Source: Patescibacteria group bacterium (GTDB lineage: Bacteria > Patescibacteriota > Patescibacteriia > CAIXNZ01). From it: a stretch of DNA of 64,000 nt. The stretch lies in contig JBAZJU010000008.1 in NCBI GenBank assembly GCA_041651155.1, positions 1,932 to 65,931 on the forward strand. Reading direction: 5' to 3'. Of this stretch, positions 1 through 64,000 are shown one piece after another; within the stretch, counting starts at the first letter, position 1; each line of letters opens with the position of its first letter. The notes below the pieces were generated by a model, which did not search any database, was not told the origin of the DNA, and saw nothing but the letters and a program-made list of their open reading frames with translations. The translations under genes and the position numbers were made by a program.

Positions 1-1341
1 AAATTTTAAAATATTTTTCCAGACCCTCAATGCCCAAGCCTTTAAAATCTTCATAACCGCCGCCAATCATGTAAAAAAAGGTATTGACTGACCAGGCAAT
101 TGCTTTATAAACATTAGTTATGCCATGCCCGCCGGCAGCCCAGTCAGGAAAAAACCAGCGGTTATAAAGCCATAAGCCGCCAGTGCTATTAACCGTGGTT
201 TTATCAGTGATAATGCCTTCCTGCAAAGCGCCGGCGGCAATAACCGGCTTTATCGTTGAACCAGACGGATATTCGCCCTTGACTGCCCTATCAAAAAGAG
301 GCTGATTCTCATCATTTAGCAAATTATTATAATCTTGTTCAGAAATGCCTTGGGCAAAAAGGTTAAGATCAAAATCAGGATAGCTTACCAGCGCCAGGAC
401 TTCCCCATTCTGAGGATTTAACATTATGACAGCCCCCTTTTTTTTATTAAGGCTATGCAAATGATTAATTAAAATTTCCCGCACTTTATTTTGCACCTTT
501 TGATCCACGCTTAAAACCAAACTTTTACCATTAACCGGATCCTCATGATAAAGGACTTTGTCCTCATGACCTGCCGCATCAACTTCAATCCCCTCTTGCC
601 CGAATTTTCCCCTTAAAACAGATTCGTAGCTTAATTCCAAACCAGTCTTGCCAATATAATCATTCAAGTTATAGCCATCCTGGCTGTGCTGGTCTAATTC
701 TTTTTCCGTTATTTTTCCTTCGTAGCCCAAGATATGGGCAAAATCAACAGGGCTAAAATATTGCCGCTGGTCCTGAGCATCAATAGATAAGCCCGTAAAT
801 TGAGCTGCTTTAATCTTTAAATCAATGGCTTCTTCATAACTCAGGTTTTCTTTAATTAAAAGCGGATATTTAAAATTTTTTGGATATTTGGCTAAAAGAT
901 CTGCAATTGGCTGGCTGGCAATGTTTAAAATCTGGCTGATACTATTTATCTCTTCCAGTCTTTTATCATTATTTAATGACAAATCTTTGGGTAAAATCAT
1001 GGCGTTGAAAATCGGCAAATTTTTCACTAATGGCTGGTTCTGGCTGTCATAAATCAAGCCTCTGGCCGCCGGCAAGATTTTTTCCCTGGTTCTGTTGGAG
1101 TCAGCCAAAAGCTGGTAATATTGGCCCTTGAAAATTTGCAAATACATTGTCCTGCCTAAAAGAATAAGCAGGCAGGCCATAACCAGATAGGAAAAAAAAT
1201 TTATTTTGTTTTCACTTATAAATTTGCCTAAAAATCCATGGCCAGACTGGCTGATCTTTTCACCCTCTAAATTATCATCAAAAAAATCAGCCTCAATTTC
1301 TTGGGCTCGCCTGTATTCTCTATTAACAAATAAGTCTCTCA
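1..1341 (-). CDS. mrdA: penicillin-binding protein 2 (transpeptidase). The N-terminal part is present; the C-terminus lies beyond the window start
   Basis: Minus-strand translation of 1-1341 reads MRDLFVNREYRRAQEIEADFF...GSTIKPVIAAGAL, containing the SxxK active-site motif (STIK). The ATG at 1341 overlaps the mreD stop. The position downstream of mreBCD is canonical. The ORF runs off the window edge, so it is absent from the ORF track. Confidence 0.75.
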
Positions 1342-1863
1342 TTTTTTTATTAAAAAGACTAAATTTAATTTTTTAATTGTTAATTTGGCAATGACAAAAA
1401 TCAAACTGATCAAAGCCACATTAAGGATATTCTGCCACAAAAAATTTATTAAAAAAATGCTGTCAACTGAGATATAAATTCTAATCATCCCTAATAGATA
1501 GGCCAGATAATTAATTAAGACCAATAAGCAATTGTACAAAAAAGTGGCCATGACAATTAAAATTATATTGGTCAAATATGAAAAATTAATTAAAACATGC
1601 TTATATAAAAAATTAACCAGGCTTATTATTAGTAAAAATATGATTATTAATGAACCGAATGGCAAATATGAATAAAGGCCGGCAATTAAACCGATAATCA
1701 CCGAGAAAATGAAACCCAGATTAAAGCCGGAAATAATGGTGATAAAAACTAAAAAAACCAATAAGATGTTCAGATTCGCAGTATAGCCAAAAACCATTAA
1801 AATGCTTTGCTGAATAAAAACCAAAAATAATGAGATAAATATGTAATAAAGATATTTAATCAT
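1339..1863 (-). CDS. mreD: rod shape-determining protein MreD (polytopic membrane protein)
   Basis: 174-aa, highly hydrophobic multi-TM protein immediately downstream of mreC and translationally coupled to it. The call rests on context plus composition. Confidence 0.55.
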   Translation of the reverse strand: MIKYLYYIFISLFLVFIQQSILMVFGYTANLNILLVFLVFITIISGFNLGFIFSVIIGLIAGLYSYLPFGSLIIIFLLIISLVNFLYKHVLINFSYLTNIILIVMATFLYNCLLVLINYLAYLLGMIRIYISVDSIFLINFLWQNILNVALISLIFVIAKLTIKKLNLVFLIKK

Positions 1864-1878
1864 AGAAATTAAATCTAA

Positions 1879-2688
1879 TTAATAGCTTTTTGGCAAAATT
1901 ACGCTTAAAATAGTAATTTCTTCATAATCAAGCAAAGGGCTGAGCGTCGCACTTTTAAACAATTCGTTTTCCTGGCTGATAATACGGTTTATCTTGCCTA
2001 AGATTAGCCCACGAGGTATGTTTTTTTCTAAGCCTGAAGTAATGAATAAATCACCTTCTTTTATTTCTAAATCTTGAGGAATTAATTCTACTTTTATGCT
2101 TAAGCCGTACTCGCCGATTGCCATGCCCGTTGTTTTATTATTAGCCAGCGTGCTGACGGCCAATTCGCTCATTTTGTCAGTAATCAGTAAAACCGTCGCT
2201 AAATGGTCACTAGCGGCAATGACCTTGCCGACAATAATACCATTATCAACAACTACGGGATAACCCTCGGCAATACCATCCAATTTGCCTTTATCAAGCA
2301 ATAAGGTATTCAAACGATCCTGATCACGGCCAATAACTTTAGCCAGGACAAGATCATAATTCTGGCTGGTTTTAAAATTTAAAGTCGTTCTTAATTTTTC
2401 ATTTTCTGTTTTATAATCATTGAGCTGGGTATTGGCAAAAAGCAGCTCATCATACTGGCGTTTTAATTCAATATTTTCCTTTTTTAAATTTTGCGCTTCC
2501 TGATAATTTATAAACGAATATTTTAATTTGGTCAAAAAGGCATAAGTCTGATGCTGGGACTCATTTAAAATTCCCATGATGAAATTTTCAGGCGCTGCTA
2601 AAATTCTTAAATAATGGAAAAAAATAAGCAGTATGATAACTGCCAAAATATAAATTTTTAGATATTGATTTTTTTTCTTTTCAATCAT
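1879..2688 (-). CDS. mreC: rod shape-determining protein MreC
   Basis: 269 aa with an N-terminal TM, a coiled-coil segment (NLKKENIELKRQYDELLFANTQL) and a C-terminal beta-rich domain. Lies directly downstream of mreB. Confidence 0.75.
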   Translation of the reverse strand: MIEKKKNQYLKIYILAVIILLIFFHYLRILAAPENFIMGILNESQHQTYAFLTKLKYSFINYQEAQNLKKENIELKRQYDELLFANTQLNDYKTENEKLRTTLNFKTSQNYDLVLAKVIGRDQDRLNTLLLDKGKLDGIAEGYPVVVDNGIIVGKVIAASDHLATVLLITDKMSELAVSTLANNKTTGMAIGEYGLSIKVELIPQDLEIKEGDLFITSGLEKNIPRGLILGKINRIISQENELFKSATLSPLLDYEEITILSVILPKSY

Positions 2689-2719
2689 AATTTAAGCTCC
2701 ACGAGCTTAGGCCCGTGGA

Positions 2720-3778
2720 TTACATTTTTGAACTTTGCTCCATGGTTGAAGGCGAGGCAACATTTTTAAGCAAAGGCAGATCATCAAGCAAATAGCCGGT
2801 GCCTCTGACTACAGCAGTTAAGGGATCATCAGCCACAAAAACCGGAATTTGAGTGGCTCGGGAAATGGCAATGTCTAGAGATTTTAAAAGCGCGCCGCCG
2901 CCAGTTAGCAGGATGCCTCTCTCATAAATATCTGCCACTAATTCCGGCGGAGTAATTTCCAGGGTAGCTTTGACATTATCAATAATTATTCTGACAGATT
3001 TTGCCAAGGCTTCCCTGATCTGGCTGTCATTAACAATAATTTCTTTGGGCAGGCCAGTCACCAAATCACGGCCTCTCATCTGGGCTTCAAGGGGCTGCTT
3101 TAATTCTGCGGCTGAACCGATTTTAATTTTAATTTCTTCAGCAACTTTTTCGCCTAAAAGCAAGTTGAATTTGCTGCGCGCATATTGAATAATATTTTTG
3201 TTCATTTCATCACCGGCGATTTTTATAGTTTTCCAGGTCACAACGCCGCCTAAAGAAATTACTGCTATCTCAGAAGTACCGCCGCCAATATCAACAATCA
3301 TATTGCCCAAAGCTTCTTCAATCGGCAAACGGCAACCGATGGCCGCTGCCATTGATTCTTCAACCAGATAAACCTCGCGCGCACCGGCAGAATAAGCCGC
3401 ATCTTCAACTGCTTTTCTTTCCACTTCAGTAATATCCAATGGCACCCCTATAACTACTCTTGGTCGAGGCAGCAAATTAAAGCCTTCAGCATGGATTTTA
3501 TCAATGAAATATTTAAGCATTTTCTCAGTCACTTCAAAATCAGAAATTACGCCGTCAACCAAAGGTTTAATCGCAATAATATGGGCCGGAGTTTTGCCGA
3601 CCATTTTTTTGGCTTCACCGCCCACTGCTAAAATCTGATCAGTTTTAGAATTAATGGCCACGACTGATGGCTCATTAATCACAATCCCCTTATCTTTGAC
3701 ATAAACTAAAGTATTGGCAGTGCCTAAGTCAATGCCAATATCTTTGGAAAATCTGCCTAGAATTCTATCAAAAATCAT
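2720..3778 (-). CDS. mreB: rod shape-determining actin homolog MreB
   Basis: 352 aa, MIFDRILGRFSKDIGIDLGTANTLVYV...; actin/Hsp70 fold phosphate-binding motifs (DLGTANT, DIGGGTSE). Confidence 0.95.
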   Translation of the reverse strand: MIFDRILGRFSKDIGIDLGTANTLVYVKDKGIVINEPSVVAINSKTDQILAVGGEAKKMVGKTPAHIIAIKPLVDGVISDFEVTEKMLKYFIDKIHAEGFNLLPRPRVVIGVPLDITEVERKAVEDAAYSAGAREVYLVEESMAAAIGCRLPIEEALGNMIVDIGGGTSEIAVISLGGVVTWKTIKIAGDEMNKNIIQYARSKFNLLLGEKVAEEIKIKIGSAAELKQPLEAQMRGRDLVTGLPKEIIVNDSQIREALAKSVRIIIDNVKATLEITPPELVADIYERGILLTGGGALLKSLDIAISRATQIPVFVADDPLTAVVRGTGYLLDDLPLLKNVASPSTMEQSSKM

Positions 3779-3780
3779 AA

Positions 3781-3812
3781 TGATACTAATTTACAAATAT
3801 TATACTAATGAT
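3781..3812. promoter_or_regulatory. conserved 24-nt leader motif GATACTAATTTACAAATATTATAC (two ATACTAA repeats; contains TATAAT on the minus strand), immediately upstream of the mreB start
   Basis: 23/24 identical to the copy at 5626-5649, which sits upstream of the 5208..5600-proS operon. Confidence 0.5.
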
Positions 3813-3957
3813 ACAAATAGTTCCCCTGTTTTAATTCCAGATACCTGTCCATTTTACCTTTCTTACCTGTCATCCGACCTGTCTGCCATAGCTTAAGCGG
3901 AGGCAGAAGCTTTAGCGTAGGATGACCCCTTTTACCCTTCTTTCTCTTTTTACTCTT

Positions 3958-5211
3958 TTAAATTAATCCTTTAAGGTATTTTATCAGTTTATCCAGCTTA
4001 ACTATTTCCAGCTTATCAGAATTTCTCGGCTTTATTTCCACGCTTTTAGCTTGCAAAGTTTTTGCGCTTAAAACAAGCCTGAACGGAATACCGATTAAAT
4101 CACTGTCTTTTAATTTAATTCCAGCTGATTCTTCCCTATCATCATATAGCACTTCAAAGCCAGCTTTAACCAGCTCATTATATAACTTGTCCCCATTTTT
4201 TGCAAGTTCCTTTTCTGAACCTAAAGTCAGTAAATGCAGGGCAAAAGGAGCCACTTCTTGGGGCCAAATAATACCCTTATTATCATGATGAATTTCAACT
4301 ATAGTCCCCATAAGTCTGCCCAAACCCATACCATAACAACCCATAGTAATAATAACTTCCTGCCCCTCGCTATTATTTACTTTTAAATCAAAAGGAAGTG
4401 AGTATTTTGTCTTAAGCTTAAAAATATTGCCTGTTTCAATGGCCTTGGCTTCTTTAAAATCTTTAACAGTCAGATTGCAGGTTTCACATTTAGTTATAAC
4501 CTCAATAATTTCTTTATTATAAGCAATTTTACATTTTGGGCAGATATAAATTGTATCTTCACCGGCTGGCGTGACTGTTTGAAATTCATGTGAATATTTT
4601 GAGAATGAAGATCCAGAAGCCAAAGTCAGATATGTTTCTGCTCTAATCCCTGCTCTTTGAAAAATCTTAAAATAAGCATCTTTAGCTTTTTCATAATATT
4701 CATCCAAATCTTTTTCGTCTAAATGGAAAGAATAAAGGTCTTTCATGACAAATTCCCTGCCACGCAAAATGCCGGACTTTGAACGCAATTCCATTCTGAA
4801 TTTATTTTGAAATTGATAAATATAGACCGGTAAATCTTTGTAGGAATTGATGAATTTTTTCATTAATGGCACAACCACTTCTTCATGAGTCGGTCCCAGC
4901 GCAAATTCATGGCCGCTTGAATCTTTAACTTTGTATAAATCATCCATGCTTGACCAACGGCCTGTTTTTTCCCAATTATCTTTAGGATGCAATGAGGGCA
5001 TCACAATTTCCTGGCCGCCAATATTATTCATTTCTTCACGAATAATATTCTCAAGCTTTTTAAAAACTCTTAAGCCCAGTGGCAATAGAGTATAGACGCC
5101 GGCTGCCAATTTATCAATAAAGCCTGCCCTAATTAATAATTGGGCATTAAGGCTTTTTTCCTCCTCCCCTATTTCTTTTTTAGTTTTGGTAAATAAAAAT
5201 GATTGTTTCAT
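3958..5211 (-). CDS. proS: prolyl-tRNA synthetase, short bacterial type without the INS editing domain; carries a CxxC...CxxC insertion
   Basis: 417 aa. Aligns closely to the ProRS N-terminus and class II motifs (LIRAGFIDKLAAGVYTLLPLG, LGPTHEEVVVPL, FRMELRSKSGILRGREFVMKDLYSFH). Contains the insert CPKCK...CETC. Confidence 0.9.
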   Translation of the reverse strand: MKQSFLFTKTKKEIGEEEKSLNAQLLIRAGFIDKLAAGVYTLLPLGLRVFKKLENIIREEMNNIGGQEIVMPSLHPKDNWEKTGRWSSMDDLYKVKDSSGHEFALGPTHEEVVVPLMKKFINSYKDLPVYIYQFQNKFRMELRSKSGILRGREFVMKDLYSFHLDEKDLDEYYEKAKDAYFKIFQRAGIRAETYLTLASGSSFSKYSHEFQTVTPAGEDTIYICPKCKIAYNKEIIEVITKCETCNLTVKDFKEAKAIETGNIFKLKTKYSLPFDLKVNNSEGQEVIITMGCYGMGLGRLMGTIVEIHHDNKGIIWPQEVAPFALHLLTLGSEKELAKNGDKLYNELVKAGFEVLYDDREESAGIKLKDSDLIGIPFRLVLSAKTLQAKSVEIKPRNSDKLEIVKLDKLIKYLKGLI

Positions 5212-5600
5212 ATTTTTATGCTTGGTTTAGATTTATAGCCCATGAAAAATATTTCTAAGATGACAAAGGCCAGAATTAAGAAAAAAATGTTTCTCCAGAT
5301 TAACAAATTAGCGCTTTTTAAAAACAAGCTGATGACTATTAACAAAGAAAACCAAACTGCCTGGCGGAATGAGGTAATAACTTTTCTGAAGATTAAATGC
5401 TCTGAGGTAAAAAATATCCTGGCAATCAGGCCAATTATGGAAAAAATCCCGATTAAAGTCAGCAATAAGCTGAAATAAAACAAAATTAATGCTAACAGAT
5501 TGGCCTTTGTCGGATCAAAAAAATAAACTACTGCTAAAAAAGCAAAAAAGCAGGCAATGGTGCATAAAAGCATTAAAATAATATAAGATCTTAATGTCAT
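5208..5600 (-). CDS. small polytopic membrane protein, function unknown
   Basis: 130 aa, about 4 predicted TM helices. Its stop overlaps the proS start, so it is probably co-transcribed with proS. Confidence 0.45.
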   Translation of the reverse strand: MTLRSYIILMLLCTIACFFAFLAVVYFFDPTKANLLALILFYFSLLLTLIGIFSIIGLIARIFFTSEHLIFRKVITSFRQAVWFSLLIVISLFLKSANLLIWRNIFFLILAFVILEIFFMGYKSKPSIKI

Positions 5601-5610
5601 AATTATGACT

Positions 5611-5696
5611 TAGTATATTAAGTAGGGATACTAATTTACGAATATTATACGAATAATACTAATTGGAACCGTATGAAAATTTGAGAACTATTAGTA
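5611..5696. promoter_or_regulatory. cluster of four ATACTAA/TTAGTAT heptamers including the 24-nt conserved leader motif, upstream of the membrane-protein-proS operon
   Basis: ttagtat (5612), atactaa (5626), atactaa (5654), ttagtat (5690). Read directly from the sequence. Confidence 0.5.
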
Positions 5697-5702
5697 TATT
5701 TT

Positions 5703-5744
5703 GCCTGCCTGCCCTGCCTACCGGCAGGCAGGCGGCAGGCAGGT
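5703..5744. other. GC-rich imperfect palindrome (gcctgcctgccctgcctaccggcaggcaggcggcaggcagg) in an otherwise AT-rich 390-bp intergenic region
   Basis: Read directly from the sequence. GTAG is present in the loop on the minus strand. Confidence 0.5.
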
Positions 5745-5987
5745 ATTGAATTCGTACATTAGTATCCAAATATAGATAATGGCGTTTTACCAAATTTAGG
5801 CAAATACGGCACTAAAACAAAAAAACGCTAAGAACAAGTTAGCTTAATTTTAGCAAATTTATATAAATTTAGCAATTGCCAAAATGGCCCAAGAACATTA
5901 TTTAAATACCTTAATTTTCTTAAATTAACTAAATAAAAAACACCACGCAACGCGTGACGTTTTTGCAATAAAATCAATTTATACAAA

Positions 5988-6413
5988 TTAGCTTTGGCTA
6001 GCTTGCATCTTCTGCACTTTAATCTCCAGATCCGCTAATTGCTTTTTCATAATTTCAATATCGCGATAAGCAGCTGAGATATCCTCGCCTTCAAACGTTT
6101 CTATATTATCTAGCCTTTCTTTAATTTCTTTTAATTCAAGCCTAATATCAGCCAATTCCTGTTTAATTGGAACCAATAGATCTTCAAACGTAGATAGAAC
6201 TCTTATTTCCATTTGTTTTAAGTCTTCTTTAGTCGCAAAACGGTCCAAGTCTTCTTTGGTCGCAAAACGGTCCAAATCTTCTTTGTTAGCAAAACCATCC
6301 AAATCTTCTTTGGTCGCAAAACGGTCCAAATCTTCTTTGTTAGCGGCATTGTCTTTAATAAAAGTTACAATGTCTAATATATCTTTTATATTTTGTTCCT
6401 GGCTATTGTCCAT
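5988..6413 (-). CDS. coiled-coil protein with five tandem 9-aa repeats (ATKEDLDRF)
   Basis: 141 aa. Carries a 27-bp tandem repeat at nucleotide level, with a heptad-rich C-terminal half. Confidence 0.5.
   Translation of the reverse strand: MDNSQEQNIKDILDIVTFIKDNAANKEDLDRFATKEDLDGFANKEDLDRFATKEDLDRFATKEDLKQMEIRVLSTFEDLLVPIKQELADIRLELKEIKERLDNIETFEGEDISAAYRDIEIMKKQLADLEIKVQKMQASQS
6222..6356. repeat. 27-bp tandem repeat, about 5 copies, inside the coiled-coil protein gene
   Basis: Unit t[ca]gcaaaac[gc][ga]tccaa[ag]tcttctttg[gt] is repeated head to tail and encodes KEDLDRFAT repeats. Confidence 0.8.
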
Positions 6414-6512
6414 AAAATTTATTTTTCTTTATACTAACAGTATACGATTTAATTATTTAATAGTCAAAATTGCGCAAATCACTATAAATAATTTGCTATG
6501 TTAAATTAACCG

Positions 6513-6803
6513 CTATATTACCAGCCTGATATCCTTGATAAAATCTGGGCTAAACTTGGCGTTTATTTTCTCAAGGATTTCTGCTTTTCTAAAATTCATT
6601 TCCTGGGCCATCACAGAACTTAAGCAAGCCACTGTCAGGATATTATTTTTAATATATAATGGTTTAATTTTTTTACCAAGATTAGAGCCGAATATTTTAA
6701 TAATAATCTCTTTAAATTCTTCAATTATTAAAGAGGTTTTAACCTGTTGGCTAAAACCTTGCTGAGTAATCCGTTTAGATAAAAATTTACTTATGTGTTC
6801 CAT
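6513..6803 (-). CDS. DUF721/DciA-like small protein
   Basis: 96 aa. The pattern KPLYIKNNILTVACLSSVMAQEMNFRKAEILEKIN resembles the DUF721 family signature (G.L.V.V.SS.WAQEL...IL.KIN). This is a weak, motif-only call. Confidence 0.4.
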   Translation of the reverse strand: MEHISKFLSKRITQQGFSQQVKTSLIIEEFKEIIIKIFGSNLGKKIKPLYIKNNILTVACLSSVMAQEMNFRKAEILEKINAKFSPDFIKDIRLVI

Positions 6804-6905
6804 AAGCTTGCTTGTAAAACAATAGTAATAGATTGTAATACAATTGTCTTACAATTTATTACCATATCTTACAACAATAAAACAAATAAAAAGCCTAAAA
6901 ACGAT

Positions 6906-7115
6906 TTATTTAATATTTGTTTTTAGCTGACCCAGGACTGTATTAATTGCCTGCGCAATTGCTAAATCATCTGCTTTTAATTTTTCAACTTCTTTTTGCA
7001 AAGACATGTTGTTTATAAATAAAAAAACATTGCTCAAAACCAAAGCGCCTAAAATAAAAATTATTAGAACTTGAAGCCAGTCTATTCTATTTCCCTCTTT
7101 ATTAATTAATTTCAT
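6906..7115 (-). CDS. small TM plus coiled-coil protein (FtsB/DivIC-like architecture)
   Basis: 69 aa with one TM followed by a coiled coil (LQKEVEKLKADDLAIAQ). Architecture only. Confidence 0.3.
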   Translation of the reverse strand: MKLINKEGNRIDWLQVLIIFILGALVLSNVFLFINNMSLQKEVEKLKADDLAIAQAINTVLGQLKTNIK

Positions 7116-7162
7116 AATTTTCTAATTAGTAGATTAGTAATAAATTAGCTGATTAGTAACCT

Positions 7163-10100
7163 TTATTTTTCATAGACCACAAAAATCGTTATCACATCCC
7201 CTTCTGTCCAGGTACCGCCCAATTTATCCACTCTGATAGCCGAGCCGTCATATTCAATCCTGTTTTCCGTATTAGTACTCCAAAAATCCTGATCGCCATA
7301 AACATTGCCGCTGACCACATAATGAACGCCATGCAAACTGGCAATTTTGTCTTTTGTGGCTTTTGCCCATGATTCTGAAAAATATGTATTTGTAACATCA
7401 TCGCTGGTTATTGTATGCCTGATTAGATCAGAAGCTAAAAATTCGTTGTCATTTGTCTTTAAATAATTTGAGGCTAAATCTCCTGTTGTTTTTAAACTTT
7501 GATCAAAAATGAATTGCGTATTAGTGGCATCCCAGATTAAATTGCCATAGTTGCTGCCCATATTGCCAAAAGATATCAAATTATAAATAGTATCGCTGCC
7601 TGAAACAGAAGAAGCCGCATTCCAAATTTTTAGAGGGTAAGTTGTGTTATTATTACTGTTAAAAAGTCCGGCAATAATTCCGTCACCGCTAGTATAATTG
7701 TTTAAAACTAATAATGAAGCCAGGCCTGAAATACCGCCTCTGCTGTTTATAACCATCTTATCAGGGTTGTCTGTTGCTCTGGCAATAATGTCTCCTAAAT
7801 TTAAAAGCTGGCTTTTATAAATAACTAGACTGTCCAAAATGCCTTTATAAAAATTACCGGACGAATCTTTGCCAATGTATAAATCAGCCGCATTATCCAG
7901 ACTGCCGGTTACACTGGTAATATTTTGGATGTATGTTAATGAACCATCATAAGCCATAGTGACATTACTGGAACGATCAAAGGCAATTAAAACATGATGC
8001 CACTTGCCATCATTTAAAGCATATCCGCCTGCTACATTTGTGCTATAAGTATTGGTGCCATCTCCGATAAAAAAACCGATTTTATTATTAGAATCAAAAT
8101 AAACTTCATAGCCGGCATCCCCGCTTCTTTTGGAAATAATCCTTTTATTTGTCTGGTCACTTGAATCTGCTTTGAGATAAAATTCCAGAGAAAAATTATC
8201 AGTGCCCATATTTAAATTAGCGCTGTCTGTCAAAGTCAGATAATCTGAAAGTCCGTTAAATCCCAAACCATAGCCATAATATCCTTTTTGCCAGGTTGTG
8301 CCTGTAATCGTAGGATCATCAGCCAGGGTAATATTTGAGGTAGTTGTCCCCTGCCCTTCGGCAAAGGCCAGGCCGACTGCCTTGCTATCATTGCTAAAAT
8401 AAACCGGATCTGCCTTATCTTTTTCATTAGTACTGGCTGGCAAGCCGATTAAACTGCCGACAGGCGAAGAAATATTGCCATCGCTCAAATTATTAGCCAC
8501 ATAAAGATTTTCAAATGCAGAATTAAAATGATTTTTGACTTCTGCAGGCGTTAAAACATCATCATAAATAGCGACACTATCAATTTCACCATCAAGTGAA
8601 GTATTTGGGCTGCCTGCTGAACCAAGATAGAATTTATCAAACCTGCTTATGTCTAAATTTGAATATGCAGTACTTAAGGCAAATTGCCCGTCACCATAAA
8701 AAGATACATTCCCTGAATCCCAGGCAATTACAACATAATGCCAGCTAGTATCCGGGATACTGCCCAGAGGAATCTTTGTGTCTCCTACCTTGAAATACAT
8801 ATCGCTCTGATTTTCTTTGGCAAACACAATTTCATTGGAAGTGCTTTCCGCCAGTCTAAAAGCATAATTATCAGCTGAGGCGGTTATATCATTAAATTTT
8901 ACCCAAAACTCAATTGAACCCTGAGTTGATGATAAGCCGGGATCTGCAAAAGACACTGAATCGCCATCAGCGCCAAATTTCATGCCATAGCCAATATAGC
9001 CTGAATTTGTCCAGTCAGCATTGCCATTGACAGTACCATTGGCATTGCCAGCCAGATCCGTGACAGTGGAACCGACAGAATCAGAAAAATCATAGGCTAA
9101 TTTTTTATTTTCATCACTATAATGCGTGTAATCCTGCGAATTTGCGCGATTTGCTAAATAAGGCATTTGATTCGGCAGATAAGTTTCAGCGCTGAATTTA
9201 ATACGCTGATAAAAATTATCCCAGGCCAGATAGCCCTCGCCTGTATTTTCATCATCGCTAGATTCAAGATAAATTGTGTGGGTTGTAATTTTGTTGCTAT
9301 GGATATTTTGCCTATTGTCATCTGCATATATTCTTTTTATTTCATCCGGGCTTAAAGCTCTATTAAAAACTTTAACTTCATCAAATTGTCCCCTGGCATA
9401 ATTGGCCGCATAATTGCCGATATTAAATGCGCCGGTCAAATTTTCCATGCCAGCATATGATGAGCTGTTGCTTTCATTGACAGTATCATCAACTTCTATT
9501 CCATTAATATATAATTTTATTCCGGCCGATGTTTTTGAACTATCATAAGTCGCAATCACATTAGCCCACTCCCCTTCATAGCTTGTTAAGGCGGTATTAA
9601 ACATTCTACCCAAATAAGTATTGGTCTGGCTTTGATCAATCAGCTGCAGATTAATCTTATCATCAGCATTAATATAAAATTTATATTCGTCATCAGCAGA
9701 ACCTGTGCCTTTGCTGGCAATTATAAAATTAGTGGCTTCATCCATTTTTATCCAGGCTGACAATGTGAAAGCCGAATCATCTGTGCCATTGCCAAAGCTT
9801 AATTTATCATCATCAGCTACTGAAAAATATTGATTAAGACCATCAAGAGTCAAAACATCATTAGCAGCACTGGCGCTGTTTTCCAATGTTCCAGTTAAAC
9901 CATTGGGGCTGCTATCATCTGAATTCCCATTAAAGCCATAATCTGCGACCAAAGAACTATCTATAATTTTTGGCACGCTCAAATTTCCGGTCATTTCACC
10001 GCCTTCAATCTGAACAAAATCTGCAGATCCCTTGCCATTCAATTTGTCAGCATTCATGGCATAAGGCGTAGCTGTAAATCTTTTTCTGGGCAAAAATACT

Positions 10101-10675
10101 TCTTCAAAAGTGCCATTAGCGTCATAATCCAATTCAACTTGCAAATAAAAACTGTCAGTGGAAAATGTTACGCCGCCATTGGAAGCGCAAGTGCCGACCC
10201 AGTTGCCGCACAACGAATTTAATTCAACTGTAAAAATGCCGTCATTCACCTGAACTTTACTGCCGCTTGTGCCTTGATTTGTGCCATCCCAATTTTCCGC
10301 CCAAAGAAGGTTTCCGCTGGTAGCTTGGCTGTATATCCTAAAACGCATATCATAAAGTCCGTCCGGCGGAGGCACTCCGTCGGCATTGGTTATTTTACCC
10401 TGATAGGTCAAAGTATCACGGATGCCTTCAGTCGCAAAAATTGTATTTCTATAAATAAAATAAAGATAGCCTATTATTAAGGCAATCTGCAGGCCGATTA
10501 CAAAAATAATCAAAAATGATTTTAAAGACCTTTTAATACTGCTAAAAAATATCCCTAAAAATTTAGGCCTGTTACCCCCAGCCCTTTTAGCTCCTCCCTG
10601 CGCTATTTTTTTATTTTTCTTTAACATAAGCAAATTAAAAGTTGCCCACGGCTGTAACAGTAACTGTTTGGGCAT
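7163..10675 (-). CDS. giant membrane-anchored surface protein with three LamG-like (concanavalin A-like lectin) domains
   Basis: 1170 aa. N-terminal TM. Three copies of the LamG_3-type motif (GQFDEVKVFNRALSPDEIKRIY, GEIDSVAIYDDVLTPAEVKNHF, GILDSLVIYKSQLLNLGDII), S/T/N/G-rich. The first 14 codons overlap the upstream gene; an alternative start ATG at 10627 (MLKKNKK...) avoids the overlap. Confidence 0.7.
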   Translation of the reverse strand: MPKQLLLQPWATFNLLMLKKNKKIAQGGAKRAGGNRPKFLGIFFSSIKRSLKSFLIIFVIGLQIALIIGYLYFIYRNTIFATEGIRDTLTYQGKITNADGVPPPDGLYDMRFRIYSQATSGNLLWAENWDGTNQGTSGSKVQVNDGIFTVELNSLCGNWVGTCASNGGVTFSTDSFYLQVELDYDANGTFEEVFLPRKRFTATPYAMNADKLNGKGSADFVQIEGGEMTGNLSVPKIIDSSLVADYGFNGNSDDSSPNGLTGTLENSASAANDVLTLDGLNQYFSVADDDKLSFGNGTDDSAFTLSAWIKMDEATNFIIASKGTGSADDEYKFYINADDKINLQLIDQSQTNTYLGRMFNTALTSYEGEWANVIATYDSSKTSAGIKLYINGIEVDDTVNESNSSSYAGMENLTGAFNIGNYAANYARGQFDEVKVFNRALSPDEIKRIYADDNRQNIHSNKITTHTIYLESSDDENTGEGYLAWDNFYQRIKFSAETYLPNQMPYLANRANSQDYTHYSDENKKLAYDFSDSVGSTVTDLAGNANGTVNGNADWTNSGYIGYGMKFGADGDSVSFADPGLSSTQGSIEFWVKFNDITASADNYAFRLAESTSNEIVFAKENQSDMYFKVGDTKIPLGSIPDTSWHYVVIAWDSGNVSFYGDGQFALSTAYSNLDISRFDKFYLGSAGSPNTSLDGEIDSVAIYDDVLTPAEVKNHFNSAFENLYVANNLSDGNISSPVGSLIGLPASTNEKDKADPVYFSNDSKAVGLAFAEGQGTTTSNITLADDPTITGTTWQKGYYGYGLGFNGLSDYLTLTDSANLNMGTDNFSLEFYLKADSSDQTNKRIISKRSGDAGYEVYFDSNNKIGFFIGDGTNTYSTNVAGGYALNDGKWHHVLIAFDRSSNVTMAYDGSLTYIQNITSVTGSLDNAADLYIGKDSSGNFYKGILDSLVIYKSQLLNLGDIIARATDNPDKMVINSRGGISGLASLLVLNNYTSGDGIIAGLFNSNNNTTYPLKIWNAASSVSGSDTIYNLISFGNMGSNYGNLIWDATNTQFIFDQSLKTTGDLASNYLKTNDNEFLASDLIRHTITSDDVTNTYFSESWAKATKDKIASLHGVHYVVSGNVYGDQDFWSTNTENRIEYDGSAIRVDKLGGTWTEGDVITIFVVYEK

Positions 10676-12707
10676 AAGAGCCTGCTTCTGTCGTACCAGT
10701 TATGACAGCGGCATGGCATAAGGTCGTTGAATCAGAACTGATCGGCCCTGTAGCAGAAGCAAATGATTGATCGCTGGTTAATAAAACTGAAGCTGGCATA
10801 GCTGTAGCCAATTGATTGGCTAAATTACTGCAAGCAGAGCCTGAATTATTTTGTGTAATTGTTTCACCGGCCTTTGAAGTTGAAACTCCGTATTCTTCTT
10901 CTGTAGAAACTCCTCCAATATTTGTCACTCCCACATCGCCATCAGCCACATCGCTTATTTGATTGGCGGCATTTCTCAGCATGCCATCTGCTCTAATATA
11001 GGCAGTATAGCCTAAGCTGCCATTGGTGCTAATTTGCGTATCATAATTGCAAGTGCTCAAGCCAGCAGCGCTGAAAGTGCCTAAACTGCAGTTTGCGGCT
11101 GACAATGACAGAGTTAAAGTTGCATCAACTGCGGCTGAGATATCAACTGTATCTTCCTGATCAATTATCCAATGGGTAAAATAAATTTCATTATTGCCGT
11201 CAATGTTATCCTGCCAAATGACATTGGGCAGATTGGTATTTCTTAGCACAATTTCAGGATAATCCGAAAAACTGTTGCCATTATCAGATAAATTATCTGT
11301 GCCTGCTACATCCCCCATTTTGGTCCAGCCAAGGCCTGGAGTCCATTTGCGAAAATATATTTCGTAATTATAAACGCTCACGGCTTCCCGCCAAACAATA
11401 TTCGGAAAGCCCTGAGAGCTAAGTCCTATTTTGGGATATCTTGAAGCAGTTGCCGTGTTTGAGACATTATCATGCCCCAGAGTGCCATCCATTTTTGTCC
11501 AGCCAACACCCCCAGTCCATTTAGTGAAATAAATATCTCTAGTGCCTGTGGTGGCATCATCCCAGACAACGTTGGGTATGTTTGATTGGTCAAGTTTAAA
11601 ATCAATGCTATCGGAATCGCCCAAGGTATTGGAAATATTTTCATAGCCTAAAGTGCCATCCATTTTTGTCCAGCCTGTGCCTGGCTGCCACTTGGTAAAA
11701 AATATCTCCCCATTTGCGCTTGTGACATCTCTCCAGATAATAATAGGAAAGCCTAATGAATCAAGACGCATTTTTGGCAAACCTGATGCAGATGAATTAT
11801 TGGAAACATTATCCGCGCCTGGAGTACCGTCCATTTTGGTCCAGCCAACTCCCTGAGTCCATTTCTTAAAATAAATATCACCATTTCCTGTTAAATCAAC
11901 AGACCAAGTAAGGCAAGGGTTATTTGAGGAATCAATCGCAAATTGTGCTAAATGTGAATTATTGCCGCTATCATTTGAAACATTATCAGTGCCTGGAGTA
12001 CCATCCATTTTGGTCCAGCCAACTCCAAAAGTCCATTTACGGAAATAAATCTGCGTTTTACCATTAACAGGTTCTTCCCAAGCAATATAAGGATTATTAT
12101 CATTATCTATGGCAAATTGAGTTGAGCCAGAATTTAAAGCCGTACCAGAAACATTATCAGTACCAGCCGACCCATCCATTTTTGTCCAGCAATCATCAAT
12201 CCCAGCACCGCAGACACCTGAGCCGGCACCCACTGTCCATTTTCTAAAAAAAATTTCATAATTTCCAGTGGAATTATCCAGCCAGACTAAATAAGGAGTA
12301 CCTGAATCTGTCAGTGAAAATTTTGGCAAAGTTGAGCTGCCAGAATCATTAGAAACGTTTTCTGAACCTTCACTGCCATCCATTTTTGTCCAGCAACCAT
12401 TACCTCCACATCCAGTCGCTGTCCACTTGCTAAAAAAAATATCACTATTTCCAGTAGTACTATCAATCCAAATTGCATATGTATTATTATAAGCATCAGC
12501 CATAATTTGCGGTGCGATGGATGAGCCTGTATTATTGGAAATATTTTCACTAATATCTGTCCTGTCCATATTTTTCCAAGAGGCAAAAACTTCTTTGGTA
12601 AAAATCTGGCTGGTAACAATAATTACAATACCAAAGCAAAAAAGCCCAATTTTTCCTATTTTCCATTGGTTATTTAAATTAAAATACAATGGCTTTCTTT
12701 TAGTCAC
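10635..12707 (-). CDS. secreted repeat protein: about nine ~48-aa propeller-like repeats plus the conserved C-terminal VVGNF-family domain
   Basis: 690 aa with a signal/TM N-terminus. Repeats share IYF(R/T)KWT.G.GWTKMDGT.G.DNVSN; the repeat is also visible as a ~144-bp periodicity in the DNA. The C-terminal ~170 aa is homologous to the C-termini of 12745..13791, 13845..14930 and 16616..17686 and ends AVGNF. Confidence 0.7.
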   Translation of the reverse strand: MTKRKPLYFNLNNQWKIGKIGLFCFGIVIIVTSQIFTKEVFASWKNMDRTDISENISNNTGSSIAPQIMADAYNNTYAIWIDSTTGNSDIFFSKWTATGCGGNGCWTKMDGSEGSENVSNDSGSSTLPKFSLTDSGTPYLVWLDNSTGNYEIFFRKWTVGAGSGVCGAGIDDCWTKMDGSAGTDNVSGTALNSGSTQFAIDNDNNPYIAWEEPVNGKTQIYFRKWTFGVGWTKMDGTPGTDNVSNDSGNNSHLAQFAIDSSNNPCLTWSVDLTGNGDIYFKKWTQGVGWTKMDGTPGADNVSNNSSASGLPKMRLDSLGFPIIIWRDVTSANGEIFFTKWQPGTGWTKMDGTLGYENISNTLGDSDSIDFKLDQSNIPNVVWDDATTGTRDIYFTKWTGGVGWTKMDGTLGHDNVSNTATASRYPKIGLSSQGFPNIVWREAVSVYNYEIYFRKWTPGLGWTKMGDVAGTDNLSDNGNSFSDYPEIVLRNTNLPNVIWQDNIDGNNEIYFTHWIIDQEDTVDISAAVDATLTLSLSAANCSLGTFSAAGLSTCNYDTQISTNGSLGYTAYIRADGMLRNAANQISDVADGDVGVTNIGGVSTEEEYGVSTSKAGETITQNNSGSACSNLANQLATAMPASVLLTSDQSFASATGPISSDSTTLCHAAVITGTTEAGSYAQTVTVTAVGNF

Positions 12708-12744
12708 TAAATTCTTTCAATAAATTATTCTTAAAATTTATACT

Positions 12745-13791
12745 CTAAAAATTACCTACGACTGTAATCGTCACTGTCTGAGCATAAGCGCCTGCCGGGG
12801 TTGTGCCAGTGATCACTGCCGCATGGCATAAGGTAGTTGAATCAGCACTCACGGGCGCTGAAGAAGTGGCAAATGACTGGTCACTTGTTGTTAAAGCTGA
12901 ACCTGGCATGGCAGTTGTCAACTGACCATCCAAAGTTGCACAATCAGAGCCTGAATCATTGTCTACTATCGTAGATGATGCATTTGTTGTAGAAATGCCA
13001 TATTCTTCTTCTGTAGAAACTCCGCCGCTATTGGTTACACCCACGGTCGCATCTGCCACATTGGTTATGCTATTTGTGGCATTTCGCAAATTGCCGTCTG
13101 CTTTAATATACGCTGTATAGCCTGAATCAGCATTGGTGCTTACTTCTGTATCATAACTGCAGGTGCTTAAACCTGTTGTGCTTAATGTGCCTAAAGTGCA
13201 GGTAGAGGTAGATAAGGACAGAGTTAATGTTGGCTCAACTGTAGCCGAGATATTTACCTGGTTTAAGCCAACAACTATGGCTGCGCCGCCGCTATCTTCC
13301 TGGGTATCAGCATTGGTATCGCTGCCGCCCCAGGCATTATCAGCGCCCAAATCCCAGGTTGTAATAGCAAAAGAAGCTGAACCGGCAGTAGGATTGGTGA
13401 TATGGTTATTTGAAATCGTAATAGTAATTTGGCCTGAAACCTGATCGCCTTCTGTTGTAATCGGAATTTGCAAATTTTGTCCACTCACACTGGCTGTCCC
13501 CTTGGTGATATCTGTGGTTGTATGAGTTTGAGTAACTGCCACATCACCGTTAACTACGTTAGAAATGACATAGCCTGCCGGAAAAGTAATTTTAATGCCA
13601 TCCCCGCTATTTATATTGCCGTCAGGATTAAAAATAATCGTGGCATTTGTCGCTGCGCTGGCAGTGTAATTTGATAAAGTAATGCTCACCACGCTTATAC
13701 CGCCGGCTAAGGCTGGCAAAGCAGTAAAAGTGTTTAATACCATCAATAAAACCGCCAGTACAATTGAAAAAAATTTAAAATGTTTGTTCAT
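12745..13791 (-). CDS. secreted surface protein, paralog family (variable N-domain plus conserved C-terminal domain ending VVGNF)
   Basis: 348 aa. Signal peptide MNKHFKFFSIVLAVLLMVLNTFTALPALA. TWDLGADNAWGG motif. The C-terminal ~170 aa is nearly identical to the paralogs, with conserved Cys pairs. Confidence 0.7.
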   Translation of the reverse strand: MNKHFKFFSIVLAVLLMVLNTFTALPALAGGISVVSITLSNYTASAATNATIIFNPDGNINSGDGIKITFPAGYVISNVVNGDVAVTQTHTTTDITKGTASVSGQNLQIPITTEGDQVSGQITITISNNHITNPTAGSASFAITTWDLGADNAWGGSDTNADTQEDSGGAAIVVGLNQVNISATVEPTLTLSLSTSTCTLGTLSTTGLSTCSYDTEVSTNADSGYTAYIKADGNLRNATNSITNVADATVGVTNSGGVSTEEEYGISTTNASSTIVDNDSGSDCATLDGQLTTAMPGSALTTSDQSFATSSAPVSADSTTLCHAAVITGTTPAGAYAQTVTITVVGNF

Positions 13792-13844
13792 AACTTTTTT
13801 TATAAATTAATTTTATTCAATCTTTATTTTAATTATTTATTTTT

Positions 13845-14930
13845 TTAAAAATTTCCGACAACAGTGACAGTCACAACCTGGGCATAAGCGCCTGCAGGTG
13901 TTGTGCCCATAATAACAGCTGCATGGCACAAAGTCGTTGAATCAGCGCTCACTGGACTTGTCGCTGTGGCAAAAGACTGATCGCTGGTTGATAAGGCTGA
14001 ACCGGGCATCGCAGTTGTTAATTGGCCATCTAAAGTTGCGCAATCTGTGCCTGAATCATTTTCCACTATTGTAGAAGATGCATTAGTCGTGGAAATGCCA
14101 TATTCTTCTTCTGTAGAAACTCCGCCGCTATTAGTTACGCCCACGGTCGCATCAGCCACATTGGTTATGCTATTTGTGGCATTTCTCAAATTGCCGTCTG
14201 CTTTAATATAAGCTGTATAGCCTGAATCAGCGTTTGTGCTAACCTCAGTATCATAGCTGCAGGTGCTTAAACCGGTTGTGCTTAATGTACCCAAAGCGCA
14301 GGTCGTGCCTGACAAGGTTAAAGTTAAGGTTGGATCAACTGTGCCTGAAATATTAACCTGGTTTGTGCCAATCACTACCGCTGCATAAGAACTGTCTAAT
14401 ATTGTATCAGCATCAGCTCCAGTTCCCCCCCAAGCCTCATCAGCGCCTAAATCCCAAATTCCAAGTGTAATTTTCTGAGTGCCTGAAGATGAAGGCGTAG
14501 TAATATGGCTGTTGGCAATTGTAATCGTCACTGCTCCGCTGGGCGTATCACTTTCTGTGGTAATGGGAATTGCCAGTACATTTTGGAGGCCAATGCCACC
14601 TACGATTGCTGTTCCTTTAGTGATATCTGTGGCAGTATGCGCCTGAGTTACTGTCACGTCTCCATTGACAACTGGGGCAGTGGAAAGATCAGAATTATCA
14701 AACTGAACCGTTATCCCATCTCCAGTATTAATATTACCGTCTGGATCAAAGCTAACCGTTGTTGTGTTAATAGCTGTATTGACAGCTGAGACATTGTTCC
14801 CGCTGGCATCGTGATAAGTAACAGAAATATCGGCCAAACCGGCATTAGCGTAATTTTGGGCAAGACCACTTCCTCCTAAAATGATTACCATTGCCATAAA
14901 AATGTAAAAAAGCTTCGTTTTCTTAATCAT
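13845..14930 (-). CDS. secreted surface protein, paralog family (conserved C-terminal domain ending VVGNF)
   Basis: 361 aa. Signal peptide. IWDLGADEAWGG motif. The 3' half is near-identical at DNA level to 16616..17686. Confidence 0.7.
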   Translation of the reverse strand: MIKKTKLFYIFMAMVIILGGSGLAQNYANAGLADISVTYHDASGNNVSAVNTAINTTTVSFDPDGNINTGDGITVQFDNSDLSTAPVVNGDVTVTQAHTATDITKGTAIVGGIGLQNVLAIPITTESDTPSGAVTITIANSHITTPSSSGTQKITLGIWDLGADEAWGGTGADADTILDSSYAAVVIGTNQVNISGTVDPTLTLTLSGTTCALGTLSTTGLSTCSYDTEVSTNADSGYTAYIKADGNLRNATNSITNVADATVGVTNSGGVSTEEEYGISTTNASSTIVENDSGTDCATLDGQLTTAMPGSALSTSDQSFATATSPVSADSTTLCHAAVIMGTTPAGAYAQVVTVTVVGNF

Positions 14931-15110
14931 AGATTAATTATTAATTATTTATTAAAATTATTAGATATTTTATTTTATAATCTCATATCTTAGCCAAATT
15001 TTAACTCATCCATATCACAATTATATCATAAATTCAGCCGTAAAAAAAGTTAGCCTGTGAATAAAATTTTAACCTGCTGAAATAAAATTCCGTCATAATG
15101 ATGGCTTATC

Positions 15111-15473
15111 TTAATCTTTTTTATACTTTAATACACGTAAGTACGTATCAACAAATCTTAAAATTATAACCAAGATTAATGCTAAAATTACCATGATTAA
15201 CGCCATCAGCCCCCAACTGGCTGCTTGATCATAAATTGTCTGAACTTCCCCGGTGACTTCTTTTTGTTGCAAACCCAATGATTTTTCAAAAAAATATTGG
15301 TATTTATTTTCTTTGGTCATTACGGACTGGGTTGGCTGAGTGGAAATATTTTTATTTAATTCTGTTTCTGGCACAATGCCGTAAACATTCACATCCGTCT
15401 GCCCATGACTTACGGATAAATAAAAAAAATTTATCAATATTGCCGCTAAACCAATTAAAATAATTTTACGCAT
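15111..15473 (-). CDS. small secreted protein with a C-terminal TM anchor and basic tail
   Basis: 120 aa. Signal peptide MRKIILIGLAAILINFFYLSVSHG. C-terminal TM followed by RFVDTYLRVLKYKKD. Confidence 0.45.
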   Translation of the reverse strand: MRKIILIGLAAILINFFYLSVSHGQTDVNVYGIVPETELNKNISTQPTQSVMTKENKYQYFFEKSLGLQQKEVTGEVQTIYDQAASWGLMALIMVILALILVIILRFVDTYLRVLKYKKD

Positions 15474-15496
15474 ATAATAACTCCCCAGCTTGATAT

Positions 15497-15531
15497 AAGA
15501 AGAGGCTTTTAAGTATTAAAAGCCTCTTCTT
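15497..15531. terminator. 14-bp perfect-stem hairpin (aagaagaggctttt / aaaagcctcttctt) between the DUF916-like gene and the 120-aa gene
   Basis: Read directly from the sequence. T-rich flanks on both sides. Confidence 0.55.
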
Positions 15532-15563
15532 TTCAAAGTCCTTATAAATTGGGATTAATACTT

Positions 15564-16538
15564 TTATTTCTTAGCTTTGCCGTATTTCTTCAAAATCCAT
15601 TTGTTATATTTCTTGATAGCAAAATACAAGATTACAACAATAATGACTATTATTAACAAATTAACAATAATTATATTCCATGGGATTACCATGAATGTAG
15701 TTGAGGCTGTTAAAGTATTGCCTGCTGTGCCATAAGCCAAGCTTAAATCAGCGGTATAACTGCCAAAAGCAAAATTTTCTTTTTCCTGCATATATTTGCC
15801 CCAGAATGTGGTTGCGCCTACTGCATTAGGATCTTTTAACCAGCCAGCATCAAATTTTCTGATTTGGTCAGGCAGGACATTGCCACCTGCTTCATTGACA
15901 GCAACTTTGCCGGCAACAGCTCCCCACATGTTTTTAATCGTAATTGTTCCCATTGGCTTTAAATGGACATTACCGTCATTTTTTACTCTCACGCTAAAAT
16001 CTACTGGCAGTGAACTAAAAGTTTTACCAGCTGTGCTGAATTCTGCAATTTGCGCGCTTTCTTTAATTTCACCTGCAATTCTAACCAAAATCAAAGTGCC
16101 AATACGGCTGGCAATAGATACTTGAGAACCTGCATTGGCAGCTTCCGGAGGCGCAGTGCTCAAAAATATAGCAGCATAATGACCGCCTGGCCCGGCATAA
16201 TTAGGTACGATAATTGAAAAAGGCACTTCCACTGTAGAACCTGCTGGAACAGTGATACTCTGGAATGGAAACTTTATCCAGGTAGCTAAATCCACGTCTT
16301 CACCTGTAAAAGATGGTTCTCCTGCTTCACCGCCTGCCACAAATCGTTCTGCTGATAAGTAATAAGTGGCTGCTGCCGCACCTTCATTACGAACCTTAAT
16401 TGATTGATTTATCACATCGCCTTTCGCAGCGTCAATCTCAATTATAGGCGGTGATACTGTAACAGCAGAACTTGCTAAAGGCAGAAGTAAGCCGACAGCA
16501 AGCAGGGCAATTACCAATGAGAAAATTTTTGTTTTCAT
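15564..16538 (-). CDS. DUF916-like cell-surface protein: signal peptide, beta-rich ectodomain, C-terminal TM anchor with KK-rich tail
   Basis: The ORF track extends to 16559. The likely start is the second Met (MKTKIFSLVIALLAVGLLLPLASSA, a good signal peptide), preceded by GGAGGGTGAGGGG. The C-terminus is IIIVNLLIIVIIVVILYFAIKKYNKWILKKYGKAKK. The architecture matches DUF916/CscA-type proteins of WxL clusters; the assignment is by architecture, not by a strong motif. Confidence 0.55.
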   Translation of the reverse strand: MKTKIFSLVIALLAVGLLLPLASSAVTVSPPIIEIDAAKGDVINQSIKVRNEGAAAATYYLSAERFVAGGEAGEPSFTGEDVDLATWIKFPFQSITVPAGSTVEVPFSIIVPNYAGPGGHYAAIFLSTAPPEAANAGSQVSIASRIGTLILVRIAGEIKESAQIAEFSTAGKTFSSLPVDFSVRVKNDGNVHLKPMGTITIKNMWGAVAGKVAVNEAGGNVLPDQIRKFDAGWLKDPNAVGATTFWGKYMQEKENFAFGSYTADLSLAYGTAGNTLTASTTFMVIPWNIIIVNLLIIVIIVVILYFAIKKYNKWILKKYGKAKK

Positions 16539-16615
16539 ATTTTTCCCCTCACCCTCCATTGCTTAAAGCAGCGGAGGGCAAATTTAATTTTTATAATTTA
16601 TTTTAATTATTTATT

Positions 16616-17686
16616 TTAAAAATTACCAACAACTGTAATTGTCACAACCTGAGCATAAGCGCCTGCAGGTGTTGTGCCCATAATAACAGCGGCATGACAC
16701 AAAGTCGTTGAATCAGCGCTCACTGGACTTGTCGCTGTGGCAAAAGACTGATCGCTGGTTGATAAGGCTGAACCCGGCATCGCAGTTGTTAATTGGCCAG
16801 CTAAAGTTGCGCAATCAGAGCCTGAATCATTGTCCACTATTGTAGAAGATGCATTTGTTGTGGAAATACCGTATTCTTCTTCTGTGGAAACACCGCCGCT
16901 ATTAGCTACGCCCACGGTTGCGTCAGCAACATTGGTTATGCTATTTGTGGCATTTCTCAAATTGCCGTCTGCTTTAATATAAGCTGTATAGCCTGAATCA
17001 GCGTTTGTGCTAACCTCAGTATCATAGCTGCAGGTGCTTAAACCGGTTGTGCTTAATGTACCCAAAGCGCAGGTCGTGCCTGACAAGGTTAAAGTTAAGG
17101 TTGGATCAACTGTGCCTGAAATATTAACCTGGTTTGTGCCAATCACTACTGCCGCATAAGAACCATCTAAGACTGAATCAGCATTTTCGCCAGTGCCGCC
17201 AAAAGCATTGTCAGCGCCTAAATCATAGAGAACAATTGTGATTTTATAGGTGCCTGATGTAGTAGGGGTTGTAATGTGACTATTGGAAATAGTAACCGTC
17301 ACTGCGCCACTCGGCGTGTCGCTTTGGGTGGTAATTGGGATTAAAACGCTTTGGATAACTCGAACCGCAGTACCTTTTATTATATCTGTGCCGCTATTTG
17401 CCTGGGTGATAGCAACATCACCGTTAACAACGCTAGCAACGCCAAAATTATCTTGGAATTGAATCTCTAAAGCATCTCCTGTGCTGAGATTGCCATCGGG
17501 ATCAAAGCTAATTGTGGTTGTGTTAACAACCGTATTAACTGCTGAGATATTATTTCCGCTGCCATCATGCAATGTAACGGAAACTGCGCTTAACCCGGCG
17601 TTAGCGACATTTTCTGCAAAAAACCCTCCCCCTAAAATTGTCACTATTGCCATAAAAATGTAAAATAGTTTTGCTTTCTTTACCAT
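16616..17686 (-). CDS. secreted surface protein, paralog family (conserved C-terminal domain ending VVGNF)
   Basis: 356 aa. Signal peptide. The N-domain resembles that of 13845..14930. The C-terminal domain is near-identical to the paralogs. Confidence 0.7.
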   Translation of the reverse strand: MVKKAKLFYIFMAIVTILGGGFFAENVANAGLSAVSVTLHDGSGNNISAVNTVVNTTTISFDPDGNLSTGDALEIQFQDNFGVASVVNGDVAITQANSGTDIIKGTAVRVIQSVLIPITTQSDTPSGAVTVTISNSHITTPTTSGTYKITIVLYDLGADNAFGGTGENADSVLDGSYAAVVIGTNQVNISGTVDPTLTLTLSGTTCALGTLSTTGLSTCSYDTEVSTNADSGYTAYIKADGNLRNATNSITNVADATVGVANSGGVSTEEEYGISTTNASSTIVDNDSGSDCATLAGQLTTAMPGSALSTSDQSFATATSPVSADSTTLCHAAVIMGTTPAGAYAQVVTITVVGNF

Positions 17687-17890
17687 AGTTTAATCTTCAT
17701 TTGTTAATTAAAAAATACTAAAAGATTTAGTATTTAGATATTTTAAATATTTATTTTCCTGACTATTTCTTAAAATAAAATTCAAAGCTAAATCCATTGC
17801 TAAAATTTAGATTAAATAATTATTATATGTTTTTATTATAACATAAAAACATATAACTAACTATGATTTTAACCTGTGGAAAAGTCATGC

Positions 17891-18601
17891 CTAAAAAACT
17901 GGAATAAATTCATAAGTCAAAGTAGCGCCATAATTGCCAGCGTTTGTTTCAGGAGCAATATTCACAATTACCGAAACAGTAAAATCAGTCTGGTAAGAAA
18001 AACTTAATGACTGGGCAATAATATCACCGTCGTTATAAGCAAATTTATTTGTTGTATTATAATTTGGCGTTGCCCAACCAATCCCGCCCAAAGGGTCTGA
18101 GCCGATTAAAGGCACAGAATTACTCACTAAATTAATGCCAAATTGTTCAGTCCCCGGCTCAGAATCTGCAGCGACACTGCCTATTGGAGTGACGGCATGT
18201 TCCGAACTATGCAAAGATTCACCGATTATTTTTATAGTATAACCAGCTTTGGAATTTGTGTATGCTGAAAAAGTATGGCTGGAATAGGCTGTTGACGACG
18301 GAGAAAGCTCTCCAAAATTTAAACTGACTAACTGAACGCTAAATCCAATTGTCGGCTCAGCGCCAATGCCTGAAAAGCTTGGCTTTTCTTTAAAATTCAT
18401 GCTTTGGGAATTGGCGCCAGCTTGATCTGTGAAATTTGAGTCAATTGCATAATTTTCTGAAGACAAAGCGCCTCCGCCTGAACTTAAATTATCCAGCCAG
18501 ACTTTATAATTATTGCTGGACATGGCGGCTATTGCTTGTTTGCCAAAAGCCGCAAAACCAAACAATAAAAAAAGTATTAAAATTTTATTTAACTTGACCA
18601 T
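17891..18601 (-). CDS. secreted protein with a WxL-like C-terminal end (ends AGNYGATLTYEFIPVF)
   Basis: 236 aa. Signal peptide MVKLNKILILFLLFGFAAFGKQAIA. VWLDNL motif near the N-terminus. The C-terminal pattern parallels the AGAYAQTVTITVVGNF end of the paralog family. Confidence 0.5.
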   Translation of the reverse strand: MVKLNKILILFLLFGFAAFGKQAIAAMSSNNYKVWLDNLSSGGGALSSENYAIDSNFTDQAGANSQSMNFKEKPSFSGIGAEPTIGFSVQLVSLNFGELSPSSTAYSSHTFSAYTNSKAGYTIKIIGESLHSSEHAVTPIGSVAADSEPGTEQFGINLVSNSVPLIGSDPLGGIGWATPNYNTTNKFAYNDGDIIAQSLSFSYQTDFTVSVIVNIAPETNAGNYGATLTYEFIPVF

Positions 18602-18619
18602 GTTTATTTTTAGATTTTT

Positions 18620-20830
18620 CTATTTTTTTGCGCCCTTCTTTATTATCTTCTTTCTTAAAGCCAACAAAGCTGCAAAAAATAACAGAATTATTAAGAATAC
18701 AAGCCAAAACCACCAGGGAATTTTTAATTCTTGTCTTGGCACGAATTTTTCTTTTAGCGTTAGAGAAACCTGTTCCGATGGTTCTGAATTAAGCCCATTT
18801 ATACTGGCAATAGCGTATAAAGTATAACGGCCCGGCTCTAAAATTTTTTCTAAACTAATCATCCATAATCCCTGTTCGCTTGCTTTAGTTGAAACAATTA
18901 TTTCAGGCGAGGCTGCTAAGTGCAGAGTAACAAGGGAATTTTTCTCAGCCCGTCCGGTTATCATTAGCACATTTTTTACAAAAAACCTGCCGATCTGTTC
19001 AGGCATTATAATATGATCGATAAAGGGAGGAGCCACTGCTTTAATAGCAGGCTGGATTAAATTATATGTTGCCGGTTCTTTGTTTATGACTGTAAAATTT
19101 TGCAAATCAATATAAGCTTCAATGGCATTGCCGGCATTGTCAACTGCACGTAAAGATAATATTTTGCCAAGTTTGTCTGATTCATTTAAAACATAAGGGC
19201 TTTGCGCCTTTTGCCACTCTCCATTATCAATTTTCATTTCATAATAAGCAACCCCGGAACTCTTATCCAAAGCTGAAAAATAGAGTTTATATTGCTTGCT
19301 GCCGTCTGCTAAAATTCCTGTCTCAATGCTGGGTTTAAAAAATTCCGGCGGAGAGGTATCAATCTTAACTTGATAATGCGCTGTCGGACCCCAGCCATCA
19401 ATATATTTGACTTTAAGGTGAAAATACCAAAACCCATCAGCAATATTACTAAAAGCAAAAAGCTTATCCTGGCTGGAATAATAGCCAATGCTTGGATCAG
19501 CTAATGGATTTTGATCTAAATTAAAAGTATAACCTAGGCCTTCATCGGCAACTTGCCAGGCAAACTGAGGTTGATTATTGGCATACCATTGATTTTGCTC
19601 AGGATGGCTTGGCGAACTAATTATTGGCGATGTTTTATTGGACGTTTCTGTAAAATTTTGTTCTGCGCATACAGGCAATGGGCAACTAAACGACCCTCCT
19701 CCGCAAGGAGGACACTGGCCACCAAAAACAGTAACTCTAACGCTTAAATTAGAGCTCAAAGGATTAGTAATATTATTATCAAGAGCTTTAAAAACAGCAT
19801 AGTAAATCCCAGAATTTGTTGGTGCCCAACTAAATCTTGAAGTTGAAGTTATACCCGTAATAATTGGGTTTAAAGTTGCATTTTCCAGAGGTTCCAGGCT
19901 CAAAACAATATTATCATTATCTGGATCAGTGGCAGTTATATTAAATGTCAAAGTTTCGCCGGCATTAACTGTTTTTTCCGGGATTGGATCAAAGACAGGC
20001 TGATGGTTTTGTGGCGGAACTGGTTCTGAAACTCCAATACTTACTGTTAACGTAGAACTTTTTGATCCCAAGTCACTATCATCTACTGCGACAAATGAAG
20101 TTGTAAATACTCCCTTGCTTTGGGGTGTCCAATTGAAATCACCATAAACAATACTGGCGTTATTTGTAATGTTGGCCATCGTGGCATCTGCAGGAATATT
20201 CCAATTTAAATTGACAATATCATCATCAGGATCAGCGGCTTGAAGATGAAAACTTACTGTCTCCCCCAAATTAATTTGCTTATTGCCAACCGGCTGAAAA
20301 ACCGGCGCCAAATTTGCCGGAGGTGGTGGTGGCGGCGCGCCAATGACATTAATTGTAATTCCCTGGCAACCGCTTAAATCAATTTGTTCTGTTTGATCCA
20401 CTGCAATTAAATGCGAACCGGCAGCAAAGGAAATTGTTGAGGAGCCAACCTGAGAAGCTTTAAAAATCAAAGTGCCGAACAATGAATTAGAATTCACGGA
20501 ATCAACCAAAACAAAGCCACCGACATTAATATGATTGCTGGAATTATTCAATTCCCTGCCAGGACTTTGATTTGGCCAAGCAGTACCCAAACTAAAATCG
20601 TTAATGGAAATGACATTGCCGCTTGTATAATCCAAAATTGCCCTGACTGTATTTAAAGCAGCGCCATTAGGCTCAACCATAATATCAACATAAATGGTAT
20701 CTCCCACATAATAATCTGTTTTAGCTGAAATTAGCCTCATTATAGCACTCCCAGCTGCTTGGACTGGAATAATAGGCAAAATAAAACTAACTAGCAATAA
20801 AGATAGAATGATTTTTATTATTTTTTTCAT
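18620..20830 (-). CDS. membrane-anchored surface protein: N-terminal cohesin-like domain, Pro-rich linker, cadherin-like/Ig repeats, C-terminal TM with basic tail
   Basis: The ORF track extends to 20896. The probable start is MKKIIKIILSLLLVSFILPIIPVQA (signal peptide) at 20830. The cohesin-like segment is AIMRLISAKTDYYVGDTIYVDIMVEPNGAALNTVRAILDYTSGNVISINDF...GTLIFKASQVGSSTISF. PPPPPP linker. Repeats with ADPDDDIV / TDPDNDNIV. C-terminal WWFWLVFLIILLFFAALLALRKKIIKKGAKK. Confidence 0.6.
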   Translation of the reverse strand: MKKIIKIILSLLLVSFILPIIPVQAAGSAIMRLISAKTDYYVGDTIYVDIMVEPNGAALNTVRAILDYTSGNVISINDFSLGTAWPNQSPGRELNNSSNHINVGGFVLVDSVNSNSLFGTLIFKASQVGSSTISFAAGSHLIAVDQTEQIDLSGCQGITINVIGAPPPPPPANLAPVFQPVGNKQINLGETVSFHLQAADPDDDIVNLNWNIPADATMANITNNASIVYGDFNWTPQSKGVFTTSFVAVDDSDLGSKSSTLTVSIGVSEPVPPQNHQPVFDPIPEKTVNAGETLTFNITATDPDNDNIVLSLEPLENATLNPIITGITSTSRFSWAPTNSGIYYAVFKALDNNITNPLSSNLSVRVTVFGGQCPPCGGGSFSCPLPVCAEQNFTETSNKTSPIISSPSHPEQNQWYANNQPQFAWQVADEGLGYTFNLDQNPLADPSIGYYSSQDKLFAFSNIADGFWYFHLKVKYIDGWGPTAHYQVKIDTSPPEFFKPSIETGILADGSKQYKLYFSALDKSSGVAYYEMKIDNGEWQKAQSPYVLNESDKLGKILSLRAVDNAGNAIEAYIDLQNFTVINKEPATYNLIQPAIKAVAPPFIDHIIMPEQIGRFFVKNVLMITGRAEKNSLVTLHLAASPEIIVSTKASEQGLWMISLEKILEPGRYTLYAIASINGLNSEPSEQVSLTLKEKFVPRQELKIPWWFWLVFLIILLFFAALLALRKKIIKKGAKK

Positions 20831-20837
20831 AGATTGA

Positions 20838-20928
20838 AATAAGTAATAAGAAATAAGAAATATGGAATTGGAATTATTTAAATAATCATTTTTCACTTTT
20901 CCTTATTACCTATTTCCTATTACCTATT
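20838..20928. repeat. inverted arrays of AATAAG / CCTATT hexamers between the cohesin-like and dockerin genes
   Basis: aataagtaataagaaataagaaata ... ccttattacctatttcctattacctatt. Read directly from the sequence. Confidence 0.5.
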
Positions 20929-20931
20929 ATT

Positions 20932-22248
20932 TCAATATATTCCATCCCAATGTGCTGCCAAACCCGATAAATCAAAATCATCAACAATACTATCTTCATT
21001 AAAATCAGCATAGCACCAATTTGCCTGCCAGTGATAAGCCAAACCAGCTAAATCAAAATCGTCTATTTTGCCATCATTATTTGTATCACCTGTTTTGCTA
21101 CGTACCACTGTGGCGTTTAAAATATCGCTATTTTGGCCATAGCTATCGCGAGCAAAAATCAAAAAAAGATTATTCCCCAAAATCAAATTAACCAATGTAT
21201 TCCAAGTTGTCTGAGTCGGATAATTAATAATTCCTGATAAATCATTAATCTGAATAATAGTATTGTCTGGCTTTGTCCCGCTTAAAGTTGCGGTTGGCAA
21301 AAAAATCGGGCATGCTCTAGCGTCTAGTGTTGGCATCGCTGGCCGAGGCGGATAAATATGTCCCCCTCCCGTTATAAAACCGTGCACTTCGTTTGAAGGG
21401 GCAAAAAGACTTTCTGTATCATAAACATAAACTTTAAAATAGTAATCCTCATTAACATCCAAATCATTAATTGTGTACGTTGTCTGCGTCCTGTTATTAA
21501 AGGTTGCCACCAGATCTCCGGTCAGGTTAGTTAAGCCTGGCGTTTCAGACATATAGACCTCGTAGCGTTCAAAATCTAAATCAATATTTTGCGTCCAATT
21601 TAAAATTGCTGAAAGTGTTTGGGTATATTCTGCTTCACTTAAAATAACTGGATTAGGCGGTGCTCCAGCTGTCTGGCCGCCCACGCCAATTTGATCAACA
21701 AAAATCGCTACTGCCAATTTGCCAGAGTCTCCATAATTTCCAGACAAAGTAATTATTTTTGAACCGATTGTGGCTGGATTAATGATCTGATGACTGCCGC
21801 CATTGGCGTTTAGGCCGATTCTAATTACGACTTTGTCATTTGGTAAAATATCGCCATTGGCATTATCAGTCGGGTGCATTAAATCTAGATGACTGCCAGA
21901 AATAGTTATCCCCCAATTAGTGGCATTGGCGCTTGAAGCTAAAGTTTCATTGGTTTCCAGGCCAGTTATAGGTCCATGCAATAAATCAATATCTGCGAAA
22001 GTAATTGCGGATAAATTAAACCCACTGTCAAAAATTATTCTTAAATATTGTCCGCTTTCACCTATTCCACCTGGCGTGTTAAATTTTATTTCATGATTTG
22101 CAGCCACCAAAGGCGCCTGTCGGTTCATTCTATCGCTCAAAGCGCTTAAACTGGAAGCCTTGGAATTTTCCGGCAACACAAAAATTATAGTGATTAAAAA
22201 AATACTAAAAATTATCCAAATTTTATTATTTCCTCTATGTTTAAACAT
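20932..22248 (-). CDS. secreted protein with a fibronectin type III domain and a C-terminal type-I dockerin
   Basis: 438 aa with a signal peptide. FN3-like segment (YEVYMSETPGL...YYFKVYVYD). Duplicated Ca-binding dockerin repeats: DTNNDGKIDDFDLAGLAYHW and DFNEDSIVDDFDLSGLAAHW. Confidence 0.7.
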   Translation of the reverse strand: MFKHRGNNKIWIIFSIFLITIIFVLPENSKASSLSALSDRMNRQAPLVAANHEIKFNTPGGIGESGQYLRIIFDSGFNLSAITFADIDLLHGPITGLETNETLASSANATNWGITISGSHLDLMHPTDNANGDILPNDKVVIRIGLNANGGSHQIINPATIGSKIITLSGNYGDSGKLAVAIFVDQIGVGGQTAGAPPNPVILSEAEYTQTLSAILNWTQNIDLDFERYEVYMSETPGLTNLTGDLVATFNNRTQTTYTINDLDVNEDYYFKVYVYDTESLFAPSNEVHGFITGGGHIYPPRPAMPTLDARACPIFLPTATLSGTKPDNTIIQINDLSGIINYPTQTTWNTLVNLILGNNLFLIFARDSYGQNSDILNATVVRSKTGDTNNDGKIDDFDLAGLAYHWQANWCYADFNEDSIVDDFDLSGLAAHWDGIY

Positions 22249-22356
22249 TTTTATTTTATTTGAAATTTGGATTTTGTTATTTGAAATTTATATTTATATT
22301 ATACCTTAAATATAAAAAAATTCCTAAAATAAAATTCGCAGATTCGCATTATTCGC

Positions 22357-22388
22357 CTGCCCGCCGTAGCTTTAGCGAAGGTGGGCAG
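22357..22388 (-). terminator. hairpin with a GTAGCTTTAGCGAAGG loop directly after the helicase-nuclease stop; probable terminator
   Basis: ctgcccgcc / ggtgggcag stem with a U-rich tract downstream on the minus strand. Flanked by direct repeats of gcagattcgcattat. Confidence 0.45.
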
Positions 22389-22398
22389 ATTCGCATTA

Positions 22399-25300
22399 TC
22401 AAATCCTAAATTCACAAATTTCCCTAAAATCACAAAAGCTGCATTTGTGGTACTCAGGGCTGGCTGAAAACTGGCTAGATTTAATTTCTTCAATTGTGGT
22501 AATAAATTCATTTTCAAGCTTGTCTAATTCTTTGTCCGATCCTAAAAATGACAACTGAGAATTATTATCAATGTAATAAAATGTTAATTTGCCAACCGGA
22601 TTCCCGCCTGTTATTTCTGGTAAATTCAAACAGGCAAATTGATATAAAAGTAATTGCGTTTTTTCATCTAAACTTAATTTATCTTTTGGCGAACCAGTCT
22701 TGTAATCAATTAATTCCACTGTTTTATCAGGCAATAAATCAATGCGATCAATAAATCCCCTAATTGTATAAAATTCATTTTTAGAACGAGACATTTTAAT
22801 GTTAAAACCTTTTTCCAGACTAAGCGTATTTAAAATTTTATCCTTATTTTCTTCATAGAATAATTTTATGAATTCCCTGCCTTTTTTAAGATATTTTTCT
22901 TTATCCTCTTTATTATTAAACCATTCATCAATCCAGGAATCTGCAAAGATTTTTTTAAATTCTTCAAAACTGACCAGGTCGCCTATTTTTTTGCTTTCAC
23001 CTTTGGAGCTAGTTTTAGGGCTAAATAAATCTGTTTGGGCACTTTGAATCTTTGAATTTGCTAAAACATAAAATTTCTGTAAAGCAGTATGCATGCTTTT
23101 GCCATAAGAAAATACGCCCTTGCCCAAAACCGGAATTTTAAATATATGGGCCAGTTTATACTGATAAGGACAGGTGCGAAAGGCCGTAATTTGGGAAAAA
23201 GAAAATTGGGTCGGCAAAGCAAAAACTTCTTTTTGTTTTTTCTTACTGGCAACCTGTATTTCTGCTTTATTGCCAATACTTTTTTCTGTAGCCTTGGAAA
23301 CTTGCTGATCAAGCTTAAACCCTTTATTTGTTTGAGCTAATTCTGCCAAAAACTGAGAAATTTTCTTTTTTCGCGCGCCGCCATAATCATCTGCAGACGT
23401 TAAAAATAAGCCTTTTTTAGCGCGCGTCATTGCCACATAAAACAAACGTCTTTCTTCCTGCAAATGAAAATCTCCTTCTGGCAAAATATCTTTAACTAGT
23501 GGCTCGGGAATTTCAATAGGCTCTCCTCTTTTCACAGTTGGAAATCGCTGTTCAACTAAATTTGGAATAAAAACATATTCAAATTCCAGGCCCTTGGCAG
23601 AATGCACAGTCATAATTTTAATCACATCCGGCCCCATTTCCAGATCAAATTTCAATGGACCGCTTTCGCCTGATTCTAATTCCAGCTCCAGTTCAGCCAT
23701 AAAATTCTGCAACGATGGATCACTGGCGCCTTCTTCAAAAGTTTTTATCCTGTTATAGAATTGGTTTAAATAATCAGCATTTTGCTTGGCCAAAGCTTCG
23801 TCAGCGCCCAAAATCTTGGCCAGATATTTGGAATCCTGCATAAAAGCCAGCATTATCTCGCCGACTGTTTTTTCGCGGGTTAAAGCAGAATGCTTTTGGA
23901 TTAAAGATAAAAAGAAATTAATTTGCGAAACTGTTTCAGCAGAGATGCCGAAAATTGTAGAAGCTAATTTTAAGGCCTCGTATAAAGAAAAATTCTTCTT
24001 ATTGGCAAAATGGCAAAGTTTGGTTAATTCCTCGTCAGAGATATTGACAATCGGCGAGCGCAACAGCCGAAAAACCGCCGGGCTTTCATGATAATTATCT
24101 AAAAGCTTAAAATAATTTAAAATATCCAGAATAATCGGCTTATTATATAAGCCGCGCAAAGCCACAAATTGGTAAGGCAGGTTTGTTTTGCGCAAAAAAT
24201 TAATAAAGGTCGTGGCTGAATCATTGGCGCGAACTAAGATTGCAAAATCCGACCAATTTAATTCTTTATTCTTTTTTCTTAATTCTAAAATTTTATTTAT
24301 CACTCCCCTTACCTCTTCATCAAGAGTTTTAAAATGCAAATGCTCAATTTCAGACACACATTTATTATTGGCCTTTAGTTGTTTTTTAATCTTTGAACCT
24401 TTTTGCGCCTCTAAACGGTTTGGATTATTTAATTGGATAAAATTGTAAGACAAATCCAAAATATCCTGGCAGGAGCGGTAATTTTCAGTTAAAACAATAT
24501 TTTGTGCTTTAAGATAATCTTTTTGAAATTGCAAAATATTGGAGACGGAGGCGCCCCTAAATTTATAAATTGATTGGTCATCATCAGCCACAACTGTTAA
24601 ATTAGCCTTCTCCCCTGCCAAAAGTTTGACCAAATTATACTGGGCAAAATTTGTGTCTTGGAATTCATCAACTAAAATGTATTCAAATTGTTTCTGATAT
24701 TTTTGCAATATATTTTTGCGCTGTTTAAATAATCTTAAAGTGTAATTAATCAGATCTCCAAAATCAAAAGCATTATTATCCAAAAGTAATTGCTGATAAA
24801 CATGATAAGCATTGGCAATTTCTTTTAAACGCCTGACTTCCTCAACTAATCCTTCGTCGCCCTGTTTTGTATCCAAATCCAATTCCCTTTTTTCTGCATA
24901 AGCCAGATAATCTTCTGGATAAATTTCCTCATCTTTACAGCGGGAAAAATGAGTTAATAGCGCATGAATAAATTTTGTGGGATTGCCTAATGGCTTATAA
25001 TAATCCAAATCAAACTTATCCAAATTCTGCCTCACCAAAAGCCAGGCGCTCGTTTGATTTAGCAATTTAAAATCATTGCTTAAGCCAATATCCAGAGCAT
25101 GTTGTTCCAAAATTTTCTGGCAAAAAGAATGAAAAGTGGAAATCCACAAATCAACATAACCATAAGGCAAAAGCTTATCTACTCTTTCCTGCATTTCCCC
25201 AGCTGCTTTGTCAGTAAAAGTTAAAGCCAAAATCGCATCGGTTTTCACATCTTTATCCAAAATCAAATGGCTGATTCTTTGGGTAATGACCATTGTTTTG

Positions 25301-25434
25301 CCAGTGCCTGCGCCTGCCACAATCAAAAGAGGACCATTGCCAAAGGTAATGGCTTTTTTCTGCTGGAGATTAAATTTAGGTTTATTTTCAGACATATTTA
25401 ACTTAATTTTACAGGAAAAACTGAATTTAAACAA
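22399..25434 (-). CDS. UvrD/PcrA-family DNA helicase fused to a C-terminal PD-(D/E)XK nuclease with a Cas4/AddB-like 4-Cys cluster
   Basis: 1011 aa. Helicase motifs: GAGTGKT (Walker A), DEFQDTN, VVADDDQSIYKFRGA. The nuclease segment has GFIDRIDLL...DYKTG and cysteines C...CSFCDFREIC. The start may instead be the Met at 25395 (MSENKPKF...). Confidence 0.8.
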   Translation of the reverse strand: MFKFSFSCKIKLNMSENKPKFNLQQKKAITFGNGPLLIVAGAGTGKTMVITQRISHLILDKDVKTDAILALTFTDKAAGEMQERVDKLLPYGYVDLWISTFHSFCQKILEQHALDIGLSNDFKLLNQTSAWLLVRQNLDKFDLDYYKPLGNPTKFIHALLTHFSRCKDEEIYPEDYLAYAEKRELDLDTKQGDEGLVEEVRRLKEIANAYHVYQQLLLDNNAFDFGDLINYTLRLFKQRKNILQKYQKQFEYILVDEFQDTNFAQYNLVKLLAGEKANLTVVADDDQSIYKFRGASVSNILQFQKDYLKAQNIVLTENYRSCQDILDLSYNFIQLNNPNRLEAQKGSKIKKQLKANNKCVSEIEHLHFKTLDEEVRGVINKILELRKKNKELNWSDFAILVRANDSATTFINFLRKTNLPYQFVALRGLYNKPIILDILNYFKLLDNYHESPAVFRLLRSPIVNISDEELTKLCHFANKKNFSLYEALKLASTIFGISAETVSQINFFLSLIQKHSALTREKTVGEIMLAFMQDSKYLAKILGADEALAKQNADYLNQFYNRIKTFEEGASDPSLQNFMAELELELESGESGPLKFDLEMGPDVIKIMTVHSAKGLEFEYVFIPNLVEQRFPTVKRGEPIEIPEPLVKDILPEGDFHLQEERRLFYVAMTRAKKGLFLTSADDYGGARKKKISQFLAELAQTNKGFKLDQQVSKATEKSIGNKAEIQVASKKKQKEVFALPTQFSFSQITAFRTCPYQYKLAHIFKIPVLGKGVFSYGKSMHTALQKFYVLANSKIQSAQTDLFSPKTSSKGESKKIGDLVSFEEFKKIFADSWIDEWFNNKEDKEKYLKKGREFIKLFYEENKDKILNTLSLEKGFNIKMSRSKNEFYTIRGFIDRIDLLPDKTVELIDYKTGSPKDKLSLDEKTQLLLYQFACLNLPEITGGNPVGKLTFYYIDNNSQLSFLGSDKELDKLENEFITTIEEIKSSQFSASPEYHKCSFCDFREICEFRI

Positions 25435-25443
25435 TTTGATGTT

Positions 25444-25515
25444 ATTTGAGGCTAAGCCTTGAACTAAAGCTTAACTTTCTGGAGTCTCAAATTACTTCAA
25501 GGCTTAGCCTCAAAC
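25444..25515. promoter_or_regulatory. 20-bp perfect inverted repeat (tttgaggctaagccttgaa ... ttcaaggcttagcctcaaa) with a 32-nt spacer containing CTAAAGC, in the divergent region between the helicase-nuclease gene and the small-gene run
   Basis: Read directly from the sequence. Confidence 0.6.
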
Positions 25516-25594
25516 GTAATCCAGTCAATTTGACCAAATTTGAAAATATTGCTTTAATAAAGACAACTTTGAACCTTAAAAAGGAGACGCAAAA

Positions 25595-25843
25595 ATGCCA
25601 CAAGAAAAGCAGAACAGAATAAAAGGAATTGGCTTGGTTTTAGCTTCTGAAGCAGCTATTCGGGAAATAGAAACTAAAGATAAAATTTTCCCCTCATCTT
25701 TCGTTCGTCCACCAAATTTTGACAAGGTTATGCCTGATCGGGGTAGCCCAATATCCGAAATAATTGATCCTGAAATGGCAAATTGGAAAAGAGACTGCGA
25801 AAAAAAGAAACGAAAAGCAAAGCCAAAAAAAGGAGGAAAATAG
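25595..25843 (+). CDS. small basic protein, unknown function
   Basis: 82 aa. Consensus SD AAGGAG 8 nt upstream. K/R-rich C-terminus. First gene of a plus-strand run of tiny genes. Confidence 0.45.
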   Translation: MPQEKQNRIKGIGLVLASEAAIREIETKDKIFPSSFVRPPNFDKVMPDRGSPISEIIDPEMANWKRDCEKKKRKAKPKKGGK

Positions 25844-25846
25844 AGT

Positions 25847-26141
25847 GACAAATGAAGAACGTCGGGAATTTAAAAAAAAGTATAAGTCACAACCCTACAC
25901 ACCACCGCCTATAAAAAAACGTCACATTACTCAGACAACCTTCACAAAACAGATAGGAATTAACAAAGAAACAGCAAGGGAGCTGAAGGAGATTCAGGCT
26001 AAAGCCAAAAAGAAAAAAGGTAAGACCAGCTTTGCAAAGGATTTAAAGAAAGCCTTCAAAGTGGCTGAAAAGGTCCAAAAGCGGCTTAAAGAAATATCCA
26101 GAGTAGATGAAGACCGACTCCGCACCAGGATGACAATTTGA
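25847..26141 (+). CDS. small basic protein, unknown function (GTG start inferred)
   Basis: The ORF frame is open from 25764. The only well-placed start is the GTG at 25847, preceded by AAGGAGG; the in-frame ATG upstream would overlap the previous gene. Product VTNEERREFKKKYK...RLRTRMTI is very basic. Confidence 0.4.
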
Positions 26142-26169
26142 TCTTTCAGGACGCCAAAGGAGGTTTAAA

Positions 26170-26346
26170 ATGTCTGAGAAAAAAATCGATCGCTTGGGGC
26201 GAAAAGAAAATATCTGGCCCAGGAAGGAACTTGAACGAATTTTTGAATTAGCTAAACGAGATGAAATACGATGGGAAAAGATGCAAAAAATTGACGAATC
26301 CAAACTTCGCCAAAGAATCACTTTCCCTGGCTTTGAAAACTTATAA
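26170..26346 (+). CDS. small charged protein (58 aa), unknown function
   Basis: SD AAAGGAGG 7 nt upstream of the ATG at 26170. Product MSEKKIDRLGRKENIWPRKELERIFELAKRDEIRWEKMQKIDESKLRQRITFPGFENL. Below the 60-aa ORF-track cutoff. Confidence 0.4.
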   Translation: MSEKKIDRLGRKENIWPRKELERIFELAKRDEIRWEKMQKIDESKLRQRITFPGFENL

Positions 26347-26356
26347 GGAGCTGAAA

Positions 26357-26800
26357 ATGAGGAAAAAGCTTGACAGAGAGCAATTTCTAGGCCCCAAGGG
26401 TTCTGAATTAAGAAAGTTCATGGAGCGACCTGGCTGTTATTACCCAGGCTCGGATGGAATTGACGAAGAAACAGCAAGAAAGCTCAATGAGCACATAGAT
26501 AAAGCTCATCGAGGCGAATTAAAAGGAGGATTCCCTAAAGAAGTGCTGGAAAGAGAAAAGCGACTCAAGTTTCCCAGAAAGAGAAAAAGTTTCAACAGAG
26601 ATAAATTCCTCGGACCTCCGGGTTCTGAATTAAGAAAACTCATGATGCGACCTGGGCGTCTGGAGCTAGGTCCGGAAGGAATTGACGAAGAAACTGCCAA
26701 GAAACTAAATGAACTATTCGAAAAAGTCGAACGTGGCGAAGTCCCCGAAGGAATTCCACAGCACGTTCTTGAACGGGAAAAACAACTAAGATTCTGCTAG
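26357..26800 (+). CDS. small protein made of two tandem ~65-aa repeats (FLGPxGSELRKxMxRPG...GIDEETAxKLNE...VLEREKxLxF), unknown function
   Basis: The ORF track begins at 26261. The likely start is ATG 26357 (MRKKLDREQFLGP...), preceded by TAAGGAG. The internal duplication is obvious in the translation. Confidence 0.5.
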   Translation: MRKKLDREQFLGPKGSELRKFMERPGCYYPGSDGIDEETARKLNEHIDKAHRGELKGGFPKEVLEREKRLKFPRKRKSFNRDKFLGPPGSELRKLMMRPGRLELGPEGIDEETAKKLNELFEKVERGEVPEGIPQHVLEREKQLRFC

Positions 26801-26809
26801 TGCAAAACT

Positions 26810-26835
26810 AAAAGGCGCCAATAAGCGCCTTTTAA
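26810..26835 (+). terminator. intrinsic terminator after the four-gene small-protein run
   Basis: aaaaggcgc-caataa-gcgcctttt hairpin followed by a T-rich tract. Confidence 0.5.
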
Positions 26836-26903
26836 AATTGGCTTTTGTGCTTGACAACCAGCTAAATTTTTGCTTAACTTAAAGCAAATTTAAACAAAGG
26901 TCT

Positions 26904-26930
26904 CCTTCGTCCCGCGGAGCGGGACTACGG
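26904..26930. repeat. REP-like GC-rich hairpin element, copy 1 (CCTTCGTCCCGC-gga-GCGGGACTACGG); GTAG head on the minus strand
   Basis: 7-bp stem gtcccgc / gcgggac. 24/27 identical to the reverse complement of 37383-37409. Confidence 0.7.
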
Positions 26931-26950
26931 CGGACCGAGGGGAGGGAAAA

Positions 26951-27145
26951 ATGAGCGACATGTTGCTGGTTGAAGAACATCTTTGCCTAAACTGCAAAGA
27001 AACGTTCAGAATTGTGGTGATTGAAGAATCAGTCAAATTGACCAAAGAAGACAAGCGACTACTTAAAAATGACGGAATCTTTACTATCAAAAAAGGCAAA
27101 AAATTCGAATGCCCGAATTGCCTGCACAAAGTAGAAGTAAAATAA
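26951..27145 (+). CDS. zinc-ribbon mini-protein (CxxC...CxxC), tandem paralog 1
   Basis: 64 aa. Motifs CLNC...CPNC. SD GGGGAGGG. Upstream leader is similar to that of the paralog at 27226. Confidence 0.5.
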   Translation: MSDMLLVEEHLCLNCKETFRIVVIEESVKLTKEDKRLLKNDGIFTIKKGKKFECPNCLHKVEVK

Positions 27146-27225
27146 GTTCGCCGTCGCTTTGGCCTAGGCTTGCCTTGCAAAACAGGTCAAGACGGGTAAA
27201 GCTATAGCGACCGAAGGGAGGGAAA

Positions 27226-27429
27226 ATGACAGAGCCAGATGAAAAATTTACAACCAAAGACATTGATTGTCCGAATTGCCACAAAACAAATCGCCTTGTA
27301 ATCATTGAAAAAGGCCATGCGTTAAGTGAAAAATATCAAATCCTATTGACAAACGCCGGCTGCACAATCACTAATTCTGAATCAGAATTTGTCTGCAACC
27401 ATTGCGACCAGAAAAATGAAATAAAATAA
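27226..27429 (+). CDS. zinc-ribbon mini-protein (CxxC...CxxC), tandem paralog 2
   Basis: 67 aa. Motifs CPNC...CNHC. SD GGGAGGG. Followed by a strong intrinsic terminator. Confidence 0.5.
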   Translation: MTEPDEKFTTKDIDCPNCHKTNRLVIIEKGHALSEKYQILLTNAGCTITNSESEFVCNHCDQKNEIK

Positions 27430-27437
27430 TTTCCAGC

Positions 27438-27473
27438 AAAAAAGCCGTCCCGAAAGCGAGACGGCGTTTTTTA
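27438..27473. terminator. bidirectional intrinsic terminator between convergent genes
   Basis: aaaaaagccgtc-ccgaaagcga-gacggcgtttttt: a GC stem flanked by an A-run and a T-run. Confidence 0.7.
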
Positions 27474-28493
27474 TTGATTAATCCTTTTTTTGATCTCTTT
27501 ATCCAATTTATGCAAATAAACTTTAAATAAACTCTTTTTCATTGGCACGCCAGTAATTTCTAAAAATCCCTGACCAGAAACCTTTTTACCATTACATTCC
27601 CCTTCTATCTTTATAGCGCCTTCCCAATAATTTAAAGGCCCGAAAACCATTTCTTGCTTTTTATTTATTGGCTGAACTTCTAATTTTATATCCCAGTCAG
27701 GCAAATAAATTTCATAGCCAAGTTGGTATGTCGCGCCAGTCTCATGGCTGGTATATTTATTTAGTCTTGGTTTTAAAAACATATTATCAGTTATTTTCTG
27801 GCGGCCATTTTTATCCAGCGAAGTTGCATGATAAATCTTATTCTGATCGCCATAAACAAAACAGATAATATCAACTCCGTTATTTAGCTGCAATGAAAAC
27901 CAGGTCCATTTATCGCTTTTTGTCAGCGGTGTATTGGCCCATTGATGGTCCATCCAGGAAATCCCTGAAACTTCCAGCCATTTTTTATTGACATTAATCA
28001 GGCCTTTTGTTTTTAAACGGCTTAAAGAATAATAATACGTGGACTTTTCCACCAGATCAATAAAGCCCTTATTGTTAACTAAAAGGGGTTTTTTTGTCGC
28101 AGATAAATTCAGATCAATAAAATCATTGACAATTTTATAATTAAAAAGTTTTGTTTCCTCAATTAAGCAGGAATTGTCATATTGCGCCCAAAGCAAGGGC
28201 AAGGTAAAACTTTTTTTATCCACAAATGAAACCGGCATGATTTTGCTCCACTCTTTATGCTTTTTGTTGTCTGTCAGTAGATAATGGCTAAAATACCAGG
28301 CTTTAAAAGGCAATCTTTTGGCATAAGGAATGGCAACCTTTTTCGGCTTGGCCGCAAAAAGAGTGTTCATGTAGGAAAATTCCCTGCCGTCTTTTGTTTT
28401 TAAATGACCGTTAAAATACCACCATTCAATCGTATGATCATGCTTTTGCTCATCACGCGGAAATTTGAGGGGTTTAAATTTTTCTTTGGGCAT
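27471..28493 (-). CDS. AttH/CrtC-like lipocalin-fold protein (COG5621 family)
   Basis: 340 aa. N-terminal signature H..EWWYFNGHL typical of the AttH/hydroxyneurosporene-synthase-like family. Confidence 0.55.
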   Translation of the reverse strand: MPKEKFKPLKFPRDEQKHDHTIEWWYFNGHLKTKDGREFSYMNTLFAAKPKKVAIPYAKRLPFKAWYFSHYLLTDNKKHKEWSKIMPVSFVDKKSFTLPLLWAQYDNSCLIEETKLFNYKIVNDFIDLNLSATKKPLLVNNKGFIDLVEKSTYYYSLSRLKTKGLINVNKKWLEVSGISWMDHQWANTPLTKSDKWTWFSLQLNNGVDIICFVYGDQNKIYHATSLDKNGRQKITDNMFLKPRLNKYTSHETGATYQLGYEIYLPDWDIKLEVQPINKKQEMVFGPLNYWEGAIKIEGECNGKKVSGQGFLEITGVPMKKSLFKVYLHKLDKEIKKRINQ

Positions 28494-28497
28494 AAAT

Positions 28498-29172
28498 TTA
28501 AGTTTCTATATTATCAATTAATTCGGGGGAATTTAAACTCGTGTATTGCCAATTTTTTGGCAGGCCATGCTTCAAATGGTTATAAACCGTGTAATCATAA
28601 TGGTTGTCCCAATCCTTCTGTTTTTTCAAATGGTTATCATGGAAACGGATGTAATGGTCGTAAAATTTTCTCTGCCACTTGAATTTAGGGTACGGCGTTC
28701 CATTTTTAAATTTTTGATTAAATAAATCTTGATACCGCTGAACATCAAATTTCCATACATATAATTCATGGGGATTTAATATGGGTAGTCCAATAATCTT
28801 ACCTTTAAAAACATCCCCCATTCCCCGTAGGCCACACAATATTGTGTGGCCTACGGGGTTATTGGGATAATTATTTGTATAACCCATTATAATATTAATA
28901 TTGCGAGAAACATTTCTTTTCAAAGATTTCATCACGTGCGAAATATCAAATTTATTGTTTGGTTCAATCATCAAATTCACATGATCATAAATAATTGAAA
29001 AGGCATATAATTTAAATCCTTTCAATACTTTACAAATCTTTAAATTCTCAATAAATAAATCACAAAAAATTTGCTCCTTAAAATATGGGTAATTATTTTT
29101 CGTCTTAAACACGACGTAATAAATCGCGCCCGGGAAACAAATTCGCCTTATGGAATTTTTATGCAACATCAT
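28498..29172 (-). CDS. IS200/IS605-family Y1 (HUH) transposase-like protein, RAYT-like, probably catalytically degenerate
   Basis: 224 aa. Aligns to IS200 TnpA blocks: IYYVVFKTKNNYPYF matches YHIVFAPKYRR; YDHVNLMIEPNNKFDISHVMKSLKRNVS matches ADHIHMLLEIPPKMSVSSFMGYLKGKSS. The HUH motif reads HVN and the catalytic Tyr block is disrupted. Contains a 36-bp perfect palindrome. Confidence 0.6.
   Translation of the reverse strand: MMLHKNSIRRICFPGAIYYVVFKTKNNYPYFKEQIFCDLFIENLKICKVLKGFKLYAFSIIYDHVNLMIEPNNKFDISHVMKSLKRNVSRNINIIMGYTNNYPNNPVGHTILCGLRGMGDVFKGKIIGLPILNPHELYVWKFDVQRYQDLFNQKFKNGTPYPKFKWQRKFYDHYIRFHDNHLKKQKDWDNHYDYTVYNHLKHGLPKNWQYTSLNSPELIDNIET
28823..28858. repeat. 36-bp perfect palindrome inside the transposase-like CDS, with a GTAG head (ccccGTAGgccacacaatattgtgtggcCTACgggg)
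   Basis: Read directly from the sequence. In frame (12 codons, PVGHTILCGLRG) and located where the catalytic Tyr block of IS200 TnpA should be. Confidence 0.9.
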
Positions 29173-30343
29173 TTTCTTCCTTTAAAAAATAATTCTTCAA
29201 CTGCGAAATCTGCCAAATCAAAACCGTATTTAAAGTTAAAATTATTACAAATATTAAAATCAAGGAATTGCCGCCTAAAAATATACCGCCCATAATTGCC
29301 ACAATTGAGGCGCCAATAATCGTCACTATATTATCCATGGCCACGCCAACCACAGCATCCCCTATTCTGCCATTGGGATGGACGGAAAAATTATGTACCA
29401 CAATCATTTCACCTAGACAGCCAATAACACCGGCTAAAACACCGGCAATCACATAAGGCAAGTTGGTTATTTCACACAAAGTTTCAATTGAGCGAACCAT
29501 GCTTTCAGCTGCCATCAAGATTGCCAAGCCGCTGATTAATAAATATCCCCAGATAATTAAATTACTCTTGGTTTTAAAATATCCTTCCTCTTCAACAATT
29601 TCTTCAACCGGACTTTTAGCTCTTTTAGTTTTCCTAAAATAATATAAAATAAAAATTCCCAAAAGCAAAATTAAAAAACCAACCGGCCTAATTAACTGGT
29701 AAAGATCAGATTCAATCCCAGCTGGTTTTATTTTTACCTGGCCAAAAATAACCATGCTTAAAGCAACTATTGCGGTTAGAATAGTCAGAGCCATTGAAAT
29801 ATTAATTGCAGTGTCAAATTCTGATAGCAATGGCTTGCGCTGATGATCTTTAATCGGCTTAACAGTTCCGCCAAATTTTAATTTGGGAAACATCAGGACA
29901 CTAACGCCTTTGGCATTTGCTAAATTTTGCCGAAAAATGCACCAGGCAGCATGTCCAATATTATAAACATTTGAGCCAAAAGTTGTGGCCGCGGCAATTA
30001 TGGCATAATTAATAGCTAAAGCAAAATCTGTTTGTCTTAAGCTAACGCTGACAAGAGCGGCCACAATGCCTAAAACCATATCAGGAAAGGCAGTGCCAAA
30101 AGATTGCAATAAGCCTCCGGCCAATTTTGTTCTTTCCGTTAAAACACCCGTTGTTTCTTCAATAATTTTGGCAGTCCCTCTTAAAATAAAGAATGCGCCC
30201 AATCCCAAAATAGCAACAACTGCAAATATTCTGATAAAAATATTATGCGGCTCCCCTAATAAATTCATGAGGTAAAAACGCAAAACAAAAGCGCCTGCCA
30301 ATAAGACCAAAACATAAATTAAGTGATTTTTAAATAATTTCAT
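29159..30343 (-). CDS. Ca2+/cation antiporter (CaCA, YrbG-like) family membrane protein
   Basis: 394 aa, polytopic. Two alpha-repeat-like motifs: GTAFPDMVLGIVAAL and GCLGEMIVV. Confidence 0.6.
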   Translation of the reverse strand: MKLFKNHLIYVLVLLAGAFVLRFYLMNLLGEPHNIFIRIFAVVAILGLGAFFILRGTAKIIEETTGVLTERTKLAGGLLQSFGTAFPDMVLGIVAALVSVSLRQTDFALAINYAIIAAATTFGSNVYNIGHAAWCIFRQNLANAKGVSVLMFPKLKFGGTVKPIKDHQRKPLLSEFDTAINISMALTILTAIVALSMVIFGQVKIKPAGIESDLYQLIRPVGFLILLLGIFILYYFRKTKRAKSPVEEIVEEEGYFKTKSNLIIWGYLLISGLAILMAAESMVRSIETLCEITNLPYVIAGVLAGVIGCLGEMIVVHNFSVHPNGRIGDAVVGVAMDNIVTIIGASIVAIMGGIFLGGNSLILIFVIILTLNTVLIWQISQLKNYFLKEENDVA

Positions 30344-30365
30344 GAGTCCCTAATTATTCAATTTA

Positions 30366-31292
30366 TTATGGCTGTAAAATATCTTCTGTCCGGCCATTAA
30401 TCGAAATAATAACTTGTTTAATACTGGTAAATTGTTTTAAAGTTGTCACAATCTGCGAATTAATGGCTGCCACGCGGCATGAACCTCCCACCTGAAATTC
30501 TAATTGCTTGTCAAAATCAACCCTAGCTACACCATCAACGATAGTCAATTTTTGAATTTTAACTCCGCTATTTATTGAAGTATAATAACCATTGGCTTTT
30601 TCCTCTTCAGTCGGACCTTTTAATAATTCCTCCAAAGCTGCCCTGGCAGTTGAAACTGTTTTGGCAATTTTACGATCAACTGGATAGACTAAACGGCAAT
30701 CCATGGCATTTGGATTTTTCTTGGCATTGCCAAAAAAGACTTTAATCACTAATGTGGCGACACCTTTTAATTTTACTGGCAAACGAAATTCCTTTTGCAA
30801 TTCTGGTAAGCCTGACGGATTATCATTCATAAAAACCAAAGTTCCTGCCTGGTCTTTATCAACTAAAAATTCCAAATTTGCTTTAAACGGTACAAAATCA
30901 GTTGTCATCCAATCACTCTGAGCTTGGGCAATGGCCGTGGCTATTTCTTTACCACTTTCGTCAAGCAATTTTACAGGAAAACTTGCTTCAAAATACCAGC
31001 CCGCTGCTTGCCCAGTGAGAATATATGGGCTAGCTATTTCTTCATTTGCCTTTGGGTTATCTACAATAATTTCTTTTACAGCCGGGACTGTATTGGAATT
31101 TTCTACTGGCTGATTAATATTTGCGCCAGGGCAAGGCGTAGTTGGCATTGGCGCGCTAGGCTGGCCATGTTTGGTCCACTCGCCATTTTGACAAATCCAA
31201 TTATCTTCTCCGCTAAAAAAACGGACGCCTAAAATAATTCCGCCTAATACTATAATTAAAACAATGATAATTATTAAAATTTTTTGAGTCAT
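30366..31292 (-). CDS. membrane-anchored GerMN/Gmad2-domain protein
   Basis: 308 aa with an N-terminal TM. C-terminal GerMN-like segment: GYYTSINSGVKIQKLTIVDGVARVDFDKQL...GGSCRVAAINSQIVTTLKQF. Confidence 0.5.
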   Translation of the reverse strand: MTQKILIIIIVLIIVLGGIILGVRFFSGEDNWICQNGEWTKHGQPSAPMPTTPCPGANINQPVENSNTVPAVKEIIVDNPKANEEIASPYILTGQAAGWYFEASFPVKLLDESGKEIATAIAQAQSDWMTTDFVPFKANLEFLVDKDQAGTLVFMNDNPSGLPELQKEFRLPVKLKGVATLVIKVFFGNAKKNPNAMDCRLVYPVDRKIAKTVSTARAALEELLKGPTEEEKANGYYTSINSGVKIQKLTIVDGVARVDFDKQLEFQVGGSCRVAAINSQIVTTLKQFTSIKQVIISINGRTEDILQP

Positions 31293-31420
31293 AAACTTAA
31301 GGTTAATTTTTAATAACTAATTTATAATTTTTAAATAATTTCTAATGATCTAATGAGATAATTAAAACATTAATACATTATAAAATTCACCAAAAAATTA
31401 TCCATTAAAAATTTCAATGG

Positions 31421-32434
31421 TTATTGTTCACCTTTTTCGCCAGCAAGTTGCCCGCAAGCTGCCTTTATATCCTGGCCAAAACGATAACGCTGTGTTACTT
31501 TAATTTTGCTCCTGATTAAAACTTCTTTAAACTTCTTTATTTTAAGGGCTGGCGAGGGTTTAAAGCCTTTCGTAGGATTGTAAGCAATTAAATTTACTAC
31601 AAAAAGAGAGCTTGGCAAAAACCGCAATAACTCCACAAGTTCTTCAGCCTGTTTTTCTGAGTCATTATAATCATCAATCATTAGATATTCAAACATTACC
31701 TGCCTATTTGTTTTTTTAAGATAATAATCAACAATTTTTAAAATACTTTCAATTGGGTATGACTGGTTCATAGGGACAAGCTTGTCTCGCAACTCATTGT
31801 TTGGTGCGTGCAGAGAAATCGCCAAATTAATCTGCAATGGTTCGCCAGCCAGCATTTTAATGCCTTCAGTTATTCCAATCGTTGAAATAGAAATATGCCT
31901 GGCTCCGATATTCAGACTATCTTTATCATTTAAAATTTTAATAGCAGAAATCACATTGTCATAATTTAAAAATGGCTCGCCCATGCCCATAAAAACTAAA
32001 TTGCTGACCCTCTCCCCTACTTTCTTTAAATCCCTAGCAAAGAATAAAACCTGATTGACAATTTCCCACTCAGTCAAATTTCTTTTAAATCCCATTTTGC
32101 CTGTTGCGCAAAAAAGACAGCCCAAAGGACAGCCGACTTGAGAAGACACACAAACCGTATTTCTGCCATCTTCATGCCGCAGTAAAACTGTTTCAATTTT
32201 AGAATCATCATTTAAAGTCAGCAAAGCCTTCTGGGATTCTTTTGTTTTAGTTTCAACAACTTTAGCTTTTATACTTAGTGGAAATTCTTTATTTAGTTTT
32301 TGGCGGATTTCTAAGGGCAAGTTGGTAGCCTTTTCCCAGTCATCAGCTAAATCTTTAAAAATAAAAGCATAAGCCTGTTTAATTCTATAAACTGGTTCGT
32401 TTTTTAAAATCTTATTTAATTTATCTAATTCCAT
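31421..32434 (-). CDS. rlmN: 23S rRNA (adenine2503-C2)-methyltransferase, radical SAM
   Basis: 337 aa. CVSSQVGCPLGCLFCATG radical-SAM cluster and RlmN-type overall alignment. Confidence 0.9.
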   Translation of the reverse strand: MELDKLNKILKNEPVYRIKQAYAFIFKDLADDWEKATNLPLEIRQKLNKEFPLSIKAKVVETKTKESQKALLTLNDDSKIETVLLRHEDGRNTVCVSSQVGCPLGCLFCATGKMGFKRNLTEWEIVNQVLFFARDLKKVGERVSNLVFMGMGEPFLNYDNVISAIKILNDKDSLNIGARHISISTIGITEGIKMLAGEPLQINLAISLHAPNNELRDKLVPMNQSYPIESILKIVDYYLKKTNRQVMFEYLMIDDYNDSEKQAEELVELLRFLPSSLFVVNLIAYNPTKGFKPSPALKIKKFKEVLIRSKIKVTQRYRFGQDIKAACGQLAGEKGEQ

Positions 32435-32475
32435 AGTATAATCGTAGCTTATATATAAATTTAAGTAAACAAAAG

Positions 32476-32501
32476 GCCCTTTTCCATTCGGAGAAAAGGG
32501 C
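32476..32501 (-). terminator. intrinsic terminator downstream of the 84-aa gene
   Basis: gcccttttc / gaaaagggc stem, followed on the minus strand by a U-rich tract. Confidence 0.5.
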
Positions 32502-32504
32502 GCA

Positions 32505-32759
32505 TTAATCGCGGGGAAATTCCCAGCAGATTAGCTTGTATTGCCCTTTGGCAGTTAAGTTATTTGGGTCGGCGAACTCAATTTTAGCCAGCTGCAGAGT
32601 TTTCAGCTTAAGGTCAGCCACAATTTTTGTTAAATCTGCTTTGTTTCCACTTAAATTCAGGCCAACATATTCTTTTTTTCCCAAAGTATAGATTTCAATA
32701 CCTTTATCTAACTTGTCTTTGAGCTCAGCTGGTCTGCAGAGCATAAACATGACAAGCAT
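32505..32759 (-). CDS. hypothetical small protein (84 aa)
   Basis: ORF with a downstream terminator. Sits in the GC-elevated block. No recognisable motif. Confidence 0.3.
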   Translation of the reverse strand: MLVMFMLCRPAELKDKLDKGIEIYTLGKKEYVGLNLSGNKADLTKIVADLKLKTLQLAKIEFADPNNLTAKGQYKLICWEFPRD

Positions 32760-32835
32760 AAGAACCTCCTTTTTTTGTTTGATTTGAATTTTAATTTAGC
32801 TGATTTTTGAAAAAATGTCAAGAAAAAGCTGACCC

Positions 32836-33072
32836 CTATTTAGAGTCAGCTTGTGGCAAAAATTCGCTGGCAATAGAACAATCTAATCTTTTTTCGCAGA
32901 TATAGCCGCAATATAATTCACGCATGATCCAGCCGAATTTTTCAATAAAATCACTCGTTGCTTGTTGTTTGTCAACAATGTGTGCAAACCATTTGTGCTT
33001 GTCAATATGCTTTTTGATTATTGTGCTTTGAACGCTGGCCAGTTGTCTTAAGTTTGTGCAATGATCAAGCAT
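32836..33072 (-). CDS. hypothetical small protein (78 aa)
   Basis: ORF only. GC-elevated. Cys-containing C-terminus. Confidence 0.25.
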   Translation of the reverse strand: MLDHCTNLRQLASVQSTIIKKHIDKHKWFAHIVDKQQATSDFIEKFGWIMRELYCGYICEKRLDCSIASEFLPQADSK

Positions 33073-33117
33073 ATCGCACCTCCTGCAGATATTTTAAAAC
33101 ATAATTTAAAAAAAGAA

Positions 33118-33147
33118 AAGCGCTCCGACGTATTTGTCGAAGCGCTT
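33118..33147 (-). terminator. intrinsic terminator downstream of the glycoside-hydrolase lipoprotein gene
   Basis: 12-bp stem aagcgctccgac / gtcgaagcgctt, followed on the minus strand by uuucuuuuuuuu. Confidence 0.6.
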
Positions 33148-33157
33148 GCATTTAATC

Positions 33158-34795
33158 CTAATAACCAGCGTACCAATCGCGCAGAATCAGTTCTGCCGGT
33201 TTATTCCAAACATCAAATCTATTGATGTCCTGAGCCGGATTCCAGTACCACATCCAGCCGTACATGCCTTTGAACCAAGGCTGATTGTAGGCGCTTTCCA
33301 TAATCGCCTGATAGCAATCTGCCTGTTCTTGCAGATCAATTGTGCCACTCGGCGCCCACCAGGGTGAAATATTAGTGCCGTTTAAGCTCTGGTAGCCAAA
33401 TTCCGTAAAGACAATGTCCTGGCCATACGCTTCCGCAAAGTTTTGCAAAGCGCTTATATATGGCTGCCAGGCTATCTTTAATTCTTCCACGGTTGGCGAG
33501 TAACTGCTGGTCAAAGGGAAATAGGCATCCACTCCAATGAAATCCAGAGCGTCCCACCAAACGACATTGAAATAACTGTCGTGATTGGCGCCGTAAGTCA
33601 GTTGTCCTGAAAAGCTTGTCCGGGCATTGGCTATTTCATCACGCCAGTTTGTTTCTCTGTGTTCAGTAGCTTTGAATTCAGTTCCAATCACAAATATCTC
33701 AACCTGATTTGCTTCTGCCAGATCAAGATAGTGGTTGAGAAACTGGCGATAACTTGCAAACCAGGCTTGCCAGTCGGCTTCTGAAGAAAAGGTAATTTCT
33801 CCGCGCCAGGCGCCTGATTGCACATCAACATGAGGTTTTAGCATTACACTTAGGCCAGAATCATGAATGTAGGTTATTATTTGGGCTAAACCAGCATCAC
33901 TTGGAGTTTTACTGGAGATCGGGTATATGGTTGTAGAATTAATCGCATCCTGATATTGGGTAACCAGGACGGCGATAACTTCACATCCATCGGCTTTCAT
34001 CTTGTCAACAGTTTGATTGGAGGTAAAATTCTGGTAATCATTGTACCACCATGAGGTGAGAGTACAGCCGCGCTGGAATGTTATACCATTGTCGCTTGGA
34101 ATTACTCTGATGGCAAATTTTTGCGTGTCGCTAAACTCCCCATCAGTGACAGATACTTCAACTTTGTAATTACCTATCTGTGCAGATGTGGAAGTCCAAG
34201 TAATTTTGCCAGAAGCTGAATCAATGGTCATGCCAGTGGGAAAAGTTACCAGCGAATAAGTTAAAATGTCACCCTCCGGATCATCAGCACCCACAGTATA
34301 GGTATATTCAACCTCGGCTGTAGCAACTGTAACAGGGCCAGAAATAATTGACGGCCCTACGTTCGGCGGGGGTAATGTTACTTTCAGAGTATATTCCTGC
34401 CAGACCACTATTTTTCCATCACTAACTCTGAGTTTAACCTGCTGCTCCCCGACTTGTGTGTCATTAGGCAGCCAGGACACCAGACCAGTACTGGCATTAA
34501 TGGTCATGCCAGCCGGTCCAACGTCTAAGCCATAAGTCAGAACATCATTGTCAGAATCTGTCGCGCTCAGAGCATAACCATACAGTTCGCCAGAAATCGC
34601 TGTAGTGATCGGCAATGAGGTTATAACTGGAGGTTGATTGTCTGCTGGCGGTATAATCGGCGGGATATAATTCGTGCTGTCGTCTCCGCCACCTCCGCCC
34701 GAAGAAACACAGGCTGTGAGTAATAACACCAGCGCAAGCACCCATAACGACGCAAATCTTACAATGTTTACTTTCATTTCTTTCCTCCTTTTCAT
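33158..34795 (-). CDS. lipoprotein with two cadherin-like/Ig-like domains and a C-terminal TIM-barrel glycoside hydrolase (clan GH-A-like) domain
   Basis: 545 aa. Lipobox LLLTAC followed by a G/S linker. Repeated VSDG/VTDGEF Ig-like modules. The catalytic-domain candidate contains IGTEFK and VFTEFGYQS. GC is ~48%, against ~35% in the surroundings. Confidence 0.55.
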   Translation of the reverse strand: MKRRKEMKVNIVRFASLWVLALVLLLTACVSSGGGGGDDSTNYIPPIIPPADNQPPVITSLPITTAISGELYGYALSATDSDNDVLTYGLDVGPAGMTINASTGLVSWLPNDTQVGEQQVKLRVSDGKIVVWQEYTLKVTLPPPNVGPSIISGPVTVATAEVEYTYTVGADDPEGDILTYSLVTFPTGMTIDSASGKITWTSTSAQIGNYKVEVSVTDGEFSDTQKFAIRVIPSDNGITFQRGCTLTSWWYNDYQNFTSNQTVDKMKADGCEVIAVLVTQYQDAINSTTIYPISSKTPSDAGLAQIITYIHDSGLSVMLKPHVDVQSGAWRGEITFSSEADWQAWFASYRQFLNHYLDLAEANQVEIFVIGTEFKATEHRETNWRDEIANARTSFSGQLTYGANHDSYFNVVWWDALDFIGVDAYFPLTSSYSPTVEELKIAWQPYISALQNFAEAYGQDIVFTEFGYQSLNGTNISPWWAPSGTIDLQEQADCYQAIMESAYNQPWFKGMYGWMWYWNPAQDINRFDVWNKPAELILRDWYAGY

Positions 34796-34931
34796 GGTGT
34801 TTTGTGGTTGTAAAAGGTCGCTATTATTAATCTAATCTAATAACTATTCAGATAAAATGTCAAGCCACAAAAAAAAGCCGCAAAAAAAAGCACCCCGAAC
34901 ATGGAAGCGCTTTAATCTAGATTATTTTAAT

Positions 34932-35363
34932 TTACTCAGCAATTTCTTCAAATTCCCAGCCATCATCACTTTTTTTGATACGGAAACTCTTGACTTCAGC
35001 GTCAGGATATTTTTCTTTTAAAAAATCCCGCACTTTTTTCATGTCTGTCAGATGCTTACTTGTTTCAGCTTCAGCCGAAACAAAAGCGCTTTGGCCGCCA
35101 TAAGCTCCGCAATCTTCGTGCATGGTCAGAAAAAAGCGTCGTACTCCGTGTTTTTCATAAGACAAACGGATGCCATCAAGAATTAAGCCTGCTTGGCAGC
35201 CTTCCTGATTTTCAGCCACTACCTTACAGGATCCTGGCACTAAAATAATGTCTGTATCACCAGTATATCCATTTACTGAAAGCCAGTTAATAATTGCTGT
35301 CTGCAAGCGAAAATCCATGCAGCAGAGTAAAAAATTTTTACAGTTGTGTGACATATTTTTCAC
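34932..35363 (-). CDS. beta-class carbonic anhydrase-like protein (short)
   Basis: 143 aa. Zn-ligand motifs CCMDFR (CxDxR) and HEDCGAYGG (HxxCG). Confidence 0.5.
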   Translation of the reverse strand: MKNMSHNCKNFLLCCMDFRLQTAIINWLSVNGYTGDTDIILVPGSCKVVAENQEGCQAGLILDGIRLSYEKHGVRRFFLTMHEDCGAYGGQSAFVSAEAETSKHLTDMKKVRDFLKEKYPDAEVKSFRIKKSDDGWEFEEIAE

Positions 35364-35383
35364 CTCCTAATTTAAATTATTAA

Positions 35384-35836
35384 TTATTCGTTGGCATGAA
35401 ATTGCTCTTGGCCAGGCAACTTTTTATATTTTCTTTTGCGCACGACTTTAAGGCGCGCTAATTCTTTTTCAATTTTAGCTGATAAGGCTGCAAATTCCTG
35501 ATCATCAAAACTTTTTTCTTTTTGCAATTCCAAAGCTCGCACTCTTGCTTCTTCAGCTCGCTTTTCATCTATTTCTTCAGCATGCTCAGCAGAATCTGCT
35601 AAAATTGTTATCTTATTTGGTAAAACTTCAATAAAACCTCCGGAGACAGCCATTAATATTTCTTCTTTATCTTTGATAATTCGTAATTCTCCTGGAACTA
35701 AAACTGCAACCAGCGGAATATGTTCTGGCAAAATAGTAATCTCCCCCATTTGAGTAGGAATGCTGACCTGATTAGCTTCAGCTGAAAAAACATTCCTTTC
35801 CGGAGTAGTAATTTCAATTTTAATTTTTTTCTCCAT
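35384..35836 (-). CDS. atpC: F1 ATP synthase epsilon subunit
   Basis: 150 aa. The N-terminal beta-sandwich sequence is epsilon-like (ITILPEHIPLVAVLVPGELRI). Last gene of the atp operon. Confidence 0.85.
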   Translation of the reverse strand: MEKKIKIEITTPERNVFSAEANQVSIPTQMGEITILPEHIPLVAVLVPGELRIIKDKEEILMAVSGGFIEVLPNKITILADSAEHAEEIDEKRAEEARVRALELQKEKSFDDQEFAALSAKIEKELARLKVVRKRKYKKLPGQEQFHANE

Positions 35837-35928
35837 ATTTTAACTTGTCATGGTGAGCCCTTCGGCTAAGCTCAGGGCAGGCACTGAAAGTTTACAGTGA
35901 GCGTAGTCGAACTGAACCATTACATTAA

Positions 35929-37317
<1,389 letters not shown>

Positions 37318-37382
37318 TTAAATGATTAAATTGTTAATTGCTAAATTGATATTTGAATTTATTTTGTTTTTTGCCTTCGCAA

Positions 37383-37409
37383 ACCGTAGTCCCGCTGGGC
37401 GGGACGAAG
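37383..37409. repeat. REP-like GC-rich hairpin element, copy 2 (ccGTAGtcccgc-tgg-gcgggacgaagg), in the atpD-atpG spacer
   Basis: Same element in the opposite orientation. The GTAG tetranucleotide lies immediately 5' of the stem. Confidence 0.7.
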
Positions 37410-37431
37410 GTTTGAATTTTAGCATTTGTCA

Positions 37432-38337
37432 TTACTCAAGGGCTGCTTTGCCTCCGGCGATTTCTGCAATTTCTCTGGTAATCGCTGCCTGCCTTAATTG
37501 GTTATATGCCAATGTTAATTCTGAAATCATATCACCGGCAGCTTCATTGGCATTTCTCATGGCCAGCATCCTGGCTGAATGTTCAGCAGCATTGCTTTCC
37601 AAAACCGCCTGATAAATCTGGACCTCAAGCAGCCTGGGCAATAATACATCTAAGATAATTTGCGGCTTGGGTTCAAATAAATACTCAAAACTTTCTTTCT
37701 TGTTTTCCTGAATAACGTCTCCAATCTCTCCTAAAAATTTATCTCTAATTGTTTTAATGGGTAATATTTGCTTTACTCTGGGCACTTGTTTTAAGGCTGA
37801 AACATAATCAGTATAAACCAAGGCAATCTGATCATATTTTTTCTGTAAAAAATCAGTTAAAATCATTTTTTGGATTGGTCTTATTTCTTCTGAGTCTTTT
37901 AAAATATCAGGCTTAATAAATTCAGCCGCAACCTTTTGTCCTGATCTGGACATTGCTCTCGCTCCTTTTTTACCTAAACAAATTAATTCAACCTCCAAAT
38001 TTTCCTTAAGACTCTTTTGCTGTTTGATATATTCCACCGCAGTTTTAATCACTTGTTGGTTAAAAGATCCGCACAAACCGCGATTTGAAGTAATCAAAAC
38101 AACTGCCATTTTTTTAATTTCCTTACGGTTTCTTAATAATGGGTGGCGCTGAATTTTAATTTTTTGCGCCACATTTAAAATTAACTGCCAAGCCAGACTG
38201 GAATATGGCCTAGTCGCCAGAACAGAATTAACAGCACGCCGCATTTTTGAAGATGCGACCATTTCCATGGCTTTGGTAATCTTTTTTGTATTGCCAATTG
38301 ATTTTATTCTGTGCCTAATGTCCTTTGTATTTGGCAT
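37432..38337 (-). CDS. atpG: F1 ATP synthase gamma subunit
   Basis: 301 aa. Conserved C-terminus ITREIAEIAGGKAAL. Confidence 0.9.
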   Translation of the reverse strand: MPNTKDIRHRIKSIGNTKKITKAMEMVASSKMRRAVNSVLATRPYSSLAWQLILNVAQKIKIQRHPLLRNRKEIKKMAVVLITSNRGLCGSFNQQVIKTAVEYIKQQKSLKENLEVELICLGKKGARAMSRSGQKVAAEFIKPDILKDSEEIRPIQKMILTDFLQKKYDQIALVYTDYVSALKQVPRVKQILPIKTIRDKFLGEIGDVIQENKKESFEYLFEPKPQIILDVLLPRLLEVQIYQAVLESNAAEHSARMLAMRNANEAAGDMISELTLAYNQLRQAAITREIAEIAGGKAALE

Positions 38338-38402
38338 ATTTGAATTATGAGATATGAATTATGAAATCTTTAATCTATCATCTATAATCTAAAATCTACA
38401 AT

Positions 38403-39926
38403 CTATTTCACCAAGAAATCCAAGGTCTGTTTATACTCCTCAATTACTTTATTTAATTCTTTTACAATTTCTTCAGTTAATTCTTTTTTATCTGCGATTT
38501 GCTTTAATAATTTTTGGGAATTTAATTTTAGATATTTATGAAAACCAGTTTCAAAAATTTGCACTTTTTCTACAGGCACATCATCAAGCAACCCGTTAAT
38601 ACCGGCATAAATAATGGCAATTTCATGTTCAACAGCCATTGGCACGTATTGGTCTTGTTTTAAGATTTCCTGCATGCGCAAACCAAGGTTTAATTGTTTT
38701 TTGGTCGTTTCATCCAAATCAGAGCCAAACTGGGCAAAAGCAGCTATTTCCCGAAATTGAGCCATGTCTAGTTTTAATTTGCCGGCCACTTTTTTCATGG
38801 CCTTAACCTGGGCTGCTGAACCGACGCGCGAAACAGACAAGCCAGTATTTAATGCCGGGCGAATTCCCTGGTAAAAAAGATCCGATTCCAAATATATTTG
38901 GCCGTCAGTTATAGAAATTACATTAGTCGGAATATAGGCAGAAACATCTCCAGCCTGAGTTTCAATGATTGGCAAGGCTGTTAATGAACCGCCGCCATAT
39001 TTGGCATTTAATTTAGCGGCTCTTTCTAATAAGCGGGAATGCAAATAAAAAATATCTCCTGGATATGCTTCACGTCCTGGCGGTCGTCGTAAAAGTAAAG
39101 AAATCTGACGATAAGCCACAGCATGTTTAGAAAGATCATCATAAATGACTAAGACATCCTTACCCTGATCCATAAAATATTCACCCATGGCGCAGCCCGC
39201 ATAAGGCGCAATATATGATAAAGCAGCCGGATCAGAAGCGCCGGTCAGAACCACAATGGTATAATCCATGGCGCCGAATTTTTCCAGTTCAGCCACAATA
39301 CGCGCTACTTTTGATTCTTTTTGCGCAATCGCGACATAAATGCAAATTACATCTTGTCCTTTTTGATTAATAATTGCATCAATCGCAATCGCAGTTTTGC
39401 CTGTCTGTCTGTCGCCAATAATTAGTTCGCGTTGGCCGCGGCCAATTGGAATCATGCTGTCAATGGCTTTGATTCCGGTTTGTAATGGCTGTCTGACTGG
39501 TTCGCGGGTAATTACTCTGGGAGCGATTTTTTCAACAGGATAATTTTTATCGCTTTTAATTTCGCCTTTGCCATCCAAAGCCTTGCCCAAGGGATTAATT
39601 ACCCGGCCAATTAGCTTTTCACCAACAGGCACTGATAGAATCTTGCCGGTAGTTTTAACTTTATTGCCTTCTTTAATTTCCAAATAGTCGCCCAAAATTA
39701 TAGCGCCGACAGTATCTTCCTCCAAATTCAAGGCTAAGCCATAGACAGGCTCTTTCTCTGTCTCAAATTCCAACATTTCAGCAGACATGCAGTCAGCCAA
39801 GCCGGAAATCCTAGCAATGCCATCACCTACCTCAATTACTGAGCCGGTCTTTTCAACTTTAGCTTTGGCTTTAAAATCTTTAATTTGGGTTCTAAGCGCT
39901 TCCAGTACAAAATCTTTTGTAGACAT
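38403..39926 (-). CDS. atpA: F1 ATP synthase alpha subunit
   Basis: 507 aa. GDRQTGKT Walker A. Alpha-subunit alignment. Confidence 0.97.
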
Positions 39927-39964
39927 ATAATTTAAATATGAATTATGAATTATGAACTATGAAA

Positions 39965-40369
39965 TTATGATTTAAATTGATTCCTTAATAGCTCCAGTCT
40001 GGTCTTTATACTGTCATCATAAATAGTATCACCGATTTTAACAATCAAGCCGCCAAGCAAAGAAGCATCTGTCTGCTCAATAAAATTGATTTTTTTAACG
40101 CCTCTGGATTCCTTGAATTTTTTCTCTAAGCTTTCTTTTATTGCCTTATCAACAGCTTTAGCTGAAAATAATTCCACATCTAAAATTCCTTCCTGTTTTT
40201 TACTATACGTATCAAAAGCTGACACAATCTCATCAGCATTTTTTAAATTTTTATTTTTAACCAGATAACTAAATAAATTCTCAACTTTAAGCTTAATTTG
40301 TTTTTTGTCCAAATCTTTAGTTTCTTCATACAATGCCTGCGCAATTTTTTTAGCTGATATTTTTTTCAT
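39965..40369 (-). CDS. atpH: F1 ATP synthase delta subunit (short form)
   Basis: 134 aa. Position between atpF and atpA. The C-terminus is delta/OSCP-like. Confidence 0.65.
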   Translation of the reverse strand: MKKISAKKIAQALYEETKDLDKKQIKLKVENLFSYLVKNKNLKNADEIVSAFDTYSKKQEGILDVELFSAKAVDKAIKESLEKKFKESRGVKKINFIEQTDASLLGGLIVKIGDTIYDDSIKTRLELLRNQFKS

Positions 40370-40386
40370 AAAATGGCTTTATGGCC

Positions 40387-40893
40387 TTATGGCTTAACGC
40401 CAATATCTTTTACCGCCTCATTAATTATTTTCTTATCAATTTCTTTGTTTAGTTCCACGGACAAAACTTTTTTTGTCGCCGCAACCACCAAATCACCTAT
40501 TTCAGCCTTGACCTCGCCAACCATTTTGTCTTTTTCACTGGCTAATTGTATTTTCCCGCTGGCCACTAATTTTTCAATCTCTCCTTTGGCTTGACTTATC
40601 ATCTGTCTTTTATTGTTTTCAGCTTCCTGGCTGGCTTTTTCTAAAATTAATTCCGATTCTTTTTTTGCTGCGTTTAAAGTTTTCAATCTGTCTCTTTCAG
40701 CCTGAGCCAGTTTTTCTTCAAAATTTTTGGCATCTTTCAGGCCATTTTCAATCTTAGCAGTTCTTTCTCTCATTATTTTCATTAAAGGTTTGAGCGCAAA
40801 AAACCACAAAACCACGGCCACTATCAAAAAATTAACTAATTGGGCAATAATAAGCTTTAAGTCCAGATGAAATGTTTGTATTAATGAATTCAT
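40387..40893 (-). CDS. atpF: Fo ATP synthase b subunit
   Basis: 168 aa. Single N-terminal TM followed by a long charged helix. Confidence 0.75.
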   Translation of the reverse strand: MNSLIQTFHLDLKLIIAQLVNFLIVAVVLWFFALKPLMKIMRERTAKIENGLKDAKNFEEKLAQAERDRLKTLNAAKKESELILEKASQEAENNKRQMISQAKGEIEKLVASGKIQLASEKDKMVGEVKAEIGDLVVAATKKVLSVELNKEIDKKIINEAVKDIGVKP

Positions 40894-40925
40894 AATGTTG
40901 ATAAATAATAATAGAAAACTTATTA

Positions 40926-41004
40926 CTACAGATTACAGATATTTACAGATTTACAAATTTTTGAGATTTTCATTAGTATTTCTGTATGAATCTGTAATCT
41001 GTAG
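40926..41004. mobile_element. 79-bp MITE-like element with perfect 15-bp terminal inverted repeats (CTACAGATTACAGAT ... ATCTGTAATCTGTAG), between atpF and atpE
   Basis: Read directly from the sequence. A second copy lies at 43674-43754. Confidence 0.65.
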
Positions 41005-41060
41005 TCAAAATAATTACTTGCTCAAGGAGGCAAATTTTGTCTCCTTGGTGTAAATAATCA

Positions 41061-41318
<258 letters not shown>

Positions 41319-41336
41319 TTAAAGTCGTTCGCCAGC

Positions 41337-41402
41337 AGAATTAAGAATTAAAAGTTAAAAACTAAGTTATTCCCTAATTCTTAATTCTAAATTCTTAATT
41401 CT
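41337..41402. repeat. inverted-repeat element between atpE and atpB (agaattaagaatt ... aattcttaattct x2)
   Basis: 13-bp arm with two tandem copies of its reverse complement. Read directly from the sequence. Confidence 0.55.
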
Positions 41403-41410
41403 AAATAATT

Positions 41411-42292
41411 TCAATGCTCTTCTTTAGTAGTTGCAATCGTCATATAAACCAGAGTCAAAATCGCAAAAATTAAAGCTTGAATCATACCTACAACTAATTC
41501 TAAGAACATAAAAGGTATTGGCACCAAAAACGCGAACAAAGCTGCCATGGATGCCAAAAGCACTTCGCCTGCAAAAATATTACCAAAAAGACGAAATGAC
41601 AGCGAAGCAACCTTGGCAATCTCGCCTATTATTTCCACCAAGCCCACAAAGGCCTTAATTGGATTAACCAAAACTACGGTCGGTTCTTTAATTATCTTCT
41701 TGGGAATCTCTAAAAATGCTTTAATATTGATAAATTTATTAACGTAAGTCCACGTCCCGACCATGATCATGCCTACTATATTAGCGCCGATAACTGAGAA
41801 TAACGCCAAGGCCAATGTTGTATTTAAATCAGCCGTGCCGCCGCGAAAAAATGGAATGAAAACCTTATGGCCTTCTTCCAGCGCGTAAAAACCGATTGAA
41901 CCAATACCAGGCAATAGGCCGAGCCAATTATTCAATAAAATAAAAACAAATAACGCGAAAACAATGGGGAAAAATTTTAAAGTTTTTTCTCGGCTGCCAG
42001 TAACTGAATCACATAAATCTAAGGCTCCTTCCACAATAATTTCCATGGCATTCTGAATTCCTTTTGGTATTTTTTTTATTTTCCAATGCAGGACCAAAGA
42101 AACAATAACTACAATCATCACTACCAACCAGCTATTTAACAGCGAATTAGTCACCGTAAATCCGCCTAAATTAAAAACCGGCTCAGCAAATAAAGTCGGC
42201 TTTTCTCCAGTGCTAGCCTGGGCTTCACTAGTTGCAGCCGCATTATTTTCAAAATCAAATATATTTTGTCCTTGTTCACTATTTTCGGTCAT
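41411..42292 (-). CDS. atpB: Fo ATP synthase a subunit
   Basis: 293 aa. Conserved R-containing helix (LSFRLFGNIFAGE). Confidence 0.85.
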   Translation of the reverse strand: MTENSEQGQNIFDFENNAAATSEAQASTGEKPTLFAEPVFNLGGFTVTNSLLNSWLVVMIVVIVSLVLHWKIKKIPKGIQNAMEIIVEGALDLCDSVTGSREKTLKFFPIVFALFVFILLNNWLGLLPGIGSIGFYALEEGHKVFIPFFRGGTADLNTTLALALFSVIGANIVGMIMVGTWTYVNKFINIKAFLEIPKKIIKEPTVVLVNPIKAFVGLVEIIGEIAKVASLSFRLFGNIFAGEVLLASMAALFAFLVPIPFMFLELVVGMIQALIFAILTLVYMTIATTKEEH

Positions 42293-42599
42293 CTTTTTTA
42301 TTTATTTCTTTATTATTGAATTTTTCCATTTGCTTAATCGCCCCTGTCGCTTCTTTAACCATGCCAAACATGGAAATCGTAAAAGCCACAATCACCGTGG
42401 CTAAAAATAACCAGGGCTTGGTATTGAATCTCTGATCCAGCCATCTGCCTAAAAATACCCCGATTATAATCGGCGCTACAATCCAGCCGCTTAACTGAAC
42501 AAAGATAGTAATTCCTGGCTGCCACCAGGGTACATTTACTTTTTGCTCTATTTTCTTTTCATCTTCCATCTTCTTTTTTCTTAATTCTAAAGTCTGCAT
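42279..42599 (-). CDS. AtpZ/AtpI-like small membrane protein at the head of the atp operon
   Basis: 106 aa, two TM helices. Overlaps the atpB start. Confidence 0.45.
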   Translation of the reverse strand: MQTLELRKKKMEDEKKIEQKVNVPWWQPGITIFVQLSGWIVAPIIIGVFLGRWLDQRFNTKPWLFLATVIVAFTISMFGMVKEATGAIKQMEKFNNKEINKKDDRK

Positions 42600-42794
42600 T
42601 CTAAATAAAAAAAGCTCCTCACGAGTCTTATGTTTTTACCTAAAATAGTTTTCCACAATTTTAGGATTCACTCCTAATTTTATAACAAAAAGAAGAAAAA
42701 ATCAAGCCTCCTGAAAAATTATCCCCACAAATTTGCAAAAAATCTTCGGCTTAAAATTTTAAAAGGCTAATTTTAGCCAAATTATAAGTAATAT

Positions 42795-43670
42795 TTATAG
42801 TTTAAATAAATTGCTTGCGTTCTCAAAGGTGGCCCTTTCAACTTCTTCAAACGTCATTTGTTTTAAATCAGCAATTTTCTGCACAACATATTGCACATAA
42901 GAAGGTTCATTTCTCTGTCCGCGATAAGGCTCTGGCGCCAAAAATGGCGCGTCTGTTTCCACTAAAATTTTATCTAAGGCAATCTCACTAGCTATCTGCT
43001 GTAATTCTTTGGCATTTTTAAAAGTCACAATGCCAGTAAACCCAATATAAAATCCTAAATCAATAAATTTTAAAGCCTGATCTAATGTCCCGCCAAAACA
43101 ATGAACAACTCCCCTTTTCCCGTCTGAACGCCAATCGCCAAGTACCAATTCCAAAACTTCCAGCATTGTATTATAAGCGCCATAAGGATCTTTTTCCTCG
43201 CCTCGGCAATGCAAAATTAATGGCAAGTCAGTTTCTTTGGCTAAATTAATAAATTCGCGAAAAATATTTATCTGCATTTCTTTAACTTCAGTGAGCGGAT
43301 GTTTAGAATCTGCTAAACGGAAAAAATCCAAACCAGTTTCACCCAAGCCCACTACCCTATCGCTTGATTTGGCTAATTCCAAATATTTATTATAATTAAA
43401 TTTTTCTCTGGGAGTAAAAAAAACAGTTTCTTTGCCATCAAATTCAGATCTTTCTTCTATATCTTTAATTAAGTGGATTGGATGCACACCAACAGCAGCC
43501 CAAACCCCCAAGCCAAATTTATTCGCAATTTCTACTGCTTTTTGGCTAGATTCATAATTAGAACCAACATTAATCAGCCAGGTTTTATTATCTAAAGAAC
43601 GCTGAATTACCTCATTTAATTCAGCGTCGTATTCTTTAAAATTTATATGCGCGTGCGAATCAATAAGCAT
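42795..43670 (-). CDS. tatD: TatD-family metal-dependent DNase/hydrolase
   Basis: 291 aa. MLIDSHAHIN start. TatD motifs: HCRG, GETGLD, VETDAPFL. Confidence 0.8.
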   Translation of the reverse strand: MLIDSHAHINFKEYDAELNEVIQRSLDNKTWLINVGSNYESSQKAVEIANKFGLGVWAAVGVHPIHLIKDIEERSEFDGKETVFFTPREKFNYNKYLELAKSSDRVVGLGETGLDFFRLADSKHPLTEVKEMQINIFREFINLAKETDLPLILHCRGEEKDPYGAYNTMLEVLELVLGDWRSDGKRGVVHCFGGTLDQALKFIDLGFYIGFTGIVTFKNAKELQQIASEIALDKILVETDAPFLAPEPYRGQRNEPSYVQYVVQKIADLKQMTFEEVERATFENASNLFKL

Positions 43671-43673
43671 AGG

Positions 43674-43754
43674 CTACAGATTACGGATAAATACAAATTT
43701 ACAGATAAATATAACTTTATAATTCGTATATCTGTACAAATCTGTAATCTGTAG
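43674..43754. mobile_element. 81-bp MITE-like element, second copy (TIR ctacagattacggat ... atctgtaatctgtag, 14/15 match), between tatD and cvpA
   Basis: Read directly from the sequence. Terminal repeats are shared with the element at 40926-41004. Confidence 0.65.
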
Positions 43755-43756
43755 AA

Positions 43757-44266
43757 TTAAATTACAGAATGAATCTGCCTTAATAATTCTGGCAGCATCA
43801 GCTGGAGGATCTTTGAGGTTGTAATAAACCAAGGCGCGACTGTGGAAGCTTCCAAAACAGAAGTAAACCAATCTGACAAAGGGAATCGAGCTATGATAAA
43901 TAAAGATAGGCCAATAACTAAGACCCCTTCAAAAAACCCCAAAATACCGCCGAACAAGCGATTTATTGTTTTTAAAAAAGGGATTATTGTCAAAAAATTA
44001 AAAATTTTATTCAGCACATAAAAAGCAAAACCGATTAAGCGATTTAAAATAATAAAAATGAAAATAAAAGCAAAAATACGCATCAAATTCGGATGGCCAA
44101 AAATTGATTCCAACCAGCTGCCCAATGGTTCAAACCACAGTCCGGCGAAAAAAGCCCCGGCAAATGTGCCGATAATCGCGCCTAGAGTATGAATTAACCC
44201 AAACCATAAGCCAAACATCACAAATCCACCCAAGAGTATTAACAAAACAACATCAAATATTGTCAT
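43757..44266 (-). CDS. cvpA: CvpA-family membrane protein
   Basis: 169 aa, 4 TM. CvpA-like pattern. Confidence 0.6.
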   Translation of the reverse strand: MTIFDVVLLILLGGFVMFGLWFGLIHTLGAIIGTFAGAFFAGLWFEPLGSWLESIFGHPNLMRIFAFIFIFIILNRLIGFAFYVLNKIFNFLTIIPFLKTINRLFGGILGFFEGVLVIGLSLFIIARFPLSDWFTSVLEASTVAPWFITTSKILQLMLPELLRQIHSVI

Positions 44267-44513
44267 AAAATTGAGTTATTAAATGATTTTATATTTATAG
44301 TCTGCAGCTCTGCTTTGCAGAACAGAGGACTACTCGTAGTCCGAAGCTTTAGCGAAGGACTACATCCACTCCTTCATGAACCAATAAAGCAAGACCAAAA
44401 CCAAAACAATCAAAAAATAAATATAAAATGGGACGTGCACCATATTTTTTTATTAAAAAATTGCTTTAATAAGCTGTTTTTATTATACCTCAATTCATTT
44501 TTTAAATAAAGTC

Positions 44514-44542
44514 TTGACATTTTTAAGCAGATTTTTTATAAT
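44514..44542 (+). promoter_or_regulatory. perfect sigma70 consensus promoter: TTGACA, 17-nt spacer, TATAAT
   Basis: ttgaca at 44514-44519 and tataat at 44537-44542. Spacer is exactly 17 nt. About 45 nt upstream of the small ORF at 44587. Confidence 0.6.
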
Positions 44543-44586
44543 ACAATTAATTTGTAAAATCTACCAAAAAAGGAGGACGCCAAGAA

Positions 44587-44670
44587 ATGAAAGCCAAACG
44601 AGGGGGCATTCCGTTAAATCCGGAAGACGAAGAAGAAGAACAAAAAAAACAAGAACCCGAAGAATATTAA
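44587..44670 (+). CDS. 27-aa acidic peptide (MKAKRGGIPLNPEDEEEEQKKQEPEEY)
   Basis: Consensus SD AAAGGAGG 8 nt upstream of the ATG. Consensus promoter upstream. Strong terminator directly downstream. Below the ORF-track size cutoff. Confidence 0.35.
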   Translation: MKAKRGGIPLNPEDEEEEQKKQEPEEY

Positions 44671-44710
44671 TTCAAACCCCTTAACTCAACATTTTCATTT
44701 CCAAGAACCA

Positions 44711-44742
44711 ACAAGCTGCGCCTAGGCGCAGCTTCTTTTTTT
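44711..44742 (+). terminator. strong intrinsic terminator (22-bp perfect palindrome aagctgcgcctaggcgcagctt plus a T8 run)
   Basis: Read directly from the sequence. May also serve convergent metG weakly. Confidence 0.8.
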
Positions 44743-44745
44743 AAA

Positions 44746-46296
44746 TTATTCTAATCTTGGAAATAAGGCTGAACCTTTTTTAATTTTCTGACCCAAAGGC
44801 AGACTCGCCCAGGTTCTCAATTCTTCAATAGACTTTTTTTCTTCTTTGGCAGGATCAAAACCTAACTGGCTTAAGATTTCATTGCCGGTTTGAGGCATAA
44901 ACGGCCAGATCATGATTGCTGTCTGGCGCAAGGTTTCTAAAAGATTATACATTACGTCAACTAATACCTTGGGATTGCTCTTTGCCAGTTCCCAGGGTTT
45001 TTCCTTATCAATGTAAGCATTGCAACGCCTGATATTTTCCCAGGCAACGTTCAGAGCTTCGTCAAACTTTAAATTCCTCAGGAAAAAGTCATATCTGTCC
45101 CAGTCTGTTTTTAAATCAAAAGCAAAAAATTTGTCATAATCAACATTGTATTTTGGCACCACGCTATTATTATATTTTTCAGACATGGACAGCACTCGCG
45201 AAAGCAGATTGCCAAATTCATTAGCCAGGGCAGAATTATACTGTTGGTCTAATCTGGCTTTATTAAAATCACCGTCAGTCCCAAAGCCAAACTGCGATAA
45301 AAGCAGATACCTGGTGGCATCAGTGCCATATTTGGCGATTAATTCCTCAGGCAAAATCACATTGCCAATTGTCTTACTCATTTTCTGGCCATCCACAGTA
45401 AAAAATCCATGGGCAAAAACTATTTTTGGCAAAGGCAATTTTAAGGCCAAAAGCATGGCAGGCCAAATCACTGCGTGGAATTTTAAAATATCTTTAGCCA
45501 TTAAATGTACATTGGCAGGCCAGAATTTTTTATATAATTTTCCTTTTGGGCCGCCCAGGGCAGAGACATAATTTATTAAAGCATCAAACCAGACATAAAC
45601 TACTTGCTTTTCATCAAACGGCAATTTAATCCCCCATTTTACCTGTTCGCGTGAAATGGAAACGTCTTTTAAGCCAGTATTAATCAAACCCAAAATTTCA
45701 TTTTTTCTTGATTCAGGCATGATTAATAATTCATTTTTTTCAATCAGCTCTTTTAATTTTTGCCCGTAATCAGAAAGCCTGAAAAACCAGTTTTTTTCCT
45801 TAATCATCTGGCAGACTTTCTGGTGATCAACGCATTTATCATCAACTAATTCACTCTCAGTTTTGAATGATTCACAACCAACACAATACAAGCCTTCATA
45901 TTCCTTCTCATACAAGCAGTCATTGCCTAAAGGAGTTTTGGCTTTTTTCAGCTGCTTTAAAAATTCCACTACAACTTTCTTATGCCTGCTTTCAGTTGTG
46001 CGGATAAAATCATTATTGGAAATATCCAGGCTATCCCAGACAAGCTGAAATTTAGCTGCTTCCATATCAACAAATTCTTGCGGGCTCATGTTGTTCCTCT
46101 CTGCTGCCTGCGCTATTTTTGCTCCATGTTCATCTGTGCCTGCTAAAAAATAGACGTTGTCAGCGCCTAAAAGCATGCGATGATAGCGCGCTAAAACATC
46201 TGCGGCAATTGTGGTATAGGCATGCCCAATATGTGGCACATCATTCACATAATAAATCGGCGTGGTTACGTAAAATGTTTCTTGTTTTTTCGGCAT
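44746..46296 (-). CDS. metG: methionyl-tRNA synthetase
   Basis: 516 aa. HIGH motif (PHIGHAYT) and KMSKT motif. Zn knuckle CVGCESF...C.DH. Confidence 0.93.
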   Translation of the reverse strand: MPKKQETFYVTTPIYYVNDVPHIGHAYTTIAADVLARYHRMLLGADNVYFLAGTDEHGAKIAQAAERNNMSPQEFVDMEAAKFQLVWDSLDISNNDFIRTTESRHKKVVVEFLKQLKKAKTPLGNDCLYEKEYEGLYCVGCESFKTESELVDDKCVDHQKVCQMIKEKNWFFRLSDYGQKLKELIEKNELLIMPESRKNEILGLINTGLKDVSISREQVKWGIKLPFDEKQVVYVWFDALINYVSALGGPKGKLYKKFWPANVHLMAKDILKFHAVIWPAMLLALKLPLPKIVFAHGFFTVDGQKMSKTIGNVILPEELIAKYGTDATRYLLLSQFGFGTDGDFNKARLDQQYNSALANEFGNLLSRVLSMSEKYNNSVVPKYNVDYDKFFAFDLKTDWDRYDFFLRNLKFDEALNVAWENIRRCNAYIDKEKPWELAKSNPKVLVDVMYNLLETLRQTAIMIWPFMPQTGNEILSQLGFDPAKEEKKSIEELRTWASLPLGQKIKKGSALFPRLE

Positions 46297-46312
46297 AATA
46301 AAAATTTTTATA

Positions 46313-46349
46313 CCCTGCTTTAGCAGGATAATAGCCCACTAAAGTGGGG
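46313..46349. other. twin hairpin with TTTA and TAAA loops (ccctgcTTTAgcaggg + cccacTAAAgtgggg), 17 nt upstream of the metG start
   Basis: Read directly from the sequence. Same design as the inner hairpins of 48129-48224. Confidence 0.6.
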
Positions 46350-46386
46350 TGTAAATTATGATAATTTAAAAATCAAAAATAAAATT

Positions 46387-46779
46387 TTATCTTTTCCATT
46401 CTTTAATATCCGGGGAAAAATCTAATTGATAATCGGGAATACCTAAAGAAATCCCATATTTAGTTACCTCGTCATATTCAGCTTTTTCACTGCGATTAAC
46501 TTTAAAAACTTTATCTCTAAAAATAATATAATGAAATTGATCGTTTTTAAAATCAGCATACCAATTCCCATGACTTATATCCAATGATTGACTAATCTTT
46601 TCTGCAATCTCCTGAATCTCATTTTCCGGAATTTCAACGGTATGCAATGTCCATTGTTTAAGATGAGGAGTATGATGTTCTTCGGTTACAGTTTCAATTT
46701 TAGTATCCAAAATTTTGACTTTTTCCAAAATGTCTTTATTAATTAAACTTTCTTCAATTATTGTACCCTGAAAATTCAT
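46387..46779 (-). CDS. hypothetical protein (130 aa)
   Basis: ORF only. Confidence 0.3.
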   Translation of the reverse strand: MNFQGTIIEESLINKDILEKVKILDTKIETVTEEHHTPHLKQWTLHTVEIPENEIQEIAEKISQSLDISHGNWYADFKNDQFHYIIFRDKVFKVNRSEKAEYDEVTKYGISLGIPDYQLDFSPDIKEWKR

Positions 46780-46785
46780 ATTATT

Positions 46786-47130
46786 TTATTTTTTATTAAT
46801 AGATAATCTTTTAGTAATTTTACTAATAGCTAGCAATAAAAAGAAAATTGGTACTGCAAAAATTAAAAAATCTATTATAAAAATAAAAACATTTATATGT
46901 GTATTACCCCATGCATTATTTCCAAATTCTAATGGATAGCCTCGATAAGACGTGGCGCAATCTAGGCAAGAGAAGTGCGTAAGGCCAGTTGTCGGATCAT
47001 ATTGAGACACTCCTGTTGAAAATTCAAAATTTAACTCAAAAATCATTATCGCCGAAGCAATTAATAAAGATATTATTAAAATTAAATAATTCTTTTTAAA
47101 AAAATTTTCTTTTGATAAATTTTGATTCAT
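46786..47130 (-). CDS. hypothetical membrane protein (114 aa)
   Basis: Two TM helices. ORF only. Confidence 0.3.
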   Translation of the reverse strand: MNQNLSKENFFKKNYLILIISLLIASAIMIFELNFEFSTGVSQYDPTTGLTHFSCLDCATSYRGYPLEFGNNAWGNTHINVFIFIIDFLIFAVPIFFLLLAISKITKRLSINKK

Positions 47131-47159
47131 AGTTTTAATGTTAAAAATTTAAGTTTAAA

Positions 47160-48086
47160 TTATATTATTTTATTTTTTAAACTTACGACATTTTTATTTA
47201 ATTCCTCATCTGCAGGTAATCCATATTTTTTCCTAAAATTAATAATTCTTATTAAATTTTCTTCATCTGCCGAAGCATTTATTTTTGCCAAATTATTCAG
47301 AGCGCCTTTGCCTAGAGACATTATTAATTTAGCAATTTTTTCTATTCCACCATTGAAATAGACCCTTATAAACTCACGTATGATAGGCTCTTCACTTTCA
47401 TAAATAGTGCTATTAAGCATGGCAAGTTTTCGACATAAATCAAAAAATAAATTTTCAAAACTTTTATAACAATCAAATTTTTCTTTGTTGCTTAAATTTT
47501 CAATTGCTAAAGACGGAGCAGAAACTGGAAGCTCTATTTTATCTTTAACATAATCAAAATAACATACATTCGTTAAAAAAACAGTCATTGCTTCGTTTAA
47601 GCCTTGGAAGTCAGGCTCATTTAAATCCACCCTCAGCCCAACTTTTAAATTTTTCAACTCAAATTGTTCTTTATTCCTTTTAATTCTTGTTTTTTGATTA
47701 GAACTGGCATGAAGTAATTCATGGCAAAATATCATTAATTTTGTTAATTCATCCCATTTTTTGTACCGTTGTTCATTTACATAAATCCCTCCGCTCCTGT
47801 AAAAAGCTCCTACTTGCTCATTAGATTCTTTAATAAAATCTTCGCGTGGCAATAGATGCAGCATTTCTAATTTAATATCCAGTGGTTTTACCCCATAATT
47901 ATTTGCCAAGTCAGTAACTATCTCCTTGGCTTTTGTAAAAAATTTTATAAATTGTGGATCTTTTTCCAATTCATTTTCATTTTTTACAGAAGCATACCCT
48001 TCTAAATAATCACTCGCTTCGCTATCAGTCTTTTTTTTACCTTCATCTATTATTTGAATGTTAAATTTTGGTTTTTCTGAATTCAT
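47160..48086 (-). CDS. hypothetical protein with an HExxH motif (putative zinc metallopeptidase-like)
   Basis: 308 aa. FCHELLHASSNQ contains HELLH. No further support. Confidence 0.3.
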   Translation of the reverse strand: MNSEKPKFNIQIIDEGKKKTDSEASDYLEGYASVKNENELEKDPQFIKFFTKAKEIVTDLANNYGVKPLDIKLEMLHLLPREDFIKESNEQVGAFYRSGGIYVNEQRYKKWDELTKLMIFCHELLHASSNQKTRIKRNKEQFELKNLKVGLRVDLNEPDFQGLNEAMTVFLTNVCYFDYVKDKIELPVSAPSLAIENLSNKEKFDCYKSFENLFFDLCRKLAMLNSTIYESEEPIIREFIRVYFNGGIEKIAKLIMSLGKGALNNLAKINASADEENLIRIINFRKKYGLPADEELNKNVVSLKNKII

Positions 48087-48128
48087 AAATCCTTTAATTT
48101 TTCAGCCTATATTATCTTATTTTTTATT

Positions 48129-48224
48129 GGGCGAAAACGCTCGGTCTTATTCTACCGGCGACTTTAGTCGCCGTTCAACCGCCACTAAAGTGGCGGTTAG
48201 GAAATTGAGAAGGCGTTTTCGCCC
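48129..48224 (-). ncRNA. candidate structured RNA element (96 nt, three stems) in the 5' leader of the 47160..48086 gene, or 3' of rsmI
   Basis: 12-bp closing stem gggcgaaaacgc / gcgttttcgccc. It encloses two 7-bp hairpins, cggcgacTTTAgtcgccg and ccgccacTAAAgtggcgg. Strand assignment is uncertain. Confidence 0.35.
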
Positions 48225-48261
48225 TTCCATATTTCATAATTCAGATCTCAGCTATCAGAAT

Positions 48262-48924
48262 TCATCCCACCACCACCACAAACTCCCCTTTTGTCACCCC
48301 CTTTTCCAGTTCAGCCAAAACCTCAGCAATGCTCCCCCGATAAACTGTTTCAAATTTCTTGGTCAATTCACGACAAACCACAACATGCTTATCCAAACCC
48401 ATTTCTTTTAACTTATTCAAAGTCTTCAAAATCCTGTGTGTTGACTCGTAAAAAACAGAAGTGAATTTATTATTAATGATTTCTTTTAAAATTGTTTCCT
48501 TGCCTTTTTTATGAGGTAAGAATCCATAAAAGACAAATTTATCAGTTGGCAAGCCAGAAATTGATAAGGCAGAAATTGCAGCATTTGCGCCTGGGATTGG
48601 TTCAATTTTTAGTTCTGGAATTTCTTTAAGCACCAATTCAATCAGCTTATTCCCCGGGTCAGAAATTCCTGGCGTACCAGCGTCAGAAACTAAAGCCAGA
48701 TCTTTGCCTTGTTTAAGCAAATCAATTATCTGATTAACCTTAGCCAAGCCAGAATGCTGAAAATAAGAAATTGTTGGAGTTTTAATCCCGTATTTGTCCA
48801 AAAGTATTTTAGTTGTACGCGTATCTTCGCACAAAACAAAATCAACTTCCTTAAGTATTCTTAAGGCTCTTAAACTAATATCTTCCAAATTCCCGATCGG
48901 AGTAGCGACAATATATAATTTCAT
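48262..48924 (-). CDS. rsmI: 16S rRNA 2'-O-methyltransferase RsmI
   Basis: 220 aa. MKLYIVATPIGNLEDISLRALRILKEVDFVLCEDTRTT is the canonical RsmI N-terminus. Confidence 0.85.
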   Translation of the reverse strand: MKLYIVATPIGNLEDISLRALRILKEVDFVLCEDTRTTKILLDKYGIKTPTISYFQHSGLAKVNQIIDLLKQGKDLALVSDAGTPGISDPGNKLIELVLKEIPELKIEPIPGANAAISALSISGLPTDKFVFYGFLPHKKGKETILKEIINNKFTSVFYESTHRILKTLNKLKEMGLDKHVVVCRELTKKFETVYRGSIAEVLAELEKGVTKGEFVVVVG

Positions 48925-49505
48925 ACAGGGTAGTCAATTGTTATTTTACCAGCCTTATAATCCTCAACTCGTTTTAAAAATTTTTCTCCGTCAATTAATT
49001 CCAAACCAAGCTCTTTTAATATTGCCAGCAAATTTGGTTCATGCAATTCACTGTCATCTTTATCTGCCAAAAATTCCACTTCTAATAAGTAGGCAAAATT
49101 TTCAATATGCTGCAAGCAAAGGCAATAATCATAATCCCTAAATTTATAGATAAATTCCTGCTTATGCTTCAAGGTTTTCGGCTGTTTTTCTAAAGGCAAA
49201 AAATCAAGTACTTGTTTTAAATGCTCTAAATGTTCCATTGAAGCCAACGGGATTTTAATCTCTTTACGGCAAATTTTAGTCACCAGACCCTTTTTACAGA
49301 CAAGCTCAATTGTTTTGTCAGAATTGCGTAATCTGATGTCTGTTTTATCCGCATCAGCTTTATAAAATTCCGTGGTAATGCTTTCCGTATTAAATAGCTT
49401 GAATTTTTCATTGCTATTTAAATAATCATTCAGCTGGTCATATTTTGCCTTATCAAAGACTGATTTTAGCTCAATTTCATAGAAATTTTCGGGTTTTTTC
49501 TCCAT
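48921..49505 (-). CDS. CYTH-domain protein (triphosphate tunnel metalloenzyme)
   Basis: 194 aa. N-terminal EIELK motif (FYEIELKSVF) typical of CYTH. Confidence 0.5.
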   Translation of the reverse strand: MEKKPENFYEIELKSVFDKAKYDQLNDYLNSNEKFKLFNTESITTEFYKADADKTDIRLRNSDKTIELVCKKGLVTKICRKEIKIPLASMEHLEHLKQVLDFLPLEKQPKTLKHKQEFIYKFRDYDYCLCLQHIENFAYLLEVEFLADKDDSELHEPNLLAILKELGLELIDGEKFLKRVEDYKAGKITIDYPV

Positions 49506-49603
49506 ACATAATGTCCGTCATTTATTAGGTTATTTGCCCTAAGCTTATCAAAAATATGATTTTTTTTCAAATCAAAAACGCCCATTTAATCGGGGCGTTC
49601 TTT

Positions 49604-49711
49604 TTACTCTTCATCATCTCTATCCGCAGTAGTAGGCTCGTGAAAAATATAATCTTGCTCGCAAGTGCAAGGATCTTGTTCGCAAATGGGACATGGATCA
49701 GACATAGTCAT
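49604..49711 (-). CDS. possible 35-aa Cys-rich peptide (MTMSDPCPICEQDPCTCEQDYIFHEPTTADRDDEE)
   Basis: ORF followed on the minus strand by the hairpin aacgcccc / gggcgtt plus a U-run. No clear SD. Speculative. Confidence 0.2.
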   Translation of the reverse strand: MTMSDPCPICEQDPCTCEQDYIFHEPTTADRDDEE

Positions 49712-49929
49712 TGGCTAATGAACATTTAATATTTAATGAAAAAATTATTCTTAAAAAGAATAATAAAATAAATTAAAAAATTATGCAAGAGGAAACTGTG
49801 CATAACTTTGATAAATCACAAAATCCAAATACCAAACTTCAAATAAATTTTAAAATCCAAGCACCAAATACAAAACAAGTTTGTAATTTGTAATTTAAAG
49901 ATTGGGATTTATTTGTGATTTGAGATTTG

Positions 49930-50910
49930 TTATTTGGTGCTTAAAATGGTTATTCTAACTTTCCCTAAATCACTTTGTTTGGGTAAGTGTTTTAATAAAC
50001 CATTTTTGGCTCCCATTCTCTGGATTACCCCATTGGCGTTTAAAATTGCTAAACGCAAACCATAATCCCAATCATTTTTTAATATCATCCCGGTACAAAA
50101 ACCAGAACCAAAAGCATCGCCAGCGCCTGTTGTATTAATCGCTTTGCTGCTTAGAGCCTTTGTATAGTAAATTAAGGTGCCATCACTTAAATAAGCGCCA
50201 TTAGCGCCATCTGTGACAAGATTATAACCCGGGCTTAAGTGATTTAATTCCTTAAAAATTGCTTTAATTTCTTTTTGGCCAGTTAACTTTTGCGCCTCCT
50301 CTTTATTTAGATTAAAAATATAAGTCTGCCTAATTAAGTTTTTTAATTTTTTAATTCCTAAATTCAACTCATCACTTCCCGGGTTCCAGCTGATTTTAAT
50401 TTTCTTCTTTTTGGCAAATGCAAAAATTTTATTCAATAATTTTAAATTGCCGGCTAAAGAAGTGAGATAAAACCATTTGGTTTTTAATTTTGGCCAATTA
50501 ATTTCTTTTTCAGAAAAATTAGCGCTGGCGCCGCGATAAACCAAAACTGTCCGATCTCCTTCGGGCATTAATAAAATTGTAGAATAGGCGGTTTTATGAT
50601 TTTTGTCAGCGATTAACTGGCTGATATCTATTTTTTTATCAGCCAAGGTGTGCATTATCTCCAAGCCATAGATATCCTTGCCCACGCGCGAAACAACCGC
50701 CGGGCTTAAGCCCAAATTGGCAAAAGTGTAAACGGAATTAGTGGCTCCCCCGCCTGTATCAAAATAAATATCACCTAATTCAACTTTGGAGCCATAAGCA
50801 AAGCATTCCCCCACTCCGGTTTTAAATTCACTGGATTTAATTAATTTAAAATTTTTGGATACTAAAAATACATCTTTAGTGGAAGAACCGATGGATATAA
50901 TGTCGTGCAT
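49930..50910 (-). CDS. PfkB-family carbohydrate/nucleoside kinase
   Basis: 326 aa. Motifs GGGATNSVYTFANLG and TTGAGDAFGSGFCTG. Confidence 0.8.
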   Translation of the reverse strand: MHDIISIGSSTKDVFLVSKNFKLIKSSEFKTGVGECFAYGSKVELGDIYFDTGGGATNSVYTFANLGLSPAVVSRVGKDIYGLEIMHTLADKKIDISQLIADKNHKTAYSTILLMPEGDRTVLVYRGASANFSEKEINWPKLKTKWFYLTSLAGNLKLLNKIFAFAKKKKIKISWNPGSDELNLGIKKLKNLIRQTYIFNLNKEEAQKLTGQKEIKAIFKELNHLSPGYNLVTDGANGAYLSDGTLIYYTKALSSKAINTTGAGDAFGSGFCTGMILKNDWDYGLRLAILNANGVIQRMGAKNGLLKHLPKQSDLGKVRITILSTK

Positions 50911-50949
50911 AAGTATAGGTTAATTTTGTTATTAATGAAAACTATTAAA

Positions 50950-51418
50950 CACGGATTATTTTCACGGATGCGCACGGATATTTTTCTAGTTAATTATTCG
51001 TTTAACTCTGACCCCATCCTTATTAAATATTATCAGTAAACCCAGCCTTAAATGATTCGCTTTTAAATAACTAAGGACTTGCTTAATATCCTTAGTATAG
51101 AATTCATTTGCCAGTTTTAATTCCACAACAATTTTATTTTCAATTACAAAATCCATGTAATATTTGGCTATAATCCTGCCATCGTACTTAATGTGCACAC
51201 AACATTCTTTCTTAAACTTTAAACCAGCATTTTCGTATTCAATTTGATGTGCCCTTTGAAGTACCTTCTCTCTATGCCCAAAACCCAACATATTATGAAC
51301 AGTATAAGATACGCCAATTATCTGTCGGGTCAATTCATAATATAATAAATCTTCTTCCCTAACTTTATTGTAAAAAAATCTGATAGATATCCGTGAAATC
51401 CGTGATTAAAATCCGTGA
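50950..51418. mobile_element. ~470-bp cassette bounded by inverted arrays of three CACGGAT heptamers, carrying a GxxExxY gene
   Basis: Left array: cacggatt (50950), cacggatg (50963), cacggata (50973). Right array: atccgtga at 51389, 51398 and 51411. Each array abuts the gene within 5-55 nt. Confidence 0.5.
50986..51333 (-). CDS. GxxExxY-family protein (PD-(D/E)XK-like), paralog 1
   Basis: 115 aa. The C-terminal 60 aa are near-identical to 52403..52774 (KQVLSYLKANHLRLGLLIIFNKDGVRVKRIIN). The N-terminal GxxExxY motif is degenerate here (GFGHREKVL). Confidence 0.55.
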   Translation of the reverse strand: MTRQIIGVSYTVHNMLGFGHREKVLQRAHQIEYENAGLKFKKECCVHIKYDGRIIAKYYMDFVIENKIVVELKLANEFYTKDIKQVLSYLKANHLRLGLLIIFNKDGVRVKRIIN

Positions 51419-51425
51419 TTCATAG

Positions 51426-52310
51426 TTAACCTTTCTTTTGTCTTACCCACAATTCAATAAAATACATAAAATTCTTCGCAATCAAACCAATCGCCTTTTG
51501 TTTATTTATTTTTTTATCCCTCCATCTTTCCAAAGGCCCATAAAAAATTGTTCGTCCCACAGCAAAACCAATAATTTCTTTAAACTTGTCTGCTGTTTTT
51601 AACCATTGGCTCACCAACTCTTTTGAACCAGCTCGACCCAAGACAATTATTTTTTCATCCTTGCCAATTAGTTTAATAATTTTTTGCCAGTCACTGTCTT
51701 TGTACATTGCTTCCAATTTCCAAATATCTGGTTTTACACCAAAAGCGCGTATTTCTTTAATTGCCTGGCAAGTTAGAGCCGGCCGAGCTTTGAGGTCATA
51801 ACTCTTTTTGTATTTTTTTAACTGAGCTGGTTCGCTCGGCACCAGGAGTTCAAAGAGAAATCCAATTTTCTTTCTTTTACAAAAGTCATTCAAAACTTTT
51901 AAACGTTTCAATTGAATCTGATTATCTTTTTTATTTATCGGATTATAACGTACCAAAACTTTGGCATAATCTGGCTTAAACTTCAAAATATGCGCGCCAA
52001 ATGTAGAACCATACTCAAAATCAAAAACATTCTGACCGCTTTTTTCAGTGGTTAAAATAGTTACTGCACCAAATTTCTTGGCTGAGCGTAAAATTTCTGT
52101 GCCAAACTCTTCATCAACTAAAACCCCCAACGCTTCCTTGCTTTTACTTTTGCTCCAAACTGCTTTAAACGCCTGCCAGATCATTTCTTTAGCTTCTTTT
52201 ACCTTATTATGCTGAGCTTTTGTCAAAGGCTCCTTAAAGCCAAATAAACCAGTGGCAAATGTCGCCCGATGGTCAAAAGGTAAGATGTAAAGTTGTTTAG
52301 GATCTTTCAT
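51426..52310 (-). CDS. class-I aldolase-like TIM-barrel protein (LacD / DUF2090-like)
   Basis: 294 aa. LYILPFDHRATF resembles the LacD/DUF2090 N-terminus (ALAFDQRGAL). Sandwiched tightly between the two GxxExxY cassettes. Confidence 0.4.
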   Translation of the reverse strand: MKDPKQLYILPFDHRATFATGLFGFKEPLTKAQHNKVKEAKEMIWQAFKAVWSKSKSKEALGVLVDEEFGTEILRSAKKFGAVTILTTEKSGQNVFDFEYGSTFGAHILKFKPDYAKVLVRYNPINKKDNQIQLKRLKVLNDFCKRKKIGFLFELLVPSEPAQLKKYKKSYDLKARPALTCQAIKEIRAFGVKPDIWKLEAMYKDSDWQKIIKLIGKDEKIIVLGRAGSKELVSQWLKTADKFKEIIGFAVGRTIFYGPLERWRDKKINKQKAIGLIAKNFMYFIELWVRQKKG

Positions 52311-52342
52311 ATATAAAGTAATATAATTAGAATTCTATGAAA

Positions 52343-52866
52343 CACAGATTTATACTCACTGATTACACTGATAAAATAAATAATCCACAGTCTGGAATAA
52401 TATTAATTTATTATTCTTTTTACTTTTACTCCATCCTTATTAAATATTATCAACAAACCTAATCTTAAATTATTAGCTTTCAAATAGCTCAAAACTTGTT
52501 TTACGTCTTTTGTATAAAAATCATTAGCTATCTTTAATTCTACCACCACTTTACCCTCTACAACAAAATCCATATAATACTTGCCAATTAATCTATCGAG
52601 ATAGAAAATTCTTACAGGAAATTCACTTTTAAAACTTATCCCTTGATCTTTAAATTCTTCCGCATATGCCCGATGATAAACCTTTTCCCGATAACCAAAC
52701 CCCAATTCGTTATAAACTTTAAATGAAATCCCAATAATCTTCTCCGTCAAATCTTCGTATAAAAACTCTTCCATACAAAATTTTTAAATGCAAATTATAA
52801 TTTATAGTATCTGTGAGCAGAATCAATGGTTCTTAAATCTGTGCAATCAGTGAATCAAATCAGTGG
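52343..52866. mobile_element. ~520-bp cassette bounded by inverted arrays of CACAGAT/CACTGAT heptamers, carrying a GxxExxY gene
   Basis: Left array: cacagatt (52343), cactgatt (52357), cactgata (52367), cacagtct (52386). Right array: atctgtga (52809), atctgtgc (52837), atcagtga (52846), atcagtgg (52859). Confidence 0.5.
52403..52774 (-). CDS. GxxExxY-family protein (PD-(D/E)XK-like), paralog 2
   Basis: 123 aa. Canonical motif GFGYREKVY (G-x-x-E-x-x-Y). Confidence 0.65.
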   Translation of the reverse strand: MEEFLYEDLTEKIIGISFKVYNELGFGYREKVYHRAYAEEFKDQGISFKSEFPVRIFYLDRLIGKYYMDFVVEGKVVVELKIANDFYTKDVKQVLSYLKANNLRLGLLIIFNKDGVKVKRIIN

Positions 52867-52876
52867 TTCCGTTATC

Positions 52877-53833
52877 CTATTTAAGTAATTTTCTTACTGC
52901 CTCAATTATTCCTTTAGTGTTCAAACCATATTTATCCAAAAGTTCTTTTCCCGTTCCCGATTCCCCAAATTTATCAGGCATACCAATTATTTTCATGGCT
53001 ACTGGATAATTTTGCGCCAAAACTTCTGCCACTGCGCTGCCTAATCCCCCATTTACCTGATGATCTTCAATTGTCACGACCCGATTTGTCTTTTTAGCTG
53101 ACTTAATGATTGTCTGCTTATCAATTGGTTTAATTGTATGGCAATTAATCACTTCTGCGCTAATTTTCTGTTTAGCTAATTCATCAGCAACCAAGAGAGC
53201 ATCATAAACCAAGGCACCGCAAGCAATAATTGTAATATCTTTTCCAGCGCGCAAAATTTCTGCGTGGCTGATTTTAAATTTTGAATTTTTATTTGTAATG
53301 ACAGGACTTTTGTCCCTGCCATAGCGAATATAAACAGGACCTTTGAATTTTGCAGCTGCCAAAACTGCTTTTTTTGTTTCCTCATAATCACAAGGTGCAA
53401 TTACAATCATATTGGGTAAAACTCGCATTAAAGCTATATCCTCTAAAGCCTGATGAGTGGCACCATCTTCGCCAACATTTAAACCAGCATGAGAACTGAC
53501 TATTTTAACATTGGCATTATTATAGCAAACTGAAAGGCGAATTTGTTCCCAATTTGTGCCAGGTGAAAAGACCGCAAATGAACAGATGAAAGGAATTTTC
53601 CCTTCCAAAGCCAAACCAGCTGCGACTCCTGCCATATTTTGTTCAGCGACACCAACTTCAATAAATCGACTTTGATATTTTTTCCCAAATTCAAGACAAC
53701 GAGTTGATTCAGCTAAATCAGCGCTGACAACTACCACATTTTTATTCTTTTTACCCAAAACCAAAAGCGCCGTGCCCAACCCATCTCGGCAAGCCTTTAA
53801 TTCTGGCTGTTTTGTTATTTGTGATTTGATCAT
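52877..53833 (-). CDS. transketolase, C-terminal subunit (pyrimidine-binding and C-terminal domains)
   Basis: 318 aa. Transketolase Pyr-domain alignment (FIEVGVAEQNMAGVAAGLA). Confidence 0.9.
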   Translation of the reverse strand: MIKSQITKQPELKACRDGLGTALLVLGKKNKNVVVVSADLAESTRCLEFGKKYQSRFIEVGVAEQNMAGVAAGLALEGKIPFICSFAVFSPGTNWEQIRLSVCYNNANVKIVSSHAGLNVGEDGATHQALEDIALMRVLPNMIVIAPCDYEETKKAVLAAAKFKGPVYIRYGRDKSPVITNKNSKFKISHAEILRAGKDITIIACGALVYDALLVADELAKQKISAEVINCHTIKPIDKQTIIKSAKKTNRVVTIEDHQVNGGLGSAVAEVLAQNYPVAMKIIGMPDKFGESGTGKELLDKYGLNTKGIIEAVRKLLK

Positions 53834-54006
53834 TGGATACTGTACTAATTACTAATTTTTAATTTATAATTTTAAAATAATTTCTAATGTTATAATTTTA
53901 AAATTTAGACATTAAATCATTTACTAAAAATTAATCATTTAATCATTAGATCATTGATTAAAAATTAAAAATTTATAATTAAAAATTAAACACAAGCAAT
54001 ATAGAC

Positions 54007-54828
54007 CTAACGGCTCAATTCCTCAAGTGCTTTTTCTGCCTCAATTTTTGATGGAGCTTTCCCGTGCCAGTTATAATCATTTTCCATAAAACTCACGCCT
54101 TTGCCGGGAATTGTGTGGGCGATTATAACTTTTGGCTTACCTTTTGTTTTTTTTGCCTTAATTAAGGCAGCCAAAATTTCTTTCATATTATTGCCATCAA
54201 TTTGCTGCACATGCCATTTAAAAGCTAAATATTTTTGATGCAAATGAGTCAAGGGCATTATTTTTTCAGTAAACCCGTCAATCTGAATCATATTGCGGTC
54301 TAAAATAAAAATTAAATTATCCAATTTGTATTTGGCAGCTGTCATGATTGCTTCCCAGGTTTCGCCTTCATCATGTTCTCCGTCACTAGTTACGCAATAA
54401 ATAAAATGTTTTTGTTTATTCATTTTCGCAGCCAAGGCCTTACCCACTGCCACTGAAACTCCTTGACCAAGTGGGCCTGAAGAACTTTCTAAAGCTGGCA
54501 GATCAAGATATGAAGGATGGCCTTGTAGTTTAGACCCTAATTTACGCAAGGTTTTTAACCAAGACAAAGGGAAATAACCAGCCCTAGCCATGGCAGCATA
54601 TCTAATTGGGCAAATATGGCCACATGATAAAATCAAACGATCTCTTTTGTCCCACAGCAGCTTTTTCGGGTCATGATTTAAAACATTAAAATATAAAGCG
54701 CTAAAAACATCAGCCATGCCTAAAGGACCCGCTGTATGGCCACTCCCTGCCTCAACCAGCATTTTAATCACATCTTGACGCAAAGTATTGGCCATTTTCT
54801 TAAGTTGTGCTAGGTTATATTTTTTCAT
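54007..54828 (-). CDS. transketolase, N-terminal subunit (TPP-binding)
   Basis: The ORF track extends to 54879. The likely start is MKKYNLAQLKK at 54828. Motifs GSGHTAGPLGMADV and GDGE-type TSDGEHDEGETWEA. Confidence 0.85.
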   Translation of the reverse strand: MKKYNLAQLKKMANTLRQDVIKMLVEAGSGHTAGPLGMADVFSALYFNVLNHDPKKLLWDKRDRLILSCGHICPIRYAAMARAGYFPLSWLKTLRKLGSKLQGHPSYLDLPALESSSGPLGQGVSVAVGKALAAKMNKQKHFIYCVTSDGEHDEGETWEAIMTAAKYKLDNLIFILDRNMIQIDGFTEKIMPLTHLHQKYLAFKWHVQQIDGNNMKEILAALIKAKKTKGKPKVIIAHTIPGKGVSFMENDYNWHGKAPSKIEAEKALEELSR

Positions 54829-55249
54829 TTTTATTAAAATACTCTCTATTTCTAAAAAGATAAATACTGCAGATGCCAAAAATAAATTTAGTTATAAATA
54901 TACCGTTTAATAATGATATTTCTTCATAATAACCGTAAAGAAACAAAAATATAATTTTAAAAATTTCCCAAAAGAATAAAAATAAAGCCGGAATAATTAC
55001 AAAGTATAGAGCCCAATTTCTTAATCTGTACAAAAAAATTCCTCCTATAAAACAATAAATAACAATTGCTATTGATTCAATAATCATTTCAAATAATGCT
55101 GGAAAATAATTTATAAAAACATCATACTTTATTATCAAATAAATAGTAGCAAGAAAATAAACAATACCAACAAATAATAAAATAACTGCAAAAATTCTGG
55201 CGAATTTATTAACATTTTTTATTTTATTCATATATTTATATTTCTTCAT
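54815..55249 (-). CDS. hypothetical membrane protein (144 aa)
   Basis: Four TM helices. Very AT-rich. ORF only. Confidence 0.3.
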   Translation of the reverse strand: MKKYKYMNKIKNVNKFARIFAVILLFVGIVYFLATIYLIIKYDVFINYFPALFEMIIESIAIVIYCFIGGIFLYRLRNWALYFVIIPALFLFFWEIFKIIFLFLYGYYEEISLLNGIFITKFIFGICSIYLFRNREYFNKNEKI

Positions 55250-55485
55250 CTTTATTTCTAGAAAATAACATTTACTATTTAGGTTGCACTAAACAATTAG
55301 ACCAATGATCCACACCCCAGGCGCTTGAATATCTCTCATATTTTCCACCAACATAATCGCAGACAACTTTACTCGGAACTCCTTTATAAAATTGTTTATA
55401 ACATGACGGCTCTTCTTGTTTAGACCCTTGGGGCTGAAGATTATCTGAAGACAAATTGCATACATATGCTTCGTATGTCTCAACT

Positions 55486-56214
55486 TTAAAATTTGCTAAA
55501 AAAAAATTTTATTTCAATATTATTTGAAAGTAAGGTTAACAGAGTGAATAATATAATTAAAATTACAAATAAAATCGCGTAAAATTTTATTGAAATAATT
55601 TCAGAACCTTTTTTAAATAATAAATAAATACTCAATGGTATCAAGCCGAGCAGGCAAAAGATGCTTAAAGGCAAAACAATGGCCAATACACTTTCATATG
55701 TTATAAAATTCGCTGATGCAGTAAAATGTGTATTCTGTAATATTTTAGCTAATAAAGATAAGGAGACAAAGTCAATAGTAAAAAAAATTAGTCCTAAGGC
55801 AATTTTTTGAGAAAAATTTATTTTTGGCTTGCCAGTTAATATATATATTACAGCTAAGACAGCTAGAACTATTAGCAATGGAATTTGGGCCAAAAAAAGT
55901 AAAAAAATCCAACCTTTTATAATAATGAATAGAATGATTAGGCCCAGAACTACACCAGCAAACCATTTACCAATTAAATGATAATTAATTTTTAATTGAC
56001 CTTTAATTTTTTGCTGGATCAAATAAATAATTATAAAAACAAAGCACACAATAATAAAGATTAATGCTGGCCATGACAGAATAACGATCCAGTCTTTAAC
56101 AAAATCAACAGCCGCTAATATCAAGCTGTCAGTGGATAATATTTTAAAAAATTGCAATAAAACAAAAACCACTGGGAGAAATATAGCGATTAAAATTTTA
56201 CTCAAATACTTCAT
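55486..56214 (-). CDS. hypothetical polytopic membrane protein (242 aa)
   Basis: ORF plus hydrophobicity only. Confidence 0.35.
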   Translation of the reverse strand: MKYLSKILIAIFLPVVFVLLQFFKILSTDSLILAAVDFVKDWIVILSWPALIFIIVCFVFIIIYLIQQKIKGQLKINYHLIGKWFAGVVLGLIILFIIIKGWIFLLFLAQIPLLIVLAVLAVIYILTGKPKINFSQKIALGLIFFTIDFVSLSLLAKILQNTHFTASANFITYESVLAIVLPLSIFCLLGLIPLSIYLLFKKGSEIISIKFYAILFVILIILFTLLTLLSNNIEIKFFFSKF

Positions 56215-56228
56215 AAATTTAAATATTA

Positions 56229-57281
56229 CTAATTATTTTTTTCAATATTCTTCTGATGATATTCTTCAATTATTTTGGCATATACTTTTTCATAGCCGGT
56301 AACCATTTTCCCCACGCTAAAATAAGTCTCTGCCCGCTTTCTGGTTTCTTCTCTGCTGATTTTATCAATCTTGTTAATAGCCTTCACCATATCAGCAACG
56401 CTTTTAACAATGTAGCCGGAGTGGCAATGGGATATAACTTCCGGCACAGCGCCGTTTCGCCAGCCAATGACGGGAGTGCCACAGGACATGGCTTCAATCA
56501 TTACCAGGCCAAAAGATTCATTATATTGAGTCGGAAATAATACCGCCTTAGCATTTTTCAAATATTTAATTTTTTCTTCCAATCCAGCCTCGCCCACATA
56601 TTTAATAGTTTCGCCGTCAATATTTTTTTCAATTTTTTCATGCCAATAGCCTTCCTGCGAATAGCTTGTACCTGCAATAATAAGTTTAACATTAGCGCCT
56701 TTAGCTGCTTCAATTGCCAAATGCACGCCTTTTTCTTCAGTAATCCTGCCCAGATACAAAAAATAATCTTTGGGGTTGGGATTAAAAGCGAATTTTTTCA
56801 AATCCAAGCCATGATAAATATTAGCCACCCAATTTAATTCAGGGGCCAATTTGCGCTGGGCAAGAGAAAAAGAGATGTAATTATTATTTTTAAAAAATTT
56901 AAGGATCTTTTTTGTTTCGCTGTCAATCGGACTATGGATTGATTGAACAGTCGGCACATGCGCCAAATAGGAATAAAAAGAAGATAACAGAGTAAAATGA
57001 GCGTGAATGATGTCAAAATTATCGCTATTTTTATAACATTTGGATAATAATAAATTCAAATAATTCCTTTTTAAATTATCGGAAATAGCCATTTTGGCGA
57101 CTGAATATTTATTAATATATTCCAATTTTGCCTTGGTTACAGAATTGCCGGCCGCATATAAGCTCACCTGATGCCCATGGTCAACCAAATGATCAGTCAA
57201 ATACGCAACATGCGAATAAATGCCTCGATTTGAATTCGGCGAAACCGCATAAAAATTTGAAGCTACTTGTGCTATTCTCAT
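56229..57281 (-). CDS. GT4-family glycosyltransferase
   Basis: 350 aa. C-terminal EX7E region ESFGLVMIEAMSCGTPVIG. Confidence 0.8.
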   Translation of the reverse strand: MRIAQVASNFYAVSPNSNRGIYSHVAYLTDHLVDHGHQVSLYAAGNSVTKAKLEYINKYSVAKMAISDNLKRNYLNLLLSKCYKNSDNFDIIHAHFTLLSSFYSYLAHVPTVQSIHSPIDSETKKILKFFKNNNYISFSLAQRKLAPELNWVANIYHGLDLKKFAFNPNPKDYFLYLGRITEEKGVHLAIEAAKGANVKLIIAGTSYSQEGYWHEKIEKNIDGETIKYVGEAGLEEKIKYLKNAKAVLFPTQYNESFGLVMIEAMSCGTPVIGWRNGAVPEVISHCHSGYIVKSVADMVKAINKIDKISREETRKRAETYFSVGKMVTGYEKVYAKIIEEYHQKNIEKNN

Positions 57282-57311
57282 AAGTTTAGTAATAAATTAA
57301 TTCATTAACTG

Positions 57312-58499
57312 CTAATTTTTAAAGAGCTGCAAATAGGCATCAAAAATATATTTTTTATCATGTTTTTTATTTAAATTTGAAAACATTTTATTTATCTTAG
57401 CAAATGAAACAGCCTTGCTAATTTTTTTAATTCTGCCGATTACTGCTTTTGGCTTAGCAAAATCAACAATCAAGTCAGCGCAGTGGTTTCTACGATATTC
57501 ATTGACCCAGCCGACATTTGGCGATATTAAGGTAATTTTTCCTTCATTCGCGGCTTCAATCACTACATTCGGCGAAACATCAAAATGCGAGGGCAAAATT
57601 AACAAGTCCATTTTTTGTAAAAATTTAATAATATGATTATAATCCATTGGCGCAATAACTTCAACCAAATTTCGGTACTGCTTTTTAAAATCAGATCTCA
57701 CGGCTGTTTCCGGTATTTTAGTGACGGAATAAATTTTCCATGGCAATCCGTTTTTTCTTAACGCCTTGGCCAGTTTCAAAATTGCTTCATGATTTTTAAT
57801 TCTGTCCCAACGGGCAATCGCTCCAATTTTTAAGGATTTATCACTATTGAATGCTTTAAACTTTGGCCGAATATTTTTTTTGCCGGAAAATGGCAAAGGA
57901 ATCACGAAAGCTTTTTCCGATGGCACTTTGCGAACAAGTTTAAAATAAGTCTGCTTGCTAAACTCATTCAAAAAAATTTCAACTGCCACCGAATCAGTAA
58001 TATCTTTTTCCATTTGCAACAGTAATTTTCTACCCCAGGGTGAAAAAAAATCAGCATAGATATTTATTTCCTTGGCCAAAATTCCCGCATGCTGAATCAC
58101 GATTTTCTTATTTTCATCAAAAGCAGCCTTCAAAATTATCCAATTAAAAATAGAAAATCCATTAAGAAAAATGATGTCGGGCTTAAACTTTTTTATTATC
58201 CTGCGAATTTGCTCAATAACGGGCTGTAAAATCTTTCCTGGGTCAACTTTGGTTTTTGCATCACAAACCGCCTTAATTAATTTTTGATCCATTGACACCA
58301 GCCAAAAAAATTTGCCTTTGCGTTTTATCTGCTTAATTTTTATATTTGAATCTGCACTGGCAACAAGAGAAATCCCCTGCCAAATATTTTTCTTATTTAT
58401 CGCGTAATCTGAAAATTCTTTGGCAAACCTGGCCGGTCCACCTGTAGAAACTTTATCAGCCAGAAAATTAGATCTATAATCATTGGAAAATATTATCAT
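57312..58499 (-). CDS. glycosyltransferase-like protein (GT-B/GT4-like)
   Basis: 395 aa. HFDVSPNVVIEAANEGKITLISPNVG resembles the GT4 C-terminal motif. Confidence 0.45.
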   Translation of the reverse strand: MIIFSNDYRSNFLADKVSTGGPARFAKEFSDYAINKKNIWQGISLVASADSNIKIKQIKRKGKFFWLVSMDQKLIKAVCDAKTKVDPGKILQPVIEQIRRIIKKFKPDIIFLNGFSIFNWIILKAAFDENKKIVIQHAGILAKEINIYADFFSPWGRKLLLQMEKDITDSVAVEIFLNEFSKQTYFKLVRKVPSEKAFVIPLPFSGKKNIRPKFKAFNSDKSLKIGAIARWDRIKNHEAILKLAKALRKNGLPWKIYSVTKIPETAVRSDFKKQYRNLVEVIAPMDYNHIIKFLQKMDLLILPSHFDVSPNVVIEAANEGKITLISPNVGWVNEYRRNHCADLIVDFAKPKAVIGRIKKISKAVSFAKINKMFSNLNKKHDKKYIFDAYLQLFKN

Positions 58500-58504
58500 A
58501 ATTC

Positions 58505-59155
58505 TTATTTTCTATTCAAACTTGCCAGCGCTCGTTTAATATCATTTGGCCGGCTCAAAGCTTCACCCATGGCTAAAATATTTGCGCCTGCATTAATAAT
58601 TTCCCCTGCATTTTCTAGATTAACTCCTCCATCAACTTCAATGTCCAATTTAGGATAAGCTTTTCTAATCTCTTTAATTTTATTTAAAACTTTAGGCTGA
58701 AATTTTTGTCCGCCCCACCCAGGTTCAACTCCTAAAATTAAAATCAAATCAAGAATTGGCAAAAATTTCTTAAAGATCTCAAACTTAGTTTCTGGATTAA
58801 CCGCCAAGCCAACCTTAATTTTGTGCTTTCTCAAATAATCAATCAGACCCAAAATTTTTTTATCATTTTTAACTGCCTCGTAATGAAAAAATATTTTTTT
58901 AACTTTTTTAAAATTTTGCCATTTTTTTATAACTTTTAACGGATCATTGACCATTAAATGCAATTCTAAATCAGCGCTAAAAATTAAGCTTTTTATCTTA
59001 TCAATATCGAAAAATGTTTTATTTTTTACAAATTCGCCATCTGCGCAGTCAATTTGCACTAAATCAAAATACTCATCCAGTTTTTCCAGTTTTGACTTAA
59101 ATTCTGCAAAAGATTGAGTTAATAACGTTGGAACTAGTTGTATCTTTTTTTTCAT
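58505..59155 (-). CDS. rpe: ribulose-phosphate 3-epimerase
   Basis: The ORF track extends to 59221. The likely start is MKKKIQLVPTLL at 59155. Motifs DCADGEFV, HLMV, GVEPGWGGQKF, DGGV. Confidence 0.85.
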   Translation of the reverse strand: MKKKIQLVPTLLTQSFAEFKSKLEKLDEYFDLVQIDCADGEFVKNKTFFDIDKIKSLIFSADLELHLMVNDPLKVIKKWQNFKKVKKIFFHYEAVKNDKKILGLIDYLRKHKIKVGLAVNPETKFEIFKKFLPILDLILILGVEPGWGGQKFQPKVLNKIKEIRKAYPKLDIEVDGGVNLENAGEIINAGANILAMGEALSRPNDIKRALASLNRK

Positions 59156-59189
59156 GGATATAAAACCATTATTTTCAGCCGAAGGCTGA

Positions 59190-59651
59190 TCAGCCTCTGG
59201 CTGAAAATTCCTTATTCTCAATTAGTTTAATTTTTCTCACTCGTCGTTGATGCCTGGCCGCTCTTGAAAAAGGCGTATTTAACCAGGTTTTAATAATTTT
59301 TTGAGCTAAATCTTTTTTTAAATTCCAGCCAGATAAGCACAAGACATTGGCATCATTATGTTCGCGTGACAAAACAGCATCATAGGTTTTATCAAGAGAG
59401 ACAGCTCTCACGCCTTTTACTTTATTAGCTACAATACAAACCCCAAAAGAACTGCCACAAATTAAAATCCCCCGATTTTGAGGATTTTTAGCCACAGCCT
59501 TGGCAACTTTATAACCGAATTCTGGATAATCATCATTTTTATCCAATTTAAAATTACCCAGATCAATAAATTTAATTTTTCGGGTTTGAAAATATTTTTT
59601 AATTTGTTCTTTGAGCTTAAATCCTGCGTGATCTGCTCCCAAATAAACCAT
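59190..59651 (-). CDS. rpiB: ribose-5-phosphate isomerase B
   Basis: 153 aa. Motifs GADHAG, ICGSSFG, REHNDANVL. Confidence 0.85.
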   Translation of the reverse strand: MVYLGADHAGFKLKEQIKKYFQTRKIKFIDLGNFKLDKNDDYPEFGYKVAKAVAKNPQNRGILICGSSFGVCIVANKVKGVRAVSLDKTYDAVLSREHNDANVLCLSGWNLKKDLAQKIIKTWLNTPFSRAARHQRRVRKIKLIENKEFSARG

Positions 59652-59759
59652 TTGTCTAATTTTAAATTATAAATTTTTAATTTTTAATCAATTATTAAAT
59701 GACTAAATTTTAAATTATTCTTCCAATAATTAAAATTTTAAATTTAGACTTTAGCCTTT

Positions 59760-62204
59760 TCACAATTCAACTGTCTCCCCTTCATTAACTTTCTTTGCAT
59801 CCCCCAGCAAGTCAACTGACGGCATTTTTTCTTTTTTAGGCAGCTCCTCTTTCTTTACAATTTTAACTTCAGGTTCCTTCTTAACCTCCTTGCTTTTATC
59901 TATAGTGAGTTCTGGCTTAACTACTTTTATTTCCGACTCTTTTACTGGCTCTTTTGGTTTTTCCACTTTATTTTCAAGAGTTGGCTTCTTTTCCATATCC
60001 TCCCTAGCCTTTTTATCCACCATAGCTTTCCTGACTTCCGTAGCTTTTTTATCAGCCATAGCTTTAGCGTCGGCTGAAGCGTAGGAAGTAGCGGAGGTGG
60101 AGGCGAAGGAGGGCTTAATTGCCTCATTTTTAATTTCTGGCATTTTAATTTCTTTTGGTTTTTCTACGGGTTTTATCTCCACCTTAATCTTTGGGGTCTC
60201 AATTTTAGCTTTCTCTGGCTTTTCTAAAATAGGCTTGGCCGGTTCAGCTTTAACTTCTTGGACTTTCAACGCCTTAATCTCTGGCTTGAAAATTTCTTTT
60301 GGCTTGGCCATTGGTTTTATTTCTGCTTTAATTACAGGCTTTGACTCGGCCATGACTCTTGGTTTTTCAACTTTTTTTTCATCTTTCTTAATTTCTGGTT
60401 TATCTGGCTTCTCTGTCGGATTAGCTTTAATTTCCCATGGTTTAACTATTTCCTTTTTCCAAGCCTCGTCTTTTTGTTGCCCTTCTTCCCCTTTTTGCTC
60501 CTTTCTCCCGTTTTGCCCTTCTTTTATCGGCTTACCCCCAAAATCCACTGTTTGTTTTTTTATTTCAACCAAAGAAACGGGCGGCTTTTCAACCTTTTTA
60601 ATATCCTCCGAAGCCTTGGCGAAGGAGGACATTTTAATGTCACCGCGACGCGCTTTTTTCAAACAATCCTTACAATAAACTGGCCTAACATTATCAGGCT
60701 TAAATGGCACCTCAACTTCATTTCCGCAATTATAACAAAGAGCCTGATACTTTGGCCCGGTTGAAGATTTTGACATTTCTTCTTCATTTTTTTTGCCAAT
60801 AGGCCGTTCTTCTCTTCTACCTTCCTGTCTTTTGGCAAAAACATCAACTGTGACGCCTGACTCCCTATCTTTGTCAGTTAATTTTGCCTCGGCTTTGTTA
60901 CCAGAACTCCAGCGCATTATTTTATCTTCTACCACATCACGCGGTTTAGTATAGCGCTCACGCGAGGCACGAATAGCTTTTTCTTCATTACCCAAAGATT
61001 CGCCATAAACCGGGGGCAAGCCTTTGGCTGAAAAAGGCTCTGAGGTTACGCCATCAATCATCAACTTTGTATAAAAATTATATTTCGGCAAATTAACTAA
61101 ATCTTCTGGCAAAATATTTGGCGCAAATTCATTTTCCAAAAATTCAGCATCTTCTGCTCCCACGCGAAAACAAATAATGGTGCCCACATTGCCAAAAACA
61201 GCAGGCTTAACCACTTCACCCAGCTGTTCAATATATTGGTGGGCGATTATCAAGTTTAAACGGTATTTGCGGGCTTCTGATAAAATATTGGCAAAAGAAT
61301 CGGTAGCAAAATTTTGAAATTCATCCACATATAGGTAAAAATCTTTTCTGATATCTTCTTGAATATCAACACGGCTCATGGCTGATAATTGTATTTTAGT
61401 AACCATCATTGCGCCCAATAAAGCTGAAGCATCCTCGCCGATTCTGCCTTTAGATAAATTTAAAATTAAAATTTTCCCCTCATCCATGACCTTGCGCAAG
61501 TCAATTGATGATCTGACCTGTCCAACAATATTTCTGATTAAAGCAGTTGATAAAAACTGGCCGACCTTATTTTGAATAGGCGAAATAACCTCTTGCAAAA
61601 CGCGATCATTCCACTTAGTAAACTCATCCAGCCAAAAGGAGCGCACCACAGGATCCTGGACTTTATCTACTACTTTTTTACGATAAACCTTATCTACTAA
61701 AATGCGGTTAATCCCGAGCAAGGTGCTATCGGGATATTCTAACAAAGCCAAAATAGCATTGCGCAAAATATATTCCAAACGAGGCCCCCAAGAATCAGCC
61801 CACTGTTTTTTAAATACCCCGATCAAGCCTGAAGAAATTAAGTGCCGATATTCTGGCGCGACTTTTTCCAGCACATTGAAAGAAATGGGGAAATTAATAT
61901 CAGACGGATTAAAATAAATCACATCATTAATACGATTGGAAGGAATCCAACCCAGCATTTTTTCTGCGGTATCACCATGAGGATCAACATAACAAACGCC
62001 ATGCCCGGCAATAATATCAGAATAAACCATATTTTCAATCAAAGTGGTTTTGCCCATGCCGGTTTTTCCAATTACATAAACATGGCGCCTGCGGTCATCT
62101 ATTTTAATGCCAAAAACCCTTTCGCGATTTCTAAAAGTGGTCACCGCAAATGGCGTAACTCCGGCTTGCATTGCCTTATGCATTTGTAATCTTTCTTCTG
62201 ACAT
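59760..62204 (-). CDS. AAA_10 (VirB4/TraG-VirD4/HerA-like) P-loop ATPase with a zinc ribbon and a ~300-aa K/E/P-rich repeat tail
   Basis: 814 aa. Walker A YVIGKTGMGKTT, then CYVDPHGD (the AAA_10 D-P-K/H-G-E/D box). Walker B YLYVDEFQNF. HQ motif LIIAHQYIEQL. Zinc ribbon CYNCGNE...CKDC. C-terminal PEIK/KPxE repeats. Confidence 0.6.
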   Translation of the reverse strand: MSEERLQMHKAMQAGVTPFAVTTFRNRERVFGIKIDDRRRHVYVIGKTGMGKTTLIENMVYSDIIAGHGVCYVDPHGDTAEKMLGWIPSNRINDVIYFNPSDINFPISFNVLEKVAPEYRHLISSGLIGVFKKQWADSWGPRLEYILRNAILALLEYPDSTLLGINRILVDKVYRKKVVDKVQDPVVRSFWLDEFTKWNDRVLQEVISPIQNKVGQFLSTALIRNIVGQVRSSIDLRKVMDEGKILILNLSKGRIGEDASALLGAMMVTKIQLSAMSRVDIQEDIRKDFYLYVDEFQNFATDSFANILSEARKYRLNLIIAHQYIEQLGEVVKPAVFGNVGTIICFRVGAEDAEFLENEFAPNILPEDLVNLPKYNFYTKLMIDGVTSEPFSAKGLPPVYGESLGNEEKAIRASRERYTKPRDVVEDKIMRWSSGNKAEAKLTDKDRESGVTVDVFAKRQEGRREERPIGKKNEEEMSKSSTGPKYQALCYNCGNEVEVPFKPDNVRPVYCKDCLKKARRGDIKMSSFAKASEDIKKVEKPPVSLVEIKKQTVDFGGKPIKEGQNGRKEQKGEEGQQKDEAWKKEIVKPWEIKANPTEKPDKPEIKKDEKKVEKPRVMAESKPVIKAEIKPMAKPKEIFKPEIKALKVQEVKAEPAKPILEKPEKAKIETPKIKVEIKPVEKPKEIKMPEIKNEAIKPSFASTSATSYASADAKAMADKKATEVRKAMVDKKAREDMEKKPTLENKVEKPKEPVKESEIKVVKPELTIDKSKEVKKEPEVKIVKKEELPKKEKMPSVDLLGDAKKVNEGETVEL

Positions 62205-62207
62205 ATT

Positions 62208-63995
62208 TTAATCTATAAAAGGTAAATTCCCAGGAATCCCTGATTTTTCCTTGCCCTCAGTCCTGTCTGCCCCGGCCTTAGCAAAGGCAGAAGATTTACT
62301 CGTCTTGGCAGAGGCCGGAGCAAAGGATGATTTTTCTGCTTCAGTTTTATCAGCCTCTTTCAGCGGCGATTTCTTTGTATTTTTATCTTTAGTTTTTTTA
62401 TCAGCTTTTATTGCCTCCATCTCTGTTTTTTTAATCTTCTCTAATCTAACAGCATCTTCTTTGGCTACCTCTTTAAGCTTTTCTTCTCTGGCTGGCCTGC
62501 CTTTTTTAAACGCCTCCTTATCTTTGGCAAACTGCATTTCAAAAGTATCATTATCATAATCAAACGATGGAACAACCTGGGTCTTTTCAGCAATAACCTC
62601 GCTCACCTGCTTTGGCCTTGCGGCTTGAGTGGCAACACCAAACGGCAAATCAGCTGGCGCCGCTGCTTTTCTAAATTCAGTTTTTCTAAGCAATGGCGAT
62701 TTAACATACATGCTTGGGAAGTGCCATAAAGAAGCCAATTCTTCACTGCACATAGGCTTGGCAGGATCGCCCATGACCCCATCTCTTGAGATATAACCGC
62801 CCAATAGCCAGTTTCTTCTGGTATTGCGCCTATATTCAATTAAAATATACTGGGGCGCATTTGTCCCAGTAGGTTTTAAGTCTGGTTTTAAGCTGTTTGC
62901 ATTCATATCTGACCATTGTTTAATTACCCCAACCATGCCATTAACACCTAAAGATTTATTCATCTTGTCTTTTTCAGCGACATAAATATATCTTATCTTT
63001 GTATTAAAAGCTAATTTAGAAATTTTACGTTCAATTAGTTCAAGCTGTTCCTTTTGCCCAGGCGTTAAATTCATCATGCGAAAGGGCTGATCCTCTTTTT
63101 TATTATTACCAGTTTCATCGGTTGATGGTCCGAGTATCTGGTTAGAAAATTCGCTGGCAATACCTGTCCCCATTTCAGCCATCCCTCCCAAAATGCCCTT
63201 TTTTTTCTCTTCCGGCGGTATTTTTAAAATTTTATTTATAACCTTTTCTCCGCCTTCTCTGCCCCAATCTACAGCTAATGGTCTAATTAGAATCTGCAGC
63301 CACATCTGTTCGCCTGGACCAATCTGGCTCATATTTTCAAGCATCGCAGCCATGGGATCAACAAAAACCTCTGAAAATCTATGCTCAAATTTAGTATAAG
63401 TTTTAATCGGCAAGTAAACATTTTTATTACTTAACGTAAATTCACAGCCCCAAATATCATGGGTATCATTAGGATACCAACGCGGCACTGAATGAGTATA
63501 ATCTTCAACTTCTGTTATTTCAGCATCAGGAAACTGTGACCATACTGCTGCTTCCACTAAATTTCTCCAGTGGCTTGGAGTTCTAATTATAAACTGGACA
63601 TTGCCTTCAATGCTGACAATTTCGCACGAAAAGCTAAGCTGAAAAACGCCAACAATGTATTTTTCCCATTTATTAATGGTAGCATGAGCACCTTGCAAAT
63701 GGTCAAAAAAATTTTCCATGGCTTGGACGCTCTGCTCATTCATTTTTGGCACATCTATAGCCAAATAAGTCATTTTAACCGTTTGAGCAAACCACCTGTT
63801 CTGGATATAATCCATATATTCCGGAAAAATTAATTCTACTATAAATACATATACAATAAGCAGCCAACCCCAGTATTTAAACAAAAACAACCAGACCACT
63901 GCATAGGCAGTAGGCGCAGTCGTAAAATCATAAGCCACTTGATTTACAAATTGGCTAATGAAAGATATAATTGGACTTAAATCAATCACAAACAT
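62208..63995 (-). CDS. large membrane protein, unknown function, translationally coupled upstream of the AAA_10 ATPase
   Basis: 595 aa. N-terminal TM helices. The K/E-rich C-terminal tail ends ...SSFAPASAKTSKSSAFAKAG..., resembling the PSFASTSATSYASADAKA motif in the ATPase tail. Confidence 0.4.
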   Translation of the reverse strand: MFVIDLSPIISFISQFVNQVAYDFTTAPTAYAVVWLFLFKYWGWLLIVYVFIVELIFPEYMDYIQNRWFAQTVKMTYLAIDVPKMNEQSVQAMENFFDHLQGAHATINKWEKYIVGVFQLSFSCEIVSIEGNVQFIIRTPSHWRNLVEAAVWSQFPDAEITEVEDYTHSVPRWYPNDTHDIWGCEFTLSNKNVYLPIKTYTKFEHRFSEVFVDPMAAMLENMSQIGPGEQMWLQILIRPLAVDWGREGGEKVINKILKIPPEEKKKGILGGMAEMGTGIASEFSNQILGPSTDETGNNKKEDQPFRMMNLTPGQKEQLELIERKISKLAFNTKIRYIYVAEKDKMNKSLGVNGMVGVIKQWSDMNANSLKPDLKPTGTNAPQYILIEYRRNTRRNWLLGGYISRDGVMGDPAKPMCSEELASLWHFPSMYVKSPLLRKTEFRKAAAPADLPFGVATQAARPKQVSEVIAEKTQVVPSFDYDNDTFEMQFAKDKEAFKKGRPAREEKLKEVAKEDAVRLEKIKKTEMEAIKADKKTKDKNTKKSPLKEADKTEAEKSSFAPASAKTSKSSAFAKAGADRTEGKEKSGIPGNLPFID

Positions 63996-64000
63996 ATTGT

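Follow-up and report, generated by a model that had tools for sequence, protein, structure and literature searches.

A non-cellulosomal cohesin-dockerin pair heading a Parcubacteria-group Pam pilus operon, and its possible role in tethering the pilus

Gene content of the locus

Within the 64-kb stretch of DNA that was analyzed (the window), which stems from an uncultivated, ultra-small Patescibacterial (CPR) bacterium, an earlier note had singled out two adjacent open reading frames, here called A and B. Both are present at the coordinates it gave and lie on the minus strand. We found that the pair heads a Pam pilus operon of CPR bacteria, which that note had missed. The genes downstream of A and B encode PamT, pilins, a membrane-anchored chaperone and a fibre protein. 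This gene set matches the published pam operon of Ca. Mycosynbacter amalyticus, which likewise comprises PamT, pilins composed of an N-domain, a linker and a C-domain, a TM-anchored chaperone and a fibre gene, and the pili of which are built by donor-strand exchange (bioRxiv 10.64898/2026.03.03.709456). The features are, from upstream to downstream:

20932..22248, minus strand: gene A, ORF of 438 aa (NCBI WC460_05720, annotated as hypothetical)
21703..22155, minus strand: A residues 32-182, beta-sandwich, homologue of the Pam pilin N-terminal domain
21649..21699, minus strand: A residues 184-200 (VDQIGVGGQTAGAPPNP), aligned with the pilin linker (donor) strand
21370..21633, minus strand: A residues 206-293, FN3 domain (Pfam fn3, E 4e-6; AF2 strands)
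21100..21312, minus strand: A residues 313-383, Ig-like domain (AF2 model; BLASTP)
20935..21090, minus strand: A residues 387-438, duplicated dockerin with two calcium loops and two helices
18620..20830, minus strand: gene B, 736 aa from MKKIIK (ORF; domain scans), with a signal peptide at residues 1-25
20336..20755, minus strand: B residues 26-165, divergent cohesin domain of 140 aa (profiles and AF2/Foldseek)
18758..20335, minus strand: B residues 166-691, stalk (Pfam, NCBIfam, sequence)
18656..18721, minus strand: B residues 704-725, C-terminal TM helix (IPWWFWLVFLIILLFFAALLAL), followed by the basic tail RKKIIKKGAKK
17891..18601, minus strand: PamT-like tip pilin (NCBIfam NF058579, NF058581)
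16616..17686, minus strand: Pam-type pilin with N-domain, linker and C-domain (alignment; NF058581, E 1.9e-7, below cut-off)
15564..16559, minus strand: candidate PamC/PamD-type membrane-anchored chaperone, two Ig-like domains and a C-terminal TM helix
15111..15473, minus strand: candidate minimal PamR-like terminator or anchor, 120 aa, with a signal peptide, a linker-like strand (TDVNVYGIVPETEL) and a C-terminal TM helix
13845..14930 and 12745..13791, minus strand: pilins (weak NF058581 matches)
10635..12707, minus strand: beta-propeller pilin (weak NF058581 match)
7163..10675, minus strand: fibre-like protein of 1170 aa at the cluster end (NCBIfam TafC, 6e-18; Bdello_MAT_N, 1.5e-9)

The PamT-like gene starts 18 nt after the stop codon of B, and its product scored 163.7 bits against the PamT model (NF058579, E 4.8e-48), below the equivalog cut-off of 240, and 138.8 bits against the Pam pilin C domain (NF058581), above the cut-off of 55. 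The chaperone candidate fits PamC/D as described in the Pam preprint and shares 33.5% identity (E 2e-46) with its positional counterpart in L079, an ATP-synthase-linked pam locus; a PDB sequence search with it gave no match. The 120-aa protein encoded by 15111..15473, which was kept in 10/10 loci reaching that far, is by position and motif the counterpart of a 333-aa PamR-like protein in L079. The C-domains of the three pilins that follow are near-identical, forming direct repeats of 69-92% identity, and a fibre-type gene was also found downstream of the cohesin-TM genes of distant cassettes and of the PamR-like gene of L079.

The domains of the two proteins

Gene B encodes a membrane-anchored stalk protein with a cohesin at its N-terminus. 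The ORF could alternatively start at a GTG (20896), but the ATG at 20830 is the likely start because in the orthologues the cohesin begins 27-33 codons past the upstream stop. The Pro6 linker (PPPPPP, residues 166-171), the cysteine-rich stretch (CPPCGGGSFSCPLPVC, residues 373-388) and the C-terminal TM anchor that had been noted before are all present. The 'cadherin-like' repeats hold as far as two Ig-like repeats go (residues 173-264 and 282-370), although these are of the PKD/Big_9 type and Pfam Cadherin reached E 0.2 at best. The remainder of the stalk contains an OmpL47-type ('SSPSHP..WY') module (residues 517-569), which also accompanies the cohesin in minimal cohesin-TM proteins of ~410 aa, and a Big_13 Ig domain (residues 624-691).

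The N-terminal domain of B had been described as cohesin-like and a search with Pfam Cohesin had been proposed. The window's own copy gave no match, even at E<=10, whereas 33/45 homologues of the domain did. Altogether 196 homologues were recovered, with the domain N-terminal in all, and the family profile matched only cohesins in the PDB (E 2.5e-6). In agreement with this transitive evidence, the AF2 model of the domain (pLDDT 97.3) had cohesins as its best 50 Foldseek matches in the PDB (TM 0.62-0.80), among them the Archaeoglobus fulgidus cohesin (2XDH) and the cohesin-like modules 2jh2 and 2w1n of Clostridium perfringens. Profile and predicted structure thus both recognise residues 26-165 as a true but divergent cohesin.

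Gene A, of which an identical copy exists in a public sequence collection and which has 40+ orthologues in the Parcubacteria-group CPR, encodes a secreted, dockerin-bearing protein. Its C-terminus carries DTNNDGKIDDFDLAGLAYHW (nt 21028-21087) and DFNEDSIVDDFDLSGLAAHW (nt 20947-21006), and a six-frame search of the 64-kb window revealed no other calcium-loop motif of the dockerin type. Helices are predicted at residues 397-405 and 424-431 (AF2). Pfam Dockerin_1 scored 21.2 bits with full-length A, slightly below the gathering score of 22.9, whereas a scan restricted to the C-terminal 61-64 aa passed with 25.5-25.7 bits. The dockerin was kept in 16/16 orthologues examined and its profile retrieved dockerins from the PDB, with 2jnk/2ozn of C. 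perfringens as the best match (E 9e-6), all of which bears out the duplicated dockerin noticed earlier. The Pfam fn3 match spans residues 213-288; the FN3 domain is missing from the Falkowbacteria orthologues of 332-334 aa (L012, L013). The Ig-like domain always lies N-terminal to the dockerin, also in the distant cassette-type dockerin proteins, which align to A residues ~284-434 (BLASTP). A Pfam scan of A revealed no glycoside hydrolase or other CAZyme domain, and given that a multi-cohesin scaffoldin is missing as well, the system is not a cellulosome, as had been stated.

Pairing of cohesin and dockerin across loci

The order A, B, PamT, pilin, chaperone was found in 12/12 related loci of Parcu-, Buchanan-, Uhr- and Falkowbacteria, in each with the B orthologue directly downstream of A. 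Together with the window this makes 13/13 pam-type sequences in which the dockerin gene immediately precedes the cohesin gene on the same strand, at a ratio of exactly 1:1 per locus. In the more distant CPR loci, which are organized as cassettes and where the cohesin is 20-38% identical to that of B, the gene directly preceding a cohesin-TM gene ends in a dockerin in 28/31 cases. Dockerin divergence correlated with that of the downstream cohesin (Spearman 0.80, 35 pairs), a relation that is confounded by shared phylogeny, and in 13 trios, subject to the same confounding, the correlation was 0.52 with the downstream and 0.23 with the upstream cohesin. The domain identities and the conserved adjacency support the adjacent non-cellulosomal pair that the earlier note proposed, and suggest that A and B probably bind each other.

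It may be argued that adjacency merely reflects co-inheritance, the dockerin being a calcium-stabilised module for some other partner, such as a cohesin elsewhere in the genome or the host surface, and the cohesin-fold domain of B binding something other than A. The divergence of the cohesin, which lacks a direct Pfam match, fits such a scenario, as do the cassette loci, where two cohesin genes occur per dockerin and the choice of partner is therefore not self-evident. Furthermore, a dockerin-domain protein was found to be essential by Tn-seq in Saccharibacteria, with glycan targeting as the speculated role (PMC10633639). Considering the recurrent adjacency in both pam-type and cassette-type loci despite the low identity of the cassette cohesins, the 1:1 ratio in the former and the stronger co-variation of the dockerin with the downstream cohesin, we regard the absence of mutual binding as improbable.

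The closest relatives in this respect are non-cellulosomal systems such as the toxin complex formed by the NagH dockerin and NagJ cohesin of C. perfringens (PDB 2OZN, 2JNK) and the cohesin of A. fulgidus (PDB 2XDH), which the pair resembles in that one cohesin and one dockerin reside on proteins that are not CAZyme scaffolds. In the known non-cellulosomal pairs, however, the partners are glycoside hydrolases, toxins or unknown, whereas here the dockerin resides on a pilin-derived subunit and the cohesin on a TM-anchored stalk, both encoded in a CPR pilus operon.

A truncated pilin and its possible part in anchoring the filament

The earlier description of A as a secreted FN3 protein was correct with respect to the FN3 domain, yet A is a pilin derivative, in which the N-domain and linker were kept and the acceptor C-domain was replaced by FN3, Ig and dockerin domains. 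The N-terminal half aligned with the Pam pilin N-domain and linker at a hhalign probability of 99.6% (E 1.6e-24), and with the 344-aa pilins of related loci at BLASTP E values of 1e-15 to 1e-18. The AF2 monomer model is confident for residues 32-182 (pLDDT >90). Residues 184-200 align with pilin 'TNQVNISGTVDP' and 'SDMVGLKAKIEP', directly N-terminal to the pilin C domain, and constitute a candidate donor strand; the homology ends at around pilin residue 189, ~15-20 residues short of the NF058581 match (start 205-208). Within this segment D185 and Q186 are invariant among 16 orthologues, and yet residues 187-191 have a pLDDT <50, as expected for a strand that needs a partner. Given its origin, the item displayed is probably a pilus rather than a free cargo protein, and considering the pilus-operon setting and the dockerin on a truncated pilin, the pair most likely tethers pili and not enzymes.

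Alternatively, A could be a secreted adhesin with Ig and FN3 domains, which B displays via dockerin and cohesin and which never enters a pilus, its pilin-like N-domain being a recycled binding module and its operon position reflecting co-regulation of host-attachment genes. The linker-like segment of A is rich in glycine and not as hydrophobic as the linkers of the pilins, which counts against the tethering of a pilus, and the same holds for the 28 distant loci where the dockerin-cohesin module occurs beside fibre genes and without pam pilins, the N-terminal parts of the dockerin proteins being different; the module is thus not intrinsically part of a pilus. Termination of the pilus could moreover be explained by the 120-aa TM protein. 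On the other hand, the homology of A to the pilins runs past the N-domain through the linker, the aligned segment is invariant at D185/Q186 although it is predicted to be unstructured, and pilin genes, mostly of the beta-propeller type, are also found upstream of A in seven loci (L001, L005, L006, L008-L011), which places the pair inside the cluster. We therefore consider display without a pilus rather unlikely, and the incorporation of A into the filament about as probable as its absence.

PamR of Ca. Mycosynbacter amalyticus, a single donor-only protein with an N-terminal strand, two FnIII domains and a TM helix, was proposed to terminate the filament and attach it to the membrane (bioRxiv 10.64898/2026.03.03.709456), in a paper that mentions neither cohesin nor dockerin. 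The counterpart here would instead consist of two proteins that associate non-covalently, A (pilin N-domain, linker, FN3, Ig, dockerin) and B (cohesin, stalk, TM helix). L079 and L080, pam loci that are more distantly related, contain neither a cohesin nor a dockerin, and the former encodes a TM-anchored PamR-like protein instead. The layout of that protein (GSVGLTGIVPASPP as N-terminal strand, two Ig domains, TM helix) parallels the DQIGVGGQTAGAPP-FN3-Ig-dockerin arrangement of A.

The 120-aa protein lies at the PamR position of L079, matches the linker motif better than A does (VNVYGIVPE) and has its own TM helix. The true terminator and anchor could be this protein, in which case A and B would have a different role. 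B might then be a wall-spanning stalk, and its complex with A a guide, an exit collar or an alternative cap for released pili, which would agree with the report that Pam pili appear easily untethered (bioRxiv 10.64898/2026.03.03.709456). That A and the 120-aa protein are both kept in every locus reaching that far suggests non-redundant roles. Nevertheless, domain scans of A and B found no usher-like or pore-like features, and a subunit able only to donate a strand necessarily forms the end of a chain, making such an assembly platform quite improbable. The lack of a direct Pfam Cohesin match in the window also weighs against the pilus tether.

In chaperone-usher pili, PapH donates a strand and cannot itself be complemented further, thereby ending polymerisation at the base, while it retains the fold of a pilin and remains at the usher. 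A differs in lacking an acceptor domain altogether and in carrying a dockerin, and these bacteria are not known to have an usher or an outer membrane. The order of events that we infer for tethering starts with B, which would be exported via its signal peptide and kept in the cytoplasmic membrane via its C-terminal helix, the Ig-like stalk of ~530 aa holding the single cohesin at its far (N-terminal) end. With the acceptor-only PamT at the tip, the pilus would extend through donor-strand exchange, for which the membrane-anchored chaperone would be the catalyst. As a donor-only subunit, A would fill the groove of the last pilin with its linker, terminating the chain at the cell-proximal end, after which its dockerin, with calcium, would bind the cohesin of B and tether the filament to the cell through the stalk.

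Cellulosome anchoring scaffoldins, like SdbA and OlpB of C. thermocellum, combine a cohesin with a cell-surface anchor. In a similar manner a cell-anchored cohesin would here capture a dockerin-bearing extracellular assembly, and the duplicated, nearly symmetric dockerin of A resembles type I. Unlike these scaffoldins, B has a C-terminal TM helix in place of SLH modules and one cohesin, without a CBM or enzymes, and the anchored object is proposed to be a filament. In our view there is about an even chance that A and B, a non-cellulosomal cohesin-dockerin pair within a Parcubacteria-group Pam pilus operon, serve to tether the pilus by docking of A on B.

The cohesin and dockerin domains

Two adjacent genes, referred to here as A and B, were recovered as minus-strand open reading frames with the coordinates noted earlier:

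20932..22248, minus strand, gene A, ORF of 438 aa
18620..20830, minus strand, gene B, ORF of 736 aa

The C-terminus of A consists of two near-identical 20-residue segments, DTNNDGKIDDFDLAGLAYHW and DFNEDSIVDDFDLSGLAAHW (residues 388-407 and 415-434), and in each of them a helix comes after a DxNxDxxxxxxD calcium loop. The two helices are present in the AlphaFold2 model (residues 397-405 and 424-431), and a six-frame scan of the 64-kb window returned no other dockerin-type calcium loops. The Pfam model Dockerin_1 (PF00404) scored 21.2 bits on the whole protein, slightly below the gathering score of 22.9, and 25.5-25.7 bits on the C-terminal segment alone, which is above it; the same model matched 18 of 19 members of the dockerin family. 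Besides the dockerin, an fn3 domain (residues 213-288) was the only Pfam domain found in A. The dockerin is kept in all 16 aligned A orthologues (consensus GDTNCNxxVDDFDLAGLAYHWxTNWCYADFNEDGIVDDFDLSGLAAHWDxVY), and the residues that are invariant among them (D388, D396, D397, D399, D415, N417, D419, D424 and D426) include all calcium-loop aspartates. When a dockerin profile that included distant CPR members was compared with the PDB, the non-cellulosomal NagH dockerin of C. perfringens (2jnk/2ozn, E 9e-6) ranked first, and type I cellulosomal dockerins came next. The duplicated type I dockerin that the earlier note had read at the end of A is thus borne out by the Pfam score of the isolated segment, by the paired loops and helices and by its conservation.

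The product of gene B starts with a signal peptide, a 140-aa N-domain and a PPPPPP linker, followed by two PKD/Big_9 Ig repeats, a cysteine-rich stretch, an OmpL47-type module, a Big_13 Ig domain, a C-terminal transmembrane (TM) helix and a basic tail, so that the N-domain is distal and the TM helix proximal. A longer reading frame that starts at GTG 20896 is an unlikely candidate, because the cohesins of the orthologues begin 27-33 codons past the upstream stop codon. A direct search with Pfam Cohesin (PF00963), which the earlier note had proposed as a check, gave no match to B or to residues 26-165 alone at E<=10, and a phmmer comparison of the N-domain with PDB sequences gave nothing significant (best E 0.69, to an unrelated protein). 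A word-indexed homologue search recovered 2 relatives only; when 1.84 billion representatives were searched exhaustively with HMMER, 196 homologues were recovered at E<=1e-3. In these homologues the domain is always N-terminal, directly after the signal peptide, and according to a crude scan around two thirds of the 150 homologues listed have a C-terminal TM helix. Scanned one by one, 33 of 45 aligned homologues did match Pfam Cohesin (best E 3e-12), and 22 of the 23 PDB matches of the family profile were cohesins (best 5g5d, E 2.5e-6). The AlphaFold2 model of the domain is of high confidence (pLDDT 97.3, pTM 0.91), and its top 50 Foldseek matches in the PDB were all cohesin modules (E 6e-8 to 4e-6, TMq 0.62-0.80), including the non-cellulosomal ones of A. 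fulgidus and C. perfringens. Based on the homologues, the profile matches and the predicted structure, residues 26-165 of B, described in the earlier note as cohesin-like, are a divergent yet genuine cohesin with a beta-sandwich (jelly-roll) fold. Three relatives of B (P0047, P0050 and P0051) have a long multi-TM region with CarboxypepD_reg-like repeats ('GRYLFLAKEMGRYYLEV...') in place of the single C-terminal helix.

The pair does not represent a cellulosome. No CAZyme family, and hence no glycoside hydrolase, was found in A with Pfam or NCBIfam; neither the window nor 12 orthologous loci contained a cohesin beyond that of B, so that a multi-cohesin scaffoldin is lacking, and there was no Pfam match to a carbohydrate-binding module. 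Non-cellulosomal cohesin-dockerin pairs are known from the toxin complexes of C. perfringens, and archaeal cohesins are represented in the PDB. The earlier reading of A and B as a pair of this kind is therefore supported, and the pilus genes around them extend it.

Gene content of the surrounding cluster

The Pam pilus was reported in 2026 in Ca. Mycosynbacter amalyticus (bioRxiv 10.64898/2026.03.03.709456; Troman et al.). In its pilins an N-domain is followed by a linker strand and then by a truncated Ig C-domain, and each linker is donated to the C-domain of the neighbouring pilin. PamT consists of the C-domain only and is predicted to be at the tip, the chaperones PamC/D are membrane-anchored, and PamR, with an N-terminal strand, two FnIII domains and a TM helix, is the predicted filament end and anchor. 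Together with the operon there is a co-localised gene for a tail-fibre-like protein, and the paper does not mention cohesin or dockerin (all from bioRxiv 10.64898/2026.03.03.709456). The following genes were found downstream of B:

17891..18601, minus strand, PamT-like (NF058581 138.8 bits, cut-off 55; NF058579 E 4.8e-48, 163.7 bits, below the equivalog cut-off of 240)
16616..17686, 13845..14930 and 12745..13791, minus strand, pilins with weak NF058581 matches
15564..16559, minus strand, chaperone candidate with two Ig-like halves and a C-terminal TM helix
10635..12707, minus strand, beta-propeller pilin with a weak NF058581 match
7163..10675, minus strand, fibre-like protein (NCBIfam TafC 6e-18, Bdello_MAT_N 1.5e-9) that ends the cluster

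The PamT-like gene starts 18 nt past the stop codon of B. The four weak matches to the Pam C-domain model NF058581 (E 3e-5 to 1.5e-8, 24-35 bits) remain under its cut-off of 55, and the architecture of these genes fits that of an N-domain, a linker and a Pam C-domain. The chaperone candidate shows 33.5% identity to the syntenic gene of a more distant pam locus (L079); no match to PapD-like chaperones was obtained with Pfam or NCBIfam profiles or among PDB sequences. On the level of sequence, the window thus appears to hold every kind of gene that the published Pam operon features. A promoter and terminator scan of positions 7000-22600 stayed at background level and was uninformative on operon boundaries.

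The relatives of A number more than 40, of which around 30 are full-length (46-71% identity), and belong to Parcubacteria-group CPR (Buchanan-, Uhr- and Falkowbacteria and 'Parcubacteria'). The order A, B, PamT, pilin(s) was found in all 12 loci that were fetched, with the chaperone gene and then a gene for a small TM protein downstream in every locus that reached far enough. In 7 of the 12, pilin genes occur upstream of A as well, so that A and B lie in the interior of the cluster. Each of the 12 loci holds exactly one cohesin, at the N-terminus of B, and one dockerin, at the C-terminus of A. Two more distant pam loci, L079 and L080, were used as a stand-in for the operon of M. amalyticus, and neither a cohesin nor a dockerin was found in them; L079 adjoins ATP synthase genes, like the published pam neighbourhood.

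Several other features of the region were observed. A direct repeat in four copies (10625-11143, 12735-13253, 13835-14353 and 16606-17124; 69-92% nucleotide identity) corresponds to the 3' parts, and thus the C-domains, of the four pilin genes. The near-identity of these C-domains next to differing N-domains suggests recent duplication or gene conversion. In the beta-propeller pilins a large N-terminal propeller ('WTKMDG...DNVSN...' repeats) is fused to the Pam C-domain; they occur in the window (10635..12707) and in five related loci (L001, L005, L006, L010 and L011), and in other loci there are 1-2 copies upstream of A. These proteins may be the adhesin subunits of the pilus. The predicted reading frame of the window copy starts with GTG and shares 41 nt (10635..10675) with the beginning of the fibre gene. 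The cluster is flanked by housekeeping genes (a UvrD/PcrA-like helicase, ProS and MreBCD). Of 45 window ORFs of at least 150 aa, 43 are on the minus strand, and the GC skew is negative in every 2-kb bin except 26001-28000 (+0.02), a pattern that fits a single replichore of a small CPR genome with low GC content (30-41%).

Relation of A to the pilins and to PamR

The N-terminal half of A is related to the pilins themselves. For pilins of 344-352 aa in four loci, the best match in the window was to residues ~1-192 of A (E 1e-15 to 1e-18), and a profile-profile comparison with hhalign aligned columns 6-199 of A with positions 1-189 of the pilins (probability 99.6%, E 1.6e-24). The homology takes in the N-domain as well as the signal peptide before it and extends into the linker-aligned segment, where 'DQIGVGGQTA' of A stands opposite 'SDMVGLKAKIE' and 'NQVNISGTVD' of pilins. 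Beyond it the pilins proceed into the acceptor C-domain, which NCBIfam recognized from residues ~205-208 in the three pilins of this family that were scanned (from L003, L009 and L006), whereas A proceeds into FN3, Ig and dockerin domains and has no match to NF058581 at E<=1. The orthologues in Falkowbacteria are without the FN3 domain. Full-length A was modelled by AlphaFold2 as beads on a string (pLDDT 86.5, pTM 0.42) with a confident N-domain, and Foldseek matched this model to generic FN3/Ig tandems only and to no Pam pilin structures. Residues 187-191 have a pLDDT below 50, although the adjoining D185 and Q186 are invariant, which is how a strand that needs a partner to fold would be expected to behave. 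Judged by these alignments, A is a pilin derivative that has kept the N-domain and linker and has lost the acceptor domain. With a putative donor strand and no acceptor, such a protein would form the chain end of a donor-strand polymer, opposite to PamT.

PamR, as described, is a single protein that unites a donor strand with two FnIII/Ig domains and a C-terminal TM helix. In comparison, a linker-like strand, FN3 and Ig are present in A without the helix, and the helix is present in B without a donor strand. The PamR-like protein of L079 (333 aa) has the layout 'GSVGLTGIVPASPP', two Ig domains and a TM helix, and A parallels it with 'DQIGVGGQTAGAPP', FN3, Ig and dockerin, the helix being supplied by B; BLASTP found no match of the L079 protein to A or B at 1e-3. 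In the model that we propose, the dockerin of A would bind the cohesin of B, the linker of A would fill the groove of the last pilin, and the base of the pilus would thereby be tethered to the cell via the stalk of B, so that A and B by analogy would act as a split PamR. We consider the odds for this model as a whole, in which A ends the filament and docks on B, to be even. The main complication is another gene of the cluster:

15111..15473, minus strand, 120-aa protein with a signal peptide, pilin-linker-like 'TDVNVYGIVPETEL' / 'TDVNVYGIVPETELNK', 'ENKYQYFFEK' and a C-terminal TM helix

This gene follows the chaperone gene in 10 of 10 orthologous loci that extend to it, occupies the position of the PamR-like gene of L079 and encodes a linker motif that is a better match than that of A, and its product resembles a PamR without the Ig domains. 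It may be the direct membrane terminator, in which case A and B could serve as an additional and longer tether, cap those pili that are released, or simply function in surface display.

Cohesin-dockerin cassettes and proposed pilus anchoring in CPR

The proposed tether of A and B depends on their binding each other, and the genomic evidence on this pairing consists of 1:1 adjacency and co-variation. We collected 31 distant loci; a cohesin profile (11 closer sequences) retrieved 30 of them from metagenomes, and one came from P0055. Their cohesins show 20-38% identity to that of B, and in 28 of the 31 an ORF ending in a dockerin lies directly upstream of the cohesin-TM ORF on the same strand. 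A frequent layout is that of a cohesin protein with repeats and no TM helix, a dockerin protein, a cohesin-TM protein and a fibre-like gene. The divergence of the dockerin and that of the downstream cohesin were correlated over 35 unique pairs (Spearman 0.80), and in 13 trios the coefficient was 0.52 for the downstream cohesin versus 0.23 for the upstream one; as the pairs are phylogenetically non-independent, both comparisons are suggestive only. Taken at sequence level, it is quite probable that A and B are partners.

None of the 31 loci contains pam pilins, and their dockerin proteins share the Ig-dockerin C-terminus with A and differ in the N-terminal parts. Considering that the cassettes lack pam pilins and the distant pam loci lack cohesin and dockerin, it appears that in the lineage of A and B the pam operon was combined with a cohesin-dockerin anchoring module that already existed, and that the dockerin protein gained the N-domain and linker of a pilin in doing so. 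The most general reading is that the pair forms the load-bearing joint of a donor-strand-exchange pilus and at the same time represents a widespread and so far unrecognised surface-anchoring module of CPR (cohesin, dockerin, cohesin-TM, fibre), in which the N-terminal parts of the dockerin protein are swapped between pilus-related and other cargo. This we put forward tentatively, with rather more doubt than confidence.

The cassettes showed some further particularities. In seven of them (L055, L058-L060, L065, L073 and L076) the gene after the cohesin-TM gene encodes a related N-terminal fibre domain, as does the gene after the PamR-like gene in L079 (15383-16231), and in P0108 a cohesin-TM protein is fused to such a fibre. 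The upstream cohesin proteins (5905-7350 in L059 and equivalents in L049-L076) lack a TM helix and contain multiple repeats that read 'EQALVYFGAFYGRMPSS..DW..IHCIAYG', possibly cell-wall-binding by analogy with SLH anchors. The dockerin proteins of L056, L059, L067, L073 and L078 have three 'SSxNYxI'-like motifs at the start, in most cases with a Cys-rich 'CGDGFIDPGE.CD' repeat after them; a relation of these N-termini to that of the PamT-like protein (17891..18601) was considered and dropped, as an HMM of the motif matched no PamT at E<=0.01.

A full-text search returned no literature that links dockerins or cohesins to pilins, donor-strand assembly or Pam pili. What appears to be new is a putative cohesin-dockerin joint inside the operon of a donor-strand pilus, and with it a CPR cassette that is widespread and for the most part unannotated; the system is not a categorically new one.

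The CPR/Patescibacteria are mostly uncultivated epibionts, and their attachment to the host is a central open question. How the Pam pilus is held on a cell that has neither an outer membrane nor an usher rests so far on one predicted anchor protein. If the proposed model is correct, a cohesin-dockerin joint at the base of the pilus would provide a concrete anchoring mechanism, testable with two small and easily expressed domains, and a split version of the PamR anchor. It would be the first cohesin-dockerin system with a filament as cargo and would take the biology of these domains past complexes of enzymes and toxins. It would also account for the dockerins and cohesins in the genomes of CPR that do not degrade cellulose, the essential dockerin-domain protein of Saccharibacteria (PMC10633639) among them. 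Since cohesins of the B type escape Pfam, the number of cohesins in CPR genomes is probably underestimated.

What the first reader, a model, noticed from the sequence alone, without database searches (positions are those of the whole stretch)
25595..27429. GC-rich block of six tiny plus-strand genes with consensus Shine-Dalgarno sites, including tandem zinc-ribbon mini-proteins and an internally duplicated protein
GC is ~45%, against a local background of ~35%. The six ORFs are 58-147 aa. Each is preceded by a near-consensus SD (AAGGAGG, GGGAGGG) at ideal spacing, which is rare elsewhere in this window. The first four are extremely K/R/E-rich. The fourth consists of two ~65-aa tandem repeats (FLGPxGSELRKxMxRPG...GIDEETAxKLNE...VLEREKxL). 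The last two are paralogous CxxC-35aa-CxxC zinc ribbons with duplicated leaders that contain an AAGCT(A/T)TAGCGA...GAAGG motif and a REP-like hairpin. The block sits between a helicase/Cas4-like nuclease fusion gene, divergently transcribed and separated by a 20-bp perfect inverted repeat, and a transposase-like gene. It ends with two strong terminators. None of the proteins is recognisable. The block could be a horizontally acquired module, such as a phage-derived or toxin-antitoxin-like or nucleic-acid-binding set, or a set of very highly expressed small structural proteins.
Basis: partly seen in the sequence, partly recalled or inferred. Interest (0 to 1): 0.65.

Follow-up and report, generated by a model that had tools for sequence, protein, structure and literature searches.

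The report
Orphan small-protein operons in a Parcubacteria genome
The six tiny genes are real but are a fast-evolving, clade-specific set of small basic and zinc-ribbon proteins of unknown function, inherited at a fixed genomic spot in a narrow group of Patescibacteria, not a recently imported foreign module.

Summary
The six plus-strand ORFs exist as described. NCBI annotates them as hypothetical proteins WC460_05730-05755 of a Patescibacteria MAG. All six have strong Shine-Dalgarno sites, while 47 of 52 other genes in the window have none. ORF4 is a fused tandem duplication (61% identity). ORF5 and ORF6 are paralogous C4 zinc ribbons.

The GC claim is overstated: 40.8% against 36.3%, and 9% of same-size windows are as high.

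The same helicase | small genes | AttH-lipocalin arrangement occurs in at least six related lineages with saturated synonymous sites. A more distant relative keeps only one zinc-ribbon gene beside the helicase.

No protein matches Pfam, NCBIfam, PHROGs, PADLOC, PDB, phage or IMG/VR data. The proteins evolve much faster than their neighbours (31-83% against 81-92% identity). Their short modules are duplicated, fused and shuffled between relatives.

A roughly 115-nt divergent control region with two palindromes is almost invariant across relatives.

Best guess, which is inferred: these are small nucleic-acid- or protein-binding factors co-regulated with the helicase-nuclease. Modest interest.

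The parts
25445..25514 (.). Inverted repeat of 23-nt arms with a 24-nt spacer. Each arm contains an 11-bp palindrome, AGGCT(A/T)AGCCT, centred at 25454 and 25505 (51 bp apart). It fills the space between the two divergent -35 boxes.
   Evidence: I1, 96% complementary. (fold z = -7.6 / -8.6). (near-invariant in 7 other loci). (single locus in the window).
25530..25558 (+). Promoter-like site P1 for ORF1-4: -35 TTGACC, a 17-nt spacer ending in TGc (extended -10), then -10 TTTAAT.
   Evidence: Read from the sequence. Conserved in all related loci. The consensus scanner missed it because of its rule on position 2 of the -10 hexamer.
25595..25843 (+). ORF1, 82 aa, pI 9.9, with a basic C-terminal tail (module A). 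SD is AAAGGAG.
   Evidence: The orthologue in L011 is 49% identical, with codon position 2 conserved more than 1 and more than 3.
25845..26141 (+). ORF2, 98 aa, GTG start 1 nt after the ORF1 stop, pI 10.5. It is a fusion of module B (N-terminus, equal to separate 52-aa genes in relatives), a fragment of the ORF4 unit (GINKETARELKE) and module C (C-terminus, paralogous to ORF3).
   Evidence: (repeat D1).
26170..26346 (+). ORF3, 58 aa (module C). SD is AAAGGAGG.
   Evidence: (links to the ORF2 C-terminus and the L008 57-aa protein). (close orthologue in L104).
26357..26800 (+). ORF4, 147 aa: two fused copies (26357-26575 and 26576-26797) of a roughly 73-aa unit, module D. In all relatives the unit is a single free-standing gene.
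   Evidence: The AlphaFold2 model of the unit has three helices, pLDDT 81.
26810..26835 (+). Intrinsic terminator-like hairpin T1 (AAAAGGCGCC-AATAA-GCGCCTTTT) ending the ORF1-4 unit.
   Evidence: z = -3.0. The identical sequence is present in L011 and L012.
26851..26880 (+). Promoter-like site P2 for ORF5-6: -35 TTGACA, a 17-nt spacer with TGc, then -10 TTAACT.
   Evidence: Read. The same architecture is present in L011, L012 and L013.
26899..26936 (+). Two-stem GC-rich hairpin in the ORF5 leader. Core sequence: CCTTCGTCCCGC-nnn-GCGGGACTACGG.
   Evidence: A second copy lies at 37374-37413 on the minus strand, with a different but still complementary outer stem.
26951..27145 (+). ORF5, 64 aa, C4 zinc ribbon (CxxC-38-CxxC). 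SD is GGGAGGG. It is the member that is also kept in the most distant syntenic relative.
   Evidence: AlphaFold2 topology is beta-beta-alpha-beta-beta-beta, pLDDT 83.
27226..27429 (+). ORF6, 67 aa, acidic (pI 5.5) paralogue of ORF5. Its leader is a decayed copy of the ORF5 leader.
27438..27473 (.). Bidirectional terminator T2, shared with the convergent AttH-like gene.
   Evidence: (z = -3.4).
22399..25395 (-). Divergent neighbour: a UvrD-type helicase fused to a PD-(D/E)XK (Cas4-like) nuclease. Probable start is the ATG at 25395, only 10 nt downstream of a -10-like TAAAAT, so the mRNA is near-leaderless.
   Evidence: Pfam. (conserved upstream sequence). (91-92% aa identity to L011 and L012).

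Best explanation
SHOWN. The six ORFs are genuine protein-coding genes of a narrow Parcubacteria (Patescibacteria) clade. They were inherited in place between a UvrD/PD-(D/E)XK helicase-nuclease gene and an AttH/CrtC-like lipocalin gene.

They form two compact transcription units:
- P1 -> ORF1-ORF2-ORF3-ORF4 -> T1
- P2 -> ORF5-ORF6 -> T2
Each unit has a near-consensus extended -10 promoter, strong Shine-Dalgarno sites and a hairpin terminator.

The proteins are built from at least five short modules:
- A, or an alternative A'
- B
- C
- D, the ORF4 unit
- Z, a C4 zinc ribbon
Between close relatives these modules are duplicated, fused, lost and reordered. They diverge several-fold faster than the neighbouring genes.

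INFERRED, about 25-30% likely. They are small soluble nucleic-acid- or protein-binding factors: basic helical proteins plus zinc ribbons. Their expression is coupled to the helicase-nuclease through the shared, almost invariant divergent control region. In that region two palindromic sites sit about -56 to -60 from each promoter. On this reading the proteins act in, or modulate, DNA-end processing or repair.
For: - **Coding status.** Against orthologues, codon positions are conserved in the order 2 > 1 > 3 in most comparisons. The four Cys are invariant in 7 zinc-ribbon sequences. SD sites are correctly spaced in the window and in all relatives.
- **Vertical inheritance.** The same flanking genes and order are found in L010/L011, L012, L008/L009, L100-L103, L104 and an ENA contig. 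L013 (65% aa identity) keeps an ORF5-like gene divergent from the helicase gene. Only 2 of 80 AttH loci from GTDB species carry any block protein.
- **Fast evolution.** ORF1 is 49% identical to its orthologue, the D unit 58-79%, ORF5 31-83% and ORF6 40-55%. The helicase is 91-92% identical and AttH 81%.
- **Module shuffling.**
- **Basic, hydrophilic proteins.**
- **Confident folds.** AlphaFold2 gives pLDDT 81 and 83.
- **Control region.** It is about 97-100% identical over roughly 115 nt in 8 loci, although synonymous sites nearby are only 66-69% identical.
- **Recurring neighbours of module D.** More distant D-family genes again lie beside small Cys-rich proteins (L004, L099) or near UvrD-type helicase genes (L004, L005).
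- **The palindrome elsewhere.** AAGGCTAAGCCTT also occurs about 200 nt upstream of the UvrD gene in L004.
Against: - No protein matches any family of known function by sequence or fold. The functional part therefore rests on neighbourhood, charge and a conserved intergenic region.
- Three of the five or six distinct D-family contexts show no helicase within reach.
- The L004 palindrome is a post hoc single hit.
- The palindromes could serve the helicase gene alone, or could act as an RNA hairpin.
- There is no expression or binding data.
Confidence: 0.45

Rival explanations
1. An old mobile, phage-derived or conflict-related islet, such as a toxin-antitoxin, anti-defence or defence accessory set. 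It would be lodged in a hotspot between two core genes, with cargo that turns over rapidly.
For: - Gene content differs in nearly every relative.
- The proteins evolve fast.
- The block is the only plus-strand island.
- The SD-led genes contrast with an SD-poor host background.
- An IS200-like Y1 gene lies two genes away.
Against: - There are no hits in PHROGs, PADLOC, INPHARED phages or IMG/VR. The single weak IMG/VR match has no ORF under it.
- No integrase, no flanking direct repeats and no recognisable toxin or antitoxin fold.
- The promoter and operator region and the position are conserved across diverged species.
- GC3 is host-like.
Confidence: 0.15
2. Abundant structural small proteins, either nucleoid-associated or ribosome-associated. 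These could include clade-specific ribosomal or hibernation proteins.
For: - Near-consensus promoters, very strong SDs and terminators.
- Basic pI of ORF1-4.
- The zinc-ribbon pair is reminiscent of paralogous zinc-ribbon ribosomal proteins (own knowledge; a lead only).
Against: - No match to any ribosomal or NAP family in Pfam or NCBIfam.
- They evolve much faster than their neighbours, and gene content varies. Abundant structural proteins normally evolve slowly.
- The distribution is very narrow.
Confidence: 0.15
3. Disordered, hydrophilin-like stress protectants (ORF1-4) with no specific partner. The zinc ribbons would be unrelated neighbours.
For: - GRAVY of -1.0 to -1.3 and high charge.
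- Low-complexity K-rich variants occur in relatives, such as the L101 55-aa protein.
- Rapid divergence is typical of disordered proteins.
Against: - The D unit is predicted to fold (pLDDT 81) and has conserved motifs.
- Operon linkage to the zinc ribbons recurs in most relatives and in L099 and L004.
Confidence: 0.1
4. The ORFs are chance reading frames in a purine-rich non-coding or RNA-coding region.
For: - Plus-strand purine content of 61% is the highest in the window.
- There are no database relatives with known function.
Against: - Codon-position conservation, invariant Cys, and SD plus start codons at correct spacing in every relative.
- The D family was found independently in distant genomes.
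- No Rfam family matches.
Confidence: 0.02

Closest known systems
Small stand-alone C4 zinc-ribbon / zinc-finger micro-proteins (e.g. Pfam HVO_2753_ZBP, Zn_ribbon_4, Zn_ribbon_8)
   Same: - 64-67 aa in length.
- Two CxxC knuckles, invariant across the family.
- Predicted beta-hairpin ribbons.
- Several members give weak, sub-threshold matches to these Pfam models.
   Different: - No member reaches any family's gathering score.
- A helix plus strand is inserted between the knuckles (38-residue spacer).
- No significant PDB or BFVD fold match.
Unknown-function gene families of uncultivated taxa, including Patescibacteria (FESNov catalogue, PMC10849945)
   Same: - Short, lineage-restricted families under purifying selection.
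- A conserved genomic neighbourhood is the only functional clue.
   Different: - I could not check whether these families are in that catalogue.
- That paper stresses transmembrane and secreted novel proteins in Patescibacteria. These proteins are soluble and highly charged.
Divergent promoter regions with shared upstream operators (e.g. CRP-type class I sites near -61; own knowledge)
   Same: Two palindromic sites lie about five helical turns apart. Each is centred about 56-60 bp upstream of one of two divergent promoters, and they are extremely conserved.
   Different: - No regulator is identified.
- The arms also form a 23-bp hairpin, so an RNA or cruciform role is not excluded.
- The motif AAGGCTWAGCCTT is not, to my knowledge, a described operator. 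It does not resemble the GAAC-N4-GTTC-type LexA box that I recall for Gram-positive-like SOS systems. That is memory, not a test; the Patescibacteria SOS paper was not available.
SD-led genes in SD-poor genomes (e.g. rpsU in Bacteroidia; own knowledge)
   Same: A small minority of genes carry strong SDs in a genome where most have none.
   Different: - The 16S rRNA 3' tail of this organism is not in the window, so the anti-SD sequence is assumed.
- The SD-led set here consists of orphan small genes plus a GH113 hydrolase and a putative carbonic anhydrase. It does not include translation genes.

Membership tests
C4 zinc-ribbon proteins (generic fold class) | Two CxxC (or CxxxxC) knuckles conserved across homologues | tested here: met
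   C12, C15, C54 and C57 are invariant in 7 sequences. A CPNPNC variant occurs in L101.
C4 zinc-ribbon proteins (generic fold class) | Knuckles sit on beta-hairpins that form a ribbon | tested here: met
   AlphaFold2 model with pLDDT 83 and strands flanking both knuckles. This is a prediction only.
Any specific Pfam/NCBIfam zinc-ribbon family (HVO_2753_ZBP, Zn_ribbon_4/8, CoiA_N, RPAB4, etc.) | Score at or above the curated gathering threshold | tested here: not met
   The best scores are 15-20 bits against cut-offs of 25-34.
C4 zinc-ribbon proteins (generic fold class) | Binds zinc | not testable with these tools
   Needs metal analysis of purified protein.
Type II toxin-antitoxin module | Recognisable toxin fold paired with an antitoxin DNA-binding domain (HTH, RHH or AbrB) | tested here: not met
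   No Pfam, NCBIfam or PADLOC match for any of the six proteins. No PDB fold match.
Prophage remnant / mobile element cargo | Homologues in phage or plasmid sequence, with an integrase or transposase and flanking repeats | tested here: not met
   PHROGs, INPHARED and IMG/VR searches were negative. There are no flanking direct repeats. The nearest Y1 gene is outside the block and absent from relatives.
Recent horizontal acquisition | Absent from the same site in related genomes, with atypical composition | tested here: not met
   Syntenic in at least 6 related lineages. GC is +1.35 SD and GC3 is within the host range.
Ribosomal / nucleoid-associated proteins | Match to a known r-protein or NAP family, with slow evolution and broad conservation | tested here: not met
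   No family hits. 31-83% identity against 81-92% for the neighbours. The family has only 14 members at E <= 0.01 among 5.8 billion clusters.
REP elements / RAYT system | Short imperfect palindrome present in many intergenic copies, often flanking a Y1 (RAYT) gene | tested here: inconclusive
   The leader hairpin core has exactly two copies in 64 kb (26899-26936 and 37374-37413), with 0.02 expected by chance. Neither copy flanks the Y1 gene. The whole genome was not available.
Helix-hairpin-helix DNA-binding motif | hxxhxGhGxxxAxxhh motif with a helix directly preceding the hairpin, and a Pfam HHH match | tested here: not met
   GIDEETAxKL and GIGLVLA resemble the motif. However, there is no Pfam HhH hit, and the model puts a 14-residue loop before the helix.

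The most novel reading that the evidence does not exclude
The D-unit and zinc-ribbon mini-proteins are undescribed accessory or regulatory partners of the UvrD/PD-(D/E)XK helicase-nuclease. They might act as adaptors, end-binding factors or inhibitors, and they would be diversifying rapidly in episymbiotic Parcubacteria. The AAGGCTWAGCCTT palindrome pair would then be the operator of a new helicase-centred, DNA-damage-type regulon. The same palindrome lies upstream of a UvrD gene in a distant Parcubacteria genome that also carries a D-family gene.
Probability: 0.1. Interest if true: 0.65.

Novelty: new member of a known kind. Interest (0 to 1): 0.33.

Why it matters
Much of a Patescibacteria genome codes for small proteins with no assignable function. 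This locus is a clean example. It holds two protein families with no Pfam, NCBIfam or PDB match: the 73-aa D unit and a helix-inserted C4 zinc ribbon. Their boundaries, promoters and relatives are now defined.

Two features give experimental handles:
- An almost invariant divergent control region is shared with a DNA helicase-nuclease gene.
- The genes carry strong Shine-Dalgarno sites in a genome where most genes lack them.

If the link to the helicase is real, it would point to clade-specific control of DNA-end processing. If it is not, this is ordinary lineage-specific gene content.

Tried and rejected
- **Concatenated query.** A concatenated ORF1+2+3 query to the large protein search returned nothing, not even the proteins themselves. 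The result is uninformative and wasted one search, so ORF1, ORF2, ORF3, ORF5 and ORF6 never had a database-wide homology search. Their relatives come only from fetched loci.
- **Alignment-based locus searches.** Both failed for lack of conserved 7-10-residue stretches.
- **IMG/VR hit L092.** The match for ORF5 has no ORF under it. Rejected as spurious.
- **Rfam at a permissive E-value.** It matched only plant and animal miRNA precursor models to the long hairpin, plus other sub-threshold noise. Rejected.
- **Metagenome scan for the inverted repeat.** It recovered only the contig already held as L011.
- **SD-sequestering riboswitch or thermometer in the ORF5 and ORF6 leaders.** Whole-leader folds are not better than shuffles (z = -0.7 and -0.6) and the alternative pairings are not conserved. 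Not pursued.
- **GC-hairpin-like sequence in L019.** It lies beside what looks like a tRNA gene and was judged unrelated.
- **LexA/SOS box.** The palindrome does not resemble the LexA motifs I recall. The relevant Patescibacteria paper was not available.
Full report
**1. What is there**

The window is a low-GC (36.4%) contig. Exact-sequence look-ups place it in a Patescibacteria MAG, where the six ORFs are annotated as hypothetical proteins WC460_05730 to WC460_05755.

Almost every gene in the 64 kb is on the minus strand. The six small genes are the only plus-strand coding island.

| ORF | Coordinates | Length | Note |
|---|---|---|---|
| ORF1 | 25595-25843 | 82 aa | |
| ORF2 | 25845-26141 | 98 aa | GTG start, 1 nt after the ORF1 stop |
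| ORF3 | 26170-26346 | 58 aa | |
| ORF4 | 26357-26800 | 147 aa | |
| ORF5 | 26951-27145 | 64 aa | |
| ORF6 | 27226-27429 | 67 aa | |

The left neighbour is transcribed divergently. It is a UvrD-type helicase fused to a PD-(D/E)XK, Cas4-like nuclease. The right neighbour is convergent and is an AttH/CrtC-type lipocalin protein. An IS200-like Y1 gene lies one gene further on.

**2. Checking the observation**

*Shine-Dalgarno sites.* This claim holds and is the most striking measurable feature.
- All six genes have 5-8-nt SD matches at 4-9 nt spacing.
- I assumed a canonical anti-SD, because the 16S gene is not in the window. On that assumption the duplex energies are -7.4 to -12.5 kcal/mol, mean -10.7.
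- For 52 other genes the median is +0.25 (Mann-Whitney p = 1.4e-4). Only five of the others are at or below -6.
- The feature is therefore rare but not unique. It also occurs at two other orphan small genes (32505-32759 and 32836-33072), which have their own TTGACA promoters and terminators. It occurs too at a GH113 hydrolase gene, a putative carbonic-anhydrase-like gene and one 120-aa gene.

*GC content.* This claim is overstated.
- The block is 40.8% GC, against 36.3 +/- 3.3% for same-size windows.
- 8.8% of such windows are as high or higher. The window maximum of 45% lies at about 33 kb.
- GC3 values of 0.28-0.43 overlap those of other genes.
- What is extreme is coding-strand purine content (61%). 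It reflects the K/R/E/G-rich proteins.

*Repeats and paralogy.*
- The two halves of ORF4 are 61% identical (E = 3e-28).
- ORF5 and ORF6 are paralogous CxxC-38-CxxC proteins.
ORF2 contains a copy of the ORF4 motif: GINKETARELKE against GIDEETA(R/K)KLNE, with the DNA 72-83% identical (repeat D1). Its C-terminus is paralogous to ORF3.

*Signals.* The inverted repeat, the two terminators and the leader similarity exist. Details are corrected in the observation check.

**3. Are the genes real, and are they foreign?**

None of the six proteins matches Pfam, PHROGs, NCBIfam or PADLOC above noise.

An exhaustive HMMER search with ORF4 against 1.84 billion representative proteins found seven true relatives. 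All are single-unit proteins of 63-79 aa. A profile search of 5.8 billion clusters found 14. Every named one comes from a Patescibacteria or Parcubacteria MAG.

Looking up the contigs that encode these relatives gave the decisive result. Close relatives of the ORF4 unit (67-79% identity) sit in the same place: helicase (minus strand), then 4-5 tiny plus-strand genes, then AttH (minus strand).

A scan of GTDB species representatives with the AttH protein returned 80 loci.
- Only the two closest carry any block protein.
- L012 (81% identity, Candidatus Parcubacteria LacPavin_0920_SED4_MAG_37_11) has four small genes, including two zinc ribbons.
- L013 (65% identity) has a single ORF5-like zinc-ribbon gene, directly divergent from the helicase gene.

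Codon-aware comparisons:

| Gene | aa identity to orthologues |
|---|---|
| Helicase | 91-92% (third codon positions only 66-69% identical) |
| AttH | 81% |
| ORF1 | 49% |
| D unit (ORF4) | 58-79% |
| ORF5 | 31-83% |
| ORF6 | 40-55% |

- The helicase third-position figure shows that these are well-separated species.
- In most comparisons the small genes show position 2 conserved more than 1, and 1 more than 3, as expected for coding sequence.
- The four cysteines are invariant in seven zinc-ribbon sequences.

I conclude that the ORFs are real genes. They have been at this position since before these lineages split, and they evolve much faster than their neighbours.

No homologue was found in INPHARED phages or IMG/VR.

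**4. Anatomy and turnover**

Gene content differs in almost every relative.

| Lineage | Gene content, in order |
|---|---|
| L104 | C, D, a 225-aa membrane protein |

The two halves of ORF4 are each closer to the single-copy orthologues (71-79%) than to each other (59%). That fits a duplication and fusion in this lineage, followed by divergence of both copies.

The signals around the genes are conserved in relatives:
- P1: TTGACC, 17 nt, TGcTTTAAT
- T1
- P2: TTGACA, 17 nt, TGcTTAACT
- the strong SDs

**5. The conserved control region**

Between the helicase start (ATG at 25395, 10 nt downstream of a TAAAAT box) and P1 lies a 23-nt-arm inverted repeat at 25445-25514.

Each arm contains the palindrome AGGCT(A/T)AGCCT. 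The two centres are 51 bp apart. Each lies about 56-60 bp upstream of the nearer promoter's inferred start site.

Across eight loci this region of about 115 nt is almost invariant, while synonymous sites nearby are saturated. The few changes sit at the stem base, in the left arm (A to G, which would give a G-U pair in a plus-strand RNA) and in the loop. They do not decide between a DNA operator and an RNA hairpin.

The element is single-copy in the window.

Among roughly 1 Mb of fetched loci, the only other exact occurrence is AAAGGCTAAGCCTTT. It lies about 200 nt upstream of a UvrD-type helicase gene in L004, a distant Parcubacteria contig that also encodes a D-family protein. This is post hoc, with a rough chance estimate of 1e-4 for that region, but it is suggestive.

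**6. Function**

AlphaFold2 gives confident small folds:
- the D unit is an extended N-terminus plus three helices (pLDDT 81);
- the zinc ribbon is beta-beta-alpha-beta-beta-beta, with both knuckles at hairpins (pLDDT 83).

Foldseek against PDB and BFVD found nothing significant. Profile searches of PDB sequences also found nothing.

ORF1-4 are basic (pI 9.5-10.5), ORF5 is near neutral and ORF6 is acidic.

More distant D-family genes appear in five further contexts:

| Locus | Context of the D-family gene |
|---|---|
| L004 | downstream of FolD; overlapped by a Cys-rich 158-aa gene; near Macro, LigD_N and UvrD genes |
| L005 | downstream of FolD; near Macro and helicase genes |
| L099 | beside a 53-aa Cys4 protein |
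| L002/L003 | beside a 55-aa K/R/E-rich protein |
| L094 | after a sugar kinase gene |

Adjacency to a small zinc-binding protein, and to a UvrD-family helicase gene, therefore recurs but is not universal.

My best mechanistic guess has about 25-30% probability. These would be small nucleic-acid- or protein-binding factors, co-regulated with the helicase-nuclease from the shared control region and acting in or modulating DNA-end processing.

The rivals are:
- an old conflict-related or mobile islet;
- abundant structural proteins;
- hydrophilin-like protectants.

**7. Verdict**

The interpretation as a GC-rich, horizontally acquired module is not supported.

The locus is a clade-specific, rapidly remodelled pair of small-protein operons of unknown function. 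Such loci are common in CPR genomes. The parts most worth following up are the conserved palindromic control region and the SD contrast.

Noticed in passing
window 25396-25594 (core 25445-25560): The divergent control region between the helicase gene and ORF1 is about 97-100% identical in 8 related loci, although nearby synonymous sites are only 66-69% identical. It holds two AGGCT(A/T)AGCCT palindromes 51 bp apart. Each lies about -56 to -60 from one of the two divergent promoters, and together they form a 23-bp-arm hairpin (fold z = -7.6 to -8.6).
   Followed up: partly
L004 6030-6048 (about 200 nt upstream of the UvrD gene at 3745-5838, minus strand): The same palindrome, AAAGGCTAAGCCTTT, occurs upstream of a UvrD-type helicase gene in a distant Parcubacteria contig that also encodes a D-family protein (P0014). 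It is the only other exact hit in about 1 Mb of fetched loci. A possible helicase-linked operator.
   Followed up: partly
window 26899-26936 (+) and 37374-37413 (-): A two-stem hairpin with core CCTTCGTCCCGC-nnn-GCGGGACTACGG occurs twice, against 0.02 expected by chance. One copy is in the ORF5 leader. The other lies between the ATP synthase beta gene (35929-37296) and the gene upstream of it (37432-38337), in the same orientation as the downstream gene. The outer stems differ but stay complementary (GGTCTCC/GGCGGACC against AAACC/GGTTT). This suggests a structured RNA or a REP-like element.
   Followed up: partly
window 32505-32759 (-) and 32836-33072 (-): Two more orphan small genes (84 and 78 aa, no Pfam match). 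Each has a TTGACA-type promoter, an AAAGGAGG / AGGAGG SD and a terminator. They carry the same signal set as the block.
   Followed up: partly
window, all genes: 47 of 52 other genes lack any SD-like sequence and have AT-rich upstream regions. The helicase gene has a -10 box only 10 nt from its ATG, so its mRNA is near-leaderless. The few SD-led genes include a GH113 hydrolase (start 34777; the highest-GC gene, 45.8%) and a Pro_CA_2 protein (start 35354). For both, the likely start is a downstream ATG rather than the first in-frame start codon.
   Followed up: partly
window 1-64000: Extreme strand bias. Every ORF of at least 120 aa that is not an obvious shadow frame lies on the minus strand, except for the six-gene block. 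Cumulative GC skew falls monotonically across the window.
   Followed up: no
L011 3094-3276: In this relative, a 58-codon frame follows a perfect AAAGGAGG SD but has no properly spaced ATG, GTG or TTG (ATC at the expected spot). It may be a decaying gene or a non-canonical start.
   Followed up: no
window 28498-29172 (-): An IS200-like Y1 transposase-domain gene (Pfam E = 3e-8) lies beyond the AttH gene. The related contigs examined do not show it at this position, so it is variable.
   Followed up: no

What the first reader, a model, noticed from the sequence alone, without database searches (positions are those of the whole stretch)
26904..29172. GTAG-headed REP-like hairpins near a degenerate RAYT-like (IS200-family) gene that itself contains a 36-bp perfect GTAG palindrome
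Two copies of a 27-nt GC-rich element (CCTTCGTCCCGC-nnn-GCGGGACTACGG; 24/27 identical) lie in opposite orientation at 26904-26930 and 37383-37409. Read on the appropriate strand, each is a GTAG tetranucleotide followed by a 7-bp-stem hairpin, which is the hallmark layout of REP elements bound by REP-associated tyrosine transposases. 1.6 kb from copy 1 is an IS200/IS605 Y1-transposase homolog (28498..29172). Its HUH motif reads HVN and the expected catalytic Tyr block is replaced by 12 codons encoded by a perfect 36-bp palindrome, ccccGTAGgccacacaatattgtgtggcCTACgggg (28823-28858). A REP-like hairpin inserted in-frame into its own cognate transposase gene would be a neat example of RAYT inactivation or domestication. 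Other GTAG-containing hairpins are at 22352-22388, 44322-44360, 3895-3925 and 5703-5744.
Basis: partly seen in the sequence, partly recalled or inferred. Interest (0 to 1): 0.7.

Follow-up and report, generated by a model that had tools for sequence, protein, structure and literature searches.

The report
REP hairpin inside its own transposase gene
A small bacterial gene for a REP-associated tyrosine transposase carries, in frame, a perfect 36-bp copy of the DNA hairpin that such enzymes recognise; the gene is intact rather than broken, and this arrangement was already described in 2018 for a related subclass of these genes.

Summary
The sequence features are real. A perfect 36-bp palindrome (28823-28858) lies in frame inside a 224-aa Y1/HUH transposase-like ORF (28498..29172, minus strand), and two 27-nt GTAG hairpins lie at 26904-26930 and 37384-37410.

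The gene is not degenerate. The catalytic Tyr block is intact further downstream (Y194-x3-N198), and the core is under strong purifying selection. The palindrome encodes a disordered loop between helix alphaC and strand beta4.

All 77 homologous genes examined have a perfect palindrome at the same place. They come from Patescibacteria/CPR, Cloacimonadota and Marinimicrobia. The unit is 28 nt, G[A/T]AGGCG-N7 plus its mirror image. It shows massive compensatory change, almost no G.T pairs, and two reading frames. It is therefore a nucleic-acid feature, not a protein motif.

In 18 of 76 relatives, copies of the same palindrome also flank the gene, as in a REPtron.

In-frame "double-foot" REPs inside tnpAREP genes were described by Quentin et al. 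2018 for subclass 2.4, which has the same 28-nt palindromes. I file this as a new member of a known kind, in a new lineage with an HxN variant of the HUH motif.

The 27-nt elements belong to a very widespread class of GTAG hairpins. No link to this gene was shown.

The parts
28498..29172 (-). 224-aa REP-associated tyrosine transposase-like gene (Y1/HUH fold). It overlaps both neighbouring ORFs (27471..28493 and 29159..30343), so there is no room for flanking hairpins.
   Evidence: Pfam PF01797 at 34.3 bits against a cut-off of 23. NCBIfam REP_Tyr_transpos at 60.8 bits, below the cut-off of 80; relatives score 80-93. The AF2 model's best PDB match is 4er8_A, TnpAREP with a REP hairpin, at E = 1.8e-6. 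There are 63 homologs in a single-sequence search and 354 with a profile.
28823..28858 (.). 36-bp perfect palindrome, read in frame as N-P-V-G-H-T-I-L-C-G-L-R-G (aa 105-117).
   Evidence: DNA fold of -23 kcal/mol on either strand, z about -8.
28827..28854 (.). 28-nt 'double-foot' REP core, GTAGGCCACACAAT|ATTGTGTGGCCTAC. This 14+14 unit is what the whole family conserves.
   Evidence: Across 75 distinct homolog cores, pairs 1-14 from the centre are Watson-Crick in 69-75 of 75. All four pair types occur at pairs 1-7. Complementarity falls off beyond pair 14. The length and layout match the subclass 2.4 double-foot REPs in Table S1 of PMC6006769.
28975..28983 (-). HUH-motif position, reading H64-V65-N66 (CAT GTG AAT).
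   Evidence: An HxN clade of 18 genes contrasts with HxH in the rest of the family.
28645..28677 (-). W166-Q167-R-K-F-Y-D172-H173-Y-I-R176 block (strand beta4). It is the equivalent of E. coli TnpAREP W94, Q95, E100, H101 and R104, which contact the GTAG guide.
   Evidence: These residues are invariant or nearly invariant in alignment A1. They align to 4er8 residues 91-104. Their roles in E. coli are as given in PMC6006769.
28591..28593 (-). Codon of Y194, the predicted catalytic tyrosine (Y-x3-N motif, YTVYNHLKHG).
   Evidence: Nearly invariant in A1. Aligns to the Y of YIYINPVKHG in 4er8. Lies in helix 187-196 of the model.
26904..26930 (-). 27-nt GTAG hairpin, copy 1. On the minus strand it reads CCGTAG-TCCCGC-TCC-GCGGGA-CGAAGG. 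It is intergenic, 21 nt upstream of a small Zn-ribbon ORF (26951..27145).
37384..37410 (+). 27-nt GTAG hairpin, copy 2. On the plus strand it reads CCGTAG-TCCCGC-TGG-GCGGGA-CGAAGG. It lies between the atpG-like stop (37432) and the atpD-like start (37296). It has an extra outer stem, AAACC/GGTTT.
   Evidence: Fold of -14 kcal/mol, z = -4.5.
22364..22381 (+). Shorter relative of the 27-nt element, CCGTAG-CTTTAG-CGAAGG, inside an outer stem CTGCCCG/TGGGCAG. Similar units lie at 44341-44358, 60608-60625 and 3886-3921.

Best explanation
ORF 28498..29172(-) encodes a TnpAREP/RAYT-type Y1 (HUH) single-strand DNA enzyme. The 36-bp palindrome inside it is a resident copy of the enzyme's own recognition element. 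That element is a 28-nt 'double-foot' REP (GTAG-N10 | N10-CTAC) with 4 more paired bases on each side.

Shown:
- The element sits in frame in a structurally disordered loop between helix alphaC and strand beta4, so the protein tolerates whatever peptide it encodes.
- It is present at that site in every family member examined.
- Both arms stay Watson-Crick complementary through many compensatory changes, while the encoded peptide and even the reading frame vary.
- In about a quarter of relatives, copies with the same apex lie within a few hundred bp outside the gene.

Inferred:
- In single-stranded DNA, for example at a replication fork, either strand folds into the same roughly 16-bp hairpin with a G[T/A]AG foot.
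- The encoded enzyme binds this hairpin through the conserved W-Q...D-H..R residues, and cuts and rejoins it with Y194, as E. coli TnpAREP does with its REP.
- Keeping one copy inside the gene links enzyme and substrate physically. They are then inherited, transferred and co-evolve as one 0.7-kb unit, and the in-gene copy can seed or be refreshed by the flanking copies.
- In this window no extragenic copy exists within 64 kb, so here the in-gene copy may be the only one, or one of very few.
For: Identity of the protein:
- Pfam Y1_Tnp and NCBIfam REP_Tyr_transpos.
- Profile hit to 4er8 covering the WQ and Y motifs.
- AF2 model at pLDDT 78.9, with 4er8 as the top Foldseek match.

The palindrome is a family-wide nucleic-acid feature:
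- 73 of 77 genes have a perfect stem of at least 9 bp at the site, and all 77 have a perfect palindrome of at least 14 bp.
- 63 of those 73 have no unpaired centre.
- Shuffled genes give a mean longest stem of 6.8.
- Pairs 1-14 are 92-100 % Watson-Crick, with four pair types at pairs 1-7 and only 7 G.T cells out of about 1050.
- The core starts at codon position 1 in 55 genes and at position 3 in 8.

The loop is permissive:
- pLDDT < 50 for aa 101-131.
- In the insert region pN is 0.33-0.47 against pS 0.42-0.85. In the core pN is 0.10-0.25 against pS 0.72-0.85.

REPtron-like context in relatives:
- 24 extragenic copies in 18 of 76 loci, mostly 4-340 bp from the gene ends.
- 12 of them share the central 16 nt with the in-gene copy. 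These include loci L006, L012 and L016 of the HxN clade.

Precedent:
- PMC6006769 describes in-frame REP insertions within subclass 2.4 tnpAREP genes. It lists 28-nt perfectly palindromic double-foot REPs.
Against: - No biochemical evidence exists for this family. The second His of the HUH motif is Asn in the window's clade, so cleavage activity is unproven.
- The window has no extragenic copy of the palindrome within 64 kb, at up to 3 mismatches. 58 of 76 relatives show none within about 3 kb. A 'seed copy' role is therefore not demonstrated.
- Identical palindromes are found between genomes as often as within genomes at similar gene divergence. There is therefore no clean signature of ongoing exchange between copies.
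- Perfect symmetry through the centre is not needed for a hairpin. It hints at a templated or double-stranded-DNA process that I cannot specify.
Confidence: 0.6

Rival explanations
1. The palindrome acts in the mRNA. A very stable hairpin in mid-ORF throttles translation, or offers a double-strand RNase site. This would keep the level of a potentially genotoxic nuclease low (cis autoregulation, with or without binding by the protein).
For: The sense strand folds at about -23 kcal/mol. The site is fixed within the ORF in all 77 genes. The element is more conserved than the surrounding coding sequence in several pairs.
Against: - RNA stems normally accumulate G.U pairs. Here only 7 G.T cells occur in about 1050.
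- The two central pairs, which must be unpaired in any hairpin, are also complementary in 63 of 73 genes.
- The same palindromes occur outside genes, upstream and downstream, where an mRNA role for this gene is not possible.
Confidence: 0.15
2. The palindrome is a passenger. A REP once inserted, or REPs repeatedly insert, into a loop of the RAYT gene that tolerates any peptide. It has no function for the gene. It persists because the enzyme or hairpin-templated repair keeps re-perfecting or overwriting it (selfish maintenance).
For: - REPs are known to sit in frame in many unrelated genes (PMC3733652).
- The authors of PMC6006769 suggest the insertion has little impact on the protein.
- Peptide and frame are unconstrained.
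- L065 and L066 carry a one-arm mismatch intermediate.
Against: - All 77 genes retain the palindrome at one site, across several phyla.
- The 28-nt unit is kept while neighbouring codons are close to saturation at silent sites.
- No family member with an empty site was found.
Confidence: 0.2
3. A REP hairpin inserted into the catalytic region and inactivated a decaying IS200-family transposase gene.
For: The HUH position reads HVN. The Pfam match stops at aa 93. The NCBIfam score is below cut-off.
Against: - The Tyr motif, the WQ block and the fold are intact.
- The core has pN far below pS.
- The HxN variant is shared by 18 genes at 41-80 % identity with open frames.
- Three HxN-clade genomes have extragenic copies with lineage-specific apexes.
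Confidence: 0.03
4. The conserved peptide (V/E)G(D/E)T...(C/F)RLR is a genuine protein motif, and the palindromic DNA is a by-product of it.
For: G108, R114 and L115 are nearly invariant columns in alignment A1.
Against: - Eight genes read the same DNA core in another frame, as K-A-R-S-R-D-L-A-F.
- The residue pairs covary exactly as complementary codons would.
- The same DNA occurs outside ORFs.
- The segment is predicted to be disordered.
Confidence: 0.02

Closest known systems
TnpAY1 subclass 2.4 (Bertels RAYT group 4) tnpAREP genes with REPs inserted in frame (Quentin, Siguier, Chandler, Fichant 2018, BMC Genomics 19:475, PMC6006769)
   Same: [quoted passage not shown]
- The REPs are 'double-foot', with the foot and its reverse complement at the two ends. 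Listed examples are 28-nt perfect palindromes, such as GTAGGGGCGAACGG|CCGTTCGCCCCTAC.
- The WQ motif is present, proteins are about 190-220 aa, and copy number per genome is low.
- REPs also flank the gene.
   Different: - The motifs differ: DH[VIL]N or DHFH here against NH[IFV]H, and Y[TI]xxN[FHPY] against YIxNNP.
- The foot is GAAG in 46 of 63 scored genes and GTAG in 11.
- By my model and the 4er8 alignment the insertion is between alphaC and beta4. The paper places it between beta3 and alphaC.
- The hosts are Patescibacteria/CPR, Cloacimonadota and Marinimicrobia, rather than Cyanobacteria and Bacteroidetes.
- Here the in-gene copy is universal (77 of 77) and at one site.
E. coli TnpAREP (RayT/YafM) with its REP (PDB 4ER8)
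   Same: The fold is the same (best Foldseek hit, TM 0.69 on the target). The W-Q..(E/D)-H..R guide-binding residues and the Y-x3-N catalytic helix are shared. The substrate is a hairpin with a 5' GTAG foot.
   Different: The E. coli gene has only four residues between alphaC and the WQ strand and contains no REP. Its REPs are imperfect, bulged, single-foot hairpins present in hundreds of copies. Its HuH motif is intact.
IS200/IS605 TnpA (IS608, ISDra2)
   Same: It is a Y1 HUH enzyme that recognises DNA hairpins in single-stranded DNA (Foldseek hits 2xm3 and 2vjv).
   Different: Its hairpins are subterminal and lie outside the gene at both ends of a mobile IS. Its Y motif is Y-x3-Q. It is multi-copy. 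Here the ORF overlaps its neighbours, and no end hairpins exist in the window.
In-frame palindromic insertions in unrelated genes (Rickettsia RPEs; intragenic GTAG/CGTC REPs, PMC3733652)
   Same: A short palindromic repeat is tolerated in frame in a protein-coding gene.
   Different: Those insertions are sporadic and at different sites in different genes. Here the host gene is the element's own presumed enzyme, and the site is fixed family-wide.
Rolling-circle initiators whose nick site lies within their own gene (phiX174 gene A, pT181 repC). This comparison rests on my own knowledge and was not tested here.
   Same: An HUH enzyme gene contains the cis-acting hairpin or site on which its product acts.
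   Different: Those are replication origins of autonomous replicons. Nothing here indicates a replicon.

Membership tests
Y1 HUH transposase superfamily (Pfam PF01797) | Sequence match above the curated cut-off | tested here: met
   34.3 bits against a cut-off of 23, over aa 17-93 only.
Y1 HUH transposase superfamily (Pfam PF01797) | Fold of TnpA/TnpAREP | tested here: met
   AF2 model at pLDDT 78.9. The top PDB matches are 4er8, 2xm3, 2vjv and 2a6m, with probability 1.00.
Y1 HUH transposase superfamily (Pfam PF01797) | H-u-H metal-binding motif | tested here: not met
   The window reads H64-V65-N66. So do 17 relatives, while 45 others read HxH. Whether Asn can substitute was not testable.
Y1 HUH transposase superfamily (Pfam PF01797) | Catalytic tyrosine on the C-terminal helix | tested here: met
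   Y194 is nearly invariant. It aligns to the Y of YIYINP in 4er8 and lies in helix 187-196.
TnpAREP / RAYT (class 2 of PMC6006769; NCBIfam NF047646) | Y-x3-N-P signature and WQ motif | tested here: inconclusive
   WQ is present. Y-x3-N is present, but the P is H in the window. 14 relatives have NP.
TnpAREP / RAYT (class 2 of PMC6006769; NCBIfam NF047646) | Score above the NCBIfam equivalog cut-off | tested here: not met
   The window scores 60.8 bits against a cut-off of 80. The five distant relatives tested score 80-93.
TnpAREP / RAYT (class 2 of PMC6006769; NCBIfam NF047646) | Gene flanked by cognate REPs (REPtron) | tested here: not met
   The window has none. The ORF overlaps both neighbours, and there is no other copy of the half-site in 64 kb. 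The feature is met in 18 of 76 relatives.
TnpAREP / RAYT (class 2 of PMC6006769; NCBIfam NF047646) | Residues that bind the GTAG guide (E. coli W94, Q95, E100, H101, R104) | tested here: met
   W166, Q167, D172, H173 and R176 have the same spacing and are invariant or nearly so.
TnpAY1 subclass 2.4 | [quoted passage not shown] | tested here: met
   Described.
TnpAY1 subclass 2.4 | Double-foot REP (foot plus its reverse complement), 28-nt palindrome | tested here: met
   The 14+14 unit compared with Table S1 examples. The foot is GTAG in the window and GAAG in most relatives.
TnpAY1 subclass 2.4 | Motifs NH[IFV]H and YIxNNP | tested here: not met
   The window has DHVN and YTVYNH. The family mostly has DHFH and Y[TI]xxN[FHPY].
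TnpAY1 subclass 2.4 | Insertion located between beta3 and alphaC | tested here: inconclusive
   My model and the 4er8 alignment place it after helix 77-96 (alphaC) and before the WQ strand. I could not obtain a bona fide 2.4 sequence to align. The plasmid tblastn gave only other subclasses.
REP (repetitive extragenic palindrome), for the in-gene palindrome | 5' GT[AG]G foot at the base of a stable hairpin | tested here: met
   GTAG at 28827-28830.
REP (repetitive extragenic palindrome), for the in-gene palindrome | Many dispersed copies in the same genome | tested here: not met
   There is one copy in 64 kb. The rest of the genome was not available.
REP, for the 27-nt elements | GTAG foot, hairpin, intergenic, repeated | tested here: inconclusive
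   - Two copies plus shorter variants occur in 64 kb.
- The layout matches Pseudomonas REPs in Table 1 of PMC2817692.
- The core occurs in at least 119 metagenome contigs.
- The copy number in this genome and any link to a RAYT are unknown.

The most novel reading that the evidence does not exclude
The in-gene REP may be an obligatory cis-element rather than a tolerated passenger. On this reading, the enzyme gene and its hairpin substrate form one self-contained unit of about 0.7 kb. That unit has been kept together since before the divergence of the CPR and Cloacimonadota members, possibly as the master copy from which REP families are founded after transfer. In the window's clade the enzyme would work with an H-u-N metal site. 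Perfect symmetry through the centre of the palindrome would then point to a templated (fold-back or cross-strand) copying step in REP propagation that has not been described.
Probability: 0.25. Interest if true: 0.6.

Novelty: new member of a known kind. Interest (0 to 1): 0.35.

Why it matters
How REPs spread, and what RAYTs actually do, are still open questions. A family in which every gene carries its own substrate hairpin at one fixed site gives a compact test system: one small ORF, one 28-nt site, and natural covarying variants. It could be used to study enzyme-hairpin specificity, co-evolution and REP founding. The family lives in tiny CPR genomes with few or no other copies. It also warns annotators that a perfect palindrome and a truncated Pfam match inside such a gene do not mean a pseudogene. 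The basic phenomenon is already published, so the gain is incremental.

Tried and rejected
1. Within-genome homogenisation of palindromes. Three paralog pairs have identical palindromes despite 74-89 % flank identity. Several between-genome pairs show the same, so I make no claim.
2. A mobile IS with end hairpins. Paralogs share only the ORF. The window ORF overlaps its neighbours. Close relatives are syntenic around the gene. No relatives occur in viral contigs.
3. A known RNA family for either element. Rfam gave nothing in the window. In ten motif-bearing loci it found only an rRNA and a tRNA.
4. A RAYT gene near the 27-nt motif. There was no tblastn hit in 716 kb.
5. Obtaining a bona fide subclass 2.4 sequence for alignment. 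The profile search was saturated by the CPR family. The plasmid tblastn found only other subclasses, which lack in-gene palindromes.
6. The 27-nt element as a single conserved family. The flanks fall into several unrelated groups across 33-67 % GC. It is more likely a slice through many REP families that happen to share the stem TCCCGC.
7. A literature search for the 27-nt sequence itself found only chance matches.
Full report
**Observation**

The window is AT-rich (36 % G+C). Protein hits name Uhrbacteria, Parcubacteria and Patescibacteria as the closest sources.

- The sequence at 28823-28858 is a perfect 36-bp palindrome, CCCCGTAGGCCACACAAT|ATTGTGTGGCCTACGGGG.
- It lies in frame in ORF 28498..29172 on the minus strand (224 aa). 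That ORF overlaps both neighbouring ORFs on the same strand.
- As single-stranded DNA, either strand folds at about -23 kcal/mol (z about -8).
- The 27-nt element is found twice, at 26904-26930 and 37384-37410, with none expected by chance.
The copies are 25/27 identical, not 24/27.

**The gene is not degenerate**

- In an alignment of 42 homologs, the block W166-Q167..F170.D172-H173.I175-R176 and the block Y194...N198..K201-H202.L204-P205 are nearly invariant.
- A profile of the family hits E. coli TnpAREP (PDB 4er8) exactly over these blocks. WQPRFWEHAIR aligns to WQksfydhiiR, and YIYINPVKHG aligns to YtvynhlkhG.
- The catalytic tyrosine is therefore present, as Y194. It is not replaced by the palindrome.
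- The residues that contact the GTAG guide in E. coli (W94, Q95, E100, H101 and R104, as listed in PMC6006769) have conserved counterparts at the same spacing.
- An AlphaFold2 model (pLDDT 78.9) has 4er8 as its best structural match.
- The model places the palindrome-encoded residues 105-117 in a segment of pLDDT < 50 (aa 101-131). This segment lies between helix 77-96 and the WQ strand.
- Against eight relatives, the core has pN 0.10-0.25 and pS 0.72-0.85. The insert region has pN 0.33-0.47 and pS 0.42-0.85.
- The HUH position does read H-V-N. This H-x-N variant is shared by 18 genes that are 41-80 % identical and mostly open, while the rest of the family reads HxH.

**The palindrome is a family-wide nucleic-acid feature**

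A scan of GTDB genomes returned 80 loci from Patescibacteria (including Peregrinibacteria, Peribacteria and Gracilibacteria), Cloacimonadota and Marinimicrobia. I examined 77 genes.

- All have a perfect palindrome of at least 14 bp at the same place. 73 have a stem of at least 9 bp and 62 a stem of at least 12 bp.
- 63 of the 73 are symmetric right through the centre.
- Total lengths are mostly 28-36 bp and reach 70 bp. Shuffled genes give a mean longest stem of 6.8.
- Centred on the axis, pairs 1-14 are Watson-Crick in 69-75 of 75 distinct sequences.
- Pairs 8-14 form a conserved core, G[A/T]AGGCG. Pairs 1-7 use all four Watson-Crick types.
- Only 7 cells are G.T. Complementarity falls beyond pair 14. 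The unit is therefore 28 nt.
- The core starts at codon position 1 in 55 genes, giving E/V-G-D/E...R-L-R. It starts at position 3 in 8 genes, giving K-A-R-S-R-D-L-A-F.
- The conserved peptide seen in the alignment is thus the shadow of a DNA element.
- L065 and L066 carry a one-arm mismatch, the expected intermediate of a compensatory change.

**The palindromes are REPs**

- In 18 of 76 relatives, 24 further copies lie outside the gene, mostly 4-340 bp from its ends.
- 12 of these share the central 16 nt with the in-gene copy. This is the REPtron arrangement.
- Three of these genomes (L006, L012, L016) belong to the HxN clade and have lineage-specific apexes. This argues that HxN enzymes still propagate REPs. 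That is an inference.
- In the window, no second copy of the half-site exists in 64 kb, even with 3 mismatches.

**What is already known**

Quentin, Siguier, Chandler and Fichant (2018, PMC6006769) describe TnpAY1 subclass 2.4.

- Its REPs are 'long double foot'.
- As a unique feature, REP sequences are inserted within the tnpAREP genes without disrupting the frame.
- Their Table S1 lists 28-nt perfectly palindromic double-foot REPs. Examples are GTAGGGGCGAACGG|CCGTTCGCCCCTAC and GTAGAGACGCAATG|CATTGCGTCTCTAC. This is the same 14+14 layout as here.

The phenomenon is therefore published. The following differs here:

- The lineage (CPR, Cloacimonadota, Marinimicrobia).
- The motifs: DH[VIL]N or DHFH, and Y[TI]xxN[FHPY], instead of NH[IFV]H and YIxNNP.
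- The predominant GAAG foot.
- The universality and fixed site of the in-gene copy.
- The loop, by my alignment: alphaC:beta4 here, against beta3:alphaC in their homology model.

I could not obtain a named 2.4 sequence to settle membership.

**Mechanism**

The most likely reading (confidence about 0.6) is this. The in-gene palindrome is the enzyme's own hairpin substrate, kept in a permissive loop and maintained by selection or templated correction at the DNA level. Enzyme and site are then inherited and co-evolve together.

- The near absence of G.T pairs and the symmetry through the centre speak against a purely RNA-level role. So does the presence of the same palindromes outside genes.
- The universal retention with compensatory change speaks against a neutral passenger.
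- A selfish, self-renewing passenger cannot be excluded.
- I tested for concerted evolution of copies within genomes and found no clean signal. Identical palindromes occur between genomes as often as within them at 70-80 % flank identity.

**The 27-nt elements**

- Read as CCGTAG-TCCCGC-NNN-GCGGGA-CGAAGG, they have a GTAG foot, a 7-bp stem and a 3' CGAAGG. This is the layout of Pseudomonas REPs listed by Nunvar et al. 2010 (for example TGTAGGAGCGGCCTTGCGTCGCGAA).
- Copy 2 sits between the ATP synthase gamma and beta genes. Copy 1 sits 21 nt upstream of a small zinc-ribbon ORF.
- Shorter relatives (CCG[T/A]AG-CTTTAG-CG[A/T]AGG and similar) lie at 22364, 44341, 60608 and 3886-3921.
- In all of them the core is embedded in an outer stem of about 5 bp that varies and partly covaries. 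A conserved 3x3 internal loop (GTA opposite G[A/T/G]A) is also present.
- The flanks fall into several unrelated groups. I read this as many REP families that share one stem, rather than one element.
- No RAYT homolog lies in the 716 kb of these contigs, and Rfam has no family for the motif.
- The elements do not flank the RAYT-like gene in the window, and their stem differs from the in-gene palindrome.
- They share only the CGTAG foot with it. A functional link is possible but not shown.

**Verdict**

The 'REP inside its own transposase gene' idea is right, while 'degenerate' and 'inactivated' are wrong. The arrangement is a new member, in a new lineage and with some variant features, of a kind described in 2018.

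Noticed in passing
It always lies inside a larger hairpin. That hairpin has a variable outer stem of about 5 bp and a conserved 3x3 internal loop, 5'-GTA / 5'-G(A/T/G)A (tandem G.A-type mismatches around a T.A or T.T). There is no Rfam family for it and no RAYT gene nearby.
   Followed up: partly
window 22340-22399: The hairpin element TCGCCTGCCCGCCGTAGCTTTAGCGAAGGTGGGC (34 bp) is bracketed by a perfect 13-bp direct repeat, AGATTCGCATTAT. It sits right after the stop of ORF 22399..25434. This looks like a target-site duplication, which Y1 transposition does not make.
   Followed up: no
window 44322-44360: GGACTAC / GTAGTCC / GGACTAC form two mutually exclusive hairpins around a CCGAAG-CTTTAG-CGAAGG unit. 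GGACTAC is also a 7-bp direct repeat on both sides of that unit.
   Followed up: no
window 26951-27145 and 27226-27429: Two small paralogous four-cysteine zinc-ribbon ORFs (64 and 67 aa) lie in tandem. Each is preceded by a near-identical leader, ACCGA(G/A)GGGAGGGAAAA(A)TG. The first leader can pair with the CTCCTTCG just upstream, which overlaps 27-nt copy 1, so the hairpin region might occlude its ribosome-binding site.
   Followed up: no
L074 2437-2506; L020 3313-3364; L016 2241-2306: Some relatives have much longer perfect palindromes built around the same 28-nt core. L074 has 70 bp in-gene, L020 has 52 bp in-gene, and L016 has 66 bp just upstream. This suggests outward growth of the symmetry. 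The L020 reading frame has 6 stops and L007 has 2, so these are probably pseudogenes.
   Followed up: partly
L065 and L066, in-gene palindrome (gene nt 318-347): CGAAGGCGACATTGG|CCAATATCGCCTTCG has a single C.A mismatch. It lies between the perfect variants GACATTGG/CCAATGTC (L036, L063) and GATATTGG/CCAATATC (L070, L075). This is a natural half-step of a compensatory change, kept in two syntenic Cloacimonadota genomes.
   Followed up: partly
L132, L192 and L185: Instances of the 27-nt-type hairpin directly abut tRNA genes. In L132 and L192 it lies 5' of a tRNA start (GGGTGTAGTATAACGG), with the outer stem formed partly by the acceptor-stem bases. In L185 it lies next to a tRNA 3' end.
   Followed up: no
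L129 1539-1560 and 11957-11978: Two copies of the 27-nt-type hairpin, with about 45 nt of nearly identical flanks, lie in inverted orientation 10.4 kb apart. They could be the ends of a larger element or a duplicated gene end.
   Followed up: no
window 60608-60625 and L055 2509-2526: The identical 18-mer CCGAAGCCTTGGCGAAGG occurs inside ORF 59760..62204 of the window (on the opposite strand). It also occurs about 0.5 kb upstream of the RAYT-like gene of an unrelated genome.
   Followed up: no
window 5703-5744: A GC-rich hairpin is built of CCTGCCTGCC / GGCAGGCAGG repeats. The same CCTGCC-type arms form the outer stem of many metagenome instances of the 27-nt element.
   Followed up: no
window 27471-28493: The ORF immediately downstream of the RAYT-like gene is a two-domain CrtC/lipocalin-like protein (PF07143 plus PF17186). 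Among the 80 related loci, only one shares any neighbour with the window: L025 shares ORF 30366..31292. The gene's context is therefore not conserved with its closest relatives, which are syntenic with one another.
   Followed up: partly
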